Shown: piece by piece, positions 1 to 54,593 of the stretch
Layout of the letters: each line of letters begins with the position of its first letter
Position numbering within the stretch: the first letter of the stretch is position 1
Virus record (IMG/VR): IMGVR_UViG_3300025769_000151
Coordinates: 1-54,593 of that record
Direction: 5' to 3' (one strand)
Length of the DNA: 54,593 nt
Origin: a virus
Lineage: Duplodnaviria; Caudoviricetes
The notes under the pieces: model-generated
The model's input: only the letters and a program-made list of their open reading frames with translations
Told to the model about the DNA's origin: nothing
Database searches by the model: none
Translations under genes and position numbers: made by a program

Positions 1-648
1 AAGGTGCGCTCTCTCAAGCTGTCCCCCGAAACCAATGGCACCTACAACCTGCCCGATGACTTTGCAAGCATCGTAAGGGTTGGACTCGCAGGCTCTGACG
101 GGATGTTCTACCCGCTGGCCATGAACAATAACCTCAACATGTCTCAGGCCTACACAAATGTAGATGACCCTGAAGACAGTGATGGTGATGGTTTCTTTGA
201 CAGAGTAGATGACACAACAGGAAGTGGCGGCGGTATCCTTGGTGAGGAGGAGGCAATGCTCTTCAACAACTACGCCTACAACCAAGCTGTGGGGAGAACC
301 TACGGTCTCGGTGGCGGCATCTACGCAGGCGAGTACAGACTGAACAGAGACCAGAACAGGCTTGAGACAGACTCAGGTACGACTGGTGTAATCGTGGTAG
401 AGTACGTGGCAGATGAGGCTAGAGCCAAAGACCCTCAAGTTCCTGTGGAAGCAGAGGAGGCTCTTCGCGCATACATGTACTTCCGAATCATCGAGCGCAA
501 GAGAGGCGTCCCCAATGTGGAGAAGTCCCGCGCAAGACAGGAATACTACAACGAAAGACGCAAGGCTAACGCACGTATGAGAACCTTCAACAAGGATGAG
601 GCATTGCGCGTGATTCGTAAGAACTTCAAGCAAGCGCCTAAGTACTGA
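1..648 (+). CDS. Tail tubular/ring protein (5'-truncated)
   Basis: Frame is open from base 1. It lies directly upstream of, and is coupled (TGATG) to, the large tail stabilisation gene, the usual podovirus/crAss-like order. Basic helical C-terminus. Confidence 0.6.
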   Translation, partial: KVRSLKLSPETNGTYNLPDDFASIVRVGLAGSDGMFYPLAMNNNLNMSQAYTNVDDPEDSDGDGFFDRVDDTTGSGGGILGEEEAMLFNNYAYNQAVGRTYGLGGGIYAGEYRLNRDQNRLETDSGTTGVIVVEYVADEARAKDPQVPVEAEEALRAYMYFRIIERKRGVPNVEKSRARQEYYNERRKANARMRTFNKDEALRVIRKNFKQAPKY

Positions 649-3600
649 TGGCTATTGATAAACTGACACCTCGTTATCTGAACTTGGATGACGACGAGCG
701 ATTGGTGCAAGCTGTCCAGATGACAGATGCCCTGAATGTCGACATCTCTGTGGACGACGAAGAGGATGCTGGTGTCATCAAGCAGGCTCAGGGAAACAGG
801 CAGGGACGTGCTAGGAACGTTTCTGACAACCTACCCTCAGGGGTTAACCATGTAATCTCCAGCATCAACTACGACGCAGGAGGGGTGGTATTCTACTACG
901 TCTGGAACAGCGATAACGACCACGGCGTCTACATGTACGACACAGCGCAGCACGACTTCGTGAAGTTGTACGAGAGCAGCGCACTTGCTTTTGAGAAGAA
1001 CTCTCACATCCAGAGCGAGGTTGTGAAGATGGGTAACGGGGACCTCCTGTTGTACTTCACAGATGGTAACACTGAGCCAAAAAAAATAAACGTCAGCAGG
1101 CTTCTATCGGCTTCCTACGACGCATCCATTGATACGTCTACCGTTGCGTTGAATGCAATTACTGTGTGCAAGAGGCCACCAATGAGGCCACCAACCTTTA
1201 CCTTTGTACAGGCTGGCGAGGCTGAGACCGTTGTGAATAGAATCGTCGACAACGTGTTTCAGTTCGCCGCCCAATACGTCTACGTGGACGGAGAGGTGTC
1301 TGCCATCGGGCCTTACTCGAAGCTTTCGTATTACGAAGACCACTTCAACCCAACAGGCACCATGACCGACCTGTACCTGACGCAGTTTGATGCGATTGAG
1401 GTCTCGGTTGAAAAGGCTGGGCTGAACGACGACACTGGCGCGAATGTAGACGGAGATGTAAAAGCTGTACGGTTCCTTGCGAGGAACGGAAACACTGGGG
1501 CTTGGCATGTCTTTGGTGAGAGGAACACCTCTTACAATAGCACCGTTGCACAAGACACCTTTACAAACTCCAAGGCCTATAGGATTATTGGTGACGCAGA
1601 AACAAACAAACTGTTTGACAACGTGCCCTACAAGGCTACGTCTCTTTGCGTTGCTGAGAACAGGCTGTTCTTCGGGAACTACGTGGATGGTTACGACGCC
1701 ACGACTTGGCCAAATGTAATTAAGAAGAATGCAGGCCTGAGCACCCACTCTTTCCCTGTGGAAACAGGCATTGAGGAACTCGCGGTCAACCTAGGTGGCG
1801 ACGACTTCCCCGCTAACTATCTAAACGAGATAGAACATGCCTACAGGTCTCTTGAGACGCACAGGCAGCAGTACGAACCATTTGTAGCGATGGAGCCTCG
1901 TTCTGAAAATAGTCTTGCACAAGACCCAAACCTCGGCACTGCAGATAGCTTGGGTGGGTACTTCGTGCAGGCGAAGGGCTCTAACTCCCCCGACGACTCG
2001 GGTGAGTTTTTTGGCGGAGATACAACCAAAGTGCCTTGGGCTATTTCAAGTTCGGGTGACACAGGCGAAGCCGGACCAATCGAACCCAACATGGCTTGGG
2101 GTATGGGCAACTCAAACCGAATCGAAGTCGTACTTGACATGGACCAAATCCCTGTTGATGGATATGGTGTTTCTGGTCAGGTAGGTCTTACTTGGGCTGT
2201 TGAAGGTTCAAGGGCTATGATTATCCCAAACTACCGAAACCAAACGGGAAAGATAGAGTACGATAGAAGGTTCAAACCATTCCCCGAGGGCACAGAAACT
2301 GGCTCAGACAACTCTGTACAGACGGAGAAGTTTAAGCTTTTTCACGGGGGTGACTCAATCGCCTCAGCCGATGACCTTAACCTAGACGAAAATGTTTATG
2401 GATACTTCAAGGTCTGTGGTATTGCAGGTATCAACTGGGGTTCCGGAACTGACCAGAGTGTAACGATTGACACTCAAGCCGCCATGACAAGGACCGAGAT
2501 TGCTCAGGCTCTCGCTGACAAAATTATGGAACAGCAGGTGGGCTTCGCTGTAGGCGGAAACGCTTTTGCTACAGCCCACGGAAACCACTACAGGAGAAAC
2601 GTCGCTTTGTTCGCTACGATTGACAGAAATGACCAGTCAAAGATGTGCAGGTACCTCCTGACGAACAATGGCAACAACAACGGTCAGGCGATGAACTTTA
2701 GAGCTACTACGGCTTTTGTAGTAGGCGCAGGTGGCACGAGTGTTCAACTGCACGTTCAGTATCAGCTCGACTCTCTGAACATGACATTCAACAGAGTTGC
2801 ACATGCAGGACCAGCAATTCGTGTCACAGGAGCGGGCGGTGTTGGTGGGCTTCAGCAGCAGTTGCAGCCTCAAGGGCTAGACACGACAACACCCCTTGAG
2901 GACGGTAACATCGTCTTGGAGATGACCAGAACTGGGAATGGCATTGACGGGGCTGAGGGCGGAGGAGGAGCAGAGGACCTGTACCATAGTGCAATTCTAG
3001 ACTGGAACTCTAGCGAAAAGGAGGGGAATATATCTTTCACCACTAGCGTATCTAGCGCTGGCGACATCGGAGTCAACAGGCTCACGTTTAGGTCAGGCGC
3101 CCACCACCCACTTGGCGTCGTCTTCTATGACCACAGAAACAGAAGCAGCAATGTAAACCTGCTTCCAGAATCTTACGTCCCGTTCTCAGGTTCAGCAGAC
3201 TCACCCGTAGGTAACGGCAGCGATGTCCTTGTACCTTACGACATCGACGTAAACTTCCGCAAAGAGTTCATTCCGGACTGGGCTGAGAGGTATCAAATCG
3301 TCTACGCAGGCAACTCACTCTTCTCGGACAGCTTGACTGTGACTGTTGGTGAGGCCTTGGTCGCGGATATGTCGAAGGTTGTCATTAGAGACCCGTCCTT
3401 CAGTGATGGGGATGACGTCGACGCAGACTCTCTCGAGGAGGGTGTAACTGACGAAACCAACTTTGGCAACTTCCCCAGCATGGCGGTCGCTGAGTCTGTG
3501 GGTATCATCAACAATGCCATCTACCTCCCGATGAGATTCTTCGAGGGTAAGGTTGACTCTTACAAGGAGTCCAAGAGCGCAAGACTTAACTACGAGTTTA

Positions 3601-6425
3601 GGCCGGGCGACAAGCTTAGGATTATTAGCTACGCTGCGGCTGGACAGGATGATGTCTTGTCTAACGCCTTCCCCAAGAACTACTTCTTTGACGTGCTTGG
3701 CTACAAGTACTTTGAGGCGAACTCCGACCAAAACGTATTGGTCCTCCCCAACCAAGAGGACGGAAACTTTACAGCAGAAGGTGAGTACCGCCGCTCTGGA
3801 TGGATGTTGATTCTTAGGGGTGACAACGTGCAGTACCCGGGCTTTAGACCTGATGATGTTAGAAACCAGAACTCTACTGTCAACCGATGGGGTCAAGACG
3901 TCCGCGTTGAAATCCTTAGGCCGCGTGTTGATGTTGTCGATGAGGACAGAGTCTACTACGAGATTGGGGAGTCATTCCCTGTAGGTAAGGATTCAAAGCA
4001 GCCAAATAGTTACAACAACGAGTTCCCAGTCGTCTTTTCTCCCGGTAGTGAATCCAACGGGACGTATAGGGTTAAAACAATTCAGCGCTTGTTTAGGGGC
4101 GATGAGTTCTATGCAATCAAGCTTGCCACCGAAGCCGACGTGGCGGCTGACAATGGGGATAACCCACTGAACTACTTCTTTGGATTTAACGACCCACCTA
4201 CAGGCTTGGGTGGCGACCCGCTCAATGCGAACGACGACGCCGAGTCAAACGTGTACACGGTAGGCAGGGTTCTAGGAAGATTTTACGACCAATCACTTGA
4301 CTACGAGTATTACGAGTACGAGGTTTTTGAAAGTAAGCCGTACACAGGTTCCGGTTCGCTAGGACCCAGCCCGGACCCGTTCCAAATCTTTACGGAGCCG
4401 TTTGCAGCAAACCCTGAGGGATTCCCAATCAGCTCCACGGCCGCCATGTGTGAGTTCGTGATGAACAACAGATTCGTCAATGTGCATCTTACCGACCAAG
4501 GTGACACGTACTTCAGGCAACGAGACATGCGTACCTCTGCTGTCATCGGAGGCTCCTATGACCCGGGCCAGCTGACCAATGCTACGGATGCGAACTTCAT
4601 TCGTAGAAACATCGAGGACCCCGGGTTCAACGACTTCTTGCCGTCTACGGTAACTAGGAACTATCACTTTGGAAGACCACACATCTTTAGCCCTGAAGAG
4701 CAGACCAGTGTGCGCTCATCTTCTGTAACGTACAGCGACCCCTACGCATCTGACGGGGAGGTATTGGCACTGTCCAGCTTCAACCCATCAATGTTCCCAT
4801 TCAAGGACTACAACCTCAGGTACGGCGGTATTCAGAGAATGTTTGACATGGGCGGCGGCATCGCCATGCTTCACGAGAGAAAGGTGTCATCGACTCCTGT
4901 AAGCAAGGACTACTTGTCTACAGCAGATGGCGGCATGATGATTGCTTCCAACAAAGTTCTTGGCACCGAGCGGTACTACGCAGGGGAGCACGGCATCGGC
5001 AAGTACAGCAAGGGGGCGGTTTCGCATGGCGGGGCCATCTTCTTTGTGGATGTCGAGATGGGTACTGTGTGTATGCTTGGTGGCAACGGCATTCAGGTCA
5101 TTAGCGACAGGAAGGTTGACTCTTACTTCAAGGATAGGCTTGAGAGAGTTCAAGGCGCGATGATGTACGCGGCCACGCTGATTGGTGTTCACCCCGACAA
5201 CAAGGAAATCATCGTAGCTGTCAACAGCAGAGCCAGAAGAGACATCCGTGTCGACGGCATAGCCTATGGTAGAAACCTTCCTGTGGATGGGGACGACAAC
5301 ACCAAGTTCGACCTGACGATGATGCAGAAAGTCTACAAGATTGCAGGCTCTCCTCTGGACATTGTTAACGAAAGACAAAACTGGGAAGACGTATTTATGG
5401 ATTGGGGCGAAGCAGGTAAGGGTGTAGTGCTTGTGGACCAGCCACGCGAGCTGGGCTACGTGGACGCAGGCCTTTCCGGCAAAGTGACCCACGACTTCCT
5501 TGTGACAGATAAGGACAGCAACTTTGCTGCTAAGATGACTCAGGGCATTCGCTCTCGGCTTGGAACACTCGACGAGACAGCGGGCGGGGCTAGGGATAGC
5601 GGGGGCTCAGGGCAGGCTTCAAAGGGCACCGTGGCAGGTGCCGAGCGAGGCTCCATCGGGTACAACTATGAGTCCAAGGTGTGGACGTCCAAGTACTCGT
5701 TTGAGCCAGAGGACATCGTCAGCATCTTCGAGGACTTCCTGACATTCAGCAGCGGTTCTCCGTGGAGGCATGATGACTTGGGTACGGTAAACAACTACTA
5801 TGGCGTGCAGTACACGTCTGTTGTGGAGGCCATCTCAAAGATGAATCCTTCTATGGTGAAGCTGTACAAGGCGCTGAGCCTTGAAGGTAACTCTGTATGG
5901 TCTGCCGAGCTGTCTAACTCTGACCAGTCATCAACCATTACGGTTGACATGTGGAAAGACCAAAACATTGACGGTACACTCAGGGCTGGCGATGGATTCA
6001 GAGAGGGTATGCTGTACTGCAACATGCCGGGTGACACCAGCACGTCAAGCCATCTCGATGAGATTACGATTGGTGAGGTGACCGACGTAACCACACCGGG
6101 AGAGATTAAATTCAAGGGCAGGGTCAACAACATCCCGTTCAACTCAGGGGACAGGCTGTTCCTTGCCGATGGTACAGACACCACCCGAACAATCACAAGT
6201 GTCAAAGACAGAAACACCCTCAACGTCAGTGCAAACACTGGCATCAATGTGGGTGACATCCTTGTCGCGCAGAGCAGGGCAGACGCATCGCACATTGCAG
6301 GTGACCGCCTGAGAGACTACTATCTAAAAATTAAACTGACAAACTCTTCTACCACGAAGGACGAGCTCTACGCCATCAACGCGATTTACGAGCGCTCACG
6401 CCTTCATAACGACAGAGTTAACTAA
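648..6425 (+). CDS. Large tail stabilisation/nozzle protein (crAss-like muzzle, P22 gp10 analogue) with insertions
   Basis: 1925 aa. Starts LNLDDDERLV..DALNV; contains YFTDGNTEPKKINV, FQFAAQYVYVDGE.SA, FDNVP.KA...ENRLFFGNYVDGY and a C-terminal KLYKALSLEG...GDRLRDYYLKIKL, motifs I recognise from this class of beta-propeller tail proteins. Confidence 0.7.
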   Translation: MAIDKLTPRYLNLDDDERLVQAVQMTDALNVDISVDDEEDAGVIKQAQGNRQGRARNVSDNLPSGVNHVISSINYDAGGVVFYYVWNSDNDHGVYMYDTAQHDFVKLYESSALAFEKNSHIQSEVVKMGNGDLLLYFTDGNTEPKKINVSRLLSASYDASIDTSTVALNAITVCKRPPMRPPTFTFVQAGEAETVVNRIVDNVFQFAAQYVYVDGEVSAIGPYSKLSYYEDHFNPTGTMTDLYLTQFDAIEVSVEKAGLNDDTGANVDGDVKAVRFLARNGNTGAWHVFGERNTSYNSTVAQDTFTNSKAYRIIGDAETNKLFDNVPYKATSLCVAENRLFFGNYVDGYDATTWPNVIKKNAGLSTHSFPVETGIEELAVNLGGDDFPANYLNEIEHAYRSLETHRQQYEPFVAMEPRSENSLAQDPNLGTADSLGGYFVQAKGSNSPDDSGEFFGGDTTKVPWAISSSGDTGEAGPIEPNMAWGMGNSNRIEVVLDMDQIPVDGYGVSGQVGLTWAVEGSRAMIIPNYRNQTGKIEYDRRFKPFPEGTETGSDNSVQTEKFKLFHGGDSIASADDLNLDENVYGYFKVCGIAGINWGSGTDQSVTIDTQAAMTRTEIAQALADKIMEQQVGFAVGGNAFATAHGNHYRRNVALFATIDRNDQSKMCRYLLTNNGNNNGQAMNFRATTAFVVGAGGTSVQLHVQYQLDSLNMTFNRVAHAGPAIRVTGAGGVGGLQQQLQPQGLDTTTPLEDGNIVLEMTRTGNGIDGAEGGGGAEDLYHSAILDWNSSEKEGNISFTTSVSSAGDIGVNRLTFRSGAHHPLGVVFYDHRNRSSNVNLLPESYVPFSGSADSPVGNGSDVLVPYDIDVNFRKEFIPDWAERYQIVYAGNSLFSDSLTVTVGEALVADMSKVVIRDPSFSDGDDVDADSLEEGVTDETNFGNFPSMAVAESVGIINNAIYLPMRFFEGKVDSYKESKSARLNYEFRPGDKLRIISYAAAGQDDVLSNAFPKNYFFDVLGYKYFEANSDQNVLVLPNQEDGNFTAEGEYRRSGWMLILRGDNVQYPGFRPDDVRNQNSTVNRWGQDVRVEILRPRVDVVDEDRVYYEIGESFPVGKDSKQPNSYNNEFPVVFSPGSESNGTYRVKTIQRLFRGDEFYAIKLATEADVAADNGDNPLNYFFGFNDPPTGLGGDPLNANDDAESNVYTVGRVLGRFYDQSLDYEYYEYEVFESKPYTGSGSLGPSPDPFQIFTEPFAANPEGFPISSTAAMCEFVMNNRFVNVHLTDQGDTYFRQRDMRTSAVIGGSYDPGQLTNATDANFIRRNIEDPGFNDFLPSTVTRNYHFGRPHIFSPEEQTSVRSSSVTYSDPYASDGEVLALSSFNPSMFPFKDYNLRYGGIQRMFDMGGGIAMLHERKVSSTPVSKDYLSTADGGMMIASNKVLGTERYYAGEHGIGKYSKGAVSHGGAIFFVDVEMGTVCMLGGNGIQVISDRKVDSYFKDRLERVQGAMMYAATLIGVHPDNKEIIVAVNSRARRDIRVDGIAYGRNLPVDGDDNTKFDLTMMQKVYKIAGSPLDIVNERQNWEDVFMDWGEAGKGVVLVDQPRELGYVDAGLSGKVTHDFLVTDKDSNFAAKMTQGIRSRLGTLDETAGGARDSGGSGQASKGTVAGAERGSIGYNYESKVWTSKYSFEPEDIVSIFEDFLTFSSGSPWRHDDLGTVNNYYGVQYTSVVEAISKMNPSMVKLYKALSLEGNSVWSAELSNSDQSSTITVDMWKDQNIDGTLRAGDGFREGMLYCNMPGDTSTSSHLDEITIGEVTDVTTPGEIKFKGRVNNIPFNSGDRLFLADGTDTTRTITSVKDRNTLNVSANTGINVGDILVAQSRADASHIAGDRLRDYYLKIKLTNSSTTKDELYAINAIYERSRLHNDRVN

Positions 6426-6430
6426 CTTTG
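6423..6430 (+). promoter_or_regulatory. Bacteroidota-type -7 promoter box TAACTTTG
   Basis: Matches TAnnTTTG; 4 nt upstream of the ATG at 6435. Confidence 0.6.
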
Positions 6431-6434
6431 CAGT

Positions 6435-7778
6435 ATGGCCAACTTTAAGTACGGTAATCCATATACGCCCGGCACAGCGGAGTTCTATGCCTATCAAAAC
6501 GCCGATGTAGCCCCTGACCTTGGGTTCAGCATGGCTCCCAGAATTGCTGGCCCTAGGCCTGAGCTGGGCCTCGCTCCATACGGACCGGGCTATGCCTCAA
6601 CGTACCCTAACCCGGGCGGGGTTGACAGCGGTCAAGACTTGCCCATGATGTACGGGTATGAAAGCACCATCGGCGTACCGCAGGCTCAAGTTGACCCAAT
6701 GTCAATCAGCCCCGGAGGGACAAACGAAATCGTTGGCGCACCTCAGACAGACTACTCAGGTGGGTTTGATACAAGCGCAATGACTTACGCGGACCAAGGC
6801 ATGTTTGACGACCAAGGCGGATTCCTTGGGGTTGACTTCAACATGGATGGTCAGCGCTCTGAGATTGGCGCACCAGTCACAGAGACCCCACCCGAGCTTA
6901 GGTCGGGAGACGCCACAGGCACGGCAGCTACAGGGACAGCAGCGGCAGCCGCAAGTACTGAAAGCGAAAAAGGAGGAGACGGTTTGGCAAAGGCTGCAGG
7001 TGCAGCCAGTGGAGTTGGTCAGATTGTAGGTGGCGTTACCAACATTGTCATGGGGGCAAGAGCCCTCAAAGATGTAGACATCGCAGGGGCAGAGGCAGGC
7101 GTCAGAGACGCTTACGCCACCCGCCCCGGGCTCGGCACACCCGTCGAGTTCTACAACATGCAGAAGGAGGCCTACGACCAAAGGCTTATGGCCATGAGGT
7201 TGGAGGACATTAACCGTGGGCTGGCTACTAACGTAGCGGCAGCTCAGCAGTACGGAGCTCGTGGACTGGGCGCAACATTGGCCGCCACAGCCCAAGCACA
7301 ACGCGCTCAACAGCAAGAGGTTCTGCAGCAGCAGAGACTTCAGACCAGCGCACTTGGCACTTTGGCTCAGGCCAGAGAGCGTGAGATTCAGAGAAGAGAG
7401 CAGCGTGCTACCTTCGACATCGGTATGGCTTACGACAATCTCAAGGCAGAGCAGGCTAGAGAGCAGTACGCTAGACAGCAAATTGCTCAGGGTATCGTAG
7501 GTACAGCATCAGGCATCGCAAGAACCGCTGTCACGTTCGGCGCAGAACAAGGTGCAAAGGTTACACCGGGAGAGTTTTCTCACGACACCAACCCCATTGA
7601 CATCGTACAGGAGGGAGCTAAGATTGGAGAGATGACAGGTGGCGAGTACATCTTCAACCCACAGCAGGCTGGCCAGATGGCACGCGAAGCCAAGAAGGGC
7701 AACTCACCACTGCATAAGTTCGTTCGCAAGACCCTGAACAAGTTCCACAAAGACGCAGAGAAGTATGAAGGCAAGTAA
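6435..7778 (+). CDS. Putative internal virion/ejection protein
   Basis: 447 aa. Acidic P/G-rich N-half, glycine-zipper segment (AAGAASGVGQIVGGV), Q/A coiled coil and C-terminal GEFSH...GEMTGGEYIFNP domain. Position after tail genes. Confidence 0.55.
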   Translation: MANFKYGNPYTPGTAEFYAYQNADVAPDLGFSMAPRIAGPRPELGLAPYGPGYASTYPNPGGVDSGQDLPMMYGYESTIGVPQAQVDPMSISPGGTNEIVGAPQTDYSGGFDTSAMTYADQGMFDDQGGFLGVDFNMDGQRSEIGAPVTETPPELRSGDATGTAATGTAAAAASTESEKGGDGLAKAAGAASGVGQIVGGVTNIVMGARALKDVDIAGAEAGVRDAYATRPGLGTPVEFYNMQKEAYDQRLMAMRLEDINRGLATNVAAAQQYGARGLGATLAATAQAQRAQQQEVLQQQRLQTSALGTLAQAREREIQRREQRATFDIGMAYDNLKAEQAREQYARQQIAQGIVGTASGIARTAVTFGAEQGAKVTPGEFSHDTNPIDIVQEGAKIGEMTGGEYIFNPQQAGQMAREAKKGNSPLHKFVRKTLNKFHKDAEKYEGK

Positions 7779-9567
7779 GAGAAAATTCAATCAAGGCGGA
7801 TTCTACGAGAACAAAACAGACTTTGTTCTCAAGCCCACTGACTTCGCAGCTCTCGGGGCCAACTACGACCAGTTGACCCTGAAGTACATGGACGCCCAGA
7901 AGAAGGCAAAGCAGGAGCAGGACAAGAAGGCTAGAGAGGGCATCAGAGCATTCGAGAGCCGTACCAAGGTGATGGACCGCCACAACGGCGTGCTTCAGGC
8001 TTCGTACGACATCTTTGAGGAGGCTCGTATTGCGGCTATCAGCAACCCTACTGCGGCAAACAAGCAAGCAGCTGATGAGGCGTACAGCCAGTACTCCGTC
8101 ATCAAGGAGAACGCTGTGGCTATTACGGCTGACTACCAGAAGGAGGTCAACGATTTGAACAAGGGCTCTCTCGACTCAAACCTTCTCGGCACGAGAGCAC
8201 AGGCTGTGACTGAGGCCAAGTCCTTCAACCAAGAGATTCCCTTCCAAGTAGTGGGAGGTAGAATCATGGTTCCGGGAGCAGACGGTGAGCCTGTAGAGTA
8301 CCTGCAGTCTACGTTTGTGAACGAGGGTGTGTTCGGTCAGAACGGAAGAAACTTCATTGCCTCGCGTCGGGCGCCGGGTACGGACTTCATGTTCGCCCCG
8401 CTCAGCGACACCTACGCTAAGCAGCTCGAAGGGGATAGCGACATCTTCGCCATGGTCGGTGACAGAAAAAAGGGCATCAACCCTGAGTACGTCGGTAGCC
8501 GTGTTGCCCAAAGACTCCGCACTGACTTCATGGCCAACCCCGCTGCATTCGTGGACGCTGTGTCTACGCAGTACGGCGCGTTCTCTTACGGAGTGGAGAA
8601 CCTGAATGTCGACAACATGAACAAGGCTACTGCCGACTACGGTGGCATTGACCTGTACTCAGGCAATAAGCTCTTGACAGACTGGGAGCTTGTGTACACT
8701 GAGCCTACAGAAGAGAACCCAGAGGGCAAGTTCAACGTTGCGTTCCCTAACGTAGATGACGCTGTCAGAAGAGACGGCCTAAGCCCACAGACCGCAGCAG
8801 CCATCAAGAACAGGCAGGAGGCGCTGAGCTATCAGATTACCAATACCGCTGACCAGACGTTGTTCAAGCTGAAGAACCAGTTCCAGCCATCACCTCAGGG
8901 TGGAGGCCTTAGCTTCGGTGGAGGATTCAAGAGCCAGAACATCCCGTCGTTCAGAGACACTGACCTGTACACCACTGTTGGTGACAAGCAGCAAACGACA
9001 GGTCAGAAGGGTAGCATCCTTGACTTCCGCAACGCTCCACTCAACTTCCGGTACAAGGATACCAACTCGAAGATTACCAACATCCAGTTCGACGAAAACA
9101 AAAACATCGTTGCGTTTGACATCGAGTCAAAGCCAATGCGAGATGCTTTGGTCAAGGCCTATGGTGAGGAAATCGACAGCTTGGACAGACAGCTTGATAG
9201 AATTACGCTTGGACTGCAAGAGCCGGGAATGCTTTCAGAGGAGAAAGACAGGCTCAAACAAGAGCAGAGCGAGCTCAACCAACAGAGAGACACGTTTGAC
9301 AATGCCCGTAAGTCCATGAGAAGAAAGGATTCTAAGCTTGTCATCCCGAGAACAGGGCTTGGTGGGCAGGAGGGTTCTAACCTCTACATGGCTGGTAACG
9401 TCGCTGACATCCCAACCTTCGATGAGATTCTGAACTCACTGCTTGCTGGTGAAAGCCAGTTGATGGCGTTGATTGCGAAGGAGACGGGGGTAGACCCTGC
9501 AGTCTTCAATGAGGAATACTTCGAGCAAGCTCCGGGTGCAGGTGGGGTCGATGCCTCACAATACTGA
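7765..9567 (+). CDS. Putative internal virion/cargo protein
   Basis: 600 aa, helical/coiled-coil character, between the tail genes and the giant protein. Begins with a KFNQGG motif. Confidence 0.5.
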   Translation: MKASKRKFNQGGFYENKTDFVLKPTDFAALGANYDQLTLKYMDAQKKAKQEQDKKAREGIRAFESRTKVMDRHNGVLQASYDIFEEARIAAISNPTAANKQAADEAYSQYSVIKENAVAITADYQKEVNDLNKGSLDSNLLGTRAQAVTEAKSFNQEIPFQVVGGRIMVPGADGEPVEYLQSTFVNEGVFGQNGRNFIASRRAPGTDFMFAPLSDTYAKQLEGDSDIFAMVGDRKKGINPEYVGSRVAQRLRTDFMANPAAFVDAVSTQYGAFSYGVENLNVDNMNKATADYGGIDLYSGNKLLTDWELVYTEPTEENPEGKFNVAFPNVDDAVRRDGLSPQTAAAIKNRQEALSYQITNTADQTLFKLKNQFQPSPQGGGLSFGGGFKSQNIPSFRDTDLYTTVGDKQQTTGQKGSILDFRNAPLNFRYKDTNSKITNIQFDENKNIVAFDIESKPMRDALVKAYGEEIDSLDRQLDRITLGLQEPGMLSEEKDRLKQEQSELNQQRDTFDNARKSMRRKDSKLVIPRTGLGGQEGSNLYMAGNVADIPTFDEILNSLLAGESQLMALIAKETGVDPAVFNEEYFEQAPGAGGVDASQY

Positions 9568-9575
9568 TAATTTAG

Positions 9576-9583
9576 TATTTTAG
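9576..9583 (+). promoter_or_regulatory. Variant -7 promoter box TATTTTAG
   Basis: One mismatch from TAnnTTTG; same 4-nt spacing to the ATG (9588) as the boxes at 6423 and 21785. Confidence 0.45.
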
Positions 9584-9587
9584 CAGA

Positions 9588-12500
9588 ATGAACGAACAGG
9601 CACTACAGGACGCCTACACTCTGTTCCAAGGAGCAGGATACGGCAAGTCGTTTGACGAGTTTGTTAATTTGATTAACACCAACGACCAAGCCCTCGGGGA
9701 CGCCTACCAGTTGTTCCAAGACAGCGGCTATGGCAAAAGCCTCGATGAGTTCAGCACCTTGATGGGTGTAAAAAAAAAAGACGATACGTCGGTATCGGTT
9801 GCTCAGCCGGAAGAGGTTTCTACGGAATCTACCTCAGCTACGGCTCCTCCACCGGAACAAGAGTCTGGAGATTCGGATTCAGTTCTAGCCCAGCCTGAGC
9901 TAACACAGCCCGAGCTTACAGAGCAACAACTCGCTGACCTTCAGCGTGCGGCACAAGCCATCGACCCCAACGTCGAGACGCAGACGCCATACATGCAGGT
10001 CAACGACTTCAACGCATCGCTGCCAAGGTTTGGCACTACTGTTGAGGACGCGATTGCCGCTGTTGCTGACGCCCCTAATGAAGCGCGACGCCTAGGGTTC
10101 GAGACTCCGGAACAGCAAAACACTTTCTTTGAGGGTGAGCTTGCGGACGTTCTTCTCGACATGGATGGCATCGAGAAGGAGAAACTGTCTAGGGTTGCAG
10201 GTGGAGAGTCTTTCTTTATGCAGGAAGAGAAAGCCAATGCTGCACTGGCTGTAGATGAGGAGTTTCAGCGCCTTGCTGAAGAGTCCGCTAAGGGGCTTAT
10301 GCTCATTGAAGATGACATGACCAAAATCCTTACTGGTCAAGTTGTAATGGCAGGCGACCTCACTGTCGAAGACAGAGTCAAAGACTTGAAGGAGCAGTAC
10401 ACTCAGGAGCTTCCGCCCGAGTTCAGGGAGCGCGTAGAGCGCATGGACCTATCTGAGTTTGCCGACTACACCGTGAAGAACGCTATGGACAGGGACTTTG
10501 CTGCCGCACTGGTAGGCATGTCTAGTCTTGAAACGTACGACCTTGAGGCCAAGGTTGGCCGAATGTCGGGTGCATACATGGCTCTCGGGAACGCGGAAGA
10601 GCTTGAGGAAGGCAGCTACTACGGCAAGAGACTAGGTATTTCTTGGAAGGACTTTGGTATTGCAGACTACAAGGGCCTGATGTTTGGATTGGGCAAAGCC
10701 CGTGTCGAACAGGATGACTTAGCAATCGCCAAGATTGATTCTGTGATTGACAACTACGGAGCCGCTGGTATGACTGAAGAGCAGTACGAGGAGTTCGGCT
10801 CACTTGTTTACGACCCAATCGTCAGCAAAAAAATCACGGAGATGTCTGACGAGCCGCTCAGAGATTTGACGTTCTTCAATCCTGAGCAGGCACGTAACCA
10901 TCGTATTGAGCTTGGTAAAACCATGTTTCAGTCGATTGCTCCTGATAATTTGCGAGAGCTGAGAAAGAGTCTTGCTCGTCGTAAGGAGGACAACATTGAC
11001 TTCGCTGAGCTTTACGCAAGGGACTACAACTACAACGGAGGCTTGAAGGACACCATGTCTCAGCTTCTTGACGCTAGAGTTCTTACAGAAGAACAGGCCA
11101 AGAAGAGTGCTTGGGGCAACTTCCTTGATGGAGACTATGAGGCTTGGGCCGTTCAATCTTTTGGCTTTACTGCAGACCTCCTTCCAGACATGACTAAGGC
11201 TGTGGCCCTGAACTACATCGGTGGTCCCAACCTTATGGCCGCTGCCTTTGGACTTGACGCTGGGTCTTCTACCATTGGTGAGTACGCCTCTAGGCCAGAG
11301 GTAAGCGGGGTTGAGGCAATAGAGATAGGATTCCGTGCGGGTATGATTGAGGGTGGGGTTACCAGAATGTTCCCCGGCCTTCAAAACCTGCAGGCTGGAG
11401 CGGTCAAGAAGGGTATCGACCTGACTAAAGACATTGTTTCTGCATCTAGCAGAAAGGCTCAGAGAGAAGCCATCCGCAAGGGGGTAAAGAAAATCTTTGC
11501 CTCTGAACCCGGTAGAGCTATAAAAGACTGGGGCAAGGAGGGTCTTGAAGAAGGAACTATCGCATTCCTCGACCAATGGAACAGAGTTACTTCAGAGGTT
11601 GCGTCAGGCAGAATGAATCCGCAAGAGGCGTTTGATGAGTACTGGAACATGGGCGCTATCGGAGACGCGTTCTGGGCAGGATTCCTCGGCGGTGGTGTGG
11701 GTGCATCTCCCTTTGTCGCGGCTCGGGGTATGAGTTCCGTAGGTTCTAAGTTCACACTCTTTGATAGACTTGAGCTCAAGGATAGAAAAACGTACCTCCT
11801 TGAACAGCTCGAGAGAGGCGACCTTACTGACGACCAGAAAAAAGACTTCCGTGCTCAGCTTACCAAGGTTCACGAGGACGCCAACAGGCTGGCTCGAAAG
11901 GACGTAGAGTTCTATTCTCAGATGGAGAACGAAGACATGACGGAGATTATCCGGTTGAATCAGGAAATTTCCAAGAAGCGTCAAAGAGCAAGAAATCTTG
12001 CAAGAGCAGAGGGGCGGACGAATCAGACCCAACTGGATGCGCTGGCCAATGACGTGCGCAGTCTGATGACTCAGAAGCTAGAGATTGAGAACAAGTACGA
12101 GGCAGCTAACGCTGGATTCGACATGGACGTAGAGGCGCAAACTCGTAACAACAAGGAGGTCGAAAGACTTGTGGACGACATCATGAATGTGGACCGCAAG
12201 TGGGACGACGTAACAGAAGGGCAGGGCAATACAGGTGCGGGTAAGATTGTCTTAACTGACAACAACTCAGACACGATTCTATCTCGTCTTCTCGCTCAGG
12301 GCATCAAGGGTACTAGGTTCGCCACAGCAGAACAGATTCGTGACGGCATCGTGGGAGCGTTCAACATGGCCAAGGCAATCAAGGCAGACAACCCTGACGC
12401 CGAGGTTATCTTGGTCAACAGCAAGGAGGCGTTTAGGCGCGAGGTTGCTAAGGCAGGGAAGGTGTCGCCAAGCAAAGTGAAGCTTTCTCGAGGGATGCAC

Positions 12501-15500
12501 ATATCTAGGGACGGCGGTACTGTAGTTCTCTATGCCCCAGCTCTCAAGTCAAACACAGGATACCACGAGGGATTTCACCAATCGGTGTACCGTCAGATGC
12601 TCAAGGATGGTGTAAATCGTGGCGAAGCTATGATTCGTTTGGCATCTGCCTTGCGCAGAGGCATGACCAAAGCGCAACTTGCCAAGTACGGCAACTTCGT
12701 AAACCAATACGGTAACGTATCTGAGGCGCTCAAGGCTGAGGAGTTTTTGGCTGAGGTGTTTAGTGACATGGCCGATGGAGAAATCGACATTCAATTCCAC
12801 AAGGGAATCGTAAGCGGTTTTGCAAGTTTTGTGAAGCAAGCGCTTAGCGCAAAGGGGGTCAAGATGACCAACACACCTGTGCTCCAAGACGTAGCCAACG
12901 GTCTTCGTGACGCAGCAGAGTACTTCTCAGAGGGCGAAGGAGGCGCTCAGGGGGCCCTTGGTGCCGTTTTAGAAGCATCAGGTAGGCTCAGACCCGGATT
13001 GGGTATAGAAGGTGTCTTAAACAGGCGCGAATTGCGTCGTCACAGAAACGCTCAGACCAGAGCTCAGGCGCATCAGCAGTCAGATGACCTCGATTCTACC
13101 GTAAAGGCACAGGACAGACTCAACGAACCCAGTGTTCTGGGTGACTGGACCAAGGATGCACTGACGTTTGATGCCAATGGCAACGTCAAGCTGCTCCACG
13201 TGGGGCCACAGAACTTAGAGGGTGGGTTCATTGACCCGCGTAGATTCGGTCAGCAGCCATACACCACCGACCAGCGTGGTGACAAGGTTGCGATGTTCTA
13301 CGCCAAGCCTGAGGACCAAGAGAGCATGGTGAGAGGCCGGGCCTACGAGGCTACGGTGCCGCCGCAAATGCTGTACGACTTGTTCAAGGACCCACTCAAC
13401 TTTTACGACACAGCACTCAAGGCGTTTAGGGATGCAGGTAACGTCGTTGCTTTCGATGGCAACAGACAGGCAGAGTGGATTGGGTACGAGGCTCGCAAGC
13501 AGGGCTTCGATGGCATGGTTACCAAGTGGCGCAACACTGCGCGTGTGGACATGTGGGTTCCTGTACGTCCCGATGAGAACGGCGGGTACTCACCTGCTGG
13601 TACCAAGATGACAGAGGCCGACATCTCCCCTGCCAAGAACAACGAATACGCTGTGGCTGCTATCGCAAAGAATATGCGGGAGGCAATCGCGGCGCACAAG
13701 GAGAAAGGCACGGGGGTGGACGGTCAGACAACACCACTGAAAGAGGAGACCATCCAGCGCATGATGGACGAAGGCACTACGTTCTACGTCGGCAACAACA
13801 GACTCAGCTCGGGCGTCGTGTCCTACGTGGACAAGGACGGCTACATGGGTGGACTCACTAAGCATCCAGACGTACCACTTCGTGGGGTGCAGGCTGAGAT
13901 GCTGCGTAAGCGTATCGAGGATGGGGGTAACCACCTCGAGTGCTTCGACACCTACCTTGTAAAAAACAACATTGCTGCAGGCTTTGTCCCTGTGGCTAGA
14001 ATCCCATTCGATGTAGATAGGGCTCCCGAAGGATGGGACGCACCTAACTCAACCCTGCGTGACAAACCAGACCTAGTGTTCATGGCGTACGACCCTGCGG
14101 CTGCTGCTGATGCAAAGCCCGGGGACGGCGTCAGGGCCAAGTCCTACGACGAGGGTCTTGCCATGGCTCGCTCCAGAGGGGAGGGTAATCAAAGCACGGG
14201 CGACCTTCTTAAAAGTCAACTCACTTCGTTTGATGAAGGCGATGCTGCAGCTATCAAGGATAATGACGGCGAGGCCATTGGCACCTTTTATGAGCTTCTC
14301 AACTCTAAGGCCAGAAAGCTAGGAGGGGTTTCTTCCATCTACAGATACAGAGGACTGATGGCGGGATTCAGTCAGGGAAGAATGGTTTACGTTGACGAGC
14401 AAGTCACCAAGCGCCCCAACGGAGAACCAGACAGACACATTGAGTTCGTGTTCAGGCCTCTTGACACTGGCAGAATACTTGACGAGCAGCTTGCTGGAAG
14501 ACAGCCGGGCGAGGATGCAAGGCCAATCCCACAAAAAATGAGGGAGGGGCGCGTGATTAAGCTTGATGAGTGGTTTGTGACTAAGGCCTTAAACGAGGAC
14601 TTCAAGCCTATCAAGGGAGCTGACAACAGAGGAAGCGGTCTCGGCACTCGGTTCATGAATTTAGTTATGGAAACTGCAGATGAGCTTGACATTGACATCG
14701 AGCTCATGGCCTACCCTACAAAGAACTATCAAGGTACAGAGCAGCAAAATCGAAAGGCATCTGACAGGCTGAAGGCTTACTACCAAAAGTTTGGATTTGT
14801 TTCTAGCAGCAAGTACAGCGACACGATGGTTCGTGTGGCTCGCACAAACCTTGACCAGCTTAGCCCTGCAGAAGACCAAGCCACTCAAGAGCTTGCACTT
14901 GGCAAGGACGGAGTGCCGGACATCGAGTTGTTTACCTTCTTCTCTTCTGCTGTAGAAAGGCTGCAAGACTTCAGGGAGGAGCAATCCATGACTCGGGAGG
15001 AGATTGAGCAAGCAAGGGCAGAAGATAGGGAGTTTAACGCGCAGTTCCAGTTTAAGCCGGAGCCAGACGAGAAGTACCTCCAGACAAGAGACAAGGAGAT
15101 GAAGGCTGACGACTTGGCCGAGCTCGACGTACTGTTCCCGGGCATGACCCCTGAGCAGATTAGAGAGGAGTACATCGCTGCGTTTGGACCCACTACCAAA
15201 GCTCAGGCCATCGAGGCCACCATCCAGTTCGATACAGACACGGGTCGGAAGTGGACGGTGCGTAGAAAGTTTACGGACGAGAAGCACGTCAAGAACTTCA
15301 TCAACTACATTGAGAAGAAGAAGGGCTACACGTTCGACGAGAGATGGAATCACGACACGCCGCCTGATGTCGACCCACCTGAGGTTACTGGAGTCACCAA
15401 GGCACAGCAACTGGCGGTTGACGCCATCAACTCAGAGACACCGGGTGAACTGACGCAGAGCATTCAAGTAGCTCGCGCACTCAACAAGTTTGCAGGTGAG

Positions 15501-18500
15501 CCTGTGAAGAGTGAGGGCGAGATGATGACGCGCTTCCTCAACAACGTGTACGAGGAGGCCGGATTCTACCTGAACCAAAAGGATGCACGCACTGGCGGTA
15601 TCACGTGGTACACCGAGGACATTCAGGAGGCCAAGAAGAAGATGGGGATTATGTTCCCTGCTCTGCAAGGCGAAGCCATGGGTAGCATCGGCACAGCGTT
15701 GCTTGCTGTACTCTCTCCGGGCAACAGCCCTATCGGCAATATGACTACGCTGGCTGCCGTACTGCGCAACACGCCTGTTGACCAAATGCGCTCAGGCAAC
15801 TTCTCCCGCAACTGGGGAGGAGACAAGATGAGCTTCGTTGACAAGAAGGGCAAGTCAGTAGCGTCAGGCAGAGTTGTTAAGGAAACCAAAACGCACTTCA
15901 TCGTTCAGGGTGTAGATGCCTTGGGGCGAGACAGCAAGTACAGAAACGGACAGAACTTCCGCGTCAAGATTGCCAAGAAAGACATGAAGGCCGGATACCC
16001 CAAGCCTACTGGCTACACCACTAGGGGTAGGATTGTGGCCAAGCAGCTTGACAAGATTCAGTCTTTGTTCGAGAGATTTAAGACACCTGAGGCTGTGGTT
16101 AAGTTCCTTACGACAGACCAGCCAATCGGGGTGCTCAGGGAGTTCAGCAAGTCTGTGCCTGACAGCAAGGGCAAGGTGAACAAGAACCCTGCACCCGGTC
16201 GACGCAAGGGGGCGTACATCTTCGGAGAGAAGGTGGGTAGCTTCTTCCTGAACATGGAAGGCTTGGGTGAGTCGCTGACATCTGACCTGTGGTTCAACAG
16301 AACTTGGAATAGATACGCAGGCACTATGATTGACACGGTCAACGGCAAGGAGACCATCGTCGAGGTTCCTCGTAGCGAATCGGAGCGTAGGCTTCAGGCC
16401 GAAGCTGTAACTCAGGCAGCCAATGAGCTTGGACTGACTACTGCAGAACTGCAGGCAACCATGTGGTACTTCGAGCAAGAGCTGTGGAGGAGCATGGGGG
16501 CAAACACACGGAGTGAAAACTATGCGATGGCGATTGACAACGTCGCCTCGAGAATGGACCTAGACAATGATACAAGACAAAGACTTGCGGCAGCTGGAGT
16601 CAACCTTGACGCGGCTGAAGCAAAACGGGAAACTGCCGTCAGTAGAGCAGATTCTAAAGGCATTGAGAAATACCGCGCCCCGCAAGAGCCCGGCACAGAA
16701 ATAAAGGCCCAACCGATAACCTCAGTCACCGACCCAGATGGCCCGAGGTTTACGGACTTCAAGGGTGTGTGGGGAGCTATCGCTAACGCGGGCATCCTCA
16801 TGCACGGCACCCCAGCGAACTTTGCCAAGTTCGACAACGACCTTGCGTTTGGACCTACCATCCCCGGACTCTACGGCAACGGCACGTACCTGACTAGGAA
16901 TGTAGACAAGGCCGCCATGTATGGCAAGAACGTCATCTTCATTGACGGTCAGGGCCTGAACCTAGCCAACATGTACAGCTTTAGGCAAGGTGCTAGAGTT
17001 ACCACTGCACTCAATAGGCTGAACCAACTAGGACCACAGAGCTACGAAATACACAAGAAGATTGCCATGGATGCCCGTAGAGGCATGGCTCAAAGACCCA
17101 ACTCTCCACTGGGATTCAGGTCTGAGGTTGGCAAGAACCCTGAGATACTTGTAGAAAGGATTATTGCCGAGACGGTGAAGCAGATGCAGGATACAAACAA
17201 CCAGCTTGGCTCCGGCAGAACAACCATCGAGACCCTGCGTAACGTCATGTACGGCGACAACGGCAAGCCGGGTGTTGCTGTCAAGGCGATGATTGACTTC
17301 CAAAGAGAAGTTAACAGATTGAGATACGAGGGCATGGACCCTGTAGAGGCGCAGATGAAGGCACTGGGCGATGGCCTAGGAAACAAGGATGCCATTGACG
17401 ATGCCATGGCGATTGCGAGATACACGTTTGCAGAAATCGTACGTCAGGCAGGATTCGATGGCTACTACTTCTCCGCCGAGATGGACAGGGGTTATCAGGG
17501 TATTGAGCGCAGAGCCAAGGAGGGCAAGCTTGAGACAAGAGAGCAGCAGGAGATGAAGCTCGAGGCGCTGGAGATTGCAGGCACCGACGGAGGTTTCGCA
17601 CAAGAAGCTATCATCGTCAACACCGACAGGCTCAATGACTTGATTATCCCAGCAGAGAATGTAATCGCTGCTGCAGTCAGTAGGATTACCGCAGAGGAGA
17701 GCACGATTGACCAAGGCGGACAGATGGGCAACAACGGTGTCATCAACGATGGTATGCGTGACTCCCAGAATCTCCTCAAGGCCCAGCCATTGCAAGGATT
17801 CCTCGACGACTACGACGCCGACATGGACACCCTACGCGGTGAGAAGCCACCAGCCCGTATCGACAGAGAGGCAGAGATGGGTAAGGTGCAGCGTGCTATG
17901 CTCGGCATCATGGAGTTCGTGTACGACAAGTTCTACAGAGCCATCCGCTACCAGCGCGACATCGAGAAGGCTATCGGTGGCAGCGTGATGCAGGAGCAAG
18001 ACTACGCCATGGCGCTGTCACTGCTTGACGGTAAGGCTTCGCGTAGGTTGCAGAGTGTGGACATGTTCATGGAGGACTTGGCTGCAGTCATGAATAAGTT
18101 CGGCATCTCGCACAAGGAGCTGAGCGACTTCCTGTATGCTATGCACGCAGAGAATCGTAACGCTGTACTGCGCGAGCGATTCGGTAACAAGAAGAAGTCA
18201 ATCACTGACTCTATCGCACAGCAAGCAGCACTCATCAACGATGAGAACAGCTCGGATGCTGTCAAACGCAAAGCCTCCAAGAAGCTTGCTGACCTGCAGG
18301 AAGAGCTGGCTGACGTAGAGGCTAGACTTGAGAACGACAACTTCTCAGGTAAGACCGACGAGCAGGCACGTAGGGAGATTGAAGAGCTGGATGGTGAGGG
18401 TATGCGTCAGGCCTACGACATGGTGATGGAGTTCCAAGCAGAGACCCGCAAGCTGATTGTGGAGTACGGAATGGAGACGCAGGCTACTGTCGATAAGCTC

Positions 18501-20714
18501 GAGGCACTGTACCCAAGCTATGTCCCGCTCAGCGGATTCGCCATTGACGAGGACGGAGGTAGCGAGGCACGTGAGGCAGGCTACCTGCACATGCACCAAG
18601 CAAGGGTGTTCCGTGGAATCAGAAGAGCAGAGGGTCGTACCAGCTTGGCTGACAGCCCACTTGACTACATCTTCGAGAGACGGTACCAAACAGTCATGGC
18701 TGGCGAGAAGAACCTTGCCAACTCTAGACTTCTTAACCTATTGGCTGACAACCCGGACAAGGACCTGTACAAAGTTTACGGACCGAAGGATGCTACGCCA
18801 GTGCTGAGAGGCAAGCGTCGCGGCATGACCCGCGATGAGATGCGCAACAACGACAGGTTCGTCGAGGTTGTCGTCAACGGTGAGTCGTTCTTTATGGAGT
18901 TTGCCAACTCTGCCGTGGCTCGTGCAGTCAACAAGCACAACATCCTCAAGTCACCCGAGGGCGTCCCCGGCATGATATTCAATGCCATTCGTGGCCTTGG
19001 TAGATTCCTGTCAAGCACCTTTACAAGCTACTCCCCTGACTTTATTGTAGCCAACTTCACACGCGACTTGCAGTTTGGTTTGGGGTCACTACTTGCTGAG
19101 CAGGAGATTGAGGGCGGTCAAGCGTTCGGTCAGGACCTTGTTAAGTCCACACTCAAGAAGCACCTCCCATCTCTCGCGTTCCTGTACAAGAATCTGCAGG
19201 GTGTTGAGGATACAAGCCACCCAATGTACAAGGCATGGCAGGAGTTCCAAGACTCAGGTGCCATTACTGACTGGCCATACGCCAAGAACAGAGACAAGCT
19301 CCGCTCAGACCTCGAGACCCTGACTAGAATGCAGGAGGGTGGTGCCGGGGTTACTGCTGTCAAGGGGCTGAAGGCAGTTGCTGACTACGTGAACAACACC
19401 AACATGGCGGTTGAGAACGCAATCAGATTCGCTGTATTCCAGTCGGCCAGAGAGGCAGGCATGAATGCGGAGAAGGCAGCTTACTTGGCTAAGGAGCTCA
19501 CCATCAACTTCAACAGAAGCGGTAGTGGTGGTTCTGTTATTAACGCTTTGTACCTGTTCTTCAACGCAGGCGTTCAGGGTACAGCCAAGTTTGCACGCAC
19601 AATGCTGCAGCTCAAGAAGGTTCCTAACGGACGTGGCGGATACTACAGAACACTCAACAGCTCACAGAAGATTGCCATGGGTATGACGCTGTTTGCTGCC
19701 GCTCAGGCTGCGCTGAACCAAGCCATCTCTGATGAAGACGAGGACGGCAGAACTTTCTACGAGAAGATTCCTGACTACGTCAAGGAGCGCAACATGATTG
19801 TGATGATTGGCGGCAAGGACTACATCAAGATTCCTTTGCCTTACGGATACAACATCTTCCACAACATGGGCACCATGTCCTACGAAGCGGCCACTGGCAT
19901 CAGAACCGCAGGAGATGCTGGCGCGTTCATGGTCGGAGGTATGGTTAACTCCTTCATTCCAATCTCGTTTGGCGAATCTAGCACTGCACTTAGAAAGCTT
20001 GGTAAAGCAGGCACCCCTACGTTCCTGAGACCTTTCCTAGAAATCTACATGAATGAAAGTTACTTCGGGACTCAGGTGTACAAGGACAATGCGCCCGGGC
20101 AGAACATGCCTATGTCTTCGCTGGGCTCACGCTCACCTGAGTGGCTGCGCGATGTCACTATGTTCTTGAACGAGGTTACAGGCGGCAACGAGTACGAAGC
20201 GGGATACCTTGACATGTCTCCAGACAAAATCTGGCATGCCTTCGAGTACTACGGTGGTGGTGGATACAGATTCCTCAAGAACACCTACAAGGCTGTCGAG
20301 ACCCCAGTGCAACACCTGCAAGGATACTCTGACGACAAGGAAGAGGTGGCAGGAAAGGTGCTCTCTACGATGCCGATTGTGCGTGTGGGGTACGGGACGT
20401 ACAACTCTCGCGTAGACATGGCTGACTACTACAAGTTCAGAACCACTGTTAAGCAGGCGGTCGAGGCTAGGGAAAACCTGAACCTCGATGAACCAAGAAC
20501 GCGAGCAGCTGCTGCGCTGGAAGCCGAGGGTAGGAAGATTGATAAGGCCTTGCAGGCAATGCGCAAAGACATCCGGGCCATTAAAGACAGAGACATTGAC
20601 CCAGCTCTCAAAGCAAGAGAGGTCGACAAACTAGAACAGGAGATGCTCAGACTGGTGCTCTCATTTAACAAACAATACTTGGAACAGTATGAAGGAAGAA
20701 AGAAAAAAGATTAA
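9588..20714 (+). CDS. Giant polyvalent (probably ejected) protein: N-terminal repeats, zincin-like peptidase, ART-like x2, GNAT-like x2, HhH-glycosylase-like, LPD38-like C-terminus
   Basis: 3708 aa. Motifs: HEGFH..AEEFLAE (peptidase); HVG...GFDG and HGT..YGNGTY..AMYG...GFDG..E (ART-like); RGSGLG...YYQKFGF (GNAT); WY...LSP..N...GEKVGSF..N...TSDLW..R...LQATMW (HhH-GPD-like); INFNRSG..INALYLFFNAGVQG..KIPLPYG (LPD38-like). Confidence 0.8.
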   Translation: MNEQALQDAYTLFQGAGYGKSFDEFVNLINTNDQALGDAYQLFQDSGYGKSLDEFSTLMGVKKKDDTSVSVAQPEEVSTESTSATAPPPEQESGDSDSVLAQPELTQPELTEQQLADLQRAAQAIDPNVETQTPYMQVNDFNASLPRFGTTVEDAIAAVADAPNEARRLGFETPEQQNTFFEGELADVLLDMDGIEKEKLSRVAGGESFFMQEEKANAALAVDEEFQRLAEESAKGLMLIEDDMTKILTGQVVMAGDLTVEDRVKDLKEQYTQELPPEFRERVERMDLSEFADYTVKNAMDRDFAAALVGMSSLETYDLEAKVGRMSGAYMALGNAEELEEGSYYGKRLGISWKDFGIADYKGLMFGLGKARVEQDDLAIAKIDSVIDNYGAAGMTEEQYEEFGSLVYDPIVSKKITEMSDEPLRDLTFFNPEQARNHRIELGKTMFQSIAPDNLRELRKSLARRKEDNIDFAELYARDYNYNGGLKDTMSQLLDARVLTEEQAKKSAWGNFLDGDYEAWAVQSFGFTADLLPDMTKAVALNYIGGPNLMAAAFGLDAGSSTIGEYASRPEVSGVEAIEIGFRAGMIEGGVTRMFPGLQNLQAGAVKKGIDLTKDIVSASSRKAQREAIRKGVKKIFASEPGRAIKDWGKEGLEEGTIAFLDQWNRVTSEVASGRMNPQEAFDEYWNMGAIGDAFWAGFLGGGVGASPFVAARGMSSVGSKFTLFDRLELKDRKTYLLEQLERGDLTDDQKKDFRAQLTKVHEDANRLARKDVEFYSQMENEDMTEIIRLNQEISKKRQRARNLARAEGRTNQTQLDALANDVRSLMTQKLEIENKYEAANAGFDMDVEAQTRNNKEVERLVDDIMNVDRKWDDVTEGQGNTGAGKIVLTDNNSDTILSRLLAQGIKGTRFATAEQIRDGIVGAFNMAKAIKADNPDAEVILVNSKEAFRREVAKAGKVSPSKVKLSRGMHISRDGGTVVLYAPALKSNTGYHEGFHQSVYRQMLKDGVNRGEAMIRLASALRRGMTKAQLAKYGNFVNQYGNVSEALKAEEFLAEVFSDMADGEIDIQFHKGIVSGFASFVKQALSAKGVKMTNTPVLQDVANGLRDAAEYFSEGEGGAQGALGAVLEASGRLRPGLGIEGVLNRRELRRHRNAQTRAQAHQQSDDLDSTVKAQDRLNEPSVLGDWTKDALTFDANGNVKLLHVGPQNLEGGFIDPRRFGQQPYTTDQRGDKVAMFYAKPEDQESMVRGRAYEATVPPQMLYDLFKDPLNFYDTALKAFRDAGNVVAFDGNRQAEWIGYEARKQGFDGMVTKWRNTARVDMWVPVRPDENGGYSPAGTKMTEADISPAKNNEYAVAAIAKNMREAIAAHKEKGTGVDGQTTPLKEETIQRMMDEGTTFYVGNNRLSSGVVSYVDKDGYMGGLTKHPDVPLRGVQAEMLRKRIEDGGNHLECFDTYLVKNNIAAGFVPVARIPFDVDRAPEGWDAPNSTLRDKPDLVFMAYDPAAAADAKPGDGVRAKSYDEGLAMARSRGEGNQSTGDLLKSQLTSFDEGDAAAIKDNDGEAIGTFYELLNSKARKLGGVSSIYRYRGLMAGFSQGRMVYVDEQVTKRPNGEPDRHIEFVFRPLDTGRILDEQLAGRQPGEDARPIPQKMREGRVIKLDEWFVTKALNEDFKPIKGADNRGSGLGTRFMNLVMETADELDIDIELMAYPTKNYQGTEQQNRKASDRLKAYYQKFGFVSSSKYSDTMVRVARTNLDQLSPAEDQATQELALGKDGVPDIELFTFFSSAVERLQDFREEQSMTREEIEQARAEDREFNAQFQFKPEPDEKYLQTRDKEMKADDLAELDVLFPGMTPEQIREEYIAAFGPTTKAQAIEATIQFDTDTGRKWTVRRKFTDEKHVKNFINYIEKKKGYTFDERWNHDTPPDVDPPEVTGVTKAQQLAVDAINSETPGELTQSIQVARALNKFAGEPVKSEGEMMTRFLNNVYEEAGFYLNQKDARTGGITWYTEDIQEAKKKMGIMFPALQGEAMGSIGTALLAVLSPGNSPIGNMTTLAAVLRNTPVDQMRSGNFSRNWGGDKMSFVDKKGKSVASGRVVKETKTHFIVQGVDALGRDSKYRNGQNFRVKIAKKDMKAGYPKPTGYTTRGRIVAKQLDKIQSLFERFKTPEAVVKFLTTDQPIGVLREFSKSVPDSKGKVNKNPAPGRRKGAYIFGEKVGSFFLNMEGLGESLTSDLWFNRTWNRYAGTMIDTVNGKETIVEVPRSESERRLQAEAVTQAANELGLTTAELQATMWYFEQELWRSMGANTRSENYAMAIDNVASRMDLDNDTRQRLAAAGVNLDAAEAKRETAVSRADSKGIEKYRAPQEPGTEIKAQPITSVTDPDGPRFTDFKGVWGAIANAGILMHGTPANFAKFDNDLAFGPTIPGLYGNGTYLTRNVDKAAMYGKNVIFIDGQGLNLANMYSFRQGARVTTALNRLNQLGPQSYEIHKKIAMDARRGMAQRPNSPLGFRSEVGKNPEILVERIIAETVKQMQDTNNQLGSGRTTIETLRNVMYGDNGKPGVAVKAMIDFQREVNRLRYEGMDPVEAQMKALGDGLGNKDAIDDAMAIARYTFAEIVRQAGFDGYYFSAEMDRGYQGIERRAKEGKLETREQQEMKLEALEIAGTDGGFAQEAIIVNTDRLNDLIIPAENVIAAAVSRITAEESTIDQGGQMGNNGVINDGMRDSQNLLKAQPLQGFLDDYDADMDTLRGEKPPARIDREAEMGKVQRAMLGIMEFVYDKFYRAIRYQRDIEKAIGGSVMQEQDYAMALSLLDGKASRRLQSVDMFMEDLAAVMNKFGISHKELSDFLYAMHAENRNAVLRERFGNKKKSITDSIAQQAALINDENSSDAVKRKASKKLADLQEELADVEARLENDNFSGKTDEQARREIEELDGEGMRQAYDMVMEFQAETRKLIVEYGMETQATVDKLEALYPSYVPLSGFAIDEDGGSEAREAGYLHMHQARVFRGIRRAEGRTSLADSPLDYIFERRYQTVMAGEKNLANSRLLNLLADNPDKDLYKVYGPKDATPVLRGKRRGMTRDEMRNNDRFVEVVVNGESFFMEFANSAVARAVNKHNILKSPEGVPGMIFNAIRGLGRFLSSTFTSYSPDFIVANFTRDLQFGLGSLLAEQEIEGGQAFGQDLVKSTLKKHLPSLAFLYKNLQGVEDTSHPMYKAWQEFQDSGAITDWPYAKNRDKLRSDLETLTRMQEGGAGVTAVKGLKAVADYVNNTNMAVENAIRFAVFQSAREAGMNAEKAAYLAKELTINFNRSGSGGSVINALYLFFNAGVQGTAKFARTMLQLKKVPNGRGGYYRTLNSSQKIAMGMTLFAAAQAALNQAISDEDEDGRTFYEKIPDYVKERNMIVMIGGKDYIKIPLPYGYNIFHNMGTMSYEAATGIRTAGDAGAFMVGGMVNSFIPISFGESSTALRKLGKAGTPTFLRPFLEIYMNESYFGTQVYKDNAPGQNMPMSSLGSRSPEWLRDVTMFLNEVTGGNEYEAGYLDMSPDKIWHAFEYYGGGGYRFLKNTYKAVETPVQHLQGYSDDKEEVAGKVLSTMPIVRVGYGTYNSRVDMADYYKFRTTVKQAVEARENLNLDEPRTRAAAALEAEGRKIDKALQAMRKDIRAIKDRDIDPALKAREVDKLEQEMLRLVLSFNKQYLEQYEGRKKKD
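9591..9764 (+). repeat. Tandem 30-aa protein repeat at the N-terminus of the giant protein
   Basis: NEQALQDAYTLFQGAGYGKSFDEFVNLI followed by NDQALGDAYQLFQDSGYGKSLDEFSTLM. Confidence 0.85.
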
Positions 20715-21129
20715 GGACACCAAGCTGGGTGCGTGGCTGAAGAAAGCCGCGCCCGGAGTCCTAGACAAAGTTGCTGACTTGCTCCCAGACCAAGGGGGCT
20801 TGGGCATCGTCAAGAACCTGCTGGACAACGACACCAATGTCGACCCCGAGGAGGCACGTGCCCGTATCGACGCAGAGATTCAGTTCCAGAACAACGTAAC
20901 AGAGAGGTGGAAGGCGGACATGGGCAGCGATGTCAAGCTCGCAAAGTACATCAGACCAGTTACTTTGATTGCTCTTATGTCCATGTTCATGCTAACCATG
21001 GTGCTGGATTCGCTTGACAATCTGCCATTTAACGTAAAAGATTCCTATGTATCTTTGCTAGAAATCCTCATGCTCACAGCATTTGGTGCGTACTTCGCAG
21101 GTAGAACTATTGAGAAATCTAAGAGATGA
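20689..21129 (+). CDS. Holin-like membrane protein (3TM holin type)
   Basis: VTERWKADMGSD..LAKYIRPVTL followed by two hydrophobic helices, ending AYFAGRTIEK; typical phage holin-like pattern. Confidence 0.65.
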   Translation: MKEERKKIKDTKLGAWLKKAAPGVLDKVADLLPDQGGLGIVKNLLDNDTNVDPEEARARIDAEIQFQNNVTERWKADMGSDVKLAKYIRPVTLIALMSMFMLTMVLDSLDNLPFNVKDSYVSLLEILMLTAFGAYFAGRTIEKSKR

Positions 21130-21260
21130 ACGAAGAAGACTTCGGCAGCTGCAGCTTCCTTGACCAAGACAAGCTCAAGAAGCAGGAAGAAAAGATTGAA
21201 TCAGGTGAGATTACCTGCAACATTGAGAACCCAGAAGACTGCGAGTCTTGTAGCGGATAA
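21126..21260 (+). CDS. 44-aa acidic Cys peptide resembling the RNR alpha-subunit C-terminal tail (absent from ORF track)
   Basis: ATGA overlap with the holin stop. MNEEDFGSCSFLDQDKLKKQEEKIESGEITCNIENPEDCESCSG*. Fills the gap to the next gene; a TATCTTTG box lies upstream at 21049. Confidence 0.7.
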   Translation: MNEEDFGSCSFLDQDKLKKQEEKIESGEITCNIENPEDCESCSG

Positions 21261-21263
21261 GCC

Positions 21264-21473
21264 ATGTTAGAGAACCTATCACACTTTGAATTTCTTATGG
21301 TCGCAAGCGGCCTCGTGGCTGGCTGGGTTAAGTTTCAAAACGACTACGGAAAGCTTAGCGCGAGGGTTCATGCTTTGGAGGCAGACAATCAGGAGTTCAA
21401 AGATGACGTTAAGCAGCTGCTCAAGGACATCCAAGAGATAAAGCTACTTCTGGCTAAGAACCAAATGGCGTGA
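21264..21473 (+). CDS. Small membrane-anchored coiled-coil protein (possible lysis accessory)
   Basis: N-terminal hydrophobic segment followed by a heptad coiled coil. Confidence 0.55.
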   Translation: MLENLSHFEFLMVASGLVAGWVKFQNDYGKLSARVHALEADNQEFKDDVKQLLKDIQEIKLLLAKNQMA

Positions 21474-21778
21474 AGCTCGACGACAACACGAACTTAGGAA
21501 TCAACATCAAGTGGTTGGTTCAAATTGTTGTCGGTGTCGGCGGAGCGGTCTGGGTTTACTTTACAATCATGTCGGCCCTGTCTCACTTAGAGATTGAGAC
21601 CATGCGTCACAACCAAGAGATTGAACTTAACTCAGAGTTCAGGGTCAAGTGGCCACGCGGAGAGATGGGTAGCTTACCCGATGACGCAGAACAAAACCTA
21701 AGGTTGAACCACGTTGAGCGCGACGTCGAACAGTTACAGATTCTGGTAGACGAACTGCGCCAAAAGGGTTGTGACTAA
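21470..21778 (+). CDS. Membrane-anchored protein
   Basis: GTG start overlapping the previous stop; TM segment WLVQIVVGVGGAVWVYF, then WPRGEMGSLPDD and a coiled coil. Confidence 0.6.
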   Translation: MKLDDNTNLGINIKWLVQIVVGVGGAVWVYFTIMSALSHLEIETMRHNQEIELNSEFRVKWPRGEMGSLPDDAEQNLRLNHVERDVEQLQILVDELRQKGCD

Positions 21779-21784
21779 ATAACT

Positions 21785-21792
21785 TATATTTG
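21785..21792 (+). promoter_or_regulatory. -7 promoter box TATATTTG
   Basis: Matches TAnnTTTG; 4 nt before the ATG at 21797. Confidence 0.6.
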
Positions 21793-21796
21793 CAAC

Positions 21797-22540
21797 ATGG
21801 CAAACGAAAAATACATGCGCGAGCTGCGTAAAAAGAAGCAGAAGGACACTGGCGCACCGATGCCCGGTTCTACGCCTGTATCACAAGCTAACAAGCCGGG
21901 ACCTGCGTCTGTGCAAAGCATTCCCCTGAGCGAAGACGAGAAGTACTACATCGAAAAGGGACAAGGCCAGCCATTGAACCGATACGCAATGGGCGACCCT
22001 AACAAGATGCACGGCAACATGACTGCAGAGCAGGCGCAGTACTACGACCAAGGTAAGAGCGGCCCTAGGATGGGGCCAGACATCCCACCAAGCCAGAGAC
22101 CCGGAGGGTACAAGGCTTTTGATGCAGACAAGAAAAGACTCCGTGACACCCGAGAGGTTGGAGGAGAGAGCGGATTGCTTCGTCAGCTTGAAAGAGGTGA
22201 GACACCTACAAGCGACAAGAAGAAGAAGGAAGAGGATGCAGCGTTCTTCGAGAAGGGTGGCATGATGTACGAAGAAGGCGGTGAGGTGAAGTCCAAGGTC
22301 ATGAGCATGCTCGATGGCATGGAGGACATGCCTGCTGAAGCCGAGGTCGTCAAGATGATTGTCGAGAAGCACGGCGTCTCAGAGGACGAAGCCAAGGCCA
22401 TGATTGCTGAGTACAAGCAAAGCAAGATGGGCATGGGCGGCAAGATGGAGTACGAAGGAGGCGGAGCTATGAAGCTGATGCGTGACCCAAAGGACATGGT
22501 TGGTATGACCATGGCAGGGGGCGCAAAGATTGTCAGCTGA
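21797..22540 (+). CDS. Low-complexity Met/Gly/Lys-rich protein with repeated xxGG motifs
   Basis: 247 aa; FEKGG, YEEGG, MGMGG, YEGGG motifs. Confidence 0.6.
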   Translation: MANEKYMRELRKKKQKDTGAPMPGSTPVSQANKPGPASVQSIPLSEDEKYYIEKGQGQPLNRYAMGDPNKMHGNMTAEQAQYYDQGKSGPRMGPDIPPSQRPGGYKAFDADKKRLRDTREVGGESGLLRQLERGETPTSDKKKKEEDAAFFEKGGMMYEEGGEVKSKVMSMLDGMEDMPAEAEVVKMIVEKHGVSEDEAKAMIAEYKQSKMGMGGKMEYEGGGAMKLMRDPKDMVGMTMAGGAKIVS

Positions 22541-22733
22541 TAGACTCGAAGAAGTCTTCGTCCAAGTCTTTGATGGGGAGGATGAACTGCTCGTAACAGT
22601 AGCGGTTCACCTCCTCTTTCTCTTCTGGGGTAGTTCCTGACCCAATGTTGTGCGCTTGATACGAGGCGTTAGACCTCAACAAGCTGTCGATTTTCTGTCT
22701 CAAGCAACGACAGTTGCGATAGTGTTGTTTCAT
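22533..22733 (-). CDS. Hypothetical protein
   Basis: 66 aa; last gene of the - strand block, converging on the + strand block. Confidence 0.5.
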   Translation of the reverse strand: MKQHYRNCRCLRQKIDSLLRSNASYQAHNIGSGTTPEEKEEVNRYCYEQFILPIKDLDEDFFESIS

Positions 22734-23253
22734 TGCTGCTGTTTAGAAGGAACATTGGCAGGATGATGAGCTTGACAAACCCTGAATCCTTGTCGTCAAC
22801 GAGCTCATGGATGGGTGGTGTCCACCCCTTGACGTTGCCGATGCCGTTTATCACAGGCTTGCGGATTGCAAAGCGGTTCTCCTTGTGCGCCTTCCAAAGA
22901 TAAGCACGCAGCTTCTCCAAGTCAAACGTAAAAGCGATGTGGAGTTTCTCTGGATTGCGGACGATGTAAACCAAGTACTCTGCCTTTGTCTTCATAATCC
23001 CACAAGGTTGCTGGGTTTTAACTGACTCGTACTCCAAGAACAGATTGACTGGCTCCTTCCTGCGCTCTGCCCAGTAGTATGCCTTGACGTCTGTCTTGAC
23101 TTCGTAGTACACGCCAGTGTTGTTGTCGAAGACATCCCAGTCACACTTGCCTGTTGAGATTGTGCAGTCACCTCCCTTTGCGTTGAGCCACGCTGCCCAA
23201 AGCTGCTCACCTAGGTCACCAACCTGCATGTCTGCAAGGAAGTTCTTACTCAT
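22669..23253 (-). CDS. PD-(D/E)XK-family nuclease-like protein
   Basis: G..GE, WD...YEVKTD, NLFLEYES and GIMKTKAEY motifs. Confidence 0.65.
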   Translation of the reverse strand: MSKNFLADMQVGDLGEQLWAAWLNAKGGDCTISTGKCDWDVFDNNTGVYYEVKTDVKAYYWAERRKEPVNLFLEYESVKTQQPCGIMKTKAEYLVYIVRNPEKLHIAFTFDLEKLRAYLWKAHKENRFAIRKPVINGIGNVKGWTPPIHELVDDKDSGFVKLIILPMFLLNSSNETTLSQLSLLETENRQLVEV

Positions 23254-23462
23254 GAGTGGTTGTATTCAAGGCAGGCATCCTTGACAGTTGCTACCTCAAT
23301 GTTAACCCTCATACGGAAGTCCTTGACTAGTTCCGACACCTCCTCCGAAGAAGAGATAGGGTTGCCTGCATCGTCATGCAGCGACTCGTACAGCTCTGTT
23401 GTGAGCCTCTGAATCTCCTGCGTGGAGAACGAGTACAGTTCACTTAGCTTTCTTAATTTCAT
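23250..23462 (-). CDS. Hypothetical protein
   Basis: 70 aa, overlapping both neighbours in an operon-like way. Confidence 0.55.
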   Translation of the reverse strand: MKLRKLSELYSFSTQEIQRLTTELYESLHDDAGNPISSSEEVSELVKDFRMRVNIEVATVKDACLEYNHS

Positions 23463-23877
23463 CCTTGATGATTTGAATGACCTTGTCTACTTGTTTGCTG
23501 TTCTTCGGCACGAACAACATGTAGTCGCCATTCCCGGTCTCCACCATCTGCTTCAAGAAGAGCTTCCACCTGAGTGGGAACCCGTGCTGGGTACGCTGGT
23601 ACCCCTTGGTTTCGATGATGAACTTGTGCTCGTGAGACACAAAGTCCGGTGTGTACTCCATCTTCCTGACCATCTTCCCTGAGTAATCCATCATGTCAGG
23701 TCGCCTGTTGGTCGACTTGAAATAGATTCCGGGGTAGATGAACTTGTCGACGAGAGTGAAGCTCTCAGGCTCGTACTCGAACTTGAGCTTGGCTTCTTTC
23801 AACTTGTCGTAACAGTAAACCTCAAGACCTGACTTGAGTTTCTTGCCACCACGGTTCATGCTTTTACGCCGTGCCAT
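23440..23877 (-). CDS. Endonuclease I-like (Holliday junction resolvase-like) nuclease
   Basis: KSGLE...FEYEP...YTPDF...IIETKG pattern of T7 endonuclease I-type enzymes. Confidence 0.75.
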   Translation of the reverse strand: MARRKSMNRGGKKLKSGLEVYCYDKLKEAKLKFEYEPESFTLVDKFIYPGIYFKSTNRRPDMMDYSGKMVRKMEYTPDFVSHEHKFIIETKGYQRTQHGFPLRWKLFLKQMVETGNGDYMLFVPKNSKQVDKVIQIIKDEIKKAK

Positions 23878-23913
23878 GATGCAAGTTACTGGTAAATAGG
23901 TGTACTTACAACA

Positions 23914-25701
23914 TCAAAGCGTCATCTGTTTTCCCACAAGCAATTCACACAGTGGACGGAACAGGCGTGGCCCGGGGCTCACGAAGTTGAATCCTGACTG
24001 CTGCTTGCTGAACTCGAATCGTAGTGGATAGTCTAGTGCGGTGGGGTTGCCACCCGTCTCAGTCATGCGGACCTTGCGTACGTGCATCTCCACGGTACGC
24101 CTGTCACTCCAGTCCTCTGCTTGTGTCTTGCGGTGCAGCGTAATGAATCCGTCGGCACGGTTCACGAACTTACCACCGCCCTCTGTATCCTCAGCGTAGG
24201 GAGCAAGCGGCAACCCATCGGGACCTTTCCTGCGCTGTGCTTCAGTGAAGGCGTGGGCGTTGACCCACACTGCAACCTGATGCTTGTTGCTGAAGGTGAG
24301 GAACTCGCTGGCTGCCTCGTAGTGGTACTCGTGTGTGCTGAGTCCACGGTGTGAGCTCAGGTCAATACGCAGTGCGTTGTAGGGGTCAACCAAGATACCG
24401 TCGATGCCCTCGTAGTTCTTCATCTTCTCTGCGAAGACAAGGATGTCGTGAACACTGTAGTTCTTGTGGTTGTCAACAAACGTGAAGTGCTTGTTTACCC
24501 ACTCGTGTGCAGCCGTAAGTTCTTTGTGGTTCATGCGCTTGATAGGCATGTCCATGCAGAACTGCATCACCTTAATCTTGTTGGCCCATGTCGGGTTCTC
24601 TGCACTGTAGACAAGCCACTTCCACCCATGCAACATGGATGCAGCGACCATCAGCCACAGCGTGAAGGTGGTCTTACCCACGTTGCTGTGTCCGTTAATC
24701 ATGAGGAACTCACGCTTGAACCTGAAGTACTCGTCGAACTTCTCGTTCTCTGTGCCAAGGCCTAGTTCAATCTGTCCTGCGATGAACTTCTGAATCCACT
24801 CGTAGTCTCTGTCGTCCGACGTGATGAAGGACATGTCACCATCGTTCACCCGCATCTCGTGCCTGACCTTCTCAAGCTCACGGGTAATCTCACCAATCGG
24901 CGCGAGCTTGCCCTTCTCTATGCCATCGACGATTGTCTTTCGGGCTTGGTCAAGGTCGAGAGGATTCCGTGCTTCAATTTCACGAACAAGTACGCGAAAG
25001 GCTTCGTCCTCTTCGACCCGACCAGCAGCAATGAAGCCGCCCATCAGGTAGGAGGCACGCACTAACGCTGCATGCTTGCCCCCATCGGGGGCGTACCGAA
25101 TCATTTGAGCAGCTATCTGAAGCTTCTCGTAGTCAGTACGCCCCTTTACCTCGGTAGGGTCTGGCTCTGCATGCTGTTCCGATTTGAGTCCACCAAACCT
25201 AGTGGGCTCTGAGTTGATGCAGATGTTGTCGTCGTACGATTCAAAACACGCACGCGATTCGTTGATGCCCGATGGGTCAGCCTCGAGCTCATGCTTTCTT
25301 TGGAAGTAATCACAGAGAGAACGGAAGTGGTCCCTGTGTCTTTCCGGGTTGCTAATCTCTACGAGTGCCTTGACTCCGTCACCACTAGGTGAAGTCCAAC
25401 ACGCTACCACGTGCGGGTCGAAGGCAAGCCTAGCCTTAGCATCCTCTACGTCCCCGACATGGTCGAAGTCTAGAACAATGATGCCGCTGTGTTTCTGCAG
25501 CGACTCGTCATTGCGTTCATTAAACACACCGCTCCACAGCACGATGGGAAGAAGCTTCTTGGCTTCCTTGTCCCCGCCACGGACACGCTCAATCTTCTTC
25601 TTCTGCTTGCCAGATTGGATGCGTTGCAGTGCTGTTTCCACTGTGATGTACAGCGGTGTCTTGTTGTAAAGGTCCTCGAATATCGTTACCACCTGTTTCA
25701 T
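23914..25701 (-). CDS. Primase-helicase fusion (BT4734/VirE-N-like primase domain plus RecA/SF4-type helicase)
   Basis: N-terminal KKLLP...SG.F...HSGIIVLDFDH...SPSGDGVK; C-terminal Walker A GHSNVGKT, ILVDPYN, AH and GGGKF.NRAD. Confidence 0.8.
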   Translation of the reverse strand: MKQVVTIFEDLYNKTPLYITVETALQRIQSGKQKKKIERVRGGDKEAKKLLPIVLWSGVFNERNDESLQKHSGIIVLDFDHVGDVEDAKARLAFDPHVVACWTSPSGDGVKALVEISNPERHRDHFRSLCDYFQRKHELEADPSGINESRACFESYDDNICINSEPTRFGGLKSEQHAEPDPTEVKGRTDYEKLQIAAQMIRYAPDGGKHAALVRASYLMGGFIAAGRVEEDEAFRVLVREIEARNPLDLDQARKTIVDGIEKGKLAPIGEITRELEKVRHEMRVNDGDMSFITSDDRDYEWIQKFIAGQIELGLGTENEKFDEYFRFKREFLMINGHSNVGKTTFTLWLMVAASMLHGWKWLVYSAENPTWANKIKVMQFCMDMPIKRMNHKELTAAHEWVNKHFTFVDNHKNYSVHDILVFAEKMKNYEGIDGILVDPYNALRIDLSSHRGLSTHEYHYEAASEFLTFSNKHQVAVWVNAHAFTEAQRRKGPDGLPLAPYAEDTEGGGKFVNRADGFITLHRKTQAEDWSDRRTVEMHVRKVRMTETGGNPTALDYPLRFEFSKQQSGFNFVSPGPRLFRPLCELLVGKQMTL

Positions 25702-25975
25702 GTTTCATGTTAATCCTTAGCAATACCAAGTAGCCCATCAGGTCTAGCAGTGTGTCCTCATCCACGTCGTCTGTCCCCCAGTTCTTGATGCGGTTCAGCT
25801 TGTCGTCGATGCGAACTAGCAGTTGCTCGTGTGAGGTAGCCTTGCTAAAGATACGCGCTGGGTTGAGCGCAGCGTTGCCATACCTCCTGTTCTTCTCCGT
25901 AAGTAGAGAAGTGAGCTCGCCTAACACGCCCTTGACGTCTCGCACAAAGTCACGATGATTCAAGTTCTGCGACAT
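25589..25975 (-). CDS. DUF1599 / nucleotide-modification-associated domain 1-like protein
   Basis: LLTEKNRRYGN...VRIDDKLNRIKN...EDTLLDLMGYLVL. Confidence 0.7.
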   Translation of the reverse strand: MSQNLNHRDFVRDVKGVLGELTSLLTEKNRRYGNAALNPARIFSKATSHEQLLVRIDDKLNRIKNWGTDDVDEDTLLDLMGYLVLLRINMKHETGGNDIRGPLQQDTAVHHSGNSTATHPIWQAEEED

Positions 25976-26375
25976 ACTGCTTGATATTTTCTTTTAGTCT
26001 CATACCCAAGGCTGTACTCCCCACCTCCAAGTGGTAGATGCAGGTAGCTGCCTCCTTGAGAATCTTGTAGAAGTCGTAGTACCCATCGTACAGTGATGAG
26101 TTCTTCACGTAGTAACTCACGCTGCTGTGGTCTTTCTCAAGAGCCTTGGCGATTGACGTGATTGTGAAGTAGTGGAACATTGCCTCTGCAAACGCCACCC
26201 GGAAAATGACGTTGCGTTGCTCTCGGTTATGTGGGTCGAACGGGTAACCAATAGCTTGGTAGTACGAGTCCCTCACCTTGATGAGGTCGCCGACATCACG
26301 GCGCTTGACTTCGTACTTTGGAACCCACTCTCTTCTTGGAGAGTATCTCTTCAATTTTGATTTCGACTGTGCCAT
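25950..26375 (-). CDS. DnaA C-terminal-like HTH DNA-binding protein
   Basis: TITSIAKALEKDHSSVSYY resembles the DnaA domain IV signature (IG..F.RDH.TV). Start codon uncertain. Confidence 0.55.
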   Translation of the reverse strand: MAQSKSKLKRYSPRREWVPKYEVKRRDVGDLIKVRDSYYQAIGYPFDPHNREQRNVIFRVAFAEAMFHYFTITSIAKALEKDHSSVSYYVKNSSLYDGYYDFYKILKEAATCIYHLEVGSTALGMRLKENIKQYVAELESS

Positions 26376-26547
26376 CGTATCTAGGTCCGTAGTAGTTGCG
26401 GTACATCCTGTCCCATGTGTGTCCCTTGAGGATGTCCTCTTTGGTCTCTGCACTGGTGACAGCGTAGTCCTCCGCGCCGTACTCTCTGATTACCTTCTTG
26501 CCTTTCTTGTACCGGAGCTTTAGTTCGTAGTAGTAGATGTCTCTCAT
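26296..26547 (-). CDS. Hypothetical protein
   Basis: 83-aa basic ORF in the operon orientation. Confidence 0.5.
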   Translation of the reverse strand: MRDIYYYELKLRYKKGKKVIREYGAEDYAVTSAETKEDILKGHTWDRMYRNYYGPRYDGTVEIKIEEILSKKRVGSKVRSQAP

Positions 26548-26611
26548 GAGATGAAGCGGGGGCAGCCCTTAACCCAAGGCCACCCCCTAACATCATGAAA
26601 CAGTTTACCCC

Positions 26612-26869
26612 TTAGAACGGTACGTCGTTCGACTTGGTTTGCTGAGCGCCTTCGGCACGTGGGTCGTAGACGGATGCCCAAGCGTTCGACTTTGAGAAGC
26701 GCTCCTTGTCAGGAGTCAACACGACTGAGACATAGACAGCGCCTTTATCTGTTGCGTACTTCTTCATCTCTTCCAACTCAGCAAGGGTGAACTTGACACG
26801 AGCAGAAGACTTGACCTGCGTTACATCGCCGATGAAAACGCGGTCTGCTGGTTTGTTGTTTGTATCCAT
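26612..26869 (-). CDS. Small protein, possibly ssDNA-binding
   Basis: 85 aa ending SNDVPF, an SSB-like acidic-PF tail; adjacent to the exonuclease and ERF genes. Confidence 0.45.
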   Translation of the reverse strand: MDTNNKPADRVFIGDVTQVKSSARVKFTLAELEEMKKYATDKGAVYVSVVLTPDKERFSKSNAWASVYDPRAEGAQQTKSNDVPF

Positions 26870-26886
26870 GTGAATAGAATGTTGAA

Positions 26887-27669
26887 TTAAATTTCTTCGT
26901 AAATGTAGTCATTGACTACGGGTTTGTCAAGGAAAAGCCAATCTTTTATTTTGGCGACGGCATGCTCGAACTTGAACTGCCCTCTCAGAATCGTCTCTTC
27001 CTTCGCCTTATACACAGCCACCGGGTACGGGTACGTCTTTTCCTGAGCAACCCAAAAAAAGTCATCAAGACCCGCGACCTGCGTGTAGATATACGCTTGA
27101 ATGTCATAGGAGAATTTGTTTACATCGTACTTGAATCCCGGTATCGACCGCGTGCTCTTGCTGTCGGACACGTACTCCGCGCCCTTGCAGTCAAAGAAGC
27201 CACGCACTGGGATGTCGTCAATGAACTCGTTGAACTCAACCTGATAGTCGCCCATCATGTATCCGTCCTTGATGCCGGAGTCAATCAACCGCTTCACCAT
27301 GAAGTGAGCTGTCTTCCACTCTGACTCCTCAACGAGATGCTTGTCCTCCTCGACAGCCTCAGTCTTTATCTGTTGCACTGCCGCCTTGTACTCTGATGAG
27401 CTCTTGGGATTCTTCAGGGCCTTGACTCGGTCGCTCATCTTCTCCATGATTTGGTCATGGTCGATGACTTGATAGGTAGCCTTGGCCTTGTCAGGCTCGA
27501 ACAACATCATGTCGTACATCGAGCCGAAGGTGAGAGCCGGAGACTCCTTCTTCAGCTTGCCCGCCATATACAACTCGAAGGCACGCATGTCAGTGAGCGC
27601 ATGCTTGATTGAGCTGTAGGACAGATAACTCTTGCCCGTCTTCTCCTGTAGCTTGAGAGAGAACTCCAT
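26887..27669 (-). CDS. RecE/DUF3799-like PD-(D/E)XK exonuclease
   Basis: LSYSSIK, ALTFGS..D, RGFFD...SDSKST, YDIQAYIY, FFWVAQEK..PY. Confidence 0.75.
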   Translation of the reverse strand: MEFSLKLQEKTGKSYLSYSSIKHALTDMRAFELYMAGKLKKESPALTFGSMYDMMLFEPDKAKATYQVIDHDQIMEKMSDRVKALKNPKSSSEYKAAVQQIKTEAVEEDKHLVEESEWKTAHFMVKRLIDSGIKDGYMMGDYQVEFNEFIDDIPVRGFFDCKGAEYVSDSKSTRSIPGFKYDVNKFSYDIQAYIYTQVAGLDDFFWVAQEKTYPYPVAVYKAKEETILRGQFKFEHAVAKIKDWLFLDKPVVNDYIYEEI

Positions 27670-28301
27670 TATTTCCTCTTGCTCTTCGCGCCTTTAGCTG
27701 CGACGGTCTTATTGACTGTCTCGAGCAATTCGGAATCCTGTTCGGGAGTAAAGGTGTACTTGTCCACGGACATGGCGTAAGCTTGCTGTGGATTCTTTGA
27801 GTTCTGAATGAAAGCGATAGCTTTCTCCATAGTCTCGTCGTCTACCTGTGGCTTAATCTTGCCATTCTCAACAGGAGGTGCGGTGATTCTTTCTGGCTTG
27901 GTGTAGCTGCCATGCGTGTTGGTGGCATCGCTGTCCTTGCCATCATCAATACAGAACAGTCCGTTGAGCGCGTACTTTCTCGCGTACGAAGAGGCAGCAC
28001 CTGTGACTTGCGAGCCATCCATACCTTTCTTGTTCTCTTCTTCTCGAGCGAATCCTGAAGCAGATACTTCTGCCTCGCCATCAGATACTGTCACTGTAGC
28101 CTGCACATACACTCGACCACCTGTCTCTACGATGGTGTCACTCATCACGAGAGCGAGACCATGTTCTGTTAGAAGGGGCTTTACAGATTCTACAATGTCC
28201 TCGCACGAGCGGTACTTGTATTTGCCAAAGGAATTGAATTGTCCCTTGGGTGCTTTCAGTCGTGCCTGCACGTCAGAGAGCTTGTGAATGATTGTTTTCA
28301 T
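27669..28301 (-). CDS. erf: ERF-family ssDNA annealing protein
   Basis: LKAPKGQFNSFGKYKYRSCEDI and Q.TGAASSYARKYALNGLF.IDD..D.D. Confidence 0.9.
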   Translation of the reverse strand: MKTIIHKLSDVQARLKAPKGQFNSFGKYKYRSCEDIVESVKPLLTEHGLALVMSDTIVETGGRVYVQATVTVSDGEAEVSASGFAREEENKKGMDGSQVTGAASSYARKYALNGLFCIDDGKDSDATNTHGSYTKPERITAPPVENGKIKPQVDDETMEKAIAFIQNSKNPQQAYAMSVDKYTFTPEQDSELLETVNKTVAAKGAKSKRK

Positions 28302-28408
28302 GTGGAATTGAATTGTGTTGTTCCCGATTTATCGGGGTAAAGTTCGGAACTATTTCTGACAAAATCAAGGGTTTGATAGCAGGATGTAGGAAAAAAGTTT
28401 TCCACACA

Positions 28409-28510
28409 TCACTGCCATCGCCACCATAACATCTTGATAATGAACGAGATGTATAGCGTTAGTGCAACCCTTAGTACAAGCAGATGCCTGCGCCATTGTC
28501 TCTCTGTCAT
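28409..28510 (-). CDS. 33-aa membrane peptide (absent from ORF track)
   Basis: MTERQWRRHLLVLRVALTLYISFIIKMLWWRWQ*; ATGA overlap with the upstream stop. Confidence 0.5.
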   Translation of the reverse strand: MTERQWRRHLLVLRVALTLYISFIIKMLWWRWQ

Positions 28511-28830
28511 CGAACTGTCACCGAGTTCTCATGGATGATACGCATAAGCTTGAAGTACAGCTCACCGTCAACCTCATCATGGAACAGCATCTTGGACATG
28601 ACAAGCACAGCTGCGTTGCGCTCCTTGGCGTTGAGCGTGATGCACTTGCGGTCCTCGATGCGGAGCTGAGTCATCTTGGCACACACCGACTCGGGTGAGC
28701 GACCGATAATCTTAGCCACCTTGTTGATGGTTGGGTTGTTGAATGTGAGGGGCACGTCGTTTGTGATGTGCTCCGTAGCAGTGGCCACCTCTTGTTGTGA
28801 CCAACGTCTCTTGAAATTAGACATGTTCAT
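28507..28830 (-). CDS. Myb/HTH-like DNA-binding protein
   Basis: RRWSQQEV...VAKIIGRSPESVCAKM. Confidence 0.5.
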   Translation of the reverse strand: MNMSNFKRRWSQQEVATATEHITNDVPLTFNNPTINKVAKIIGRSPESVCAKMTQLRIEDRKCITLNAKERNAAVLVMSKMLFHDEVDGELYFKLMRIIHENSVTVR

Positions 28831-28835
28831 TTGAA

Positions 28836-29282
28836 TTAGGGATAGATTTCTACGTTGTTCTTGAGGTCCCACACACACTTCTCTCCGAGGAGTTTGCACC
28901 TGTCTAGTGCTTCCTCCTTGTCATCGAACAGCTGTGAGATGTCGACCTCGGTGTCACCTTCCTTGTTGTCCCATGTACCTACATACATCTTGGACTTAAG
29001 GCTGTGTTGCTTGAGCTTGGTGATGGCGTCCATCTGCATCGTCCATGCAATCGCTAGGTTGGACACGTATGATTGACGTGGCACTTGGATTGCGGGAAGG
29101 TCAAGCGCAGCCATGTCAGGATTGTAGACTGACTGCACTAGGATGGTTTCGGATAGGTCACTACGCCCAAGCATGTATCCTTCTGTCGGCACGTGGCTGT
29201 TCCATGGGGACACGGTCGAGCCTCCGTACATGAAGTGCATGTAGCACGCCTTGTACATTGCAAGCTTACTCTGCGATTCCAT
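28836..29282 (-). CDS. Early phage protein, possibly SAM-lyase-like fold
   Basis: GYML...YVGTW...VDISQ.F.DKEEAL...LGEKCVWDL pattern; the fold assignment is tentative. Confidence 0.4.
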   Translation of the reverse strand: MESQSKLAMYKACYMHFMYGGSTVSPWNSHVPTEGYMLGRSDLSETILVQSVYNPDMAALDLPAIQVPRQSYVSNLAIAWTMQMDAITKLKQHSLKSKMYVGTWDNKEGDTEVDISQLFDDKEEALDRCKLLGEKCVWDLKNNVEIYP

Positions 29283-29679
29283 ATAGGTTCCGATTGTGTA
29301 CAAGCATCAAGGGAACCACAGCGTTGTCCTCGTTGTCGGACACACCGCTTACCCAGTGTGGGTGCTTGCGTGGATTGTACATGTACCTCTTGTCGGTCTG
29401 CTCCATCAGTATTCGGGGCAGATGCTCGCCACCTACCAAGTGGTAGTCGTCGAACTCGACCCAAGCACAGACCGTCTTGTTCATGCCGTCGTGGATACGC
29501 TTGGCTACTGAGCCGTGGTTGCGTAGCCTACAGTTGTGCAACAGCGCAACGAATCCGTCAGGCCTGTGGTATTCTGTCGCCATAGCGAACTTGCCCACCG
29601 GAGACATCTTCTTGAGCTGCCACTTCTTGTAGTTTCTGCCACGACCCAAGTGGTACCGAAGTGTGTAGTGCCCGCTCAT
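29266..29679 (-). CDS. Conserved hypothetical phage protein
   Basis: 137 aa; K.VCAWV and YNP motifs; operon context. Confidence 0.55.
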   Translation of the reverse strand: MSGHYTLRYHLGRGRNYKKWQLKKMSPVGKFAMATEYHRPDGFVALLHNCRLRNHGSVAKRIHDGMNKTVCAWVEFDDYHLVGGEHLPRILMEQTDKRYMYNPRKHPHWVSGVSDNEDNAVVPLMLVHNRNLYGIAE

Positions 29680-29873
29680 ACCTCGTATGCTTTTGCGTTA
29701 CCTATCACACCGCCATTAGGTGCGACTACGAACAAGTCTGACGTACCATCGAGAGTGTTGATGCTGTAGCCCTTGTGCTCCATGGGAACTTGGCACAGCC
29801 AGACCATGGTTGCGTACTCCTTGCCGTCGTCAGACCAACCGACAAGGAATCTGCGTTCTTCAAAATCTGCCAT
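29676..29873 (-). CDS. Hypothetical protein
   Basis: 65 aa; translationally coupled on both sides. Confidence 0.55.
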   Translation of the reverse strand: MADFEERRFLVGWSDDGKEYATMVWLCQVPMEHKGYSINTLDGTSDLFVVAPNGGVIGNAKAYEV

Positions 29874-30166
29874 TACTTAAATGAATTTAGGTGTTCTAGT
29901 ATCTGCTCCTCAAGAGCAGCGAAGTCCATGAGGGTGGCGAGGTGGAAGTCCGTGATGTCGATGGGTTCCTCGGGTACCACGTTGGGCTCGACAACAGGGC
30001 GTGTGCTCTTGATGTACACACGGTCGACCTCCACGTACTCAGGGTTGCCGGGGTCGACGTCACTGTCAGGGCGGTACGGATGGTAGTCGTATGTGACGAA
30101 CACAACGTACTGATTGTCAGTGTCTTCCTGTAAAATGTATTCTTCCATGTTGATAAAGTTACTCAT
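29873..30166 (-). CDS. Acidic hypothetical protein
   Basis: YDYHPYRP....PGNPEYVEV..V motif; start refined to MSNFIN. Confidence 0.55.
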   Translation of the reverse strand: MSNFINMEEYILQEDTDNQYVVFVTYDYHPYRPDSDVDPGNPEYVEVDRVYIKSTRPVVEPNVVPEEPIDITDFHLATLMDFAALEEQILEHLNSFK

Positions 30167-30497
30167 TGGAATCCATAATAGCAAGGGGTTCCTTGCCTTT
30201 CTTTGCTCGGTGCTCGTTGACAAGTGCAGTTGACAGGTAACGAAGCGTGTTGATTTGCTTGTTGATTTTGCTGTTGAACTTGAACTGATTCACAGGGTCG
30301 GCCTCGTGCTTGGAAAGCTGTGCCGCCCTGCCGATGTGCAGGCAGTTGGACAGGGAGATGAAGTCCTTGTTGCCCACCTCAATGCGGATGCGCATACCCT
30401 CTTCTCCTCTTGCGTTGGGGATTCGCTTGATGACCATGCCGCCCGCTCGGTAGTCGAACTCCTCACGGGACTTGCGTTTGAATAGATTGAAAATCAT
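30159..30497 (-). CDS. Hypothetical protein
   Basis: 112 aa in operon. Confidence 0.55.
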   Translation of the reverse strand: MIFNLFKRKSREEFDYRAGGMVIKRIPNARGEEGMRIRIEVGNKDFISLSNCLHIGRAAQLSKHEADPVNQFKFNSKINKQINTLRYLSTALVNEHRAKKGKEPLAIMDSNE

Positions 30498-30613
30498 TTG
30501 CTTGTAAGTTTTTTAAGTTCGTCAATGATGTAGTCCAGAACTTCGCCATCACTTAGGCTCTCGTTCTTTGGAGAATGTATGAACTCAATGAGTTCTTTCA
30601 GCTTTTCATTCAT
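30494..30613 (-). CDS. 39-aa helical protein (absent from ORF track)
   Basis: MNEKLKELIEFIHSPKNESLSDGEVLDYIIDELKKLTSK*; fills the gap and overlaps both neighbours. Confidence 0.55.
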   Translation of the reverse strand: MNEKLKELIEFIHSPKNESLSDGEVLDYIIDELKKLTSK

Positions 30614-30845
30614 CGTCGTCGAAATTTGGTGAGTATTCCTTGATGTACTTGGCTACCATCTGTTCGATGTCACCGACAACCTCGTCCACGTCGTTGTGTG
30701 TGAGGTCGTACTCTTCGAGCATGAGCTTGGAGAGTCTCATGTACGCGCTGTCGTCAAGCGTGTGGCCGTCTGATATGCAGTAGCCCCTGTGGTTGAAGCA
30801 GTTGCTAACGTAGAGGCGGAGGTCTGATAATGTTTCGTTACTCAT
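30606..30845 (-). CDS. Acidic hypothetical protein
   Basis: Start refined to MSNETL; coupled to neighbours. Confidence 0.5.
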   Translation of the reverse strand: MSNETLSDLRLYVSNCFNHRGYCISDGHTLDDSAYMRLSKLMLEEYDLTHNDVDEVVGDIEQMVAKYIKEYSPNFDDDE

Positions 30846-31029
30846 TGTGTTTTGCTTTTTCGTAAAGTTGTACCAACTCGTCGTACAGGTCATAGAGTGC
30901 AGTGCGCGGGTCGAAGTTGGGGTCATCTTCCTGACGTACTAGGTAGTCCCCTACGATGTTCACGAACTCCACGCCTATCATGGTGGCGGATTGAAAGAAA
31001 ACAACCTCGTCTTTTTTGTCTTTACTCAT
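30838..31029 (-). CDS. Hypothetical protein
   Basis: 63 aa, coupled. Confidence 0.5.
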   Translation of the reverse strand: MSKDKKDEVVFFQSATMIGVEFVNIVGDYLVRQEDDPNFDPRTALYDLYDELVQLYEKAKHNE

Positions 31030-31390
31030 TGTCCATTCCGTATAGTTTGTCTAACACTTGTTGCAGGTCGTACTTGATGTCCGCCACCTTGTGACAGAGG
31101 TCTTCGATTACTTCCTTGTCGACTGCTCTTTCCTCTTCACCAAGGAACTCTGCTGAGTCAGCGAAGCCATCGTGGAAGTGGTCGGGGAAGTCGCACGGCT
31201 CGGAGCGATAGTCGCAGAAGGGGCACTCAATCTCCTCGTGTTGTGTGCGATGGATGAACGTAGAGCCACAGCTACCGCAGTCTACGAGGTTGAGGTTCGC
31301 ACCCTGCATCTCCTGTGTGTAATCTTCTTGGCACTTTCTCTTGTTCCTGCGGGTCATGCCCTTTGGGAACTGATTCATTGGTGTATTCAT
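31022..31390 (-). CDS. Zinc-ribbon protein
   Basis: CGSCG...ECPFC...CDFPD. Confidence 0.6.
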   Translation of the reverse strand: MNTPMNQFPKGMTRRNKRKCQEDYTQEMQGANLNLVDCGSCGSTFIHRTQHEEIECPFCDYRSEPCDFPDHFHDGFADSAEFLGEEERAVDKEVIEDLCHKVADIKYDLQQVLDKLYGMDNE

Positions 31391-31635
31391 TTGTGATTTG
31401 TGTAAATGGTTGCACATCTTTCTTCGTCTTGGTAGTACATGGCACCGCCATTGTTACCCTCGTCGTCGCTTTGCGGGATGAGGATTGACCCGTCGGTGAA
31501 GATGATTCGGACGGGTCGCTTGTACCACCCTGTCACCTCCATGTCGGGGTCGGATAGCCAATGCACGGACTTGATGGTCTTGCCTTCGAGTAGCTTGAAT
31601 GACTCGGGCACTTGGTATAATTCAGCTTGCTTCAT
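31387..31635 (-). CDS. Conserved hypothetical phage protein
   Basis: LLEGKTIKSV...IFTDG...PQSDDEGNNGGA. Confidence 0.6.
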   Translation of the reverse strand: MKQAELYQVPESFKLLEGKTIKSVHWLSDPDMEVTGWYKRPVRIIFTDGSILIPQSDDEGNNGGAMYYQDEERCATIYTNHK

Positions 31636-31829
31636 TGTTCTTGTTTGTTGATTATGATGCTCTCTTGTCCACTAAATTGTAGTTCGTACCACTCCTCCCA
31701 ACTACACCCACAATCATTGCAGGTTGCCGGATAGTAGACAGCGGTAGGCTCGAACTCACACAAGTCGTAGTCGATGTACTCGCTCTTGCAGTTAGGGCAA
31801 ACGCCCTCTTTTACTAGGTCTTGATTCAT
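31632..31829 (-). CDS. Zinc-ribbon protein
   Basis: CPNCKS...TCNDCGCSWEEWY. Confidence 0.6.
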   Translation of the reverse strand: MNQDLVKEGVCPNCKSEYIDYDLCEFEPTAVYYPATCNDCGCSWEEWYELQFSGQESIIINKQEQ

Positions 31830-32266
31830 GCCTTGGTGATTAGTTCTTCTTCGAGCATCTGCTCGATGATGTGGTTGATGATGCGGTCGATAACGTCGTC
31901 GCCGTTGGCACCCCACGAGATGCTCCCGTAGTTGACGGTGGGTAGCCACTCTTTGAACTCGATGTACAGCTTACGTGGTACGTGCCACTCAAGGTAGTCT
32001 ACCAAGTCCTCGTAGTATGAGTCCATCTCACGAACGATGGTGTCCTCACCCCAATCGTCGACGTCCTCCCACTCACGCCACAGGTTGCAGAACCCGTTGT
32101 TGTAGTAGTCGTAGCCGACCCGAGAGATTGCACGTAGTGCTTCGGGTAGTCCGTCCTCTGCTTCACCTGATGCAGGGATAAGTGCTTTCCATGCGGCATC
32201 GTACTGCTTTTGGTACTTGCCTTCTTGGTCCCAGTAGGAACCGCAGTCTTTGTTAATCTTAGACAT
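31826..32266 (-). CDS. Conserved hypothetical phage protein
   Basis: YWDQEGKYQ..Y....LIPASG...EALRAISR..YDYYNNG.CN. Confidence 0.6.
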   Translation of the reverse strand: MSKINKDCGSYWDQEGKYQKQYDAAWKALIPASGEAEDGLPEALRAISRVGYDYYNNGFCNLWREWEDVDDWGEDTIVREMDSYYEDLVDYLEWHVPRKLYIEFKEWLPTVNYGSISWGANGDDVIDRIINHIIEQMLEEELITKA

Positions 32267-32271
32267 AGTTA

Positions 32272-32469
32272 TTAGGATTGATGGGTTGATGTTTCGTTGT
32301 CGATGAGTTGACGGATTGCTCGGTAGCTGTAAGTCTCGTCGCGGTAAGCCCACTCGGTTGCGAGTTCCTTGCCGTTGACTTCTGCGATACCTCGGGAGAG
32401 GCCGTAGCCTCCGTTCTCGATGTTGAAGGTGATGCCGTTGTGCTCACCTGTGCCATGGTAGTTAGGCAT
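32272..32469 (-). CDS. Hypothetical protein
   Basis: 65 aa with an A/C-rich leader. Confidence 0.5.
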   Translation of the reverse strand: MPNYHGTGEHNGITFNIENGGYGLSRGIAEVNGKELATEWAYRDETYSYRAIRQLIDNETSTHQS

Positions 32470-32728
32470 TTTGATGGGTGTTTAAGTATTCTACTTGTGT
32501 GTCGTACGCTCCTGCGAATGCGTCAACGTCGGACTGATGCAACCTGATGTACAGCGATTGGTACACAGGCGGGTCGCCGTCGATGAGTATTTGCTTGGAG
32601 TGCAAGGTCACTGTGAAACCATCTTCAACAGGGTCGTCACCCGTGCTAACGATGTCGGCCTCGGTGTGTCCGAGTGCCTGAATGTACAGCAGTGCTTTCT
32701 GCACCTTAGATAAGTTTACTTGCTTCAT
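32462..32728 (-). CDS. Hypothetical protein
   Basis: 88 aa with an A/C-rich leader. Confidence 0.5.
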   Translation of the reverse strand: MKQVNLSKVQKALLYIQALGHTEADIVSTGDDPVEDGFTVTLHSKQILIDGDPPVYQSLYIRLHQSDVDAFAGAYDTQVEYLNTHQNA

Positions 32729-32738
32729 TCTCAGTGGG

Positions 32739-32831
32739 TTAGAGGATTGTCAGGAGTGAGCCGAGGAACGCCAACCATGCAAGGAAGGCGAACCACAGCC
32801 ACACATCAGGAGTCAGCCTGTTGCGCTTCAT
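32739..32831 (-). CDS. 30-aa single-pass membrane peptide (absent from ORF track)
   Basis: MKRNRLTPDVWLWFAFLAWLAFLGSLLTIL*: basic N-terminus plus a clean TM helix. Confidence 0.55.
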   Translation of the reverse strand: MKRNRLTPDVWLWFAFLAWLAFLGSLLTIL

Positions 32832-33321
32832 TGTCTGTTGATTTGTCAAGGTTGAACGTGGGTTTGGTCAGGTTGTGTGACCCAATCGTTGTGTCGATGG
32901 CGTCGTCATTCATGTCGAGAAATGCTCGGATGTCATCGTAGTCAGCGAGGTTGATTTGGCGGAAGCGCAGGTGGTCTGTCAAGTCCATCGCGTCAATGGT
33001 GTACGTGCCGTTGATGTCGAAGTACATCCCGTTGTCGCAGACGGATGTGTAGACGTCGGCTTCGTAGTCACGCGTCTCGTCTTGGACGTGCGACGCTTGG
33101 AAGTTTGCGCCATACCCTGCACCAAGCAGGAATACCTTGCGCAGTACAGGCCAATCGACAGCGAGGCCGTCGTTGTTGCGTAGCTTCTCTTCAAGCTCGG
33201 CAATCTTGTCTGCCTGCTCTTTGATGACGCGTTGAACTTCCGTGCAGAACTCGGCACGCTGAGTGTGAAGTTCGCTCTTGACTTGTGCCTGAGCCAAGAG
33301 GTCTTTGATTGATTGTTCCAT
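32806..33321 (-). CDS. Hypothetical coiled-coil protein
   Basis: Start refined to MEQSIK. Confidence 0.55.
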   Translation of the reverse strand: MEQSIKDLLAQAQVKSELHTQRAEFCTEVQRVIKEQADKIAELEEKLRNNDGLAVDWPVLRKVFLLGAGYGANFQASHVQDETRDYEADVYTSVCDNGMYFDINGTYTIDAMDLTDHLRFRQINLADYDDIRAFLDMNDDAIDTTIGSHNLTKPTFNLDKSTDNEAQQADS

Positions 33322-33344
33322 GATGTATGGGATTGAAATGAAAA

Positions 33345-33575
33345 TTAGTTTAGTGGTAGTGTGTCTACCTTGATTCCGAAATTGCCGTCCGCCTCGAGCC
33401 ACCCATCGTTGATGAGTGCTTGCGCCGTGCGTCCGTAGTGTCCTTGGAGTGTCCAAGCCATGCCTGTCTTGACGAGTTCAGAGAACAGGCGAAGCGTGCC
33501 CATGTCGTCGAGGTGTCCCATCTCGTAGTCGATGATGCGGTTGGTGACGTCGTACTTGTGTGAGTAAGTTCCCAT
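33345..33575 (-). CDS. Conserved small phage protein
   Basis: IIDYEMG.L......LFSELVKTGMAWTLQGHYGRTA..LI..G, a widespread phage early-gene motif. Confidence 0.7.
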   Translation of the reverse strand: MGTYSHKYDVTNRIIDYEMGHLDDMGTLRLFSELVKTGMAWTLQGHYGRTAQALINDGWLEADGNFGIKVDTLPLN

Positions 33576-33577
33576 GA

Positions 33578-33727
33578 TTAGTTGTATGCGGAACAGCGAG
33601 TGTTCCAATTAGCATTGAATTGATTTGACTGAACGTGCTTGGTGGTTGTACCACACGATGAGAGCACGAGTGCAACGAATGCACAGATAGATACTACGAC
33701 TGCGTAGCGCACAAGAATCTGTTTCAT
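33578..33727 (-). CDS. Small lipoprotein
   Basis: MKQILVRYAVVVSICAFVALVLSSC: signal peptide with lipobox LSS|C; 49 aa. Confidence 0.65.
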   Translation of the reverse strand: MKQILVRYAVVVSICAFVALVLSSCGTTTKHVQSNQFNANWNTRCSAYN

Positions 33728-33754
33728 CTTGATTGAATTAAGGGTTTGAGAAAA

Positions 33755-33950
33755 GCGAGGTTGGGTGGGGCCTGAACGTCTAGGTGTCACCCGTTCAGTG
33801 GCATTGCTCCCCTTGCCCATCCTCTACCCTGATTGTTATTCTGCCCACAGGGTGTCGGGTGGCATGGCATATATCTCGGCTCCGTCTTCGCCATGCGTTG
33901 CAGGGTCAGAGCCACGGTTTAGGTTGCGTTTAACGTCCGCCGACTATCGT
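33755..33950 (-). ncRNA. Structured intergenic RNA containing an H-type pseudoknot
   Basis: On the - strand, GGCTCTG/CGGAGCC and GCATGGCG/TGCCATGC are interleaved (33862-33913), followed by hairpins ACCCTG/CAGGGT and CTGAACG/CGTTCAG. Confidence 0.45.
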
Positions 33951-33953
33951 TGA

Positions 33954-34352
33954 TTATCCGTACACCACTTCGCCGAGCAGTACGCATTGAAGCCACACGT
34001 CTGCCGTGATGGCGTCGTCGTTCTCGGTGATGATGTTCATGAAGTGCCAATCGTAGTCCTTGGCCATCTTGGCCGTGCCGTCAGCGACACGATGCCATGA
34101 CAGCTCGCAGAACTGCTCCTGATACTCGTCGTAGAAGGCGATGGACTTGCCCGCCTCGATGTACGCCCACATCTTGCGTTCGATGTATGGCGTTGGGTGC
34201 GCCTCCCGAACGTCTTTGTTCAGGGGGCTATTCCAATGCTCTTCTATCTTGTCCCACTCCTCCTTCACAACGAGGAGGTCACGGGATGAATACATGGCGT
34301 TGCAGAAGACGTCGTGCAAACGCTCGTCGGGGATGTTGAGTTCTACTTTCAT
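33954..34352 (-). CDS. Conserved hypothetical phage protein
   Basis: C-terminal DAITADVWLQCVLLGEVVYG motif. Confidence 0.65.
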   Translation of the reverse strand: MKVELNIPDERLHDVFCNAMYSSRDLLVVKEEWDKIEEHWNSPLNKDVREAHPTPYIERKMWAYIEAGKSIAFYDEYQEQFCELSWHRVADGTAKMAKDYDWHFMNIITENDDAITADVWLQCVLLGEVVYG

Positions 34353-34453
34353 GAGTTCTGAATGTATGATGCAAGGAGTGCAAAAATGATGAGGAGGGCT
34401 ACGCACAGGATGCAGTAGCCGATGGAGTAGTCGGTGGCTTCAAGCTGAATCAT
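34349..34453 (-). CDS. 34-aa membrane peptide
   Basis: MIQLEATDYSIGYCILCVALLIIFALLASYIQNS*; ATGA overlaps at both ends. Confidence 0.55.
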   Translation of the reverse strand: MIQLEATDYSIGYCILCVALLIIFALLASYIQNS

Positions 34454-34728
34454 GCCTCGATGGTTTCGGGTTGTGCTTCCATCTCTTCCACGTAGTCGCG
34501 CCATTGTTGTGCGAAGCGGTCGATTTGCCATTGCTCGCTGATGGACACGGCTATCGCGTCGAGGAACTTGTGGTCGTCCGTGAACGTCCGAACGTGGATG
34601 GTGATGACGGGCTTGTCAGCGTTCCAATGCTCCCAACGCATCGAGGGCGAGTGCCCCTTCATGGTGAGCCAATTCAAAGCGTCTGCGAGAGTTTGAGCCG
34701 TCTCGGGGCTGTACTTTAGATGTTCCAT
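34450..34728 (-). CDS. Hypothetical protein
   Basis: 92 aa with an A/C-rich leader. Confidence 0.55.
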   Translation of the reverse strand: MEHLKYSPETAQTLADALNWLTMKGHSPSMRWEHWNADKPVITIHVRTFTDDHKFLDAIAVSISEQWQIDRFAQQWRDYVEEMEAQPETIEA

Positions 34729-34750
34729 CTTGTATGGGTTTAAGTGTTTG

Positions 34751-34817
34751 TGGTGCAGGGGGAGTCGAACCCCCGACGCCCAAGGATAACCCTCGTATAG
34801 CGTCCTCCAAGTACACC
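34751..34817 (-). ncRNA. tRNA-like element lacking a D-stem (copy A)
   Basis: Acceptor-like stem GGTGTA/TGCACC, T-arm GGGGG-TTCGACT-CCCCC, central stem GACGCT/GGCGTC; ends ACCA. Confidence 0.6.
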
Positions 34818-34844
34818 TGTGGTCTACATCCTAACTTAGTCCAC

Positions 34845-35294
34845 TTATGCGGTCAACTCAGCGACCATATCCTCTGCGATTTGCTCCTCCAAGGAGGCGA
34901 GCAACTCGGTGGCAGTCATCTGCACAGGGGCTTCGAGCAGGAACTCAACGACGGCCACAACGCGTTGGGCAAAGCGTCGCTTGGCCTTGGGTGTGTGCCC
35001 GACCTTGAAGGTGGCTTGCAATCGCTCCTCGATGTCGCGGAGGTCGATGGTTGACTTGCCGACCTTGAACTGAATGAGCACAGGGTGCGACAGGTTGGTG
35101 AAGCGTGCGCCTGTCTGCTTCTGCAAGGACAGGTAGCGGAACAAGCGGTTGAGCATCGTGCCTACGACGAGGTCGCGGGCTTGCTTGTTGTTGGTGTCGA
35201 GGTCGTAGCTGAACTCGAAGCAGTTAGACAAGGCGACTTCGTGGTTGTCGCGGGTCGTGGTGTATGCCTGAAAGGCGGTTGCAGTAAACAACAT
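34845..35294 (-). CDS. First gene of the early operon, hypothetical
   Basis: 149 aa from MLFTAT; directly downstream of tRNA-like element B. Confidence 0.6.
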   Translation of the reverse strand: MLFTATAFQAYTTTRDNHEVALSNCFEFSYDLDTNNKQARDLVVGTMLNRLFRYLSLQKQTGARFTNLSHPVLIQFKVGKSTIDLRDIEERLQATFKVGHTPKAKRRFAQRVVAVVEFLLEAPVQMTATELLASLEEQIAEDMVAELTA

Positions 35295-35328
35295 GAAATT
35301 GAAGTTTGTGTGCCGAAGCACGGGTTAG

Positions 35329-35389
35329 AACAACGGGAGGGAGTCGAACCCTCACCACCCTACCGAGGTGGCACGCCTGTGCCGTTGCT
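35329..35389 (-). ncRNA. tRNA-like element lacking a D-stem (copy B)
   Basis: Acceptor-like stem AGCAACGG/CCGTTGTT, central stem GCCACC/GGTGGT with a 7-nt loop TCGGTAG, T-arm GAGGG-TTCGACT-CCCTC. Confidence 0.6.
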
Positions 35390-35522
35390 GACGCCATGGC
35401 GGGTGGATAGCCCCGCAGTCCCAAGCTGGCTTGTATCATGGCGGTGTAGTCAATAGTGTTTGCGTTACTTCTTCCTCCATCCACGCCCTGCGGTGTCGGC
35501 TCGGGGTGTAGGTAGTTTCATC

Positions 35523-35535
35523 ATGTCAAAGAACT
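35523..35535 (-). promoter_or_regulatory. boxA-like antitermination site AGTTCTTTGACAT
   Basis: Close to the rRNA/lambda boxA consensus (GYTCTTTRAMA); lies in the leader of the long early transcript. Confidence 0.55.
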
Positions 35536-36204
35536 GCGCTCTTCGGTGAGTGGTGTGTGCCCACCATGCTTTCTGCATACATGGTGCGAGGTGCGCTCCG
35601 TGGAGCGGGTCGTTTAGTCAGCGACAGGCAGTACGTCAATAGTCCGAGGGCGGTTGCCGTTGCAACACGAGAGCCATAGTAGTATAGGGGGGTTGAGCCA
35701 CCAAATTGTCAAGCAACTTTTAGACAGAGAGCATGATTCAATCGACGAACAGCCAAATAGCTTCGACGAGAAAATCAGAATTTTAACATTTGTGTGTTTG
35801 CACAGGTCAGAAAAATGTTGTAGACGCGCGTTGCAACGTCCGTGCCAACCCCGTTGGTGGGGTCAGTTTGGGATGGTTGGACCTAGGGGATGGGGTTGTT
35901 CGGCCACCCTGCATAGGTAGTCCAACTTGCTATTGACAATTCACCGAATCGTGTTGACAAAAACGCTAGAAGTTTCTGCAATACAAACGGGTAAACCCTA
36001 CCCCCCCACTAGGAATAATCGACTTCCGTATGACGTGACGCACGTGTACACATAGACATAATCCCCACCCCACAAATATCTCAGGACTTTTTCAGGGAGA
36101 GGGTCAGGACAAGGATTGACAAATCACATGATACTATCAGGCAATGGGCTGACATGTATGTGTTTCCTTTTTGAGCTGTACAGAATCGACTTTTAGCCCA
36201 CAAG

Positions 36205-36278
36205 TACTCCCGGCAGGACTCGAACCTGCAACCTGCACATTAGAAGTGTGCTGCTCTTTCCAGTTGAGCTACGGGAGC
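36205..36278 (-). tRNA. trnR: tRNA-Arg(UCU)
   Basis: Full cloverleaf: GCTCCCG/CGGGAGT, D-arm GCTC/GAGC, anticodon arm GCACA-CTTCTAA-TGTGC, T-arm GCAGG-TTCGAGT-CCTGC. CCA is not encoded. Confidence 0.95.
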
Positions 36279-36291
36279 ATATCGTTTGACA

Positions 36292-36299
36292 CAAAGGTA
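36292..36299 (-). promoter_or_regulatory. -7 promoter box TACCTTTG for the tRNA
   Basis: TAnnTTTG on the - strand, 13 nt upstream of the tRNA 5' end. Confidence 0.6.
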
Positions 36300-36357
36300 C
36301 TTACAAGTTCTCGAGTAAACAAACACTTTGGGACTTGACTTTTTGATTTTTTTCCCG

Positions 36358-36365
36358 TAACTTTG
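36358..36365 (+). promoter_or_regulatory. -7 promoter box TAACTTTG (divergent, rightward)
   Basis: TAnnTTTG preceded by a T-rich spacer, with TTG about 20 nt upstream. Confidence 0.6.
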
Positions 36366-36537
36366 CTAAGACGAGTGGCACTCTCGACAACGAGAACACG
36401 CCCTTCGCCCCTGTGGGGAGGGTCTCGGTCGCTTCTCCTTCAGAACTGTTGCCGCGTGAGACTACACTAGCGGAATCGTAATCGCCAAGTGCCGTATCGA
36501 GGATAGCTGTACCCATTCTTGTAGTATATTTACAGCC

Positions 36538-36708
36538 ATGTACATCCCTCAGTTAGACCCTGAGTTTCTGGAGGTGCTCCTGAAAGCATCTAAGAAACAA
36601 AAGAACAATGGTTCTGCTCGTGCGCGGAGACGTGCAATGGAGAGAACCCTCAACAAATTCTACGGCAATGCAACCAGTAAAGAAGGACAAGAAGACGGGG
36701 CTTCCTAA
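36538..36708 (+). CDS. 56-aa basic protein (absent from ORF track)
   Basis: MYIPQLDPEFLEVLLKASKKQKNNGSARARRRAMERTLNKFYG...; a TATATTTA box lies 5 nt upstream. Confidence 0.45.
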   Translation: MYIPQLDPEFLEVLLKASKKQKNNGSARARRRAMERTLNKFYGNATSKEGQEDGAS

Positions 36709-37219
36709 GAAGTATCTCGACGGTTCACCAAATCCGGCGGCAAGAGCCGAAACCATCAAGGAGGGCAAGAAGGCCTACGAAGAAGGACGCAAGCTCCCCG
36801 ACAGCTACTTTGATGAACGACAGAAGTATGGTGTTGGTGGCGCAGTAGTTAGCGGCGCCTTGTTGGAGGGCATTGGTCAGGGCGCTGGTCAGGCTCTTGG
36901 AGCGGCTGGCGTGGGTGCCGTCTCAGAGTTATTGAAGAAGAGAAAGAAGAAAGAGTACAAGAAGGGTGGTAAGGTGAAGAAAGGCAAGGGGGCCAAGGAG
37001 GGTCGCAAGCCTTTGAACGCGTCCACCATCGCTTCGCTCAAGAAGAAGGCCAAGTCATCCGGCAAGTCTCTTGCCACACTCAAGAAGGTTTACCGTAGAG
37101 GTCAGGGTGCGTATCTGTCCAGTGGTTCAAGACCCAAGACAAGTATGGCAGCATGGGCCATGGGAAGGGTCAACAGCTTCATCAAGGGCTCGAAGAAGCA
37201 CGACACGGACTTACGATAA
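36668..37219 (+). CDS. Basic protein with a DUF5824-like C-terminal domain
   Basis: LKKVYRRGQGAY.SSGSRP....AWAMGRVNSF; YGVGG and YKKGG motifs. Confidence 0.65.
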   Translation: MQPVKKDKKTGLPKKYLDGSPNPAARAETIKEGKKAYEEGRKLPDSYFDERQKYGVGGAVVSGALLEGIGQGAGQALGAAGVGAVSELLKKRKKKEYKKGGKVKKGKGAKEGRKPLNASTIASLKKKAKSSGKSLATLKKVYRRGQGAYLSSGSRPKTSMAAWAMGRVNSFIKGSKKHDTDLR

Positions 37220-37225
37220 TTTTAT

Positions 37226-37233
37226 TAGATTTG
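37226..37233 (+). promoter_or_regulatory. -7 promoter box TAGATTTG
   Basis: TAnnTTTG in the intergenic gap before 37253. Confidence 0.55.
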
Positions 37234-37252
37234 TAACCTCAACAAGAACGAG

Positions 37253-37570
37253 ATGCCACAAGCAAAAAAGAAAGCCAAAACCTACAAAACCTACGCCGCT
37301 GGCGGTACGGTTAATGAGATGACCTTCGACCAAGTCAGAGAAGGCATGGCCAACGGAAGTATCAAGCTCGCCAAGAAGTCTTTTGCCTACGGAGGTAAGA
37401 TGTACAAGCAGGGCGGTAAGCCCGACTACCTCGACCTCGACAAGGACGGCAACAAGAAGGAGCTCATGAAGGACGCAGCCAGTGACGCACCTTCAGGTAA
37501 GAAGGGCATGGCAGTCCCCAAGGCTAAGAAGGGGATGCAAGTAAAGCTGAAGAAGAACAAGAAGAAGTAA
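37253..37570 (+). CDS. Small Lys-rich protein with xxGG motifs and an EF-hand-like loop
   Basis: YAAGG, FAYGG, YKQGG; DLDKDGNKKE. Confidence 0.65.
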   Translation: MPQAKKKAKTYKTYAAGGTVNEMTFDQVREGMANGSIKLAKKSFAYGGKMYKQGGKPDYLDLDKDGNKKELMKDAASDAPSGKKGMAVPKAKKGMQVKLKKNKKK

Positions 37571-38064
37571 TGCACCTTCAGGTACTCAGGTTCTCAGACA
37601 GTGGGGACTCGACTAACGGCATGTTGGTTGAGCTGCTCCCTGATGGGCGTGAGTTCCTGTGCTACACTTTGGAGGACGAAGAGCGTAAGAGGAAGAAGCG
37701 AGGCGAGACCCGAATCCCTGAGGGGACATACGACATCACGCTTCGGACCGAGGGCGGGTTTCACGCCAAGTATTCCGAGCGCTTTCCCGACATCCATGAG
37801 GGCATGCTCTGGGTGCGAGACGTTCCTAACTTTGAGTACATCCTCATCCACTGTGGCAACACCGACGAGCACACAGCAGGATGTCTTCTACTTGGTGACA
37901 GCCAAGAGAACAATCAGCTCGTGGATGATGGATTCATCGGCAAATCAACACAGGCGTACAAGAGAGTGTACCCAAAAATTCTAAAGGCACTTAACGACGG
38001 AGAGGATGTGCGCATCGAGTACATCGACCTCAATGATGTTATCATCGCAAAACTGAACTTATGA
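37570..38064 (+). CDS. DUF5675-like protein (putative Cys peptidoglycan peptidase/endolysin)
   Basis: CYTLED, TRIPEGTY, VPNFEYILIHCGNT...T.GCLLLG (His...Cys arrangement like L,D-transpeptidases). Confidence 0.75.
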   Translation: MHLQVLRFSDSGDSTNGMLVELLPDGREFLCYTLEDEERKRKKRGETRIPEGTYDITLRTEGGFHAKYSERFPDIHEGMLWVRDVPNFEYILIHCGNTDEHTAGCLLLGDSQENNQLVDDGFIGKSTQAYKRVYPKILKALNDGEDVRIEYIDLNDVIIAKLNL

Positions 38065-38564
38065 AAACTAAGAAGATGCAACAGGGCGGCATGCCCGCAA
38101 TGAACAAGATGGCTCAGCGCAAGGCGATGACCCAGAAAGCAGCAGCAGGTAGAAGCGGCACCTTCCGCGACCCCGAGCACGGCTCACCAGCTATGCCGTT
38201 GGCAGCAGACGTAGAGCGCAACTTCACTGGCACCACAGCAATGGGTGACCCATACACTGCTGACCAAGCAACAATTACTCCCGGACAGATTACAGGATAC
38301 AACGTAATCACTAACGAAGAGACTGGTGAGGTGTTCCAAGAAGCTGTGTACAGCGACCCCACCATTGACCCCGGTACTCCCGGCGCCACTATCTCTGGCT
38401 CTGGTACTGGAGGCTTTCAGACAGGTGAGGAAGGCATGATGCTCCAGAAGAGAGACATGAAGGCTGAGAAGGGCATGATGATGAAGCAGTTCAAAGAAGG
38501 CGGATTCTCCGTGATGGACCCCGCTGACTTTGTCTCAATGTTGCGGGACAACAGAAAGAAGTAA
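38061..38564 (+). CDS. Protein with an acidic core flanked by basic xxGG motifs
   Basis: KKMQQGG at the N-terminus, KQFKEGG near the C-terminus, acidic T/G-rich middle. Confidence 0.6.
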   Translation: MKTKKMQQGGMPAMNKMAQRKAMTQKAAAGRSGTFRDPEHGSPAMPLAADVERNFTGTTAMGDPYTADQATITPGQITGYNVITNEETGEVFQEAVYSDPTIDPGTPGATISGSGTGGFQTGEEGMMLQKRDMKAEKGMMMKQFKEGGFSVMDPADFVSMLRDNRKK

Positions 38565-38567
38565 GCC

Positions 38568-41500
38568 ATGAAGCTGAAGAAGCTATCGGCGACCTTCGAT
38601 GACCGGGAGCACGGCGAGAAGGCTCGCCCGCTAGGCCCTGAAGTAAAGAAGCGTGACGTTACGGCAGCTCGTGACGATTACTCTTCCTATCTGCTGTCGA
38701 ACCAACAGGCGAACCAGCAGCAGGACGATGATGATGTAATCCCACCACCAATCCCTGACCCACAGGAGCAAGAGCCTCCTCAGCTTCCGGAATCGTACAG
38801 GCAGGCTATCGACGCGTTTGAAAACGCCATTGCCCTTCAGGGAGGCAACATGGATACGTCTGGCGACGGAACGCTAGACATTCTTGACGTCGCAGGTATC
38901 ATCGACTTCTTCATGACAGTCGTTGGTCAGGGTGTGTTTGAGGGAGGGTCTAACCCGATTGGTGGACTTCAGGGCTTGTTTTGGAACTCCGACGCTTATC
39001 AGAACGCGTTTGACCTCGGCACGGGCCTCTTCTACAATCCCGGAGTAAACTATGGCGATGGAGCCACTTACTACAGCGAAACAGAAGACGGCATTGCAGA
39101 GTCACTACTGACTTGGGCAGATTACATGGCCGCTCAAGACGACGCAGACGCAAACGTCAGTGGTTTTCTTCCCATCCCGATTAACTGGGTTAACTGGATA
39201 GATACGTCTTCGTATTCTTCTGCCTTGGATGCTGTTTTTGATGCGTACCAAGGAGATGTACCCGAAGACTTCTTCGACACCCTGCTTATGAACCCACAGC
39301 CTACCGAGGCCGACCTCGAGGACTTGGGGGCGTGGTTTGATGCAAACATGTTGCCAATCATGAACATCTACGCGGATGTTTATATGCTGAACGCCACGGG
39401 AGACTCTCTTGGTTACAGTGATGGCAACTTCCAAGACATGATGGACTTCATTGAGACTCAGGGCTCTGGCCTCGGATTCTTTGATGTATCTGTCAACGAC
39501 ACGGACTACAACCCGTTCTCTGGAAACATCTTCGACGTAAACAACGACGGCACCTTCAATGGTGCTGACATCGCGGCATGGGCAGACTTTACTGAGATGG
39601 TATCTGCTGTCTCTGGCGGTGGCACTATCTCTGAAACGAACAACCTGTTCTCTCAGGCTGACATCGACCAAATCATCGAGTACTACACCTACTACGGTGC
39701 GGAGATGGCTGGGGGTAACATGTACTTCAGCGCCAACGGTGAGTGGGACAACACGCAGAACCTGTTCAACATCAACAATGTTGCAGAGAACCCACCACTC
39801 ATCTTCAACCTTTTGGACTCAGGAGATGTGGATGCGTATATTGATGAGCAAGACCAAGACGAGATTCTTGCGCTTATCCAACTGAGCTGGGCCGACCAAA
39901 GACCCGTTTGGGGCGAGGCTTACGGACTATCCGCTGGCCTTCAGTCATTGACTCCTGAGTGGTACACCGCCTTCGCAAACTCTATTCAACCTTGGATTAA
40001 CAACGGGTACGACCCCGACTACAGTCAGCAGGGCGGAGCAAGCTGGGCCACATGGGCCGCCTCAAGCGACTTCGTGTATCAAGCGACATCGTTTACTCAG
40101 CAGGTTGCAAGTTGGGTTGGTCAAAACTTATTTGACCCCGATGGCGATGGACAGTACGACCCTTCTGAACTAGACCAGTCTGTCGTAGACTACTTGATTA
40201 TGTTCCACTCTGGTGTAAACAGCGTGGCTGATATTACCCCAGAGCTCTTCAATGTCTTTACCGTAGGAGACCCACAGTCTTTCGGCGACAACTTCAGCGC
40301 GGGGGGAACTGACGCGTTAAATCTTCAAATCATGGGCGTCTACCTGCTACAGCAGCTCCCTGACTGGGTAAGCAGCGTGGGAGGCATTCCTGATTTCGCA
40401 AACATTCTCGGACAAGAACCCGGGGAGACGTACAATTACAATGCCCAAACGGCGGCGTTCGCGCTTCTGGCTCAGGTGTTTGGACACCAAAGCCAGTCCA
40501 ATACCGGATTTACGGCAACCTTTGGCACCAACTCGTCCTATCTCTCACAAGATTTCTCAGAGCTTTTCCAGTACCTAGGTTTTAGCTCCTCTGAAGCCGG
40601 AGAGCTCGAGAACTACATGCTCGATGCAGATAACGGTTTCCTAAATGATAACCAGCTGTTTGCCAACTGGCTGTATGCTGGCTTCCAAGGATTCATTGGG
40701 TTCACTGACCCGAATACAGGTCAACAACAAATCATACCTCAGGGTGAGGGTGTAATCTGGGCACCAGCAGGCTGGGAGCCGGGAGATGATTACTTCGATT
40801 ACGCGTACTATCAGAGCGAAGGTCCCTACGGCTTTGACGTACAGTTCTACAACTTCGATGTACACCTGACGTCTAGCGACTTCCTGTACTCGTACAACAA
40901 CTTTGGAGACTCTACGCTCTTCTTTGTACCACCTCCCCCACCTAACTTCATTCAAGACCCATCAGAAGGTGTCGAGGGAATCTACGGTTCAGGTGCTACA
41001 CCGGGTGCTCAAGAGGCGGGTGAATACATCGACCTACCTGATTTCTTGAACAGAACAGGGGGCATGATTGACTTCGACGGCGACGGAGATGTGGGGCTGA
41101 GCGACTTCTTTGCTCTGCACGGATGGCTTATGACTGGAGGCTACAACAACTATCAAGTAGTTGGGGAAGGCTCTGGTTGGAACAATTCTACAGTCTTTTT
41201 GGATTTTGGTATTGGGTGGTCAGCCTTTTACGGCCTACAAACTGACTCAGTCAATCAGGGCATGTACAATATCAGCTCTGCTGATTTGTGGTACGGAGGA
41301 CTCTTGACTCCTTCAAATCAAGTTGTCGGCGTACAAGGTCAACTCAGCAACCCGATTTACAGTTACAGCGGAGAAAACCCATTCATGTACCAAGGCGCTG
41401 CCTTTGGAGAGTCGGGTCAATACACTGGCTATGACCCTGCCTACGCCTTAGCTCACTTCTTGGTTTTTCAGTACGCTAACGATTACGTCAGCTCTGGAGG

Positions 41501-42923
41501 CCAAACGCCTGAGTGGTTTACGACCCTTATGGGGTCGGACCCCAATACGTTTATGGCTGCGGCTGATTGGTTTAATATGATTGACCCCGACTGGGTTAAC
41601 GCAAGCGACGCGATTGGCGCTGGCACTTTCGCTGGCGATGATGCCACTATTCAGGGCGGTCTGATGGGGAGTATCATCGTTCCGCTCCTTCAGGCAATCC
41701 TCCCTGATGAGCTGGCAATGAACTCTTACTCGGAGTTCTACTTGCAGAACGGCATCGACCCTAATCAGTTCTTTGCTCCAGCAGGACCGTACACAGGCCC
41801 TGATTCGCTCGTGCCGATTGTTACGGGAATGGGCTCTTTAGGTAGCGGGCTTGAAGAGGCCCTCGGTACCGCGTCTAGCGCCAACTTCATTTCGGAGTAC
41901 GCAATGTCTAATCCTGCTGCGATTGCGTCAATCGACTTCAATGGAGACGGTCAAATCGACGAGGCAGAAATCAACCTTTACGGTCAGCTGTATAACTTGA
42001 TTGATGAAGCGGGTATTGGCTTTGGCCCAACCGGACCCGGCAGTGATGCTATCAACTTGGGCAGCATGGCGATGGAGCTAATGGGTGCAGGTGCGGCAGC
42101 CTTTAACCTAGTCAACCAATACATTGTTGGTCAGATAATGACCAATCCTGATGTCAACACAGAGCAGGGAGCTCTGTACACTTTGTTTGAACCATTTATT
42201 CAGCTTGGTCTTTTCGGGCTTGATACGGAGGTTGACGCTGGGGGTAATGTGCAGTACTATATCACTGTACCTGTAAGCAACTTCACCAACATCTCGTCTG
42301 TTGAATACGTTGCTCAAGTCTTTGGCAACCCTAACCAATTTATCACAGAAGGTCTGATTGGAGTCATTGCAGACTCTCTGATTGATGGAGCCTACTACCT
42401 CGGTCCAGACGGAAACTACATTCAGGTAAACAACGTTTACGCTGGACTTGCGGCTCAGAACTTCTACACCAACCTCAACCAATACAACAGCACTGGCACG
42501 TACAGCGACTTTGAAAACATTGAGTTTACTGTGCTGCTCAACTACCCTGAACTCATTGAGTTTGCTGAGCAGTACGGCGGACCAGACCTCAATGGCGACG
42601 GCTTCTACACGCAAGCAGACATAGAAATGTTCTTCGACATAGTGGGCTCACAAAACGTTGCGCCGGGAACCGCTGAGTTCAATGCCTTGGACCTCAACAA
42701 CGACGGCCTTTTGACCATTGCAGACTACGCTCAGTTCAACGCGTTCTTTGGAAGCTTTGAAGGCGGAGCGGCAGGCTTGAACATTGGTGCTTACGGATAC
42801 TTTAACGATGGCATTTGGGTTGACTTTGATTACGATGACCTTGGCCCAGAAGACTACTTCGGGTCGGGATGGACGCCACAGGGATACAACACAGGAAATA
42901 CACCACCACCACCGACAACATGA
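38568..42923 (+). CDS. Hyper-acidic 1451-aa protein with multiple EF-hand/dockerin-like Ca-binding loops
   Basis: About eight Dx[DN]xDGxx[DN]xxD-type motifs; no Lys after residue 28 and no Cys. Confidence 0.75.
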   Translation: MKLKKLSATFDDREHGEKARPLGPEVKKRDVTAARDDYSSYLLSNQQANQQQDDDDVIPPPIPDPQEQEPPQLPESYRQAIDAFENAIALQGGNMDTSGDGTLDILDVAGIIDFFMTVVGQGVFEGGSNPIGGLQGLFWNSDAYQNAFDLGTGLFYNPGVNYGDGATYYSETEDGIAESLLTWADYMAAQDDADANVSGFLPIPINWVNWIDTSSYSSALDAVFDAYQGDVPEDFFDTLLMNPQPTEADLEDLGAWFDANMLPIMNIYADVYMLNATGDSLGYSDGNFQDMMDFIETQGSGLGFFDVSVNDTDYNPFSGNIFDVNNDGTFNGADIAAWADFTEMVSAVSGGGTISETNNLFSQADIDQIIEYYTYYGAEMAGGNMYFSANGEWDNTQNLFNINNVAENPPLIFNLLDSGDVDAYIDEQDQDEILALIQLSWADQRPVWGEAYGLSAGLQSLTPEWYTAFANSIQPWINNGYDPDYSQQGGASWATWAASSDFVYQATSFTQQVASWVGQNLFDPDGDGQYDPSELDQSVVDYLIMFHSGVNSVADITPELFNVFTVGDPQSFGDNFSAGGTDALNLQIMGVYLLQQLPDWVSSVGGIPDFANILGQEPGETYNYNAQTAAFALLAQVFGHQSQSNTGFTATFGTNSSYLSQDFSELFQYLGFSSSEAGELENYMLDADNGFLNDNQLFANWLYAGFQGFIGFTDPNTGQQQIIPQGEGVIWAPAGWEPGDDYFDYAYYQSEGPYGFDVQFYNFDVHLTSSDFLYSYNNFGDSTLFFVPPPPPNFIQDPSEGVEGIYGSGATPGAQEAGEYIDLPDFLNRTGGMIDFDGDGDVGLSDFFALHGWLMTGGYNNYQVVGEGSGWNNSTVFLDFGIGWSAFYGLQTDSVNQGMYNISSADLWYGGLLTPSNQVVGVQGQLSNPIYSYSGENPFMYQGAAFGESGQYTGYDPAYALAHFLVFQYANDYVSSGGQTPEWFTTLMGSDPNTFMAAADWFNMIDPDWVNASDAIGAGTFAGDDATIQGGLMGSIIVPLLQAILPDELAMNSYSEFYLQNGIDPNQFFAPAGPYTGPDSLVPIVTGMGSLGSGLEEALGTASSANFISEYAMSNPAAIASIDFNGDGQIDEAEINLYGQLYNLIDEAGIGFGPTGPGSDAINLGSMAMELMGAGAAAFNLVNQYIVGQIMTNPDVNTEQGALYTLFEPFIQLGLFGLDTEVDAGGNVQYYITVPVSNFTNISSVEYVAQVFGNPNQFITEGLIGVIADSLIDGAYYLGPDGNYIQVNNVYAGLAAQNFYTNLNQYNSTGTYSDFENIEFTVLLNYPELIEFAEQYGGPDLNGDGFYTQADIEMFFDIVGSQNVAPGTAEFNALDLNNDGLLTIADYAQFNAFFGSFEGGAAGLNIGAYGYFNDGIWVDFDYDDLGPEDYFGSGWTPQGYNTGNTPPPPTT

Positions 42924-43384
42924 GAAGACTAGGAACATCCACCGTCACCAAGCGTCGTAGCAAAAAGATTAGAAGGTCCGTAGCTCGCATTCAGTCGTAC
43001 ACGGTAACTACGTTCGGTGCGATTACTAGTCCTGACTTTACTCTTCAGTCTCCGCTAAACGGTATTATCTTTTACTTTTGGGTTGACCTTGCCAACGACT
43101 GGACAGGAGATTCAACCGACTACACCATCTCCGACCTTGTAATCACCAACACGACTACAGGAGGTGTCGACAATGTGGGTGCCGTTACCGGAAGCGGCGG
43201 AGGTGAAATCGCTACGTTGCGATATATCGGGCTGGGTACTTACAACATGACTGGGGCGGGTGGCTCTCCCGCTGGTCACAACGCGGGAGGCAACAACACG
43301 TTTAGGTTTACAGGAACTGTTCAGCAAGCTGGTTACGAGGCCGTAGCCTTTGATGAGTCAGTCACCATCTTCTCCAACAAGTAA
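42920..43384 (+). CDS. Beta-rich structural/accessory protein with a basic N-terminus
   Basis: MRRLGTSTVTKRRSKKIRR then a T/G-rich beta-sandwich-like region; ATGA coupling. Confidence 0.55.
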   Translation: MRRLGTSTVTKRRSKKIRRSVARIQSYTVTTFGAITSPDFTLQSPLNGIIFYFWVDLANDWTGDSTDYTISDLVITNTTTGGVDNVGAVTGSGGGEIATLRYIGLGTYNMTGAGGSPAGHNAGGNNTFRFTGTVQQAGYEAVAFDESVTIFSNK

Positions 43385-43527
43385 TGATAACAGTCACAGT
43401 AGATTCCAACATGACCACCTCCGCTCAGAAGGTTAGCTGGGCCGAAGGCATGCAAACAATTTTTCCTCAGTCAGACGGAACAGGTGTTTACGATGCCCTC
43501 CAAGACATCATTGACGAGAACTCATGA
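43384..43527 (+). CDS. 47-aa protein (absent from ORF track)
   Basis: MITVTVDSNMTTSAQKVSWAEGMQTIFPQSDGTGVYDALQDIIDENS*; coupled at both ends (TAATG, ATGA). Confidence 0.55.
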   Translation: MITVTVDSNMTTSAQKVSWAEGMQTIFPQSDGTGVYDALQDIIDENS

Positions 43528-43715
43528 ACACTGTAAAAAAATACAAGAAGGGCGGTCTTCAGGTTCAGAGCAAGAAGGTGAAAGTAGACCCTCCCAAGGG
43601 CTACCACTGGATGGAAGAGCAGGGCAGGTACTTTCTGATGAAGGGAGACTACAAGCCTCACCCGGGAGCTGTGGAGAAGGCGTCATTTAAGACCGTCACT
43701 CACGGGAAATCTTAA
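43524..43715 (+). CDS. Small basic protein
   Basis: KKYKKGG motif; PPKGYHWM...LMKG.YKPH pattern seen in small phage proteins. Confidence 0.65.
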   Translation: MNTVKKYKKGGLQVQSKKVKVDPPKGYHWMEEQGRYFLMKGDYKPHPGAVEKASFKTVTHGKS

Positions 43716-44142
43716 TCGCCTCCTCACCATCCAGCTTGCGGTAGAACCTCTGAACGAGGTGCCTAGCTTTAGGTGTTAGCCCGTACCTGTGCTTGTAGTT
43801 CGTCTTGGCCTCCTCCGTGAAGTACATGTCGGCCTCGCTTCCTGTGTCCACGTTGAACCTACGGTGGACCACGTGTATCAGTCCCTTCTTCATCATGGGT
43901 TGTAGCGTGCGCTCCCTGAACTTCTTGGGAGATGCGAACAACGACTCTGCGATGTGCGTTGCAGTAAAGAACTCGTAGTCGTAGCCAAACAACATCACCT
44001 GCATCTCTACTGGCCTAACGTCGTAATGCTGCAGCATGTCTGTCTCTGCGAGCCTTAGATACTTGAGGTAGTTCTTGTTCACGTACTTCTCGTGGAGGTA
44101 GGAGAACTCCCGCATTTTTCGCTCAGGTCTGTGTCTCTTCAT
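43696..44142 (-). CDS. MarR-like winged-helix protein
   Basis: EMQVMLF.YDYEFFT..HIAE...LQPMMKKGLI...YGLTPKARHLV.RFY. The only - strand gene in the late block. Confidence 0.6.
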   Translation of the reverse strand: MKRHRPERKMREFSYLHEKYVNKNYLKYLRLAETDMLQHYDVRPVEMQVMLFGYDYEFFTATHIAESLFASPKKFRERTLQPMMKKGLIHVVHRRFNVDTGSEADMYFTEEAKTNYKHRYGLTPKARHLVQRFYRKLDGEEAIKISRE

Positions 44143-44148
44143 TTTGAG

Positions 44149-44156
44149 TATATTTG
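44149..44156 (+). promoter_or_regulatory. -7 promoter box TATATTTG
   Basis: TAnnTTTG upstream of the ATG at 44176, back-to-back with the start of the wHTH gene. Confidence 0.6.
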
Positions 44157-44175
44157 TCTAGACAAAAAGAACACG

Positions 44176-45057
44176 ATGGGAACATCACTATCAGGCACTC
44201 AAATTAAGAACTCGTATGTTGGAATCCTCAAGGCTTCTGACAATACTGCTATCAGTAGTTCCCTGAAAACCATCACCGATGGGCAGGGTAACGACACCGC
44301 GCTGTCTGTGTCTACAGCTCAGGTAAAGGTAACGAATCTTCTGATTGATTCACCCGCAACCTCTACAAGCGACCAAATCCTAGTACGGGATTCCTCGACT
44401 GGATTGATTAGCACGCGCACCCTCCCCAACCTGAAGACTGTTCAGATTAGCACCAGCTCAGGTACTACCACTAATGGAAGTGGGAGCGCCATCGGCGTCA
44501 CAGTCACAGACTCTGGAGGTCACGCATCTACGGCCAACTTCCAGACAGGTGCGAACATGACCATCCGCTCTAGCGGAGCTCAGATGTCTTTCAAGTACGA
44601 CAACAGAACGACTGTAAACGTAACGGCTGCTAAGACCATCAACGCCTCCACAGAGGGAGGTGGTACAGTGTTCTTGGACTGCGCTAGTCTTAGCGGGGGT
44701 GCCCTTACGCTACCTGCGGCATCAACAGGCAGGTTCTTGCGTATCCTCGTCGATGTAGGCTCCAACACCGCATGCAACATCAACGCAGCGTCAGGTGACT
44801 ACTTCTACGGCGCAGTCACGCACGTCTCTACTACTGGAAACAAGACTGGTGTTCAGACTGTAACCCGTGCTACTGCATCGGCTTCTGTCTCTACATTCAA
44901 CCAGCTCACGCTGGACCAAGACAGTGATAACCTCGGAGGAGCAGTAGGGAGCTTCCTTGAGCTTACATGCTATGACGACGCCGGATGGCACGTCAGCGGA
45001 AAGCTCATTGGAAACTCTACCAACCCAACAGGCATCCTCGTAATCAACGGACAATAA
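44176..45057 (+). CDS. Virion fibre/spike-like structural protein
   Basis: S/T/G-rich, MGTSLSGTQIKNSY start, LTLPAASTG.F.I repeat-like domain. Confidence 0.55.
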   Translation: MGTSLSGTQIKNSYVGILKASDNTAISSSLKTITDGQGNDTALSVSTAQVKVTNLLIDSPATSTSDQILVRDSSTGLISTRTLPNLKTVQISTSSGTTTNGSGSAIGVTVTDSGGHASTANFQTGANMTIRSSGAQMSFKYDNRTTVNVTAAKTINASTEGGGTVFLDCASLSGGALTLPAASTGRFLRILVDVGSNTACNINAASGDYFYGAVTHVSTTGNKTGVQTVTRATASASVSTFNQLTLDQDSDNLGGAVGSFLELTCYDDAGWHVSGKLIGNSTNPTGILVINGQ

Positions 45058-45374
45058 TGACAACCATGGACCCCACCCTCAAAGAGCTCTTCATCACGGA
45101 AGTGGCTGAAGTTTTGGCGCAGCTTGAAGACGTCATCGAGAAGTATCAGGTAAACGAAAGGGTGGCATACATCTTTGGGCTCGGCATCGTCGACGACATC
45201 CCAGAGATTGGTCCCGCTTGGCAGGTAGCCAGCAAGTGGCACGTAGACAGCCCGGAAGAACTTGCCGAGTTGTTCTCAGCCATCATGGCCTCTTACGAAA
45301 AGATTACCGAAGAAGATGATGACATCGACTTAGATGACATCGACCTAGGAGACCTAGGCTTCAACCTCAACTAA
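45057..45374 (+). CDS. Acidic hypothetical protein
   Basis: TAATG-coupled start MTTMDP; D-rich tail. Confidence 0.55.
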   Translation: MTTMDPTLKELFITEVAEVLAQLEDVIEKYQVNERVAYIFGLGIVDDIPEIGPAWQVASKWHVDSPEELAELFSAIMASYEKITEEDDDIDLDDIDLGDLGFNLN

Positions 45375-45378
45375 TACA

Positions 45379-45618
45379 ATGGAAAATTTAATCAGGAAAA
45401 TCGTCATCGGTCCTAACCCGAAGGATGCGATGGCGTACTACGTCGGCATGAAAGCTGGCGCAGGAAAGGTTGTTCTCATCGAGGAGGATGACCGCGCTAT
45501 GTTCAAGTACAACATTCGTAGGTACAACATCTACACTCAGGACAGTGAATCGTCCTACCTGTGGAAGACTGTGGAGAACACCCCAGTCATTGTTGAATAC
45601 GATTGTAACTTTGAATGA
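45379..45618 (+). CDS. Conserved hypothetical protein
   Basis: IRKI.IG...KDAMAYYVG...LWK....P..VEYD.NF; precedes the GroES-like gene. Confidence 0.65.
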   Translation: MENLIRKIVIGPNPKDAMAYYVGMKAGAGKVVLIEEDDRAMFKYNIRRYNIYTQDSESSYLWKTVENTPVIVEYDCNFE

Positions 45619-46205
45619 AGGCGCTGTATCACTTCGTGGTGAAGCTTGAGAAGACTCATCACGACACCATCGAGCTGGACAACGGCACGGAGCTCTACGT
45701 AGACCCTAAGTGGAAGGAGTTCGAGCGACGCGTCATGTACGGTGAGGTGACGTCAACCCCAGTCAAGTACGACGTGGATGTCAAGCCGGGAGACACTCTG
45801 TTCTTCCACCACCACGTAGTCATGTCTGATGCCCTGAAGATTCAGGTGGACGACGAGGACAGGTTCATTGTAGGATACGACCCAGACAACACCCTTGGCT
45901 GCCATGCGATTGCTTACCGCAGCAAGGAGACTGGTGAGCTGCACATGCTCGCGGACTGGGTGTTCCTGCAGCCACTCGAGGAGGACGAGCCAGATGAGAA
46001 CGAGATTATCGTGGTAGACCTCAAGCCCAAGACACACCTCAAAGCAAAGGTATTCTGCTGCCCCAAGGACATGATTACTCAGGGTGTAAAAGCAGGAGAC
46101 ATCGTTGGGTTCAAGAAGAACCGAGACTACGAGATGCGTTTGGAGGATGACACCACCGTGTTCCGTATGCGCTCAGAAGAAATGATGTATGTCGAGGAAG
46201 CCTAA
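45615..46205 (+). CDS. GroES/Cpn10-like protein (two tandem domains)
   Basis: FVVK...GEV..TP....VKPGDTLFFHH and DWVFLQP...GVKAGDIVGF...MRSEEM. Confidence 0.6.
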   Translation: MKALYHFVVKLEKTHHDTIELDNGTELYVDPKWKEFERRVMYGEVTSTPVKYDVDVKPGDTLFFHHHVVMSDALKIQVDDEDRFIVGYDPDNTLGCHAIAYRSKETGELHMLADWVFLQPLEEDEPDENEIIVVDLKPKTHLKAKVFCCPKDMITQGVKAGDIVGFKKNRDYEMRLEDDTTVFRMRSEEMMYVEEA

Positions 46206-46482
46206 GTTCGAGACAATCGAGGCTTCTCGCAGGCTGATGGATAGCATGGCTGTCGCAATCAACAACATGATTGAGGAGGTCAAGCGACCCGTCGACCCAG
46301 AGGCGGGCGGCGCTGCTCGTAAGGCTGAGCTCCAGTCTATCAAGCAGACCGCTACCGATTGCAAAGAACTGCTAATCGAAAGGCAACGTCTGGAGCAGAT
46401 GGTCAAGGACCTGAACGAGAACGGAGCCATCGACGACGCAAAGGATTACTCAGGCGGATTCGCAGAAAGGTTTAGCAAGTGA
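46189..46482 (+). CDS. Putative terminase small subunit
   Basis: Helical 97-aa protein directly upstream of TerL; ends GFAERFSK. Confidence 0.55.
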   Translation: MSRKPKFETIEASRRLMDSMAVAINNMIEEVKRPVDPEAGGAARKAELQSIKQTATDCKELLIERQRLEQMVKDLNENGAIDDAKDYSGGFAERFSK

Positions 46483-48620
46483 CGGGGCTGGTAGACATAG
46501 AGAAGTACGACGAGCCAGTCGTATCCATTTGCCCACGCGGCACAATCGGGGAAGTCATTGACATCTCCGGGCTTCCTATCTGTCTGCCCAAGAAGCCACC
46601 GAAGAAAGAGATTGCAGGCCACGACCTGCCAGACCACTTGCAGATGTGGAACAGGAGCGAGATAGCACCAGAGCTTGCTCGCATCAAGTCCATGGACGAG
46701 TGGTATGAAATGCCCAAGGAGTTTCGCCAGAGGTTCTCTCCCTTCATTGAGGAGGAGTTCCGCAGAAGGCGCGAGGGCTACTGGTTCTACAACAACGGAG
46801 AACCTACATACATCACTGGGCGTCACTACATGATGCTTCAGTGGAGCAAGATAGACATTGGCTATCCTAGTTTCCTAGACTTCCAACGGAGGCTCTTCAT
46901 CCATCAGGCCGCGTGTGAGGCTGACCCCAGATGCCTTGGTCAACTATATACCAAGTGTCGTCGCTCAGGGTACACGAACATGTCCGCCTGCGTTCTAGTT
47001 GATGAAGCCACACAGGTCAAGGACAAACTTTTGGGTATCCAGTCGAAGACGGGTAAGGACGCGCAGGAGAACGTCTTCATGAAGAAGGTCGTAGCTATCT
47101 TCAAGTCCTACCCGTTCTTCTTTAAGCCTATCCAAGACGGTACCACCAACCCGCGTATGGAGTTGGCGTTCAGAGAACCGTCGAAAAGGATTACCAAGAA
47201 CAACAAGACCTCTGTCAAAGGGGATGCCCTGAACACAATCATCAACTGGAAGAATACCACCAACAATGCCTACGATGGTGAGAAGTTACATATCTTGTAT
47301 CTAGATGAGGCAGGCAAGTGGGAGAAACCAACAGACATCAGAGAAGCATGGAGGATACAACGGACTTGCTTGATTGTGGGACGCCGTGTTATCGGGAAGG
47401 CGCTTGTGGGCAGCACCGTCAACCCGATGGACAAAGGTGGTCAAGAATACAAAGAGCTTTGGAAAGATTCAGACCCACAAGAACGCAACAAAAACGGAAG
47501 GACAACCTCAGGATTGTACAAAATCTTCATTCCGGCTTACGAAGCCTTAGAGGGATTCTTCGACAAGTACGGGAAGCCAATCATCGAGACTCCGGAGCAG
47601 GAGGTGGAGACACTGGACGGGGAGACCGTAGAGATAGGCGCAAGGGAGTTTCTAAAAAACGAAAGGGACGCTCTCAGGCATGACGCCCGGGAGATGAACG
47701 AGATTGTTCGTCAGTTCCCCTTCACTACAGACGAGGCGTTCCGAGATAGCGTCGAAGGCTCTCTGTTCAACATCGGAAAGATTTATGAGCAGATTGACCA
47801 CAACGAGAACATGTACCCAGACCCCGTGGTGCGTGGCAACTTTACATGGAAAGGAGGCGTAAGGGACGGAGAGGTTGTATTCGTTCCAAGCTCTGAGGGG
47901 AGGTGGTTCGTATCATGGATGCCACCTGCAGACCTCAGGAACCTCAAGGTTTCCGAACGGGGCAAACGCATTGCGCCAAACAAACTCATTGGCTGTGGTG
48001 GTGTTGACTCTTATGACATCGACGCCACTACGGACGGGAGGGGTTCTAAGGGAGCATGTCACATCTACAACAAGTTCAACATGCGGGCCCCCTCTAACAT
48101 GTTTGTTGCAGAGTACTGCTCCCGCCCTCCTATGGCGAAAATCTTCTACGAGGACATCCTGATGGCGGCTGTGTTCTACGGCTACCCGCTCCTCGTGGAG
48201 AACAATAAGTACGGCATCGTAAGATACTTTGAATCAAGGGGTTACGACGGTTACTTGTTGGACAGACCGCAACACCTGACTACCACAGGTTCCGTTGTGA
48301 CTAAAACTAAAGGCATCCCGTCCAACTCACAGGATGTCATCCACACTCATGCACAAGCGATTGAAGACTACATACACAACCATGTGGGAATCAATGAGAG
48401 AGGAGAGATTGGTAGGATGTATTTTAACCGTACACTTGAGGACTGGATTGGTTACCGTATCGACAACCGGACTAAGTTTGACTTGACCATTAGTGCAGGT
48501 CTTGCTCTGCTCGCAGCGCAGACTGTTGTGCAAAAGAAAAAGCCAGCTGATTTTACAGGTAAAAAGTTTTTCCGCAAGTACACCTACACACCCGGCGGGG
48601 TCTCCAAGCCCGCTAAGTGA
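46479..48620 (+). CDS. terL: Terminase large subunit
   Basis: KCRRSGYT (Walker A variant), YLDEAGKW (Walker B), GSTVN, nuclease GGVDSYD, LVENNK, FDLTISAG. Confidence 0.9.
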   Translation: MTGLVDIEKYDEPVVSICPRGTIGEVIDISGLPICLPKKPPKKEIAGHDLPDHLQMWNRSEIAPELARIKSMDEWYEMPKEFRQRFSPFIEEEFRRRREGYWFYNNGEPTYITGRHYMMLQWSKIDIGYPSFLDFQRRLFIHQAACEADPRCLGQLYTKCRRSGYTNMSACVLVDEATQVKDKLLGIQSKTGKDAQENVFMKKVVAIFKSYPFFFKPIQDGTTNPRMELAFREPSKRITKNNKTSVKGDALNTIINWKNTTNNAYDGEKLHILYLDEAGKWEKPTDIREAWRIQRTCLIVGRRVIGKALVGSTVNPMDKGGQEYKELWKDSDPQERNKNGRTTSGLYKIFIPAYEALEGFFDKYGKPIIETPEQEVETLDGETVEIGAREFLKNERDALRHDAREMNEIVRQFPFTTDEAFRDSVEGSLFNIGKIYEQIDHNENMYPDPVVRGNFTWKGGVRDGEVVFVPSSEGRWFVSWMPPADLRNLKVSERGKRIAPNKLIGCGGVDSYDIDATTDGRGSKGACHIYNKFNMRAPSNMFVAEYCSRPPMAKIFYEDILMAAVFYGYPLLVENNKYGIVRYFESRGYDGYLLDRPQHLTTTGSVVTKTKGIPSNSQDVIHTHAQAIEDYIHNHVGINERGEIGRMYFNRTLEDWIGYRIDNRTKFDLTISAGLALLAAQTVVQKKKPADFTGKKFFRKYTYTPGGVSKPAK

Positions 48621-48627
48621 TTTTGTT

Positions 48628-48635
48628 TATATTTG
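48628..48635 (+). promoter_or_regulatory. -7 promoter box TATATTTG
   Basis: TAnnTTTG in the gap before the portal gene. Confidence 0.6.
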
Positions 48636-48660
48636 CACATTGCCTGTAATACAGTAAGTA

Positions 48661-51102
48661 ATGAAGGGTCACCACAAGCCAAAGTCGTATGCACAGTTCC
48701 CGGACCCAATGGCTCCGGCTTCCGTCAAGGCAAGCGAAGACTATGGTATTTCCTATGCTAAATCTATCGAGGCACAGTGGGGTGGTCTGGACGACTTTTC
48801 TACAGGCTTCGGCAAGCGATTGGTAGAGTTCCAGCGCAACCGAGACTATGCCAACGGTACGCAGGATACCGCAGTCTACAAGCAGATTCTCAACAGCATG
48901 GACACCCAAGGGGGTGACGGAACGCTGCTGAATCTCGACTGGTCGCCTGTACCAATCATTCCTAAGTTCGTTAGGATTGTAGTCAACAAGATTCTCTCTC
49001 GCAAGTTCCGACCAAACGTAGAGGCCATCGACCCAATGTCGAAGGATGAGAAAGAGAAGAAGAAGGTTCTGGCCAAGTTTGCTATTGAAGAAAGAGAGGT
49101 CATCGAAGAAGCGAAGGCACTCGGACTCAAGACGGCAAGCGTGCCAGAGGGGTTGCCGAACAACTCTGAGGAGGCTGAGATTTACTTGGCTGATAGTATT
49201 AAGACTAGTGCTGAGGTGGCAGCTCAACTTGCCACTAAGCTCACTCTCGACTGGAATGACTTTGATGACAACGTATTCCGCCGTGCTGTGGAAGACCTTG
49301 TGGTCAACGGTATGGCTGTGGTTAAGAGAAGCAATGACCCGAGCTACGGAATCAAGACGGAGTATGTAGACCCGGCGCAGTTCATTCACTCTAGCACGGA
49401 AGACCCGAACTTCTCTGACATTGTCTACGCAGGCCACGTCAAGCGCGTGTCGATTCAGGACCTGAAGCGCATGGCGGGGACAGACATCCCCGAGGAGGAG
49501 TATCAGAAGATTGCGAAGTCTGTGATGAACCGAAGCTACAACAACGCCTCCCAGTTCAATCAGACGGTGTATGACAGAAGCCGTGGCGCTCATGTCTACG
49601 GCTACGATGAATACTTGGTTGACGTCTTGGACTTCGAGTTCCTCGGCGTCGACGATATGATTTACGAGGAGAAGACCTCGCAGTTTGGAAACATCGGTTT
49701 CTACTACAAGGGCGAGAGCTACAAGCTCCCTAGCGACTCAGTGTACGACAGACAGATTCACACCATGCCCAACATGTGTGTGTACGGCGGCTCGTACGTT
49801 ATCGGTAGCGGACTTCTCTTCAACTACGGCATGAAGCGGGACATCCCGAAGAACATGCACGACCTCACACGCGCTCGTCTTTCGTACAGCGTTGTGGCAA
49901 CGAACTTCCGTCGTCAGATGCCCAAGTCTATGGTGTCGTCTGTCATCGGCTTTGCTGACCAGCTTCAGCTTACTCACCTCAAGATTCAACAAGCCATTGC
50001 CAAGGCTAAGCCTGATGGTTTGATTGTAGACATCGAGGGCCTCGAGAATGTGTCTCTGGGTAACGGTGGAGAGCTTCAGCCTCTCGACATTCAGGACATC
50101 TACGAGCAGACAGGTGTCTTCTACTACAGAAGTAAGAACCCAGAGGGTGGCTTCCAGAACCCGCCTGTGCGTCCGCTGGACAACACCATTCGGAACATCA
50201 ACGAGCTGATTGGTTTGTACAACCACTACCTCCGTATGATTCGTGACGTCACGGGTGTCAACGAGGTTCTCGATGGTAGCTCACCAAAGGCCGATGCTCT
50301 TGTGGGTGTGCGTCAGCAGCAGCTTGCTGCAGGCAACAATGCCATCAACGACATCACCAACGGTGCGTCTGTTCTGTACAAGAGAGTGTGCGAGGACGTG
50401 GTCAAGTGCCTTCAGGTCTTGCCACCAGAGTCCATCATCTACGGGGCATACGAGAGAGCCATCGGAAGCACAAGCATGGAGATTCTTTCTTCGTTTGCTT
50501 CTCTGCCACTTCACAACTACGGTGTGATTGTTGAGCGAGAGATGTCAGACGAAGCCAAGTTGTTACTCGAACAAAACATCCAACAGTCACTTGCACAGAG
50601 AGAGATTGACCTTGAGGATGCTATGGCAATCCGTCGTCTCAAGGATTTGGACCAAGCAGAAAGACTCCTCATCATCCGCCGTAAGCGCCGCATCACCGCG
50701 TTGCAACAACAACAGCAGCAACAAATGCAAATGCAAGCACAGGTGAACATGCAGGCCCAGCAGGCCGCAGCACAGATGCGTATGCAGGAGGTGCAGATGA
50801 AGGCGCAGGCTGACCTGCAGAAGATTCAGGCTCAAGGTCAGGTTGACATGCAGCTGATGCAGATGCGTCAGCAGGTAGAGAGTCAGCTCCAGATGGCTAA
50901 GTTGCAGATGAGCTCACAGTCTCAGGCAGCGGACAAGCAGTTCCGCATGAACCTAGAGAAGAGCAAAGATGACAGAAAAGACTCCCGCGTTGAGAAGCAA
51001 GCTGTGGCTCAGTCCAAGCTTATCTCTCAGCGCAAGGGTACACGTCCTGAACTTGAAAACCAAGACAGCAGGGACATCATCCAAGAACTGATGAGGCGAT
51101 GA
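48661..51102 (+). CDS. Portal protein
   Basis: Follows TerL; LNLDWSPVPIIPKFV.IVVN, IRDVTGVNE..DGS.P, Q/M-rich C-terminal barrel coiled coil. Confidence 0.9.
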   Translation: MKGHHKPKSYAQFPDPMAPASVKASEDYGISYAKSIEAQWGGLDDFSTGFGKRLVEFQRNRDYANGTQDTAVYKQILNSMDTQGGDGTLLNLDWSPVPIIPKFVRIVVNKILSRKFRPNVEAIDPMSKDEKEKKKVLAKFAIEEREVIEEAKALGLKTASVPEGLPNNSEEAEIYLADSIKTSAEVAAQLATKLTLDWNDFDDNVFRRAVEDLVVNGMAVVKRSNDPSYGIKTEYVDPAQFIHSSTEDPNFSDIVYAGHVKRVSIQDLKRMAGTDIPEEEYQKIAKSVMNRSYNNASQFNQTVYDRSRGAHVYGYDEYLVDVLDFEFLGVDDMIYEEKTSQFGNIGFYYKGESYKLPSDSVYDRQIHTMPNMCVYGGSYVIGSGLLFNYGMKRDIPKNMHDLTRARLSYSVVATNFRRQMPKSMVSSVIGFADQLQLTHLKIQQAIAKAKPDGLIVDIEGLENVSLGNGGELQPLDIQDIYEQTGVFYYRSKNPEGGFQNPPVRPLDNTIRNINELIGLYNHYLRMIRDVTGVNEVLDGSSPKADALVGVRQQQLAAGNNAINDITNGASVLYKRVCEDVVKCLQVLPPESIIYGAYERAIGSTSMEILSSFASLPLHNYGVIVEREMSDEAKLLLEQNIQQSLAQREIDLEDAMAIRRLKDLDQAERLLIIRRKRRITALQQQQQQQMQMQAQVNMQAQQAAAQMRMQEVQMKAQADLQKIQAQGQVDMQLMQMRQQVESQLQMAKLQMSSQSQAADKQFRMNLEKSKDDRKDSRVEKQAVAQSKLISQRKGTRPELENQDSRDIIQELMRR

Positions 51103-51404
51103 GTAAAGAGGCGATGAGAGAGCGCGTCAAGCGCATGCTCAAGAAGCACGGACTCAAAGGCGTCAACAAACCAAAGGCTACACCAAGCCACCCCAAGAAG
51201 TCACACATGGTGTTGGCAAAAGAGGGTGACAGAGTTAAGCTCATCCGCTTCGGCGAGAAGGGCGCGAAGACCGCAGGCAAGCCTAAGGCCGGAGAGTCTG
51301 ACAAGATGAAAAAGAAGCGTGCAAGCTTCAAGGCTAGACACGCCAAGAACATTAAGAAAGGCAAGATGAGCGCTGCCTACTGGGCTGACAAAGTCAAGTG
51401 GTAA
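51099..51404 (+). CDS. Conserved basic phage protein
   Basis: HPKKSH.VLAK.GD.VKLIRFG...RASFKARH...SAAYWADKVKW. Confidence 0.7.
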   Translation: MSKEAMRERVKRMLKKHGLKGVNKPKATPSHPKKSHMVLAKEGDRVKLIRFGEKGAKTAGKPKAGESDKMKKKRASFKARHAKNIKKGKMSAAYWADKVKW

Positions 51405-51411
51405 TGTTTCA

Positions 51412-51419
51412 TATATTTG
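51412..51419 (+). promoter_or_regulatory. -7 promoter box TATATTTG
   Basis: TAnnTTTG in the gap before 51436. Confidence 0.6.
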
Positions 51420-51435
51420 CATCAAAGAATAACTA

Positions 51436-51828
51436 ATGGCAACAGTAACCGCACAACTATCCCTGACGAGCACAGACTTGCTGTCTGAGTCGCTGGGAAT
51501 CAGTGTGTCTATGGAAACCACTGCAGCTAACACTACAGGCTTGGCACGTAGACCCGTGACGGCTACCGCTGTTGGTGCAGGTGCAACTACATTGTACACG
51601 GCATCTGATTTCTCAGCCCCTGCGTACTTGTACGTCAAGAACACAGACAGTACGGCTTCCGACTACATCTACGTGTACGACGGGACCACGGCAGGCAACC
51701 CTGTCATTTTGAAGCTGGCTGGCGGCGACTTCGCTATCATGCCGCTCAATGCAGGCATTGACATTAAAGCGTACGCGACTACCAACCCTACGTTGGTTGA
51801 GTTCATGGTTTACGGAACTGACGCCTAA
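51436..51828 (+). CDS. Putative structural (capsid auxiliary) protein
   Basis: A/T-rich beta protein, AYLYVKNTD...L.GGDFA..P; located in the head module. Confidence 0.55.
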   Translation: MATVTAQLSLTSTDLLSESLGISVSMETTAANTTGLARRPVTATAVGAGATTLYTASDFSAPAYLYVKNTDSTASDYIYVYDGTTAGNPVILKLAGGDFAIMPLNAGIDIKAYATTNPTLVEFMVYGTDA

Positions 51829-51838
51829 CATCTAAGAC

Positions 51839-52660
51839 ATGGGATTTCAAAGACACGATGTAAAGAACGGTAGCAGATTCCTCGGCAGAGACGAGGCTAC
51901 CAACCGGATGCTCACGGGCGGAACTCAAACAATCATCTTGCGTGGTAACACCAGCGGAGAAAAAGATTTCGAGGCTGGCAAAGTCTTGAAGGACGAGACT
52001 GTGCCTGTTGACATGGACGGCACCAACGGATGGGTGTATGACTCTTCCAACGATTACTACAAAGTAAAGATTGGTACGACATCGACCGTCAAGACGGTGA
52101 ACATGTACGGGGAGGAGGCAACCTTCGCCGCTCACTGTTTCCTCAAGGGCGCCAAGGTTGTGGTAAACTCCAACACCTTCCCTGAGTACTCAGGCACCTA
52201 CTCGTTGGTCGAAGCCGCCGTTGTCTCAACCAACTGCTTTTTGTACCTCGCACCAGATTCACCGCGCCACGTCTTCGGCGATGCGGACTTGGGTGTTGAG
52301 CTTCCAGACATTACTGCTACAGCAAACGACAACAAAATCAACGTGACCGTTTTGCCATTCTCTCCTGCTTTCTGCGTGGAGATGCTTGGTGTTGACGGTG
52401 TTGATGCAGGTACAGATGATGCTCGCACTACTCCAGCTACGTTTAGAATGAACAACATAGCGGGTACTAGAGAGGTGTCAATCGACTACCCAGACGGTCA
52501 GGTGGTGTACGGTGAGATTACTCACTTCACGCCTCAGGCCGTCAACACGCACTACGCCATCCTTTACTGTCAGGCCACTCCATCCTTGGAGTTCTCTCCT
52601 TACAACAAGCAAGGAAAGATTTTGGCCGCAGGAGCTAAGGGGGCGCCTAAAGCACGATAA
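51839..52660 (+). CDS. Putative structural protein
   Basis: 273-aa beta-rich protein in the head module. Confidence 0.5.
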   Translation: MGFQRHDVKNGSRFLGRDEATNRMLTGGTQTIILRGNTSGEKDFEAGKVLKDETVPVDMDGTNGWVYDSSNDYYKVKIGTTSTVKTVNMYGEEATFAAHCFLKGAKVVVNSNTFPEYSGTYSLVEAAVVSTNCFLYLAPDSPRHVFGDADLGVELPDITATANDNKINVTVLPFSPAFCVEMLGVDGVDAGTDDARTTPATFRMNNIAGTREVSIDYPDGQVVYGEITHFTPQAVNTHYAILYCQATPSLEFSPYNKQGKILAAGAKGAPKAR

Positions 52661-52684
52661 GTAACACACCCAAAATTTAATTAA

Positions 52685-53839
52685 ATGGCTAAGCACGAAT
52701 TAGAAGTAGCAGCTGAAGCTCAGGGTATCAAAATCAGTGACTCCCCTAACTTCTTGAACGAACCTCAGGACGCTCCAGCACCCTCGCCGGAGCCACAACC
52801 CTCGGAACCACAAGCACAACCTGTAGCGGAAGAAGCTCCCGAGCCTGTGCAGGAAGCTCCTGAGCCTGCTCCCCAACCGGAGCCGGAACCTCAAGAAGTA
52901 GTCTTCAGACAAGAATACACGGAGCCACAAGCTCCACCCCAACCTGTGCAGCAGCAGGCAATCGACGAAGATGCCATTGCACTTCAGAAGCTCAGCGAAA
53001 GGCTGAACATGAAGTTCGATGACTTCGACGCCGTGACCCAGCAGTTTAACAGGAAGCCCGACATCGACCCAGCTGTCGCAGCTATCAACGAGTTCGTCAC
53101 GGAGACGGGTCGTTCTATTGACGACTGGTACAAGTATCAGTCCTTGGACACTTCCGAAATGGATGATGCTAAGGCTGTTCGTATGCAGTTGCAGATGGAC
53201 CACCCAAAGCTTTCCGCGCAAGAGATTGACACGCTTATGAACAATAAGTACAAGCTCGACGTGGACAGGTACACCGATGAGGAAATCGCAACATCAGCTG
53301 TGGAGTTGAAGGTGGCGGCGGATAAGGCTCGTCAGCACATCGAGGAAGTTCGTGAAGCGTTCGCAGCGCCGGACCCGAATCGCACTGCCGAAGATGAGTT
53401 TATGAGTCCTATCGACGACCAGTGGGTCGCAAACATGTCCAGAGAGGTTGACAACTTGGACGGCATTTCATTTGATTTGCCTACGGGTAAGACATTTACC
53501 TACGGCCTAGCCGACCAGTACAAGTCAACTTTGAAGGAGAAGAATGCGAACCTCGAGTCATTTTTTGATTCCTACGTCTCTGATGACGGCAAGTGGGACT
53601 ACGACCTCTTGAACTCTCACAGAGCTGTGATGGACAACATCGACGGCATTGTCAACGCTGTGTACCGACAAGGTATGAGCGACGGGCAGCGTCGTGTGGT
53701 TCACCAAGCGTCTAACGTTGCACCTGTTACTCCACAACAGCAGCAGGTTGACACAAGCGCAGAAGCTCAGAGAAACAAGATTATCGACCAGCTCGCTGCA
53801 GCCATCGGAGGAGACAAGGGGATGACATTCAAGTTTTAA
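52685..53839 (+). CDS. Capsid scaffold-like protein
   Basis: Acidic P/E/Q-rich N-terminus, FVTETGRSIDDW.KYQSLD core; directly upstream of the MCP. Confidence 0.65.
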   Translation: MAKHELEVAAEAQGIKISDSPNFLNEPQDAPAPSPEPQPSEPQAQPVAEEAPEPVQEAPEPAPQPEPEPQEVVFRQEYTEPQAPPQPVQQQAIDEDAIALQKLSERLNMKFDDFDAVTQQFNRKPDIDPAVAAINEFVTETGRSIDDWYKYQSLDTSEMDDAKAVRMQLQMDHPKLSAQEIDTLMNNKYKLDVDRYTDEEIATSAVELKVAADKARQHIEEVREAFAAPDPNRTAEDEFMSPIDDQWVANMSREVDNLDGISFDLPTGKTFTYGLADQYKSTLKEKNANLESFFDSYVSDDGKWDYDLLNSHRAVMDNIDGIVNAVYRQGMSDGQRRVVHQASNVAPVTPQQQQVDTSAEAQRNKIIDQLAAAIGGDKGMTFKF

Positions 53840-53860
53840 CGCTTTCTAAAAAGAACAATT

Positions 53861-54593
53861 ATGAGCAACATCGTTTCTCCTAATGTTCATGGTTCACTCG
53901 GCGGTTCTGTCGGAGGTGCCTATTCACAGGTTGGATTGGCAACGCCTGAGAAGTACGCTTCTCTGGGTGATTTCATGAGCACTATTAACGCCCTTGACGT
54001 TCGTCCAGAACTCATCAAAACTTACGGTAATCAGGGCATTACCGGATTCTTGCGTATGACCGGAGCCGTCAAGGCTGCTGGCTCTGCCGAAAAAATCACT
54101 TACTACGAGGAGGCTCGTCTGCACCAGAAGGTCCGCGCTGCGGTTACTACTGGCTACGATTCAGGCGACTCTAACGTGTCAGAGATGACGTTCACTGCTG
54201 AGTCATTGGCTGACGCCATTGCTGATGGTGTGGACATCAAGCCAAACACCCCAATGAAGGGTGACATCCTCTTGATTAACGGTGTCGACCGTGCGGTCGT
54301 GACCGAAGAGGGTGCTGCAAACTCTACTGACACCTTCAAGGCTAAGTTGATGCGCGACGCAGCTTCTACTTTGGCTGACGGTGATACCGTTGAGATGCCA
54401 GTGATTGGTAACATCTTTGCTGAAGGCTCAGAGCAGCCCGGCAGATTTGTTGAGTCTAACGTGGTTCGCTACCAGAAGCCATACGCTATCATCAAGGGTA
54501 ACTACGAGGTGACTGGTTCACAGGCCACCAACATTGGTTACATTGACGTAGGCGGCGGCGACTACCGCTGGTACATCAAGGGCGAAATGGATG
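53861..54593 (+). CDS. Major capsid protein (3'-truncated; absent from ORF track)
   Basis: MSNIVSP...ELIKTYGNQGITGFLRMTGA...ITYYEEARLH...IGNIFAEGSEQP...IIKGNYEVTGSQ..NIGY; open to the window end. Confidence 0.85.
   Translation, partial: MSNIVSPNVHGSLGGSVGGAYSQVGLATPEKYASLGDFMSTINALDVRPELIKTYGNQGITGFLRMTGAVKAAGSAEKITYYEEARLHQKVRAAVTTGYDSGDSNVSEMTFTAESLADAIADGVDIKPNTPMKGDILLINGVDRAVVTEEGAANSTDTFKAKLMRDAASTLADGDTVEMPVIGNIFAEGSEQPGRFVESNVVRYQKPYAIIKGNYEVTGSQATNIGYIDVGGGDYRWYIKGEMD

Follow-up and report, generated by a model that had tools for sequence, protein, structure and literature searches.

The locus analysed lies near the start of a very large open reading frame (ORF) in a 54,593-nucleotide phage sequence (IMG/VR record IMGVR_UViG_3300025769_000151), referred to below as the window. 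The features discussed, all on the plus strand, are the following.

9588 to 20714, plus strand: zero-frame giant ORF of 3708 aa, a large polyvalent-type protein, probably virion-packaged and ejected.
9588 to 9779, plus strand: N-terminal 64 codons, shared by the zero-frame product and the inferred -1 product, with two ~29-aa repeats predicted as four helices and ending in KKK.
9746 to 9748, plus strand: TGA stop in the -1 frame, 10 codons upstream of the last A of the run, which bounds the stretch where entry into the -1 frame must happen.
9770 to 9779, plus strand: run of ten A's (A10), the putative slip site, read GTA AAA AAA AAA followed by G and holding two overlapping in-phase A_AAA_AAA heptamers.
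9779 to 9898, plus strand: -1-frame ORF of 39 codons plus TGA (9896-9898), encoding a conserved basic Gly/aromatic peptide (core YGIxx...GxW.FG) predicted as a three-stranded antiparallel sheet.
19758 to 20300, plus strand: LPD38 domain of the zero-frame product (coordinates computed from aa 3391-3571), given as context and not part of the slip site.

The A10 and its conservation

The A10, flanked by T and G, is the longest homopolymer of the window, where about 0.03 to 0.05 such runs per strand are expected from composition. It is read as GTA AAA AAA AAA GAC (V61, K62-K64, D65), directly after the two repeats, which a repeat HMM detects with i-E values of 1.6e-14 and 4.9e-14. The 35 zero-frame codons that follow form an acidic S/T/E/P stretch with eight NCG codons, whereas the -1 frame is open from AGA at 9779 for 39 codons, and the +1 frame for 35 codons, to TAG at 9886-9888. 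All the sequence statements of an earlier note on this site were thus confirmed. The run goes against the codon usage of its own gene, in which AAA is used 44 times and AAG 187 times, and GTA represents 41 of 213 Val codons.

Conservation excludes a chance occurrence. All 119 homologous gene starts that we collected have the MNE start, and 97 of them are distinct: 86 have A10, 4 A9, 2 A11 and 5 no run. Among the 60 distinct loci found only with a pattern that ignores the site, the corresponding figures are 52, 4, 2 and 2. In the 92 loci with a run, G follows it in 88 and its end phase is conserved in 88, although it sits at 20 different offsets (181 to 386 nt). The genes concerned vary in their AAA/AAG usage: 10 of 17 other genes tallied hold at least 1.5 times as many AAA as AAG codons. 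Loci are related by descent, however, so that these counts are not independent events.

The giant protein itself carries the Pfam domain LPD38 (PF18857, E 4e-35, 122.1 bits against a cutoff of 27) at aa 3391-3571. Its C-terminal ~950 aa matches PHROGs 14770, 616 and 10691 and is about 30% identical to the giant proteins of Stx-converting and Vibrio podophages. A homologue, phi24B gp47, was found in virions by mass spectrometry and is proposed to be ejected; with the identity just given, this is the only basis for inferring packaging here. Searches of named phages by blastn or tblastn with the first 500 aa and the first 64 aa of the giant protein found nothing meaningful, and neither the two-repeat N-terminal domain nor the -1 module was found in named phages by tblastn.

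Selection on the -1 frame

The earlier note proposed that a short isoform of about 100 aa is produced by a shift at the run, and suggested aligning homologous gene starts to look for conservation of the run and of an alternative-frame peptide. The outcome is positive for the -1 frame. In the group of close homologues, the synonymous fraction of differing codons in the N-terminal domain is 0.473 in frame 0, against 0.079 in frame -1 and 0.124 in frame +1, a normal coding signature. In the overlap, the values become 0.176, 0.361 and 0.133, respectively, so that synonymous changes move from frame 0 to frame -1. The most variable site in the overlap is zero-frame codon position 2. Among 153 pairs of 18 representatives, frame -1 gives the top local-alignment score in 103, frame 0 in 22 and frame +1 in 21 (mean z values of 3.24, 1.10 and 0.93, respectively). 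An HMM built from 28 -1 peptides of the first sets scores best in frame -1 in 58 of 60 held-out loci. In a held-out set of 46 loci, 26 reach E<1e-3 in frame -1, and none does in frames 0 or +1. The +1-frame peptide also read in the earlier note is therefore not supported. Two family members (L013 and L142) have no -1 ORF at all, indicating that the product is dispensable in some lineages.

Could the conservation be explained without any recoding? The run and the sequence behind it might serve a function at the nucleotide level, such as translation slowing by AAA Lys codons, an RNA or DNA element, or an antisense terminator, the peptide being a by-product. Indeed, iterated AAA codons reduce protein output (Koutmou 2015), a 6-bp hairpin followed by the T10 scores as terminator-like on the minus strand (9797 to 9782), and about 100 nt after the run are nearly identical in four loci whose flanks differ. 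However, the hairpin is not conserved, no Rfam match was found in positions 9000 to 10500, and variation in the overlap has a three-base periodicity in register with frame -1 (for example, TAY GGN has entropies 0, 0.44, 1.14, 0, 0, 1.35). Moreover, the peptide motif persists in sequences too diverged to align as DNA, and behind different slip sites. We consider this explanation very unlikely. A separate small gene translated from its own start codon is all but excluded, despite the conservation of the -1 ORF: in 20 of 20 representatives the -1 frame is open only 4 to 20 codons upstream of the run, and contains no ATG, GTG or TTG between its upstream stop and the motif.

The same peptide is found behind other sites. 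Two homologous loci without the run, L015 and L132, have an in-phase G_GGA_AAG, a 6-nt spacer and a 9-bp stem-loop (-15.3 kcal/mol), and keep the -1 motif. Two further loci, L147 and L148, have unrelated N-termini, G_GGA_AAG and the motif in frame -1, and L148 also has a downstream structure. In these four loci, the -1 frame opens only 1 to 3 codons before the heptamer. A search for more loci of the L014/L015 type in viral contigs returned only the same contigs. A DNA pattern for the motif hits at least 120 viral contigs, and in 79 of 80 examined the motif is in the -1 frame of the longest ORF, 50 to 110 codons from its first Met. The sites of these 80 contigs are A10 (27), A9 (8), A11 (3), GGGAAAG (12) and other (30, including 5 with A_AAA_AAG). 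This tally, like the entropies given above, selects on the -1 motif by construction; the pairwise alignments, held-out profiles and synonymous fractions are the non-circular tests. The -1 peptide profile does not significantly match the -1 ORFs of two public records, Elemovirus gp72 and MW202828.1, which are leads only.

AlphaFold2 (AF2), given 48 aligned -1 peptides, predicts three strands with a pLDDT of 93.1, and insertions fall between the two conserved arms. This agrees with the beta-hairpin character suspected in the earlier note, but it is a prediction only, and AlphaFold can be overconfident on short beta peptides. Foldseek gave no hit for this model at E<=0.001, and a wide VIA-align search gave a best Z of 3.9, gasdermin-pore hairpins appearing among many ties at Z 3.5 to 3.7, which is background level and not used as evidence. 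We also modeled P0007, a short database protein comprising the N-terminal domain and the tail. Four helices are predicted (residues 3-16, 22-31, 33-46 and 52-59, pLDDT about 80), while the tail has a pLDDT below 50 without alignment depth. Foldseek found nothing in the PDB for this model, BFVD returned only unnamed members of the same family, and ESM Atlas scores of 0.85 to 0.87 to unnamed viral clusters were uninformative. A complex prediction with four copies of the short protein gave no answer (score 0.00), which is neither for nor against self-association.

Possible routes into the -1 frame

The explanation we favor, with fairly high confidence although there is no direct evidence of expression, is that the A10 is a programmed recoding site. 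Most expression would read straight through to give the 3708-aa protein, while a fraction would enter the -1 frame at the run, read 39 further codons and stop at 9896-9898. The result would be a 103-aa trans-frame protein made of the shared 64-aa four-helix N-terminal domain, a KKK-RR basic cluster, and a conserved Gly/aromatic/Arg-rich peptide that probably forms a small antiparallel beta-sheet (a hairpin in the short homologues). The comparison shows that the -1 ORF is under purifying selection, that it can be reached only from frame 0, and that the slip site is conserved. How the shift is made is inferred. Two routes are considered: slippage of RNA polymerase, adding one extra A in some mRNAs, and -1 slippage or sliding of the ribosome.

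At A-run sites, we lean slightly toward RNA polymerase as the main route. Run length is held at 9 to 11, never 7 or 8, among the 92 runs, including the 4 that have another phase (the other 88 share one phase by descent), whereas seven A's would suffice for the ribosome. This length is about that of the RNA-DNA hybrid (9 to 10 bp), and efficient slippage by bacterial RNA polymerase is reported at runs of 9 A or T (Atkins 2016). Downstream structure is weak at A-run sites (mean z -0.69, n=37) and stronger at heptamer sites (mean z -2.04, n=20; Mann-Whitney p=0.0018); in the window, there is only the non-conserved 6-bp hairpin, 2 nt after the run. In addition, the one metatranscriptome contig over the site has three extra A's and no other difference, while three DNA contigs from two sequencing runs have A10. 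This contig has a depth of 3.6, however, and its three extra A's keep the frame rather than shift it, and could be a reverse-transcriptase or PCR artefact.

Alternatively, the ribosome may be the main actor at the A10, by tandem -1 slippage of tRNA-Lys on A_AAA_AAA or by sliding on the poly(A) tract, RNA polymerase being at most a minor contributor. We regard this as possible, but somewhat less likely. The run is in X_XXY_YYZ phase in 88 of 92 loci, and two of the four exceptions read A_AAA_AAG in phase. Relatives without a run use classic ribosomal heptamers (G_GGA_AAG, A_AAA_AAG, G_GGA_AAC), or at least xxA AAG, all centered on a Lys codon. G_GGA_AAG and A_AAA_AAG are described as highly shift-prone in E. 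coli (Atkins 2016), and ribosomes slide on iterated AAA codons (Koutmou 2015). Furthermore, polymerase slippage would also give +1-frame products, and only the -1 frame is conserved. On the other hand, the A-run sites end AAA-G out of register for A_AAA_AAG, the better bacterial heptamer, and the other two exceptions (GAA AAA AAA AAT) keep A10 but give a poor ribosomal heptamer. Relatives that carry G_GGA_AAG or A_AAA_AAG plus a stem-loop instead of the run most likely use ribosomal -1 frameshifting.

A last scenario is that the run is a hypermutable DNA tract which, by replication slippage, switches the giant gene on and off within phage populations, short forms coming from A11, A8 or A9 genomes. 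Public assemblies do contain A8 and A9 variants, which shows that the tract is error-prone or variable at the DNA or sequencing level, and public protein sets hold short proteins that correspond to run-length variants: P0007 (-1 frame with two K), and P0002, P0006 and P0009 (+1 frame). One DNA contig ends just before the run, and several Elemovirus records begin at their A-run. However, all 92 assembled runs keep the giant ORF in frame, and the variants are singletons on 1.3 to 3.4 kb contigs, most of them giving the unconserved +1 frame, which looks like sequencing or assembly error. The short proteins equal to the fusion (P0007 and P0027, the latter giving nothing meaningful in named phages by blastn or tblastn) are singleton gene calls on short contigs as well, and not protein evidence. 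An on/off switch explains neither the purifying selection on the -1 peptide nor its presence behind non-repetitive heptamers, and we therefore tend to exclude it.

Related systems and implications

A close parallel is dnaX, in which a shift at a Lys/A-rich site that soon meets a stop gives a shorter product with the same N-terminus as the long one, by -1 ribosomal frameshifting at A_AAA_AAG in E. coli and by transcriptional slippage at a 9-base A/T run in Thermus thermophilus (Atkins 2016). Here, the shifted frame encodes a conserved 17-43-codon peptide of its own, and not just a stop, the site lies about 60 codons into a >3000-codon phage gene, and the gene family is unrelated. In the P3N-PIPO of potyviruses, a short conserved ORF hidden in another frame of a very long ORF, and recognizable by synonymous-site constraint, is expressed as an N-terminal fragment fused to a trans-frame domain, polymerase slippage at GA6 adding one A (Atkins 2016). 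That system belongs to an RNA virus of plants and depends on a viral RdRp, whereas the present genome is a dsDNA phage, the run is longer (A9-11), the trans-frame domain is a small basic element predicted as beta, and some relatives use ribosomal heptamers.

The G/GT tail assembly chaperones of phage lambda result from a conserved -1 frameshift, probably at the same G_GGA_AAG as in relatives here, in a phage morphogenesis or virion gene block, and give two proteins with a common N-terminus in a set ratio. In lambda, however, the shift extends the product and lies upstream of the tape-measure gene of a long-tailed phage, while here it would truncate a giant protein of a podovirus-like genome. 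There is no sequence relation to gpG or gpT, and no tape-measure gene was seen, the structural block having a crAss-muzzle-like protein and a P22-like portal family. In the Shigella type III secretion genes spa13 and mxiE, and in IS-element transposases, runs of about 9 A/T yield mRNAs with extra bases and a second protein form (Atkins 2016), but slippage restores or extends a frame in those cases, and here it would give access to a short conserved alternative C-terminus. Finally, the giant protein resembles the large polyvalent or ejection proteins of podophages (phi24B gp47, P1 DarB-like), yet no frameshift is mentioned in the preprint on gp47. Our literature searches found no description of this site or peptide.

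Function is inferred more weakly than recoding. The N-terminal domain shared with the giant protein may be an assembly or packaging handle, to which the short protein adds a cationic aromatic element, predicted as beta, that could bind a membrane or another virion component. The fixed ratio, membrane activity and role in stoichiometry proposed in the earlier note remain hypotheses. A more speculative and rather unlikely possibility is that the -1 peptide is a portable 'membrane-hairpin' module of a very large group of uncultured aquatic podophages, the short protein co-assembling with the giant ejection protein through the shared domain, and its hairpins oligomerizing into a beta-barrel-like anchor or pore in the host envelope during genome ejection. 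The slip rate, by RNA polymerase at A-runs and by the ribosome at heptamers, would then set the stoichiometry of anchor to giant protein, making it a recoding-built component of the podophage ejectosome.

On the practical side, the A-run explains split or truncated gene calls and contig breaks at this position. The site would add a new, strongly conserved recoding event to the short list known in dsDNA phages, which is dominated by the tail-chaperone frameshift, and would be a second natural case, after dnaX, where homologous genes reach the same trans-frame product either through a homopolymer run or through a heptamer plus stem-loop. It points to a small protein that gene callers cannot see (a GenBank relative annotates only the giant CDS), in phages that are common in marine and freshwater metagenomes. 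It would attach that small protein to the least understood virion component of these phages, the giant ejection or polyvalent protein.

The A10 run and its genomic context

The 54,593-base record is estimated to be 97% complete and has about 52% G+C. It encodes a terminase (PHROG 6681), a portal (PHROG 6547), a primase/helicase, Erf and an exonuclease, a 1925-aa virion protein with a crAss-muzzle C-terminal domain, and a holin. The portal is only 28-32% identical to those of Flavobacterium (Elemovirus), Cellulophaga and an uncultured freshwater podophage. Two other ORFs gave weak or borderline matches. The 1451-aa ORF at 38568-42923 has weak dockerin/EF-hand-like calcium-binding repeat matches near its C-terminus (Dockerin_1, 26.6 bits against a cutoff of 22.9) and no PHROG match. 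The 196-aa ORF at 45615-46205 has a borderline Cpn10 (GroES) match at residues 109-186 (21.9 bits against a cutoff of 21.1); the distant relatives MW202828.1 and Elemovirus encode GroEL/GroES.

The features analyzed here are the following.

9588-20714: zero-frame ORF of 3708 aa
9746-9748: stop codon closing the -1 frame upstream of the run
9770-9779: A10 run, read as GTA AAA AAA AAA and followed by GAC
9779 to 9896-9898: -1 frame, open for 39 codons and ending in TGA at 9896-9898
Up to 9886-9888: +1 frame, open for 35 codons and ending in TAG
9782-9797 with 9770-9779, minus strand: 6-bp hairpin directly beside the run, making a terminator-like hairpin plus T10

The 3708-aa ORF carries Pfam LPD38 near its C-terminus, and its last ~950 residues match giant-protein PHROGs. 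These residues are about 30% identical to the giant proteins of Stx-converting and Vibrio podophages, annotated as LPD5-domain or DarB-like. A recent preprint found one of these, phi24B gp47, in virions by mass spectrometry and proposes that it is an encapsidated ejection protein. By homology, the zero-frame product is probably a packaged, ejected polyvalent protein.

The observation of the earlier note, a run of ten A's at the end of two N-terminal repeats, is correct. The run is the longest homopolymer in the window, where 0.03-0.05 such runs are expected by chance. It follows two ~29-aa repeats, which AlphaFold2 predicts as four helices (pLDDT about 80). The gene uses AAG four times as often as AAA (187:44), and GTA for 41 of 213 valines, and the run is therefore not what codon usage would give. 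The second-longest run, an A8 at 1079-1086 (CCA AAA AAA ATA), lies inside the gene of the 1925-aa muzzle-like virion protein, and the -1 frame behind it is open for only 14 codons. As to the terminator-like element on the minus strand, its hairpin is not conserved in relatives, and no minus-strand gene lies nearby.

Four scans provided gene starts with the same two-repeat N-terminus: viral contigs were searched with patterns from the N-terminus; metagenome contigs were searched with a pattern that contains KKK, and is therefore biased for the amino acids but not for the codons; one contig came from a genome collection; and a viral scan with a degenerate N-terminal pattern ignoring the site gave 112 relatives, of which 80 were kept. 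All 119 loci have the MNE start, and 97 are distinct in their first 300 nt. Of these 97, 86 have A10, 4 have A9, 2 have A11 and 5 have no run; among the 60 distinct loci that came only from the site-blind scans, the numbers are 52, 4, 2 and 2. Since the loci are phylogenetically related, such counts overstate independence. The run sits at 20 different offsets, 181-386 nt from the ATG. It is followed by G in 88 of 92 loci and ends on a codon boundary in 88 of 92, while the four exceptions keep ten A's in another phase. Two binned contigs are labelled Alteromonas and Pseudomonadales, but we do not rely on these labels to assign a host.

The reading frame under selection downstream of the run

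In a four-way DNA alignment, about 100 nt after the run are almost identical, while the flanks diverge. Among ten close relatives, the synonymous share of differing codons in the N-terminal domain is 0.473 in frame 0, against 0.079 in frame -1 and 0.124 in frame +1. In the overlap, it is 0.176 in frame 0, 0.361 in frame -1 and 0.133 in frame +1. The most variable site in the overlap is zero-frame codon position 2, which is position 3 of frame -1. Among eighteen diverse representatives, the 25 codons after the run give the best local protein alignment in frame -1 in 103 of 153 pairs, whereas frame 0 wins 22 and frame +1 wins 21; mean z values against shuffles are 3.24, 1.10 and 0.93 for frames -1, 0 and +1, respectively.

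We then built an HMM from the 28 distinct -1 peptides of the first scans, and ran it on all three frames of loci it had not seen. Frame -1 scored best in 44 of 46 loci and reached E<1e-3 in 26 of them, and no locus did so in the other two frames. When 18 loci initially set aside, because the match began a few bases before the ATG, were restored, frame -1 was best in 58 of 60. Tallies anchored on the peptide motif are circular with respect to frame; of these we retain, for this purpose, only the three-base periodicity of variation (TAY GGN).

The core of the peptide is YG(I/F)xx-G-x-(W/Y)-(F)-(F/I)-G. In 48 aligned peptides, one Gly is invariant and one nearly invariant, and insertions fall between the two arms. 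The peptide is rich in Gly, Arg, Phe, Ser, Tyr and Ile, and has 1.7% acidic residues. Its mean net charge is +4.9; the same DNA in frame 0 gives an acidic linker with a mean net charge of -4.9.

The question arises as to how the -1 ORF is reached. In 20 of 20 representatives, the -1 frame is closed by a stop 4-20 codons upstream of the run, and contains no ATG, GTG or TTG before the motif. The ORF can therefore be entered only from frame 0, within a short stretch that contains the run.

Other slip sites and the possible mechanism of the shift

Five family members have no run. Two of these loci, L015 and L132, carry in-phase G_GGA_AAG, a 6-nt spacer and an identical 9-bp stem-loop (-15.3 kcal/mol), and they keep the -1 motif. 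A third, L014, has GCA AAG plus a stem-loop, and the last two, L013 and L142, have no -1 ORF. A profile of the -1 peptides searched against 1.84 billion proteins found three small proteins at E<=1e-3, all singletons on short contigs. One of them led to loci L147 and L148, which are long ORFs with unrelated N-termini, G_GGA_AAG at about codon 41, and the motif in frame -1.

A DNA pattern for the motif was also used; from its information content, about 36 bits, we estimate that only a few matches should be due to chance. In 79 of 80 loci, the motif lies in the -1 frame of the longest ORF, which has at least 300 codons within the locus in 60 of 80 loci, and up to 3579. The motif lies 50-110 codons (median 67) from the first Met. 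The slip sites of the 80 loci are A10 (27), A9 (8), A11 (3), GGGAAAG (12) and other (30), the last class including 5 with in-phase A_AAA_AAG, 1 with G_GGA_AAC, and many with xxA AAG. Interestingly, at heptamer-type sites (L015, L132, L147 and many of the loci L149-L228), the -1 peptide carries a Cys/Gly-rich stretch (C-x-C-x3-C-like) between the slip site and the aromatic motif. This stretch coincides with the G+C-rich stem-loop, and may be a by-product of the RNA structure or a metal-binding element.

Two scenarios are considered for the shift at A-runs: slippage of RNA polymerase and slippage of the ribosome. Several points are in favor of the polymerase. The length of the run is held at 9-11, matching the 9-10 bp hybrid and the roughly 9-base threshold quoted by Atkins (2016), whereas seven A's would be enough for the ribosome. 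Length is kept in the four loci where phase is not, although 88 of 92 loci share one phase by descent. A-run sites lack significant downstream structure (mean z -0.69, 6 of 37 below -2), while heptamer sites have it (mean z -2.04, 9 of 20 below -2; Mann-Whitney p = 0.0018, loci without a run or a canonical heptamer being left out). Finally, the only metatranscriptome contig across the site has three extra A's and no other difference, while three DNA contigs from two runs have A10. This last point is weak, however, as the contig has a depth of 3.6, the insertion is in-frame, and RT or PCR slippage is possible. Public protein collections hold singleton short proteins (P0002, P0006, P0007, P0009, P0026 and P0027) that equal the N-terminal domain plus the -1 or +1 peptide, called from short contigs whose A-run length differs from 10. 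These could be homopolymer errors or real variants; the run-length variants in public assemblies (P0002, P0006, P0007 and P0009) indicate that the tract is error-prone in sequencing or variable in DNA. Alternatively, the conserved X_XXY_YYZ phase, the exclusive use of Lys-codon heptamers in relatives, and the lack of any signal in the +1 frame, which the earlier note had also read as a possible peptide, all point toward the ribosome. We lean slightly toward the polymerase at A-runs, the ribosome remaining possible, and ribosomal -1 frameshifting is likely at the heptamer sites. Either route gives the same protein, so that proteomics alone cannot tell them apart.

The predicted product and its relatives

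If the -1 product is made, and if the three lysines are kept, it has 64 + 39 = 103 residues. AlphaFold2 with 48 aligned -1 peptides predicts three antiparallel strands (3-11, 14-22 and 27-35) with a mean pLDDT of 93.1. Short homologues have only the two conserved arms, that is, a hairpin. Structure searches gave only background-level matches, and a four-copy complex prediction gave no verdict. As to function, we consider two ideas most plausible: a membrane- or envelope-binding element of the ejection machinery, or a partner that uses the shared N-terminal domain during packaging of the giant protein.

Two public records show a similar arrangement. The uncultured freshwater podophage MW202828.1 has, at 741-12320 on the minus strand, a 3859-aa CDS annotated 'reticulocyte binding/rhoptry protein', with the same two-repeat N-terminus, an A11 run (CAA AAA AAA AAA G) and a 25-codon basic -1 ORF with a degenerate motif. 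Only the giant CDS is annotated, without a frameshift. The cultured Flavobacterium phage vB_FspP_elemoD_13-5B (NC_055855.1, 30639-41912, minus strand) has a 3757-aa 'structural protein' gene with an A10 run 169 nt from its start (GAA AAA AAA AAT), followed by a 43-codon -1 ORF rich in Gly, aromatic and basic residues, although the -1 peptide profile matches neither this ORF nor that of MW202828.1 significantly. All 68 Elemovirus records share this region at 96% identity or more, and several begin exactly at the run. This phage is a possible laboratory model.

We found no description of this site or peptide in the literature searched. The class of mechanism is well known, from dnaX, PIPO, lambda G/GT and Shigella spa13 (Atkins 2016). 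The present case stands out for the breadth of its conservation, the predicted fold of the trans-frame domain, and the interchange of run and heptamer sites. The module, a slip site plus a -1 basic aromatic peptide near the 5' end of a giant gene, is much wider than the family of this window. The segment upstream of the slip site (9588-9779 in the window) is very diverse across phages, with 45 different beginnings among 74 long ORFs in the loci L149-L228, while the -1 peptide behind it is conserved. This suggests that the peptide module has been kept or exchanged independently of the N-terminal domain.
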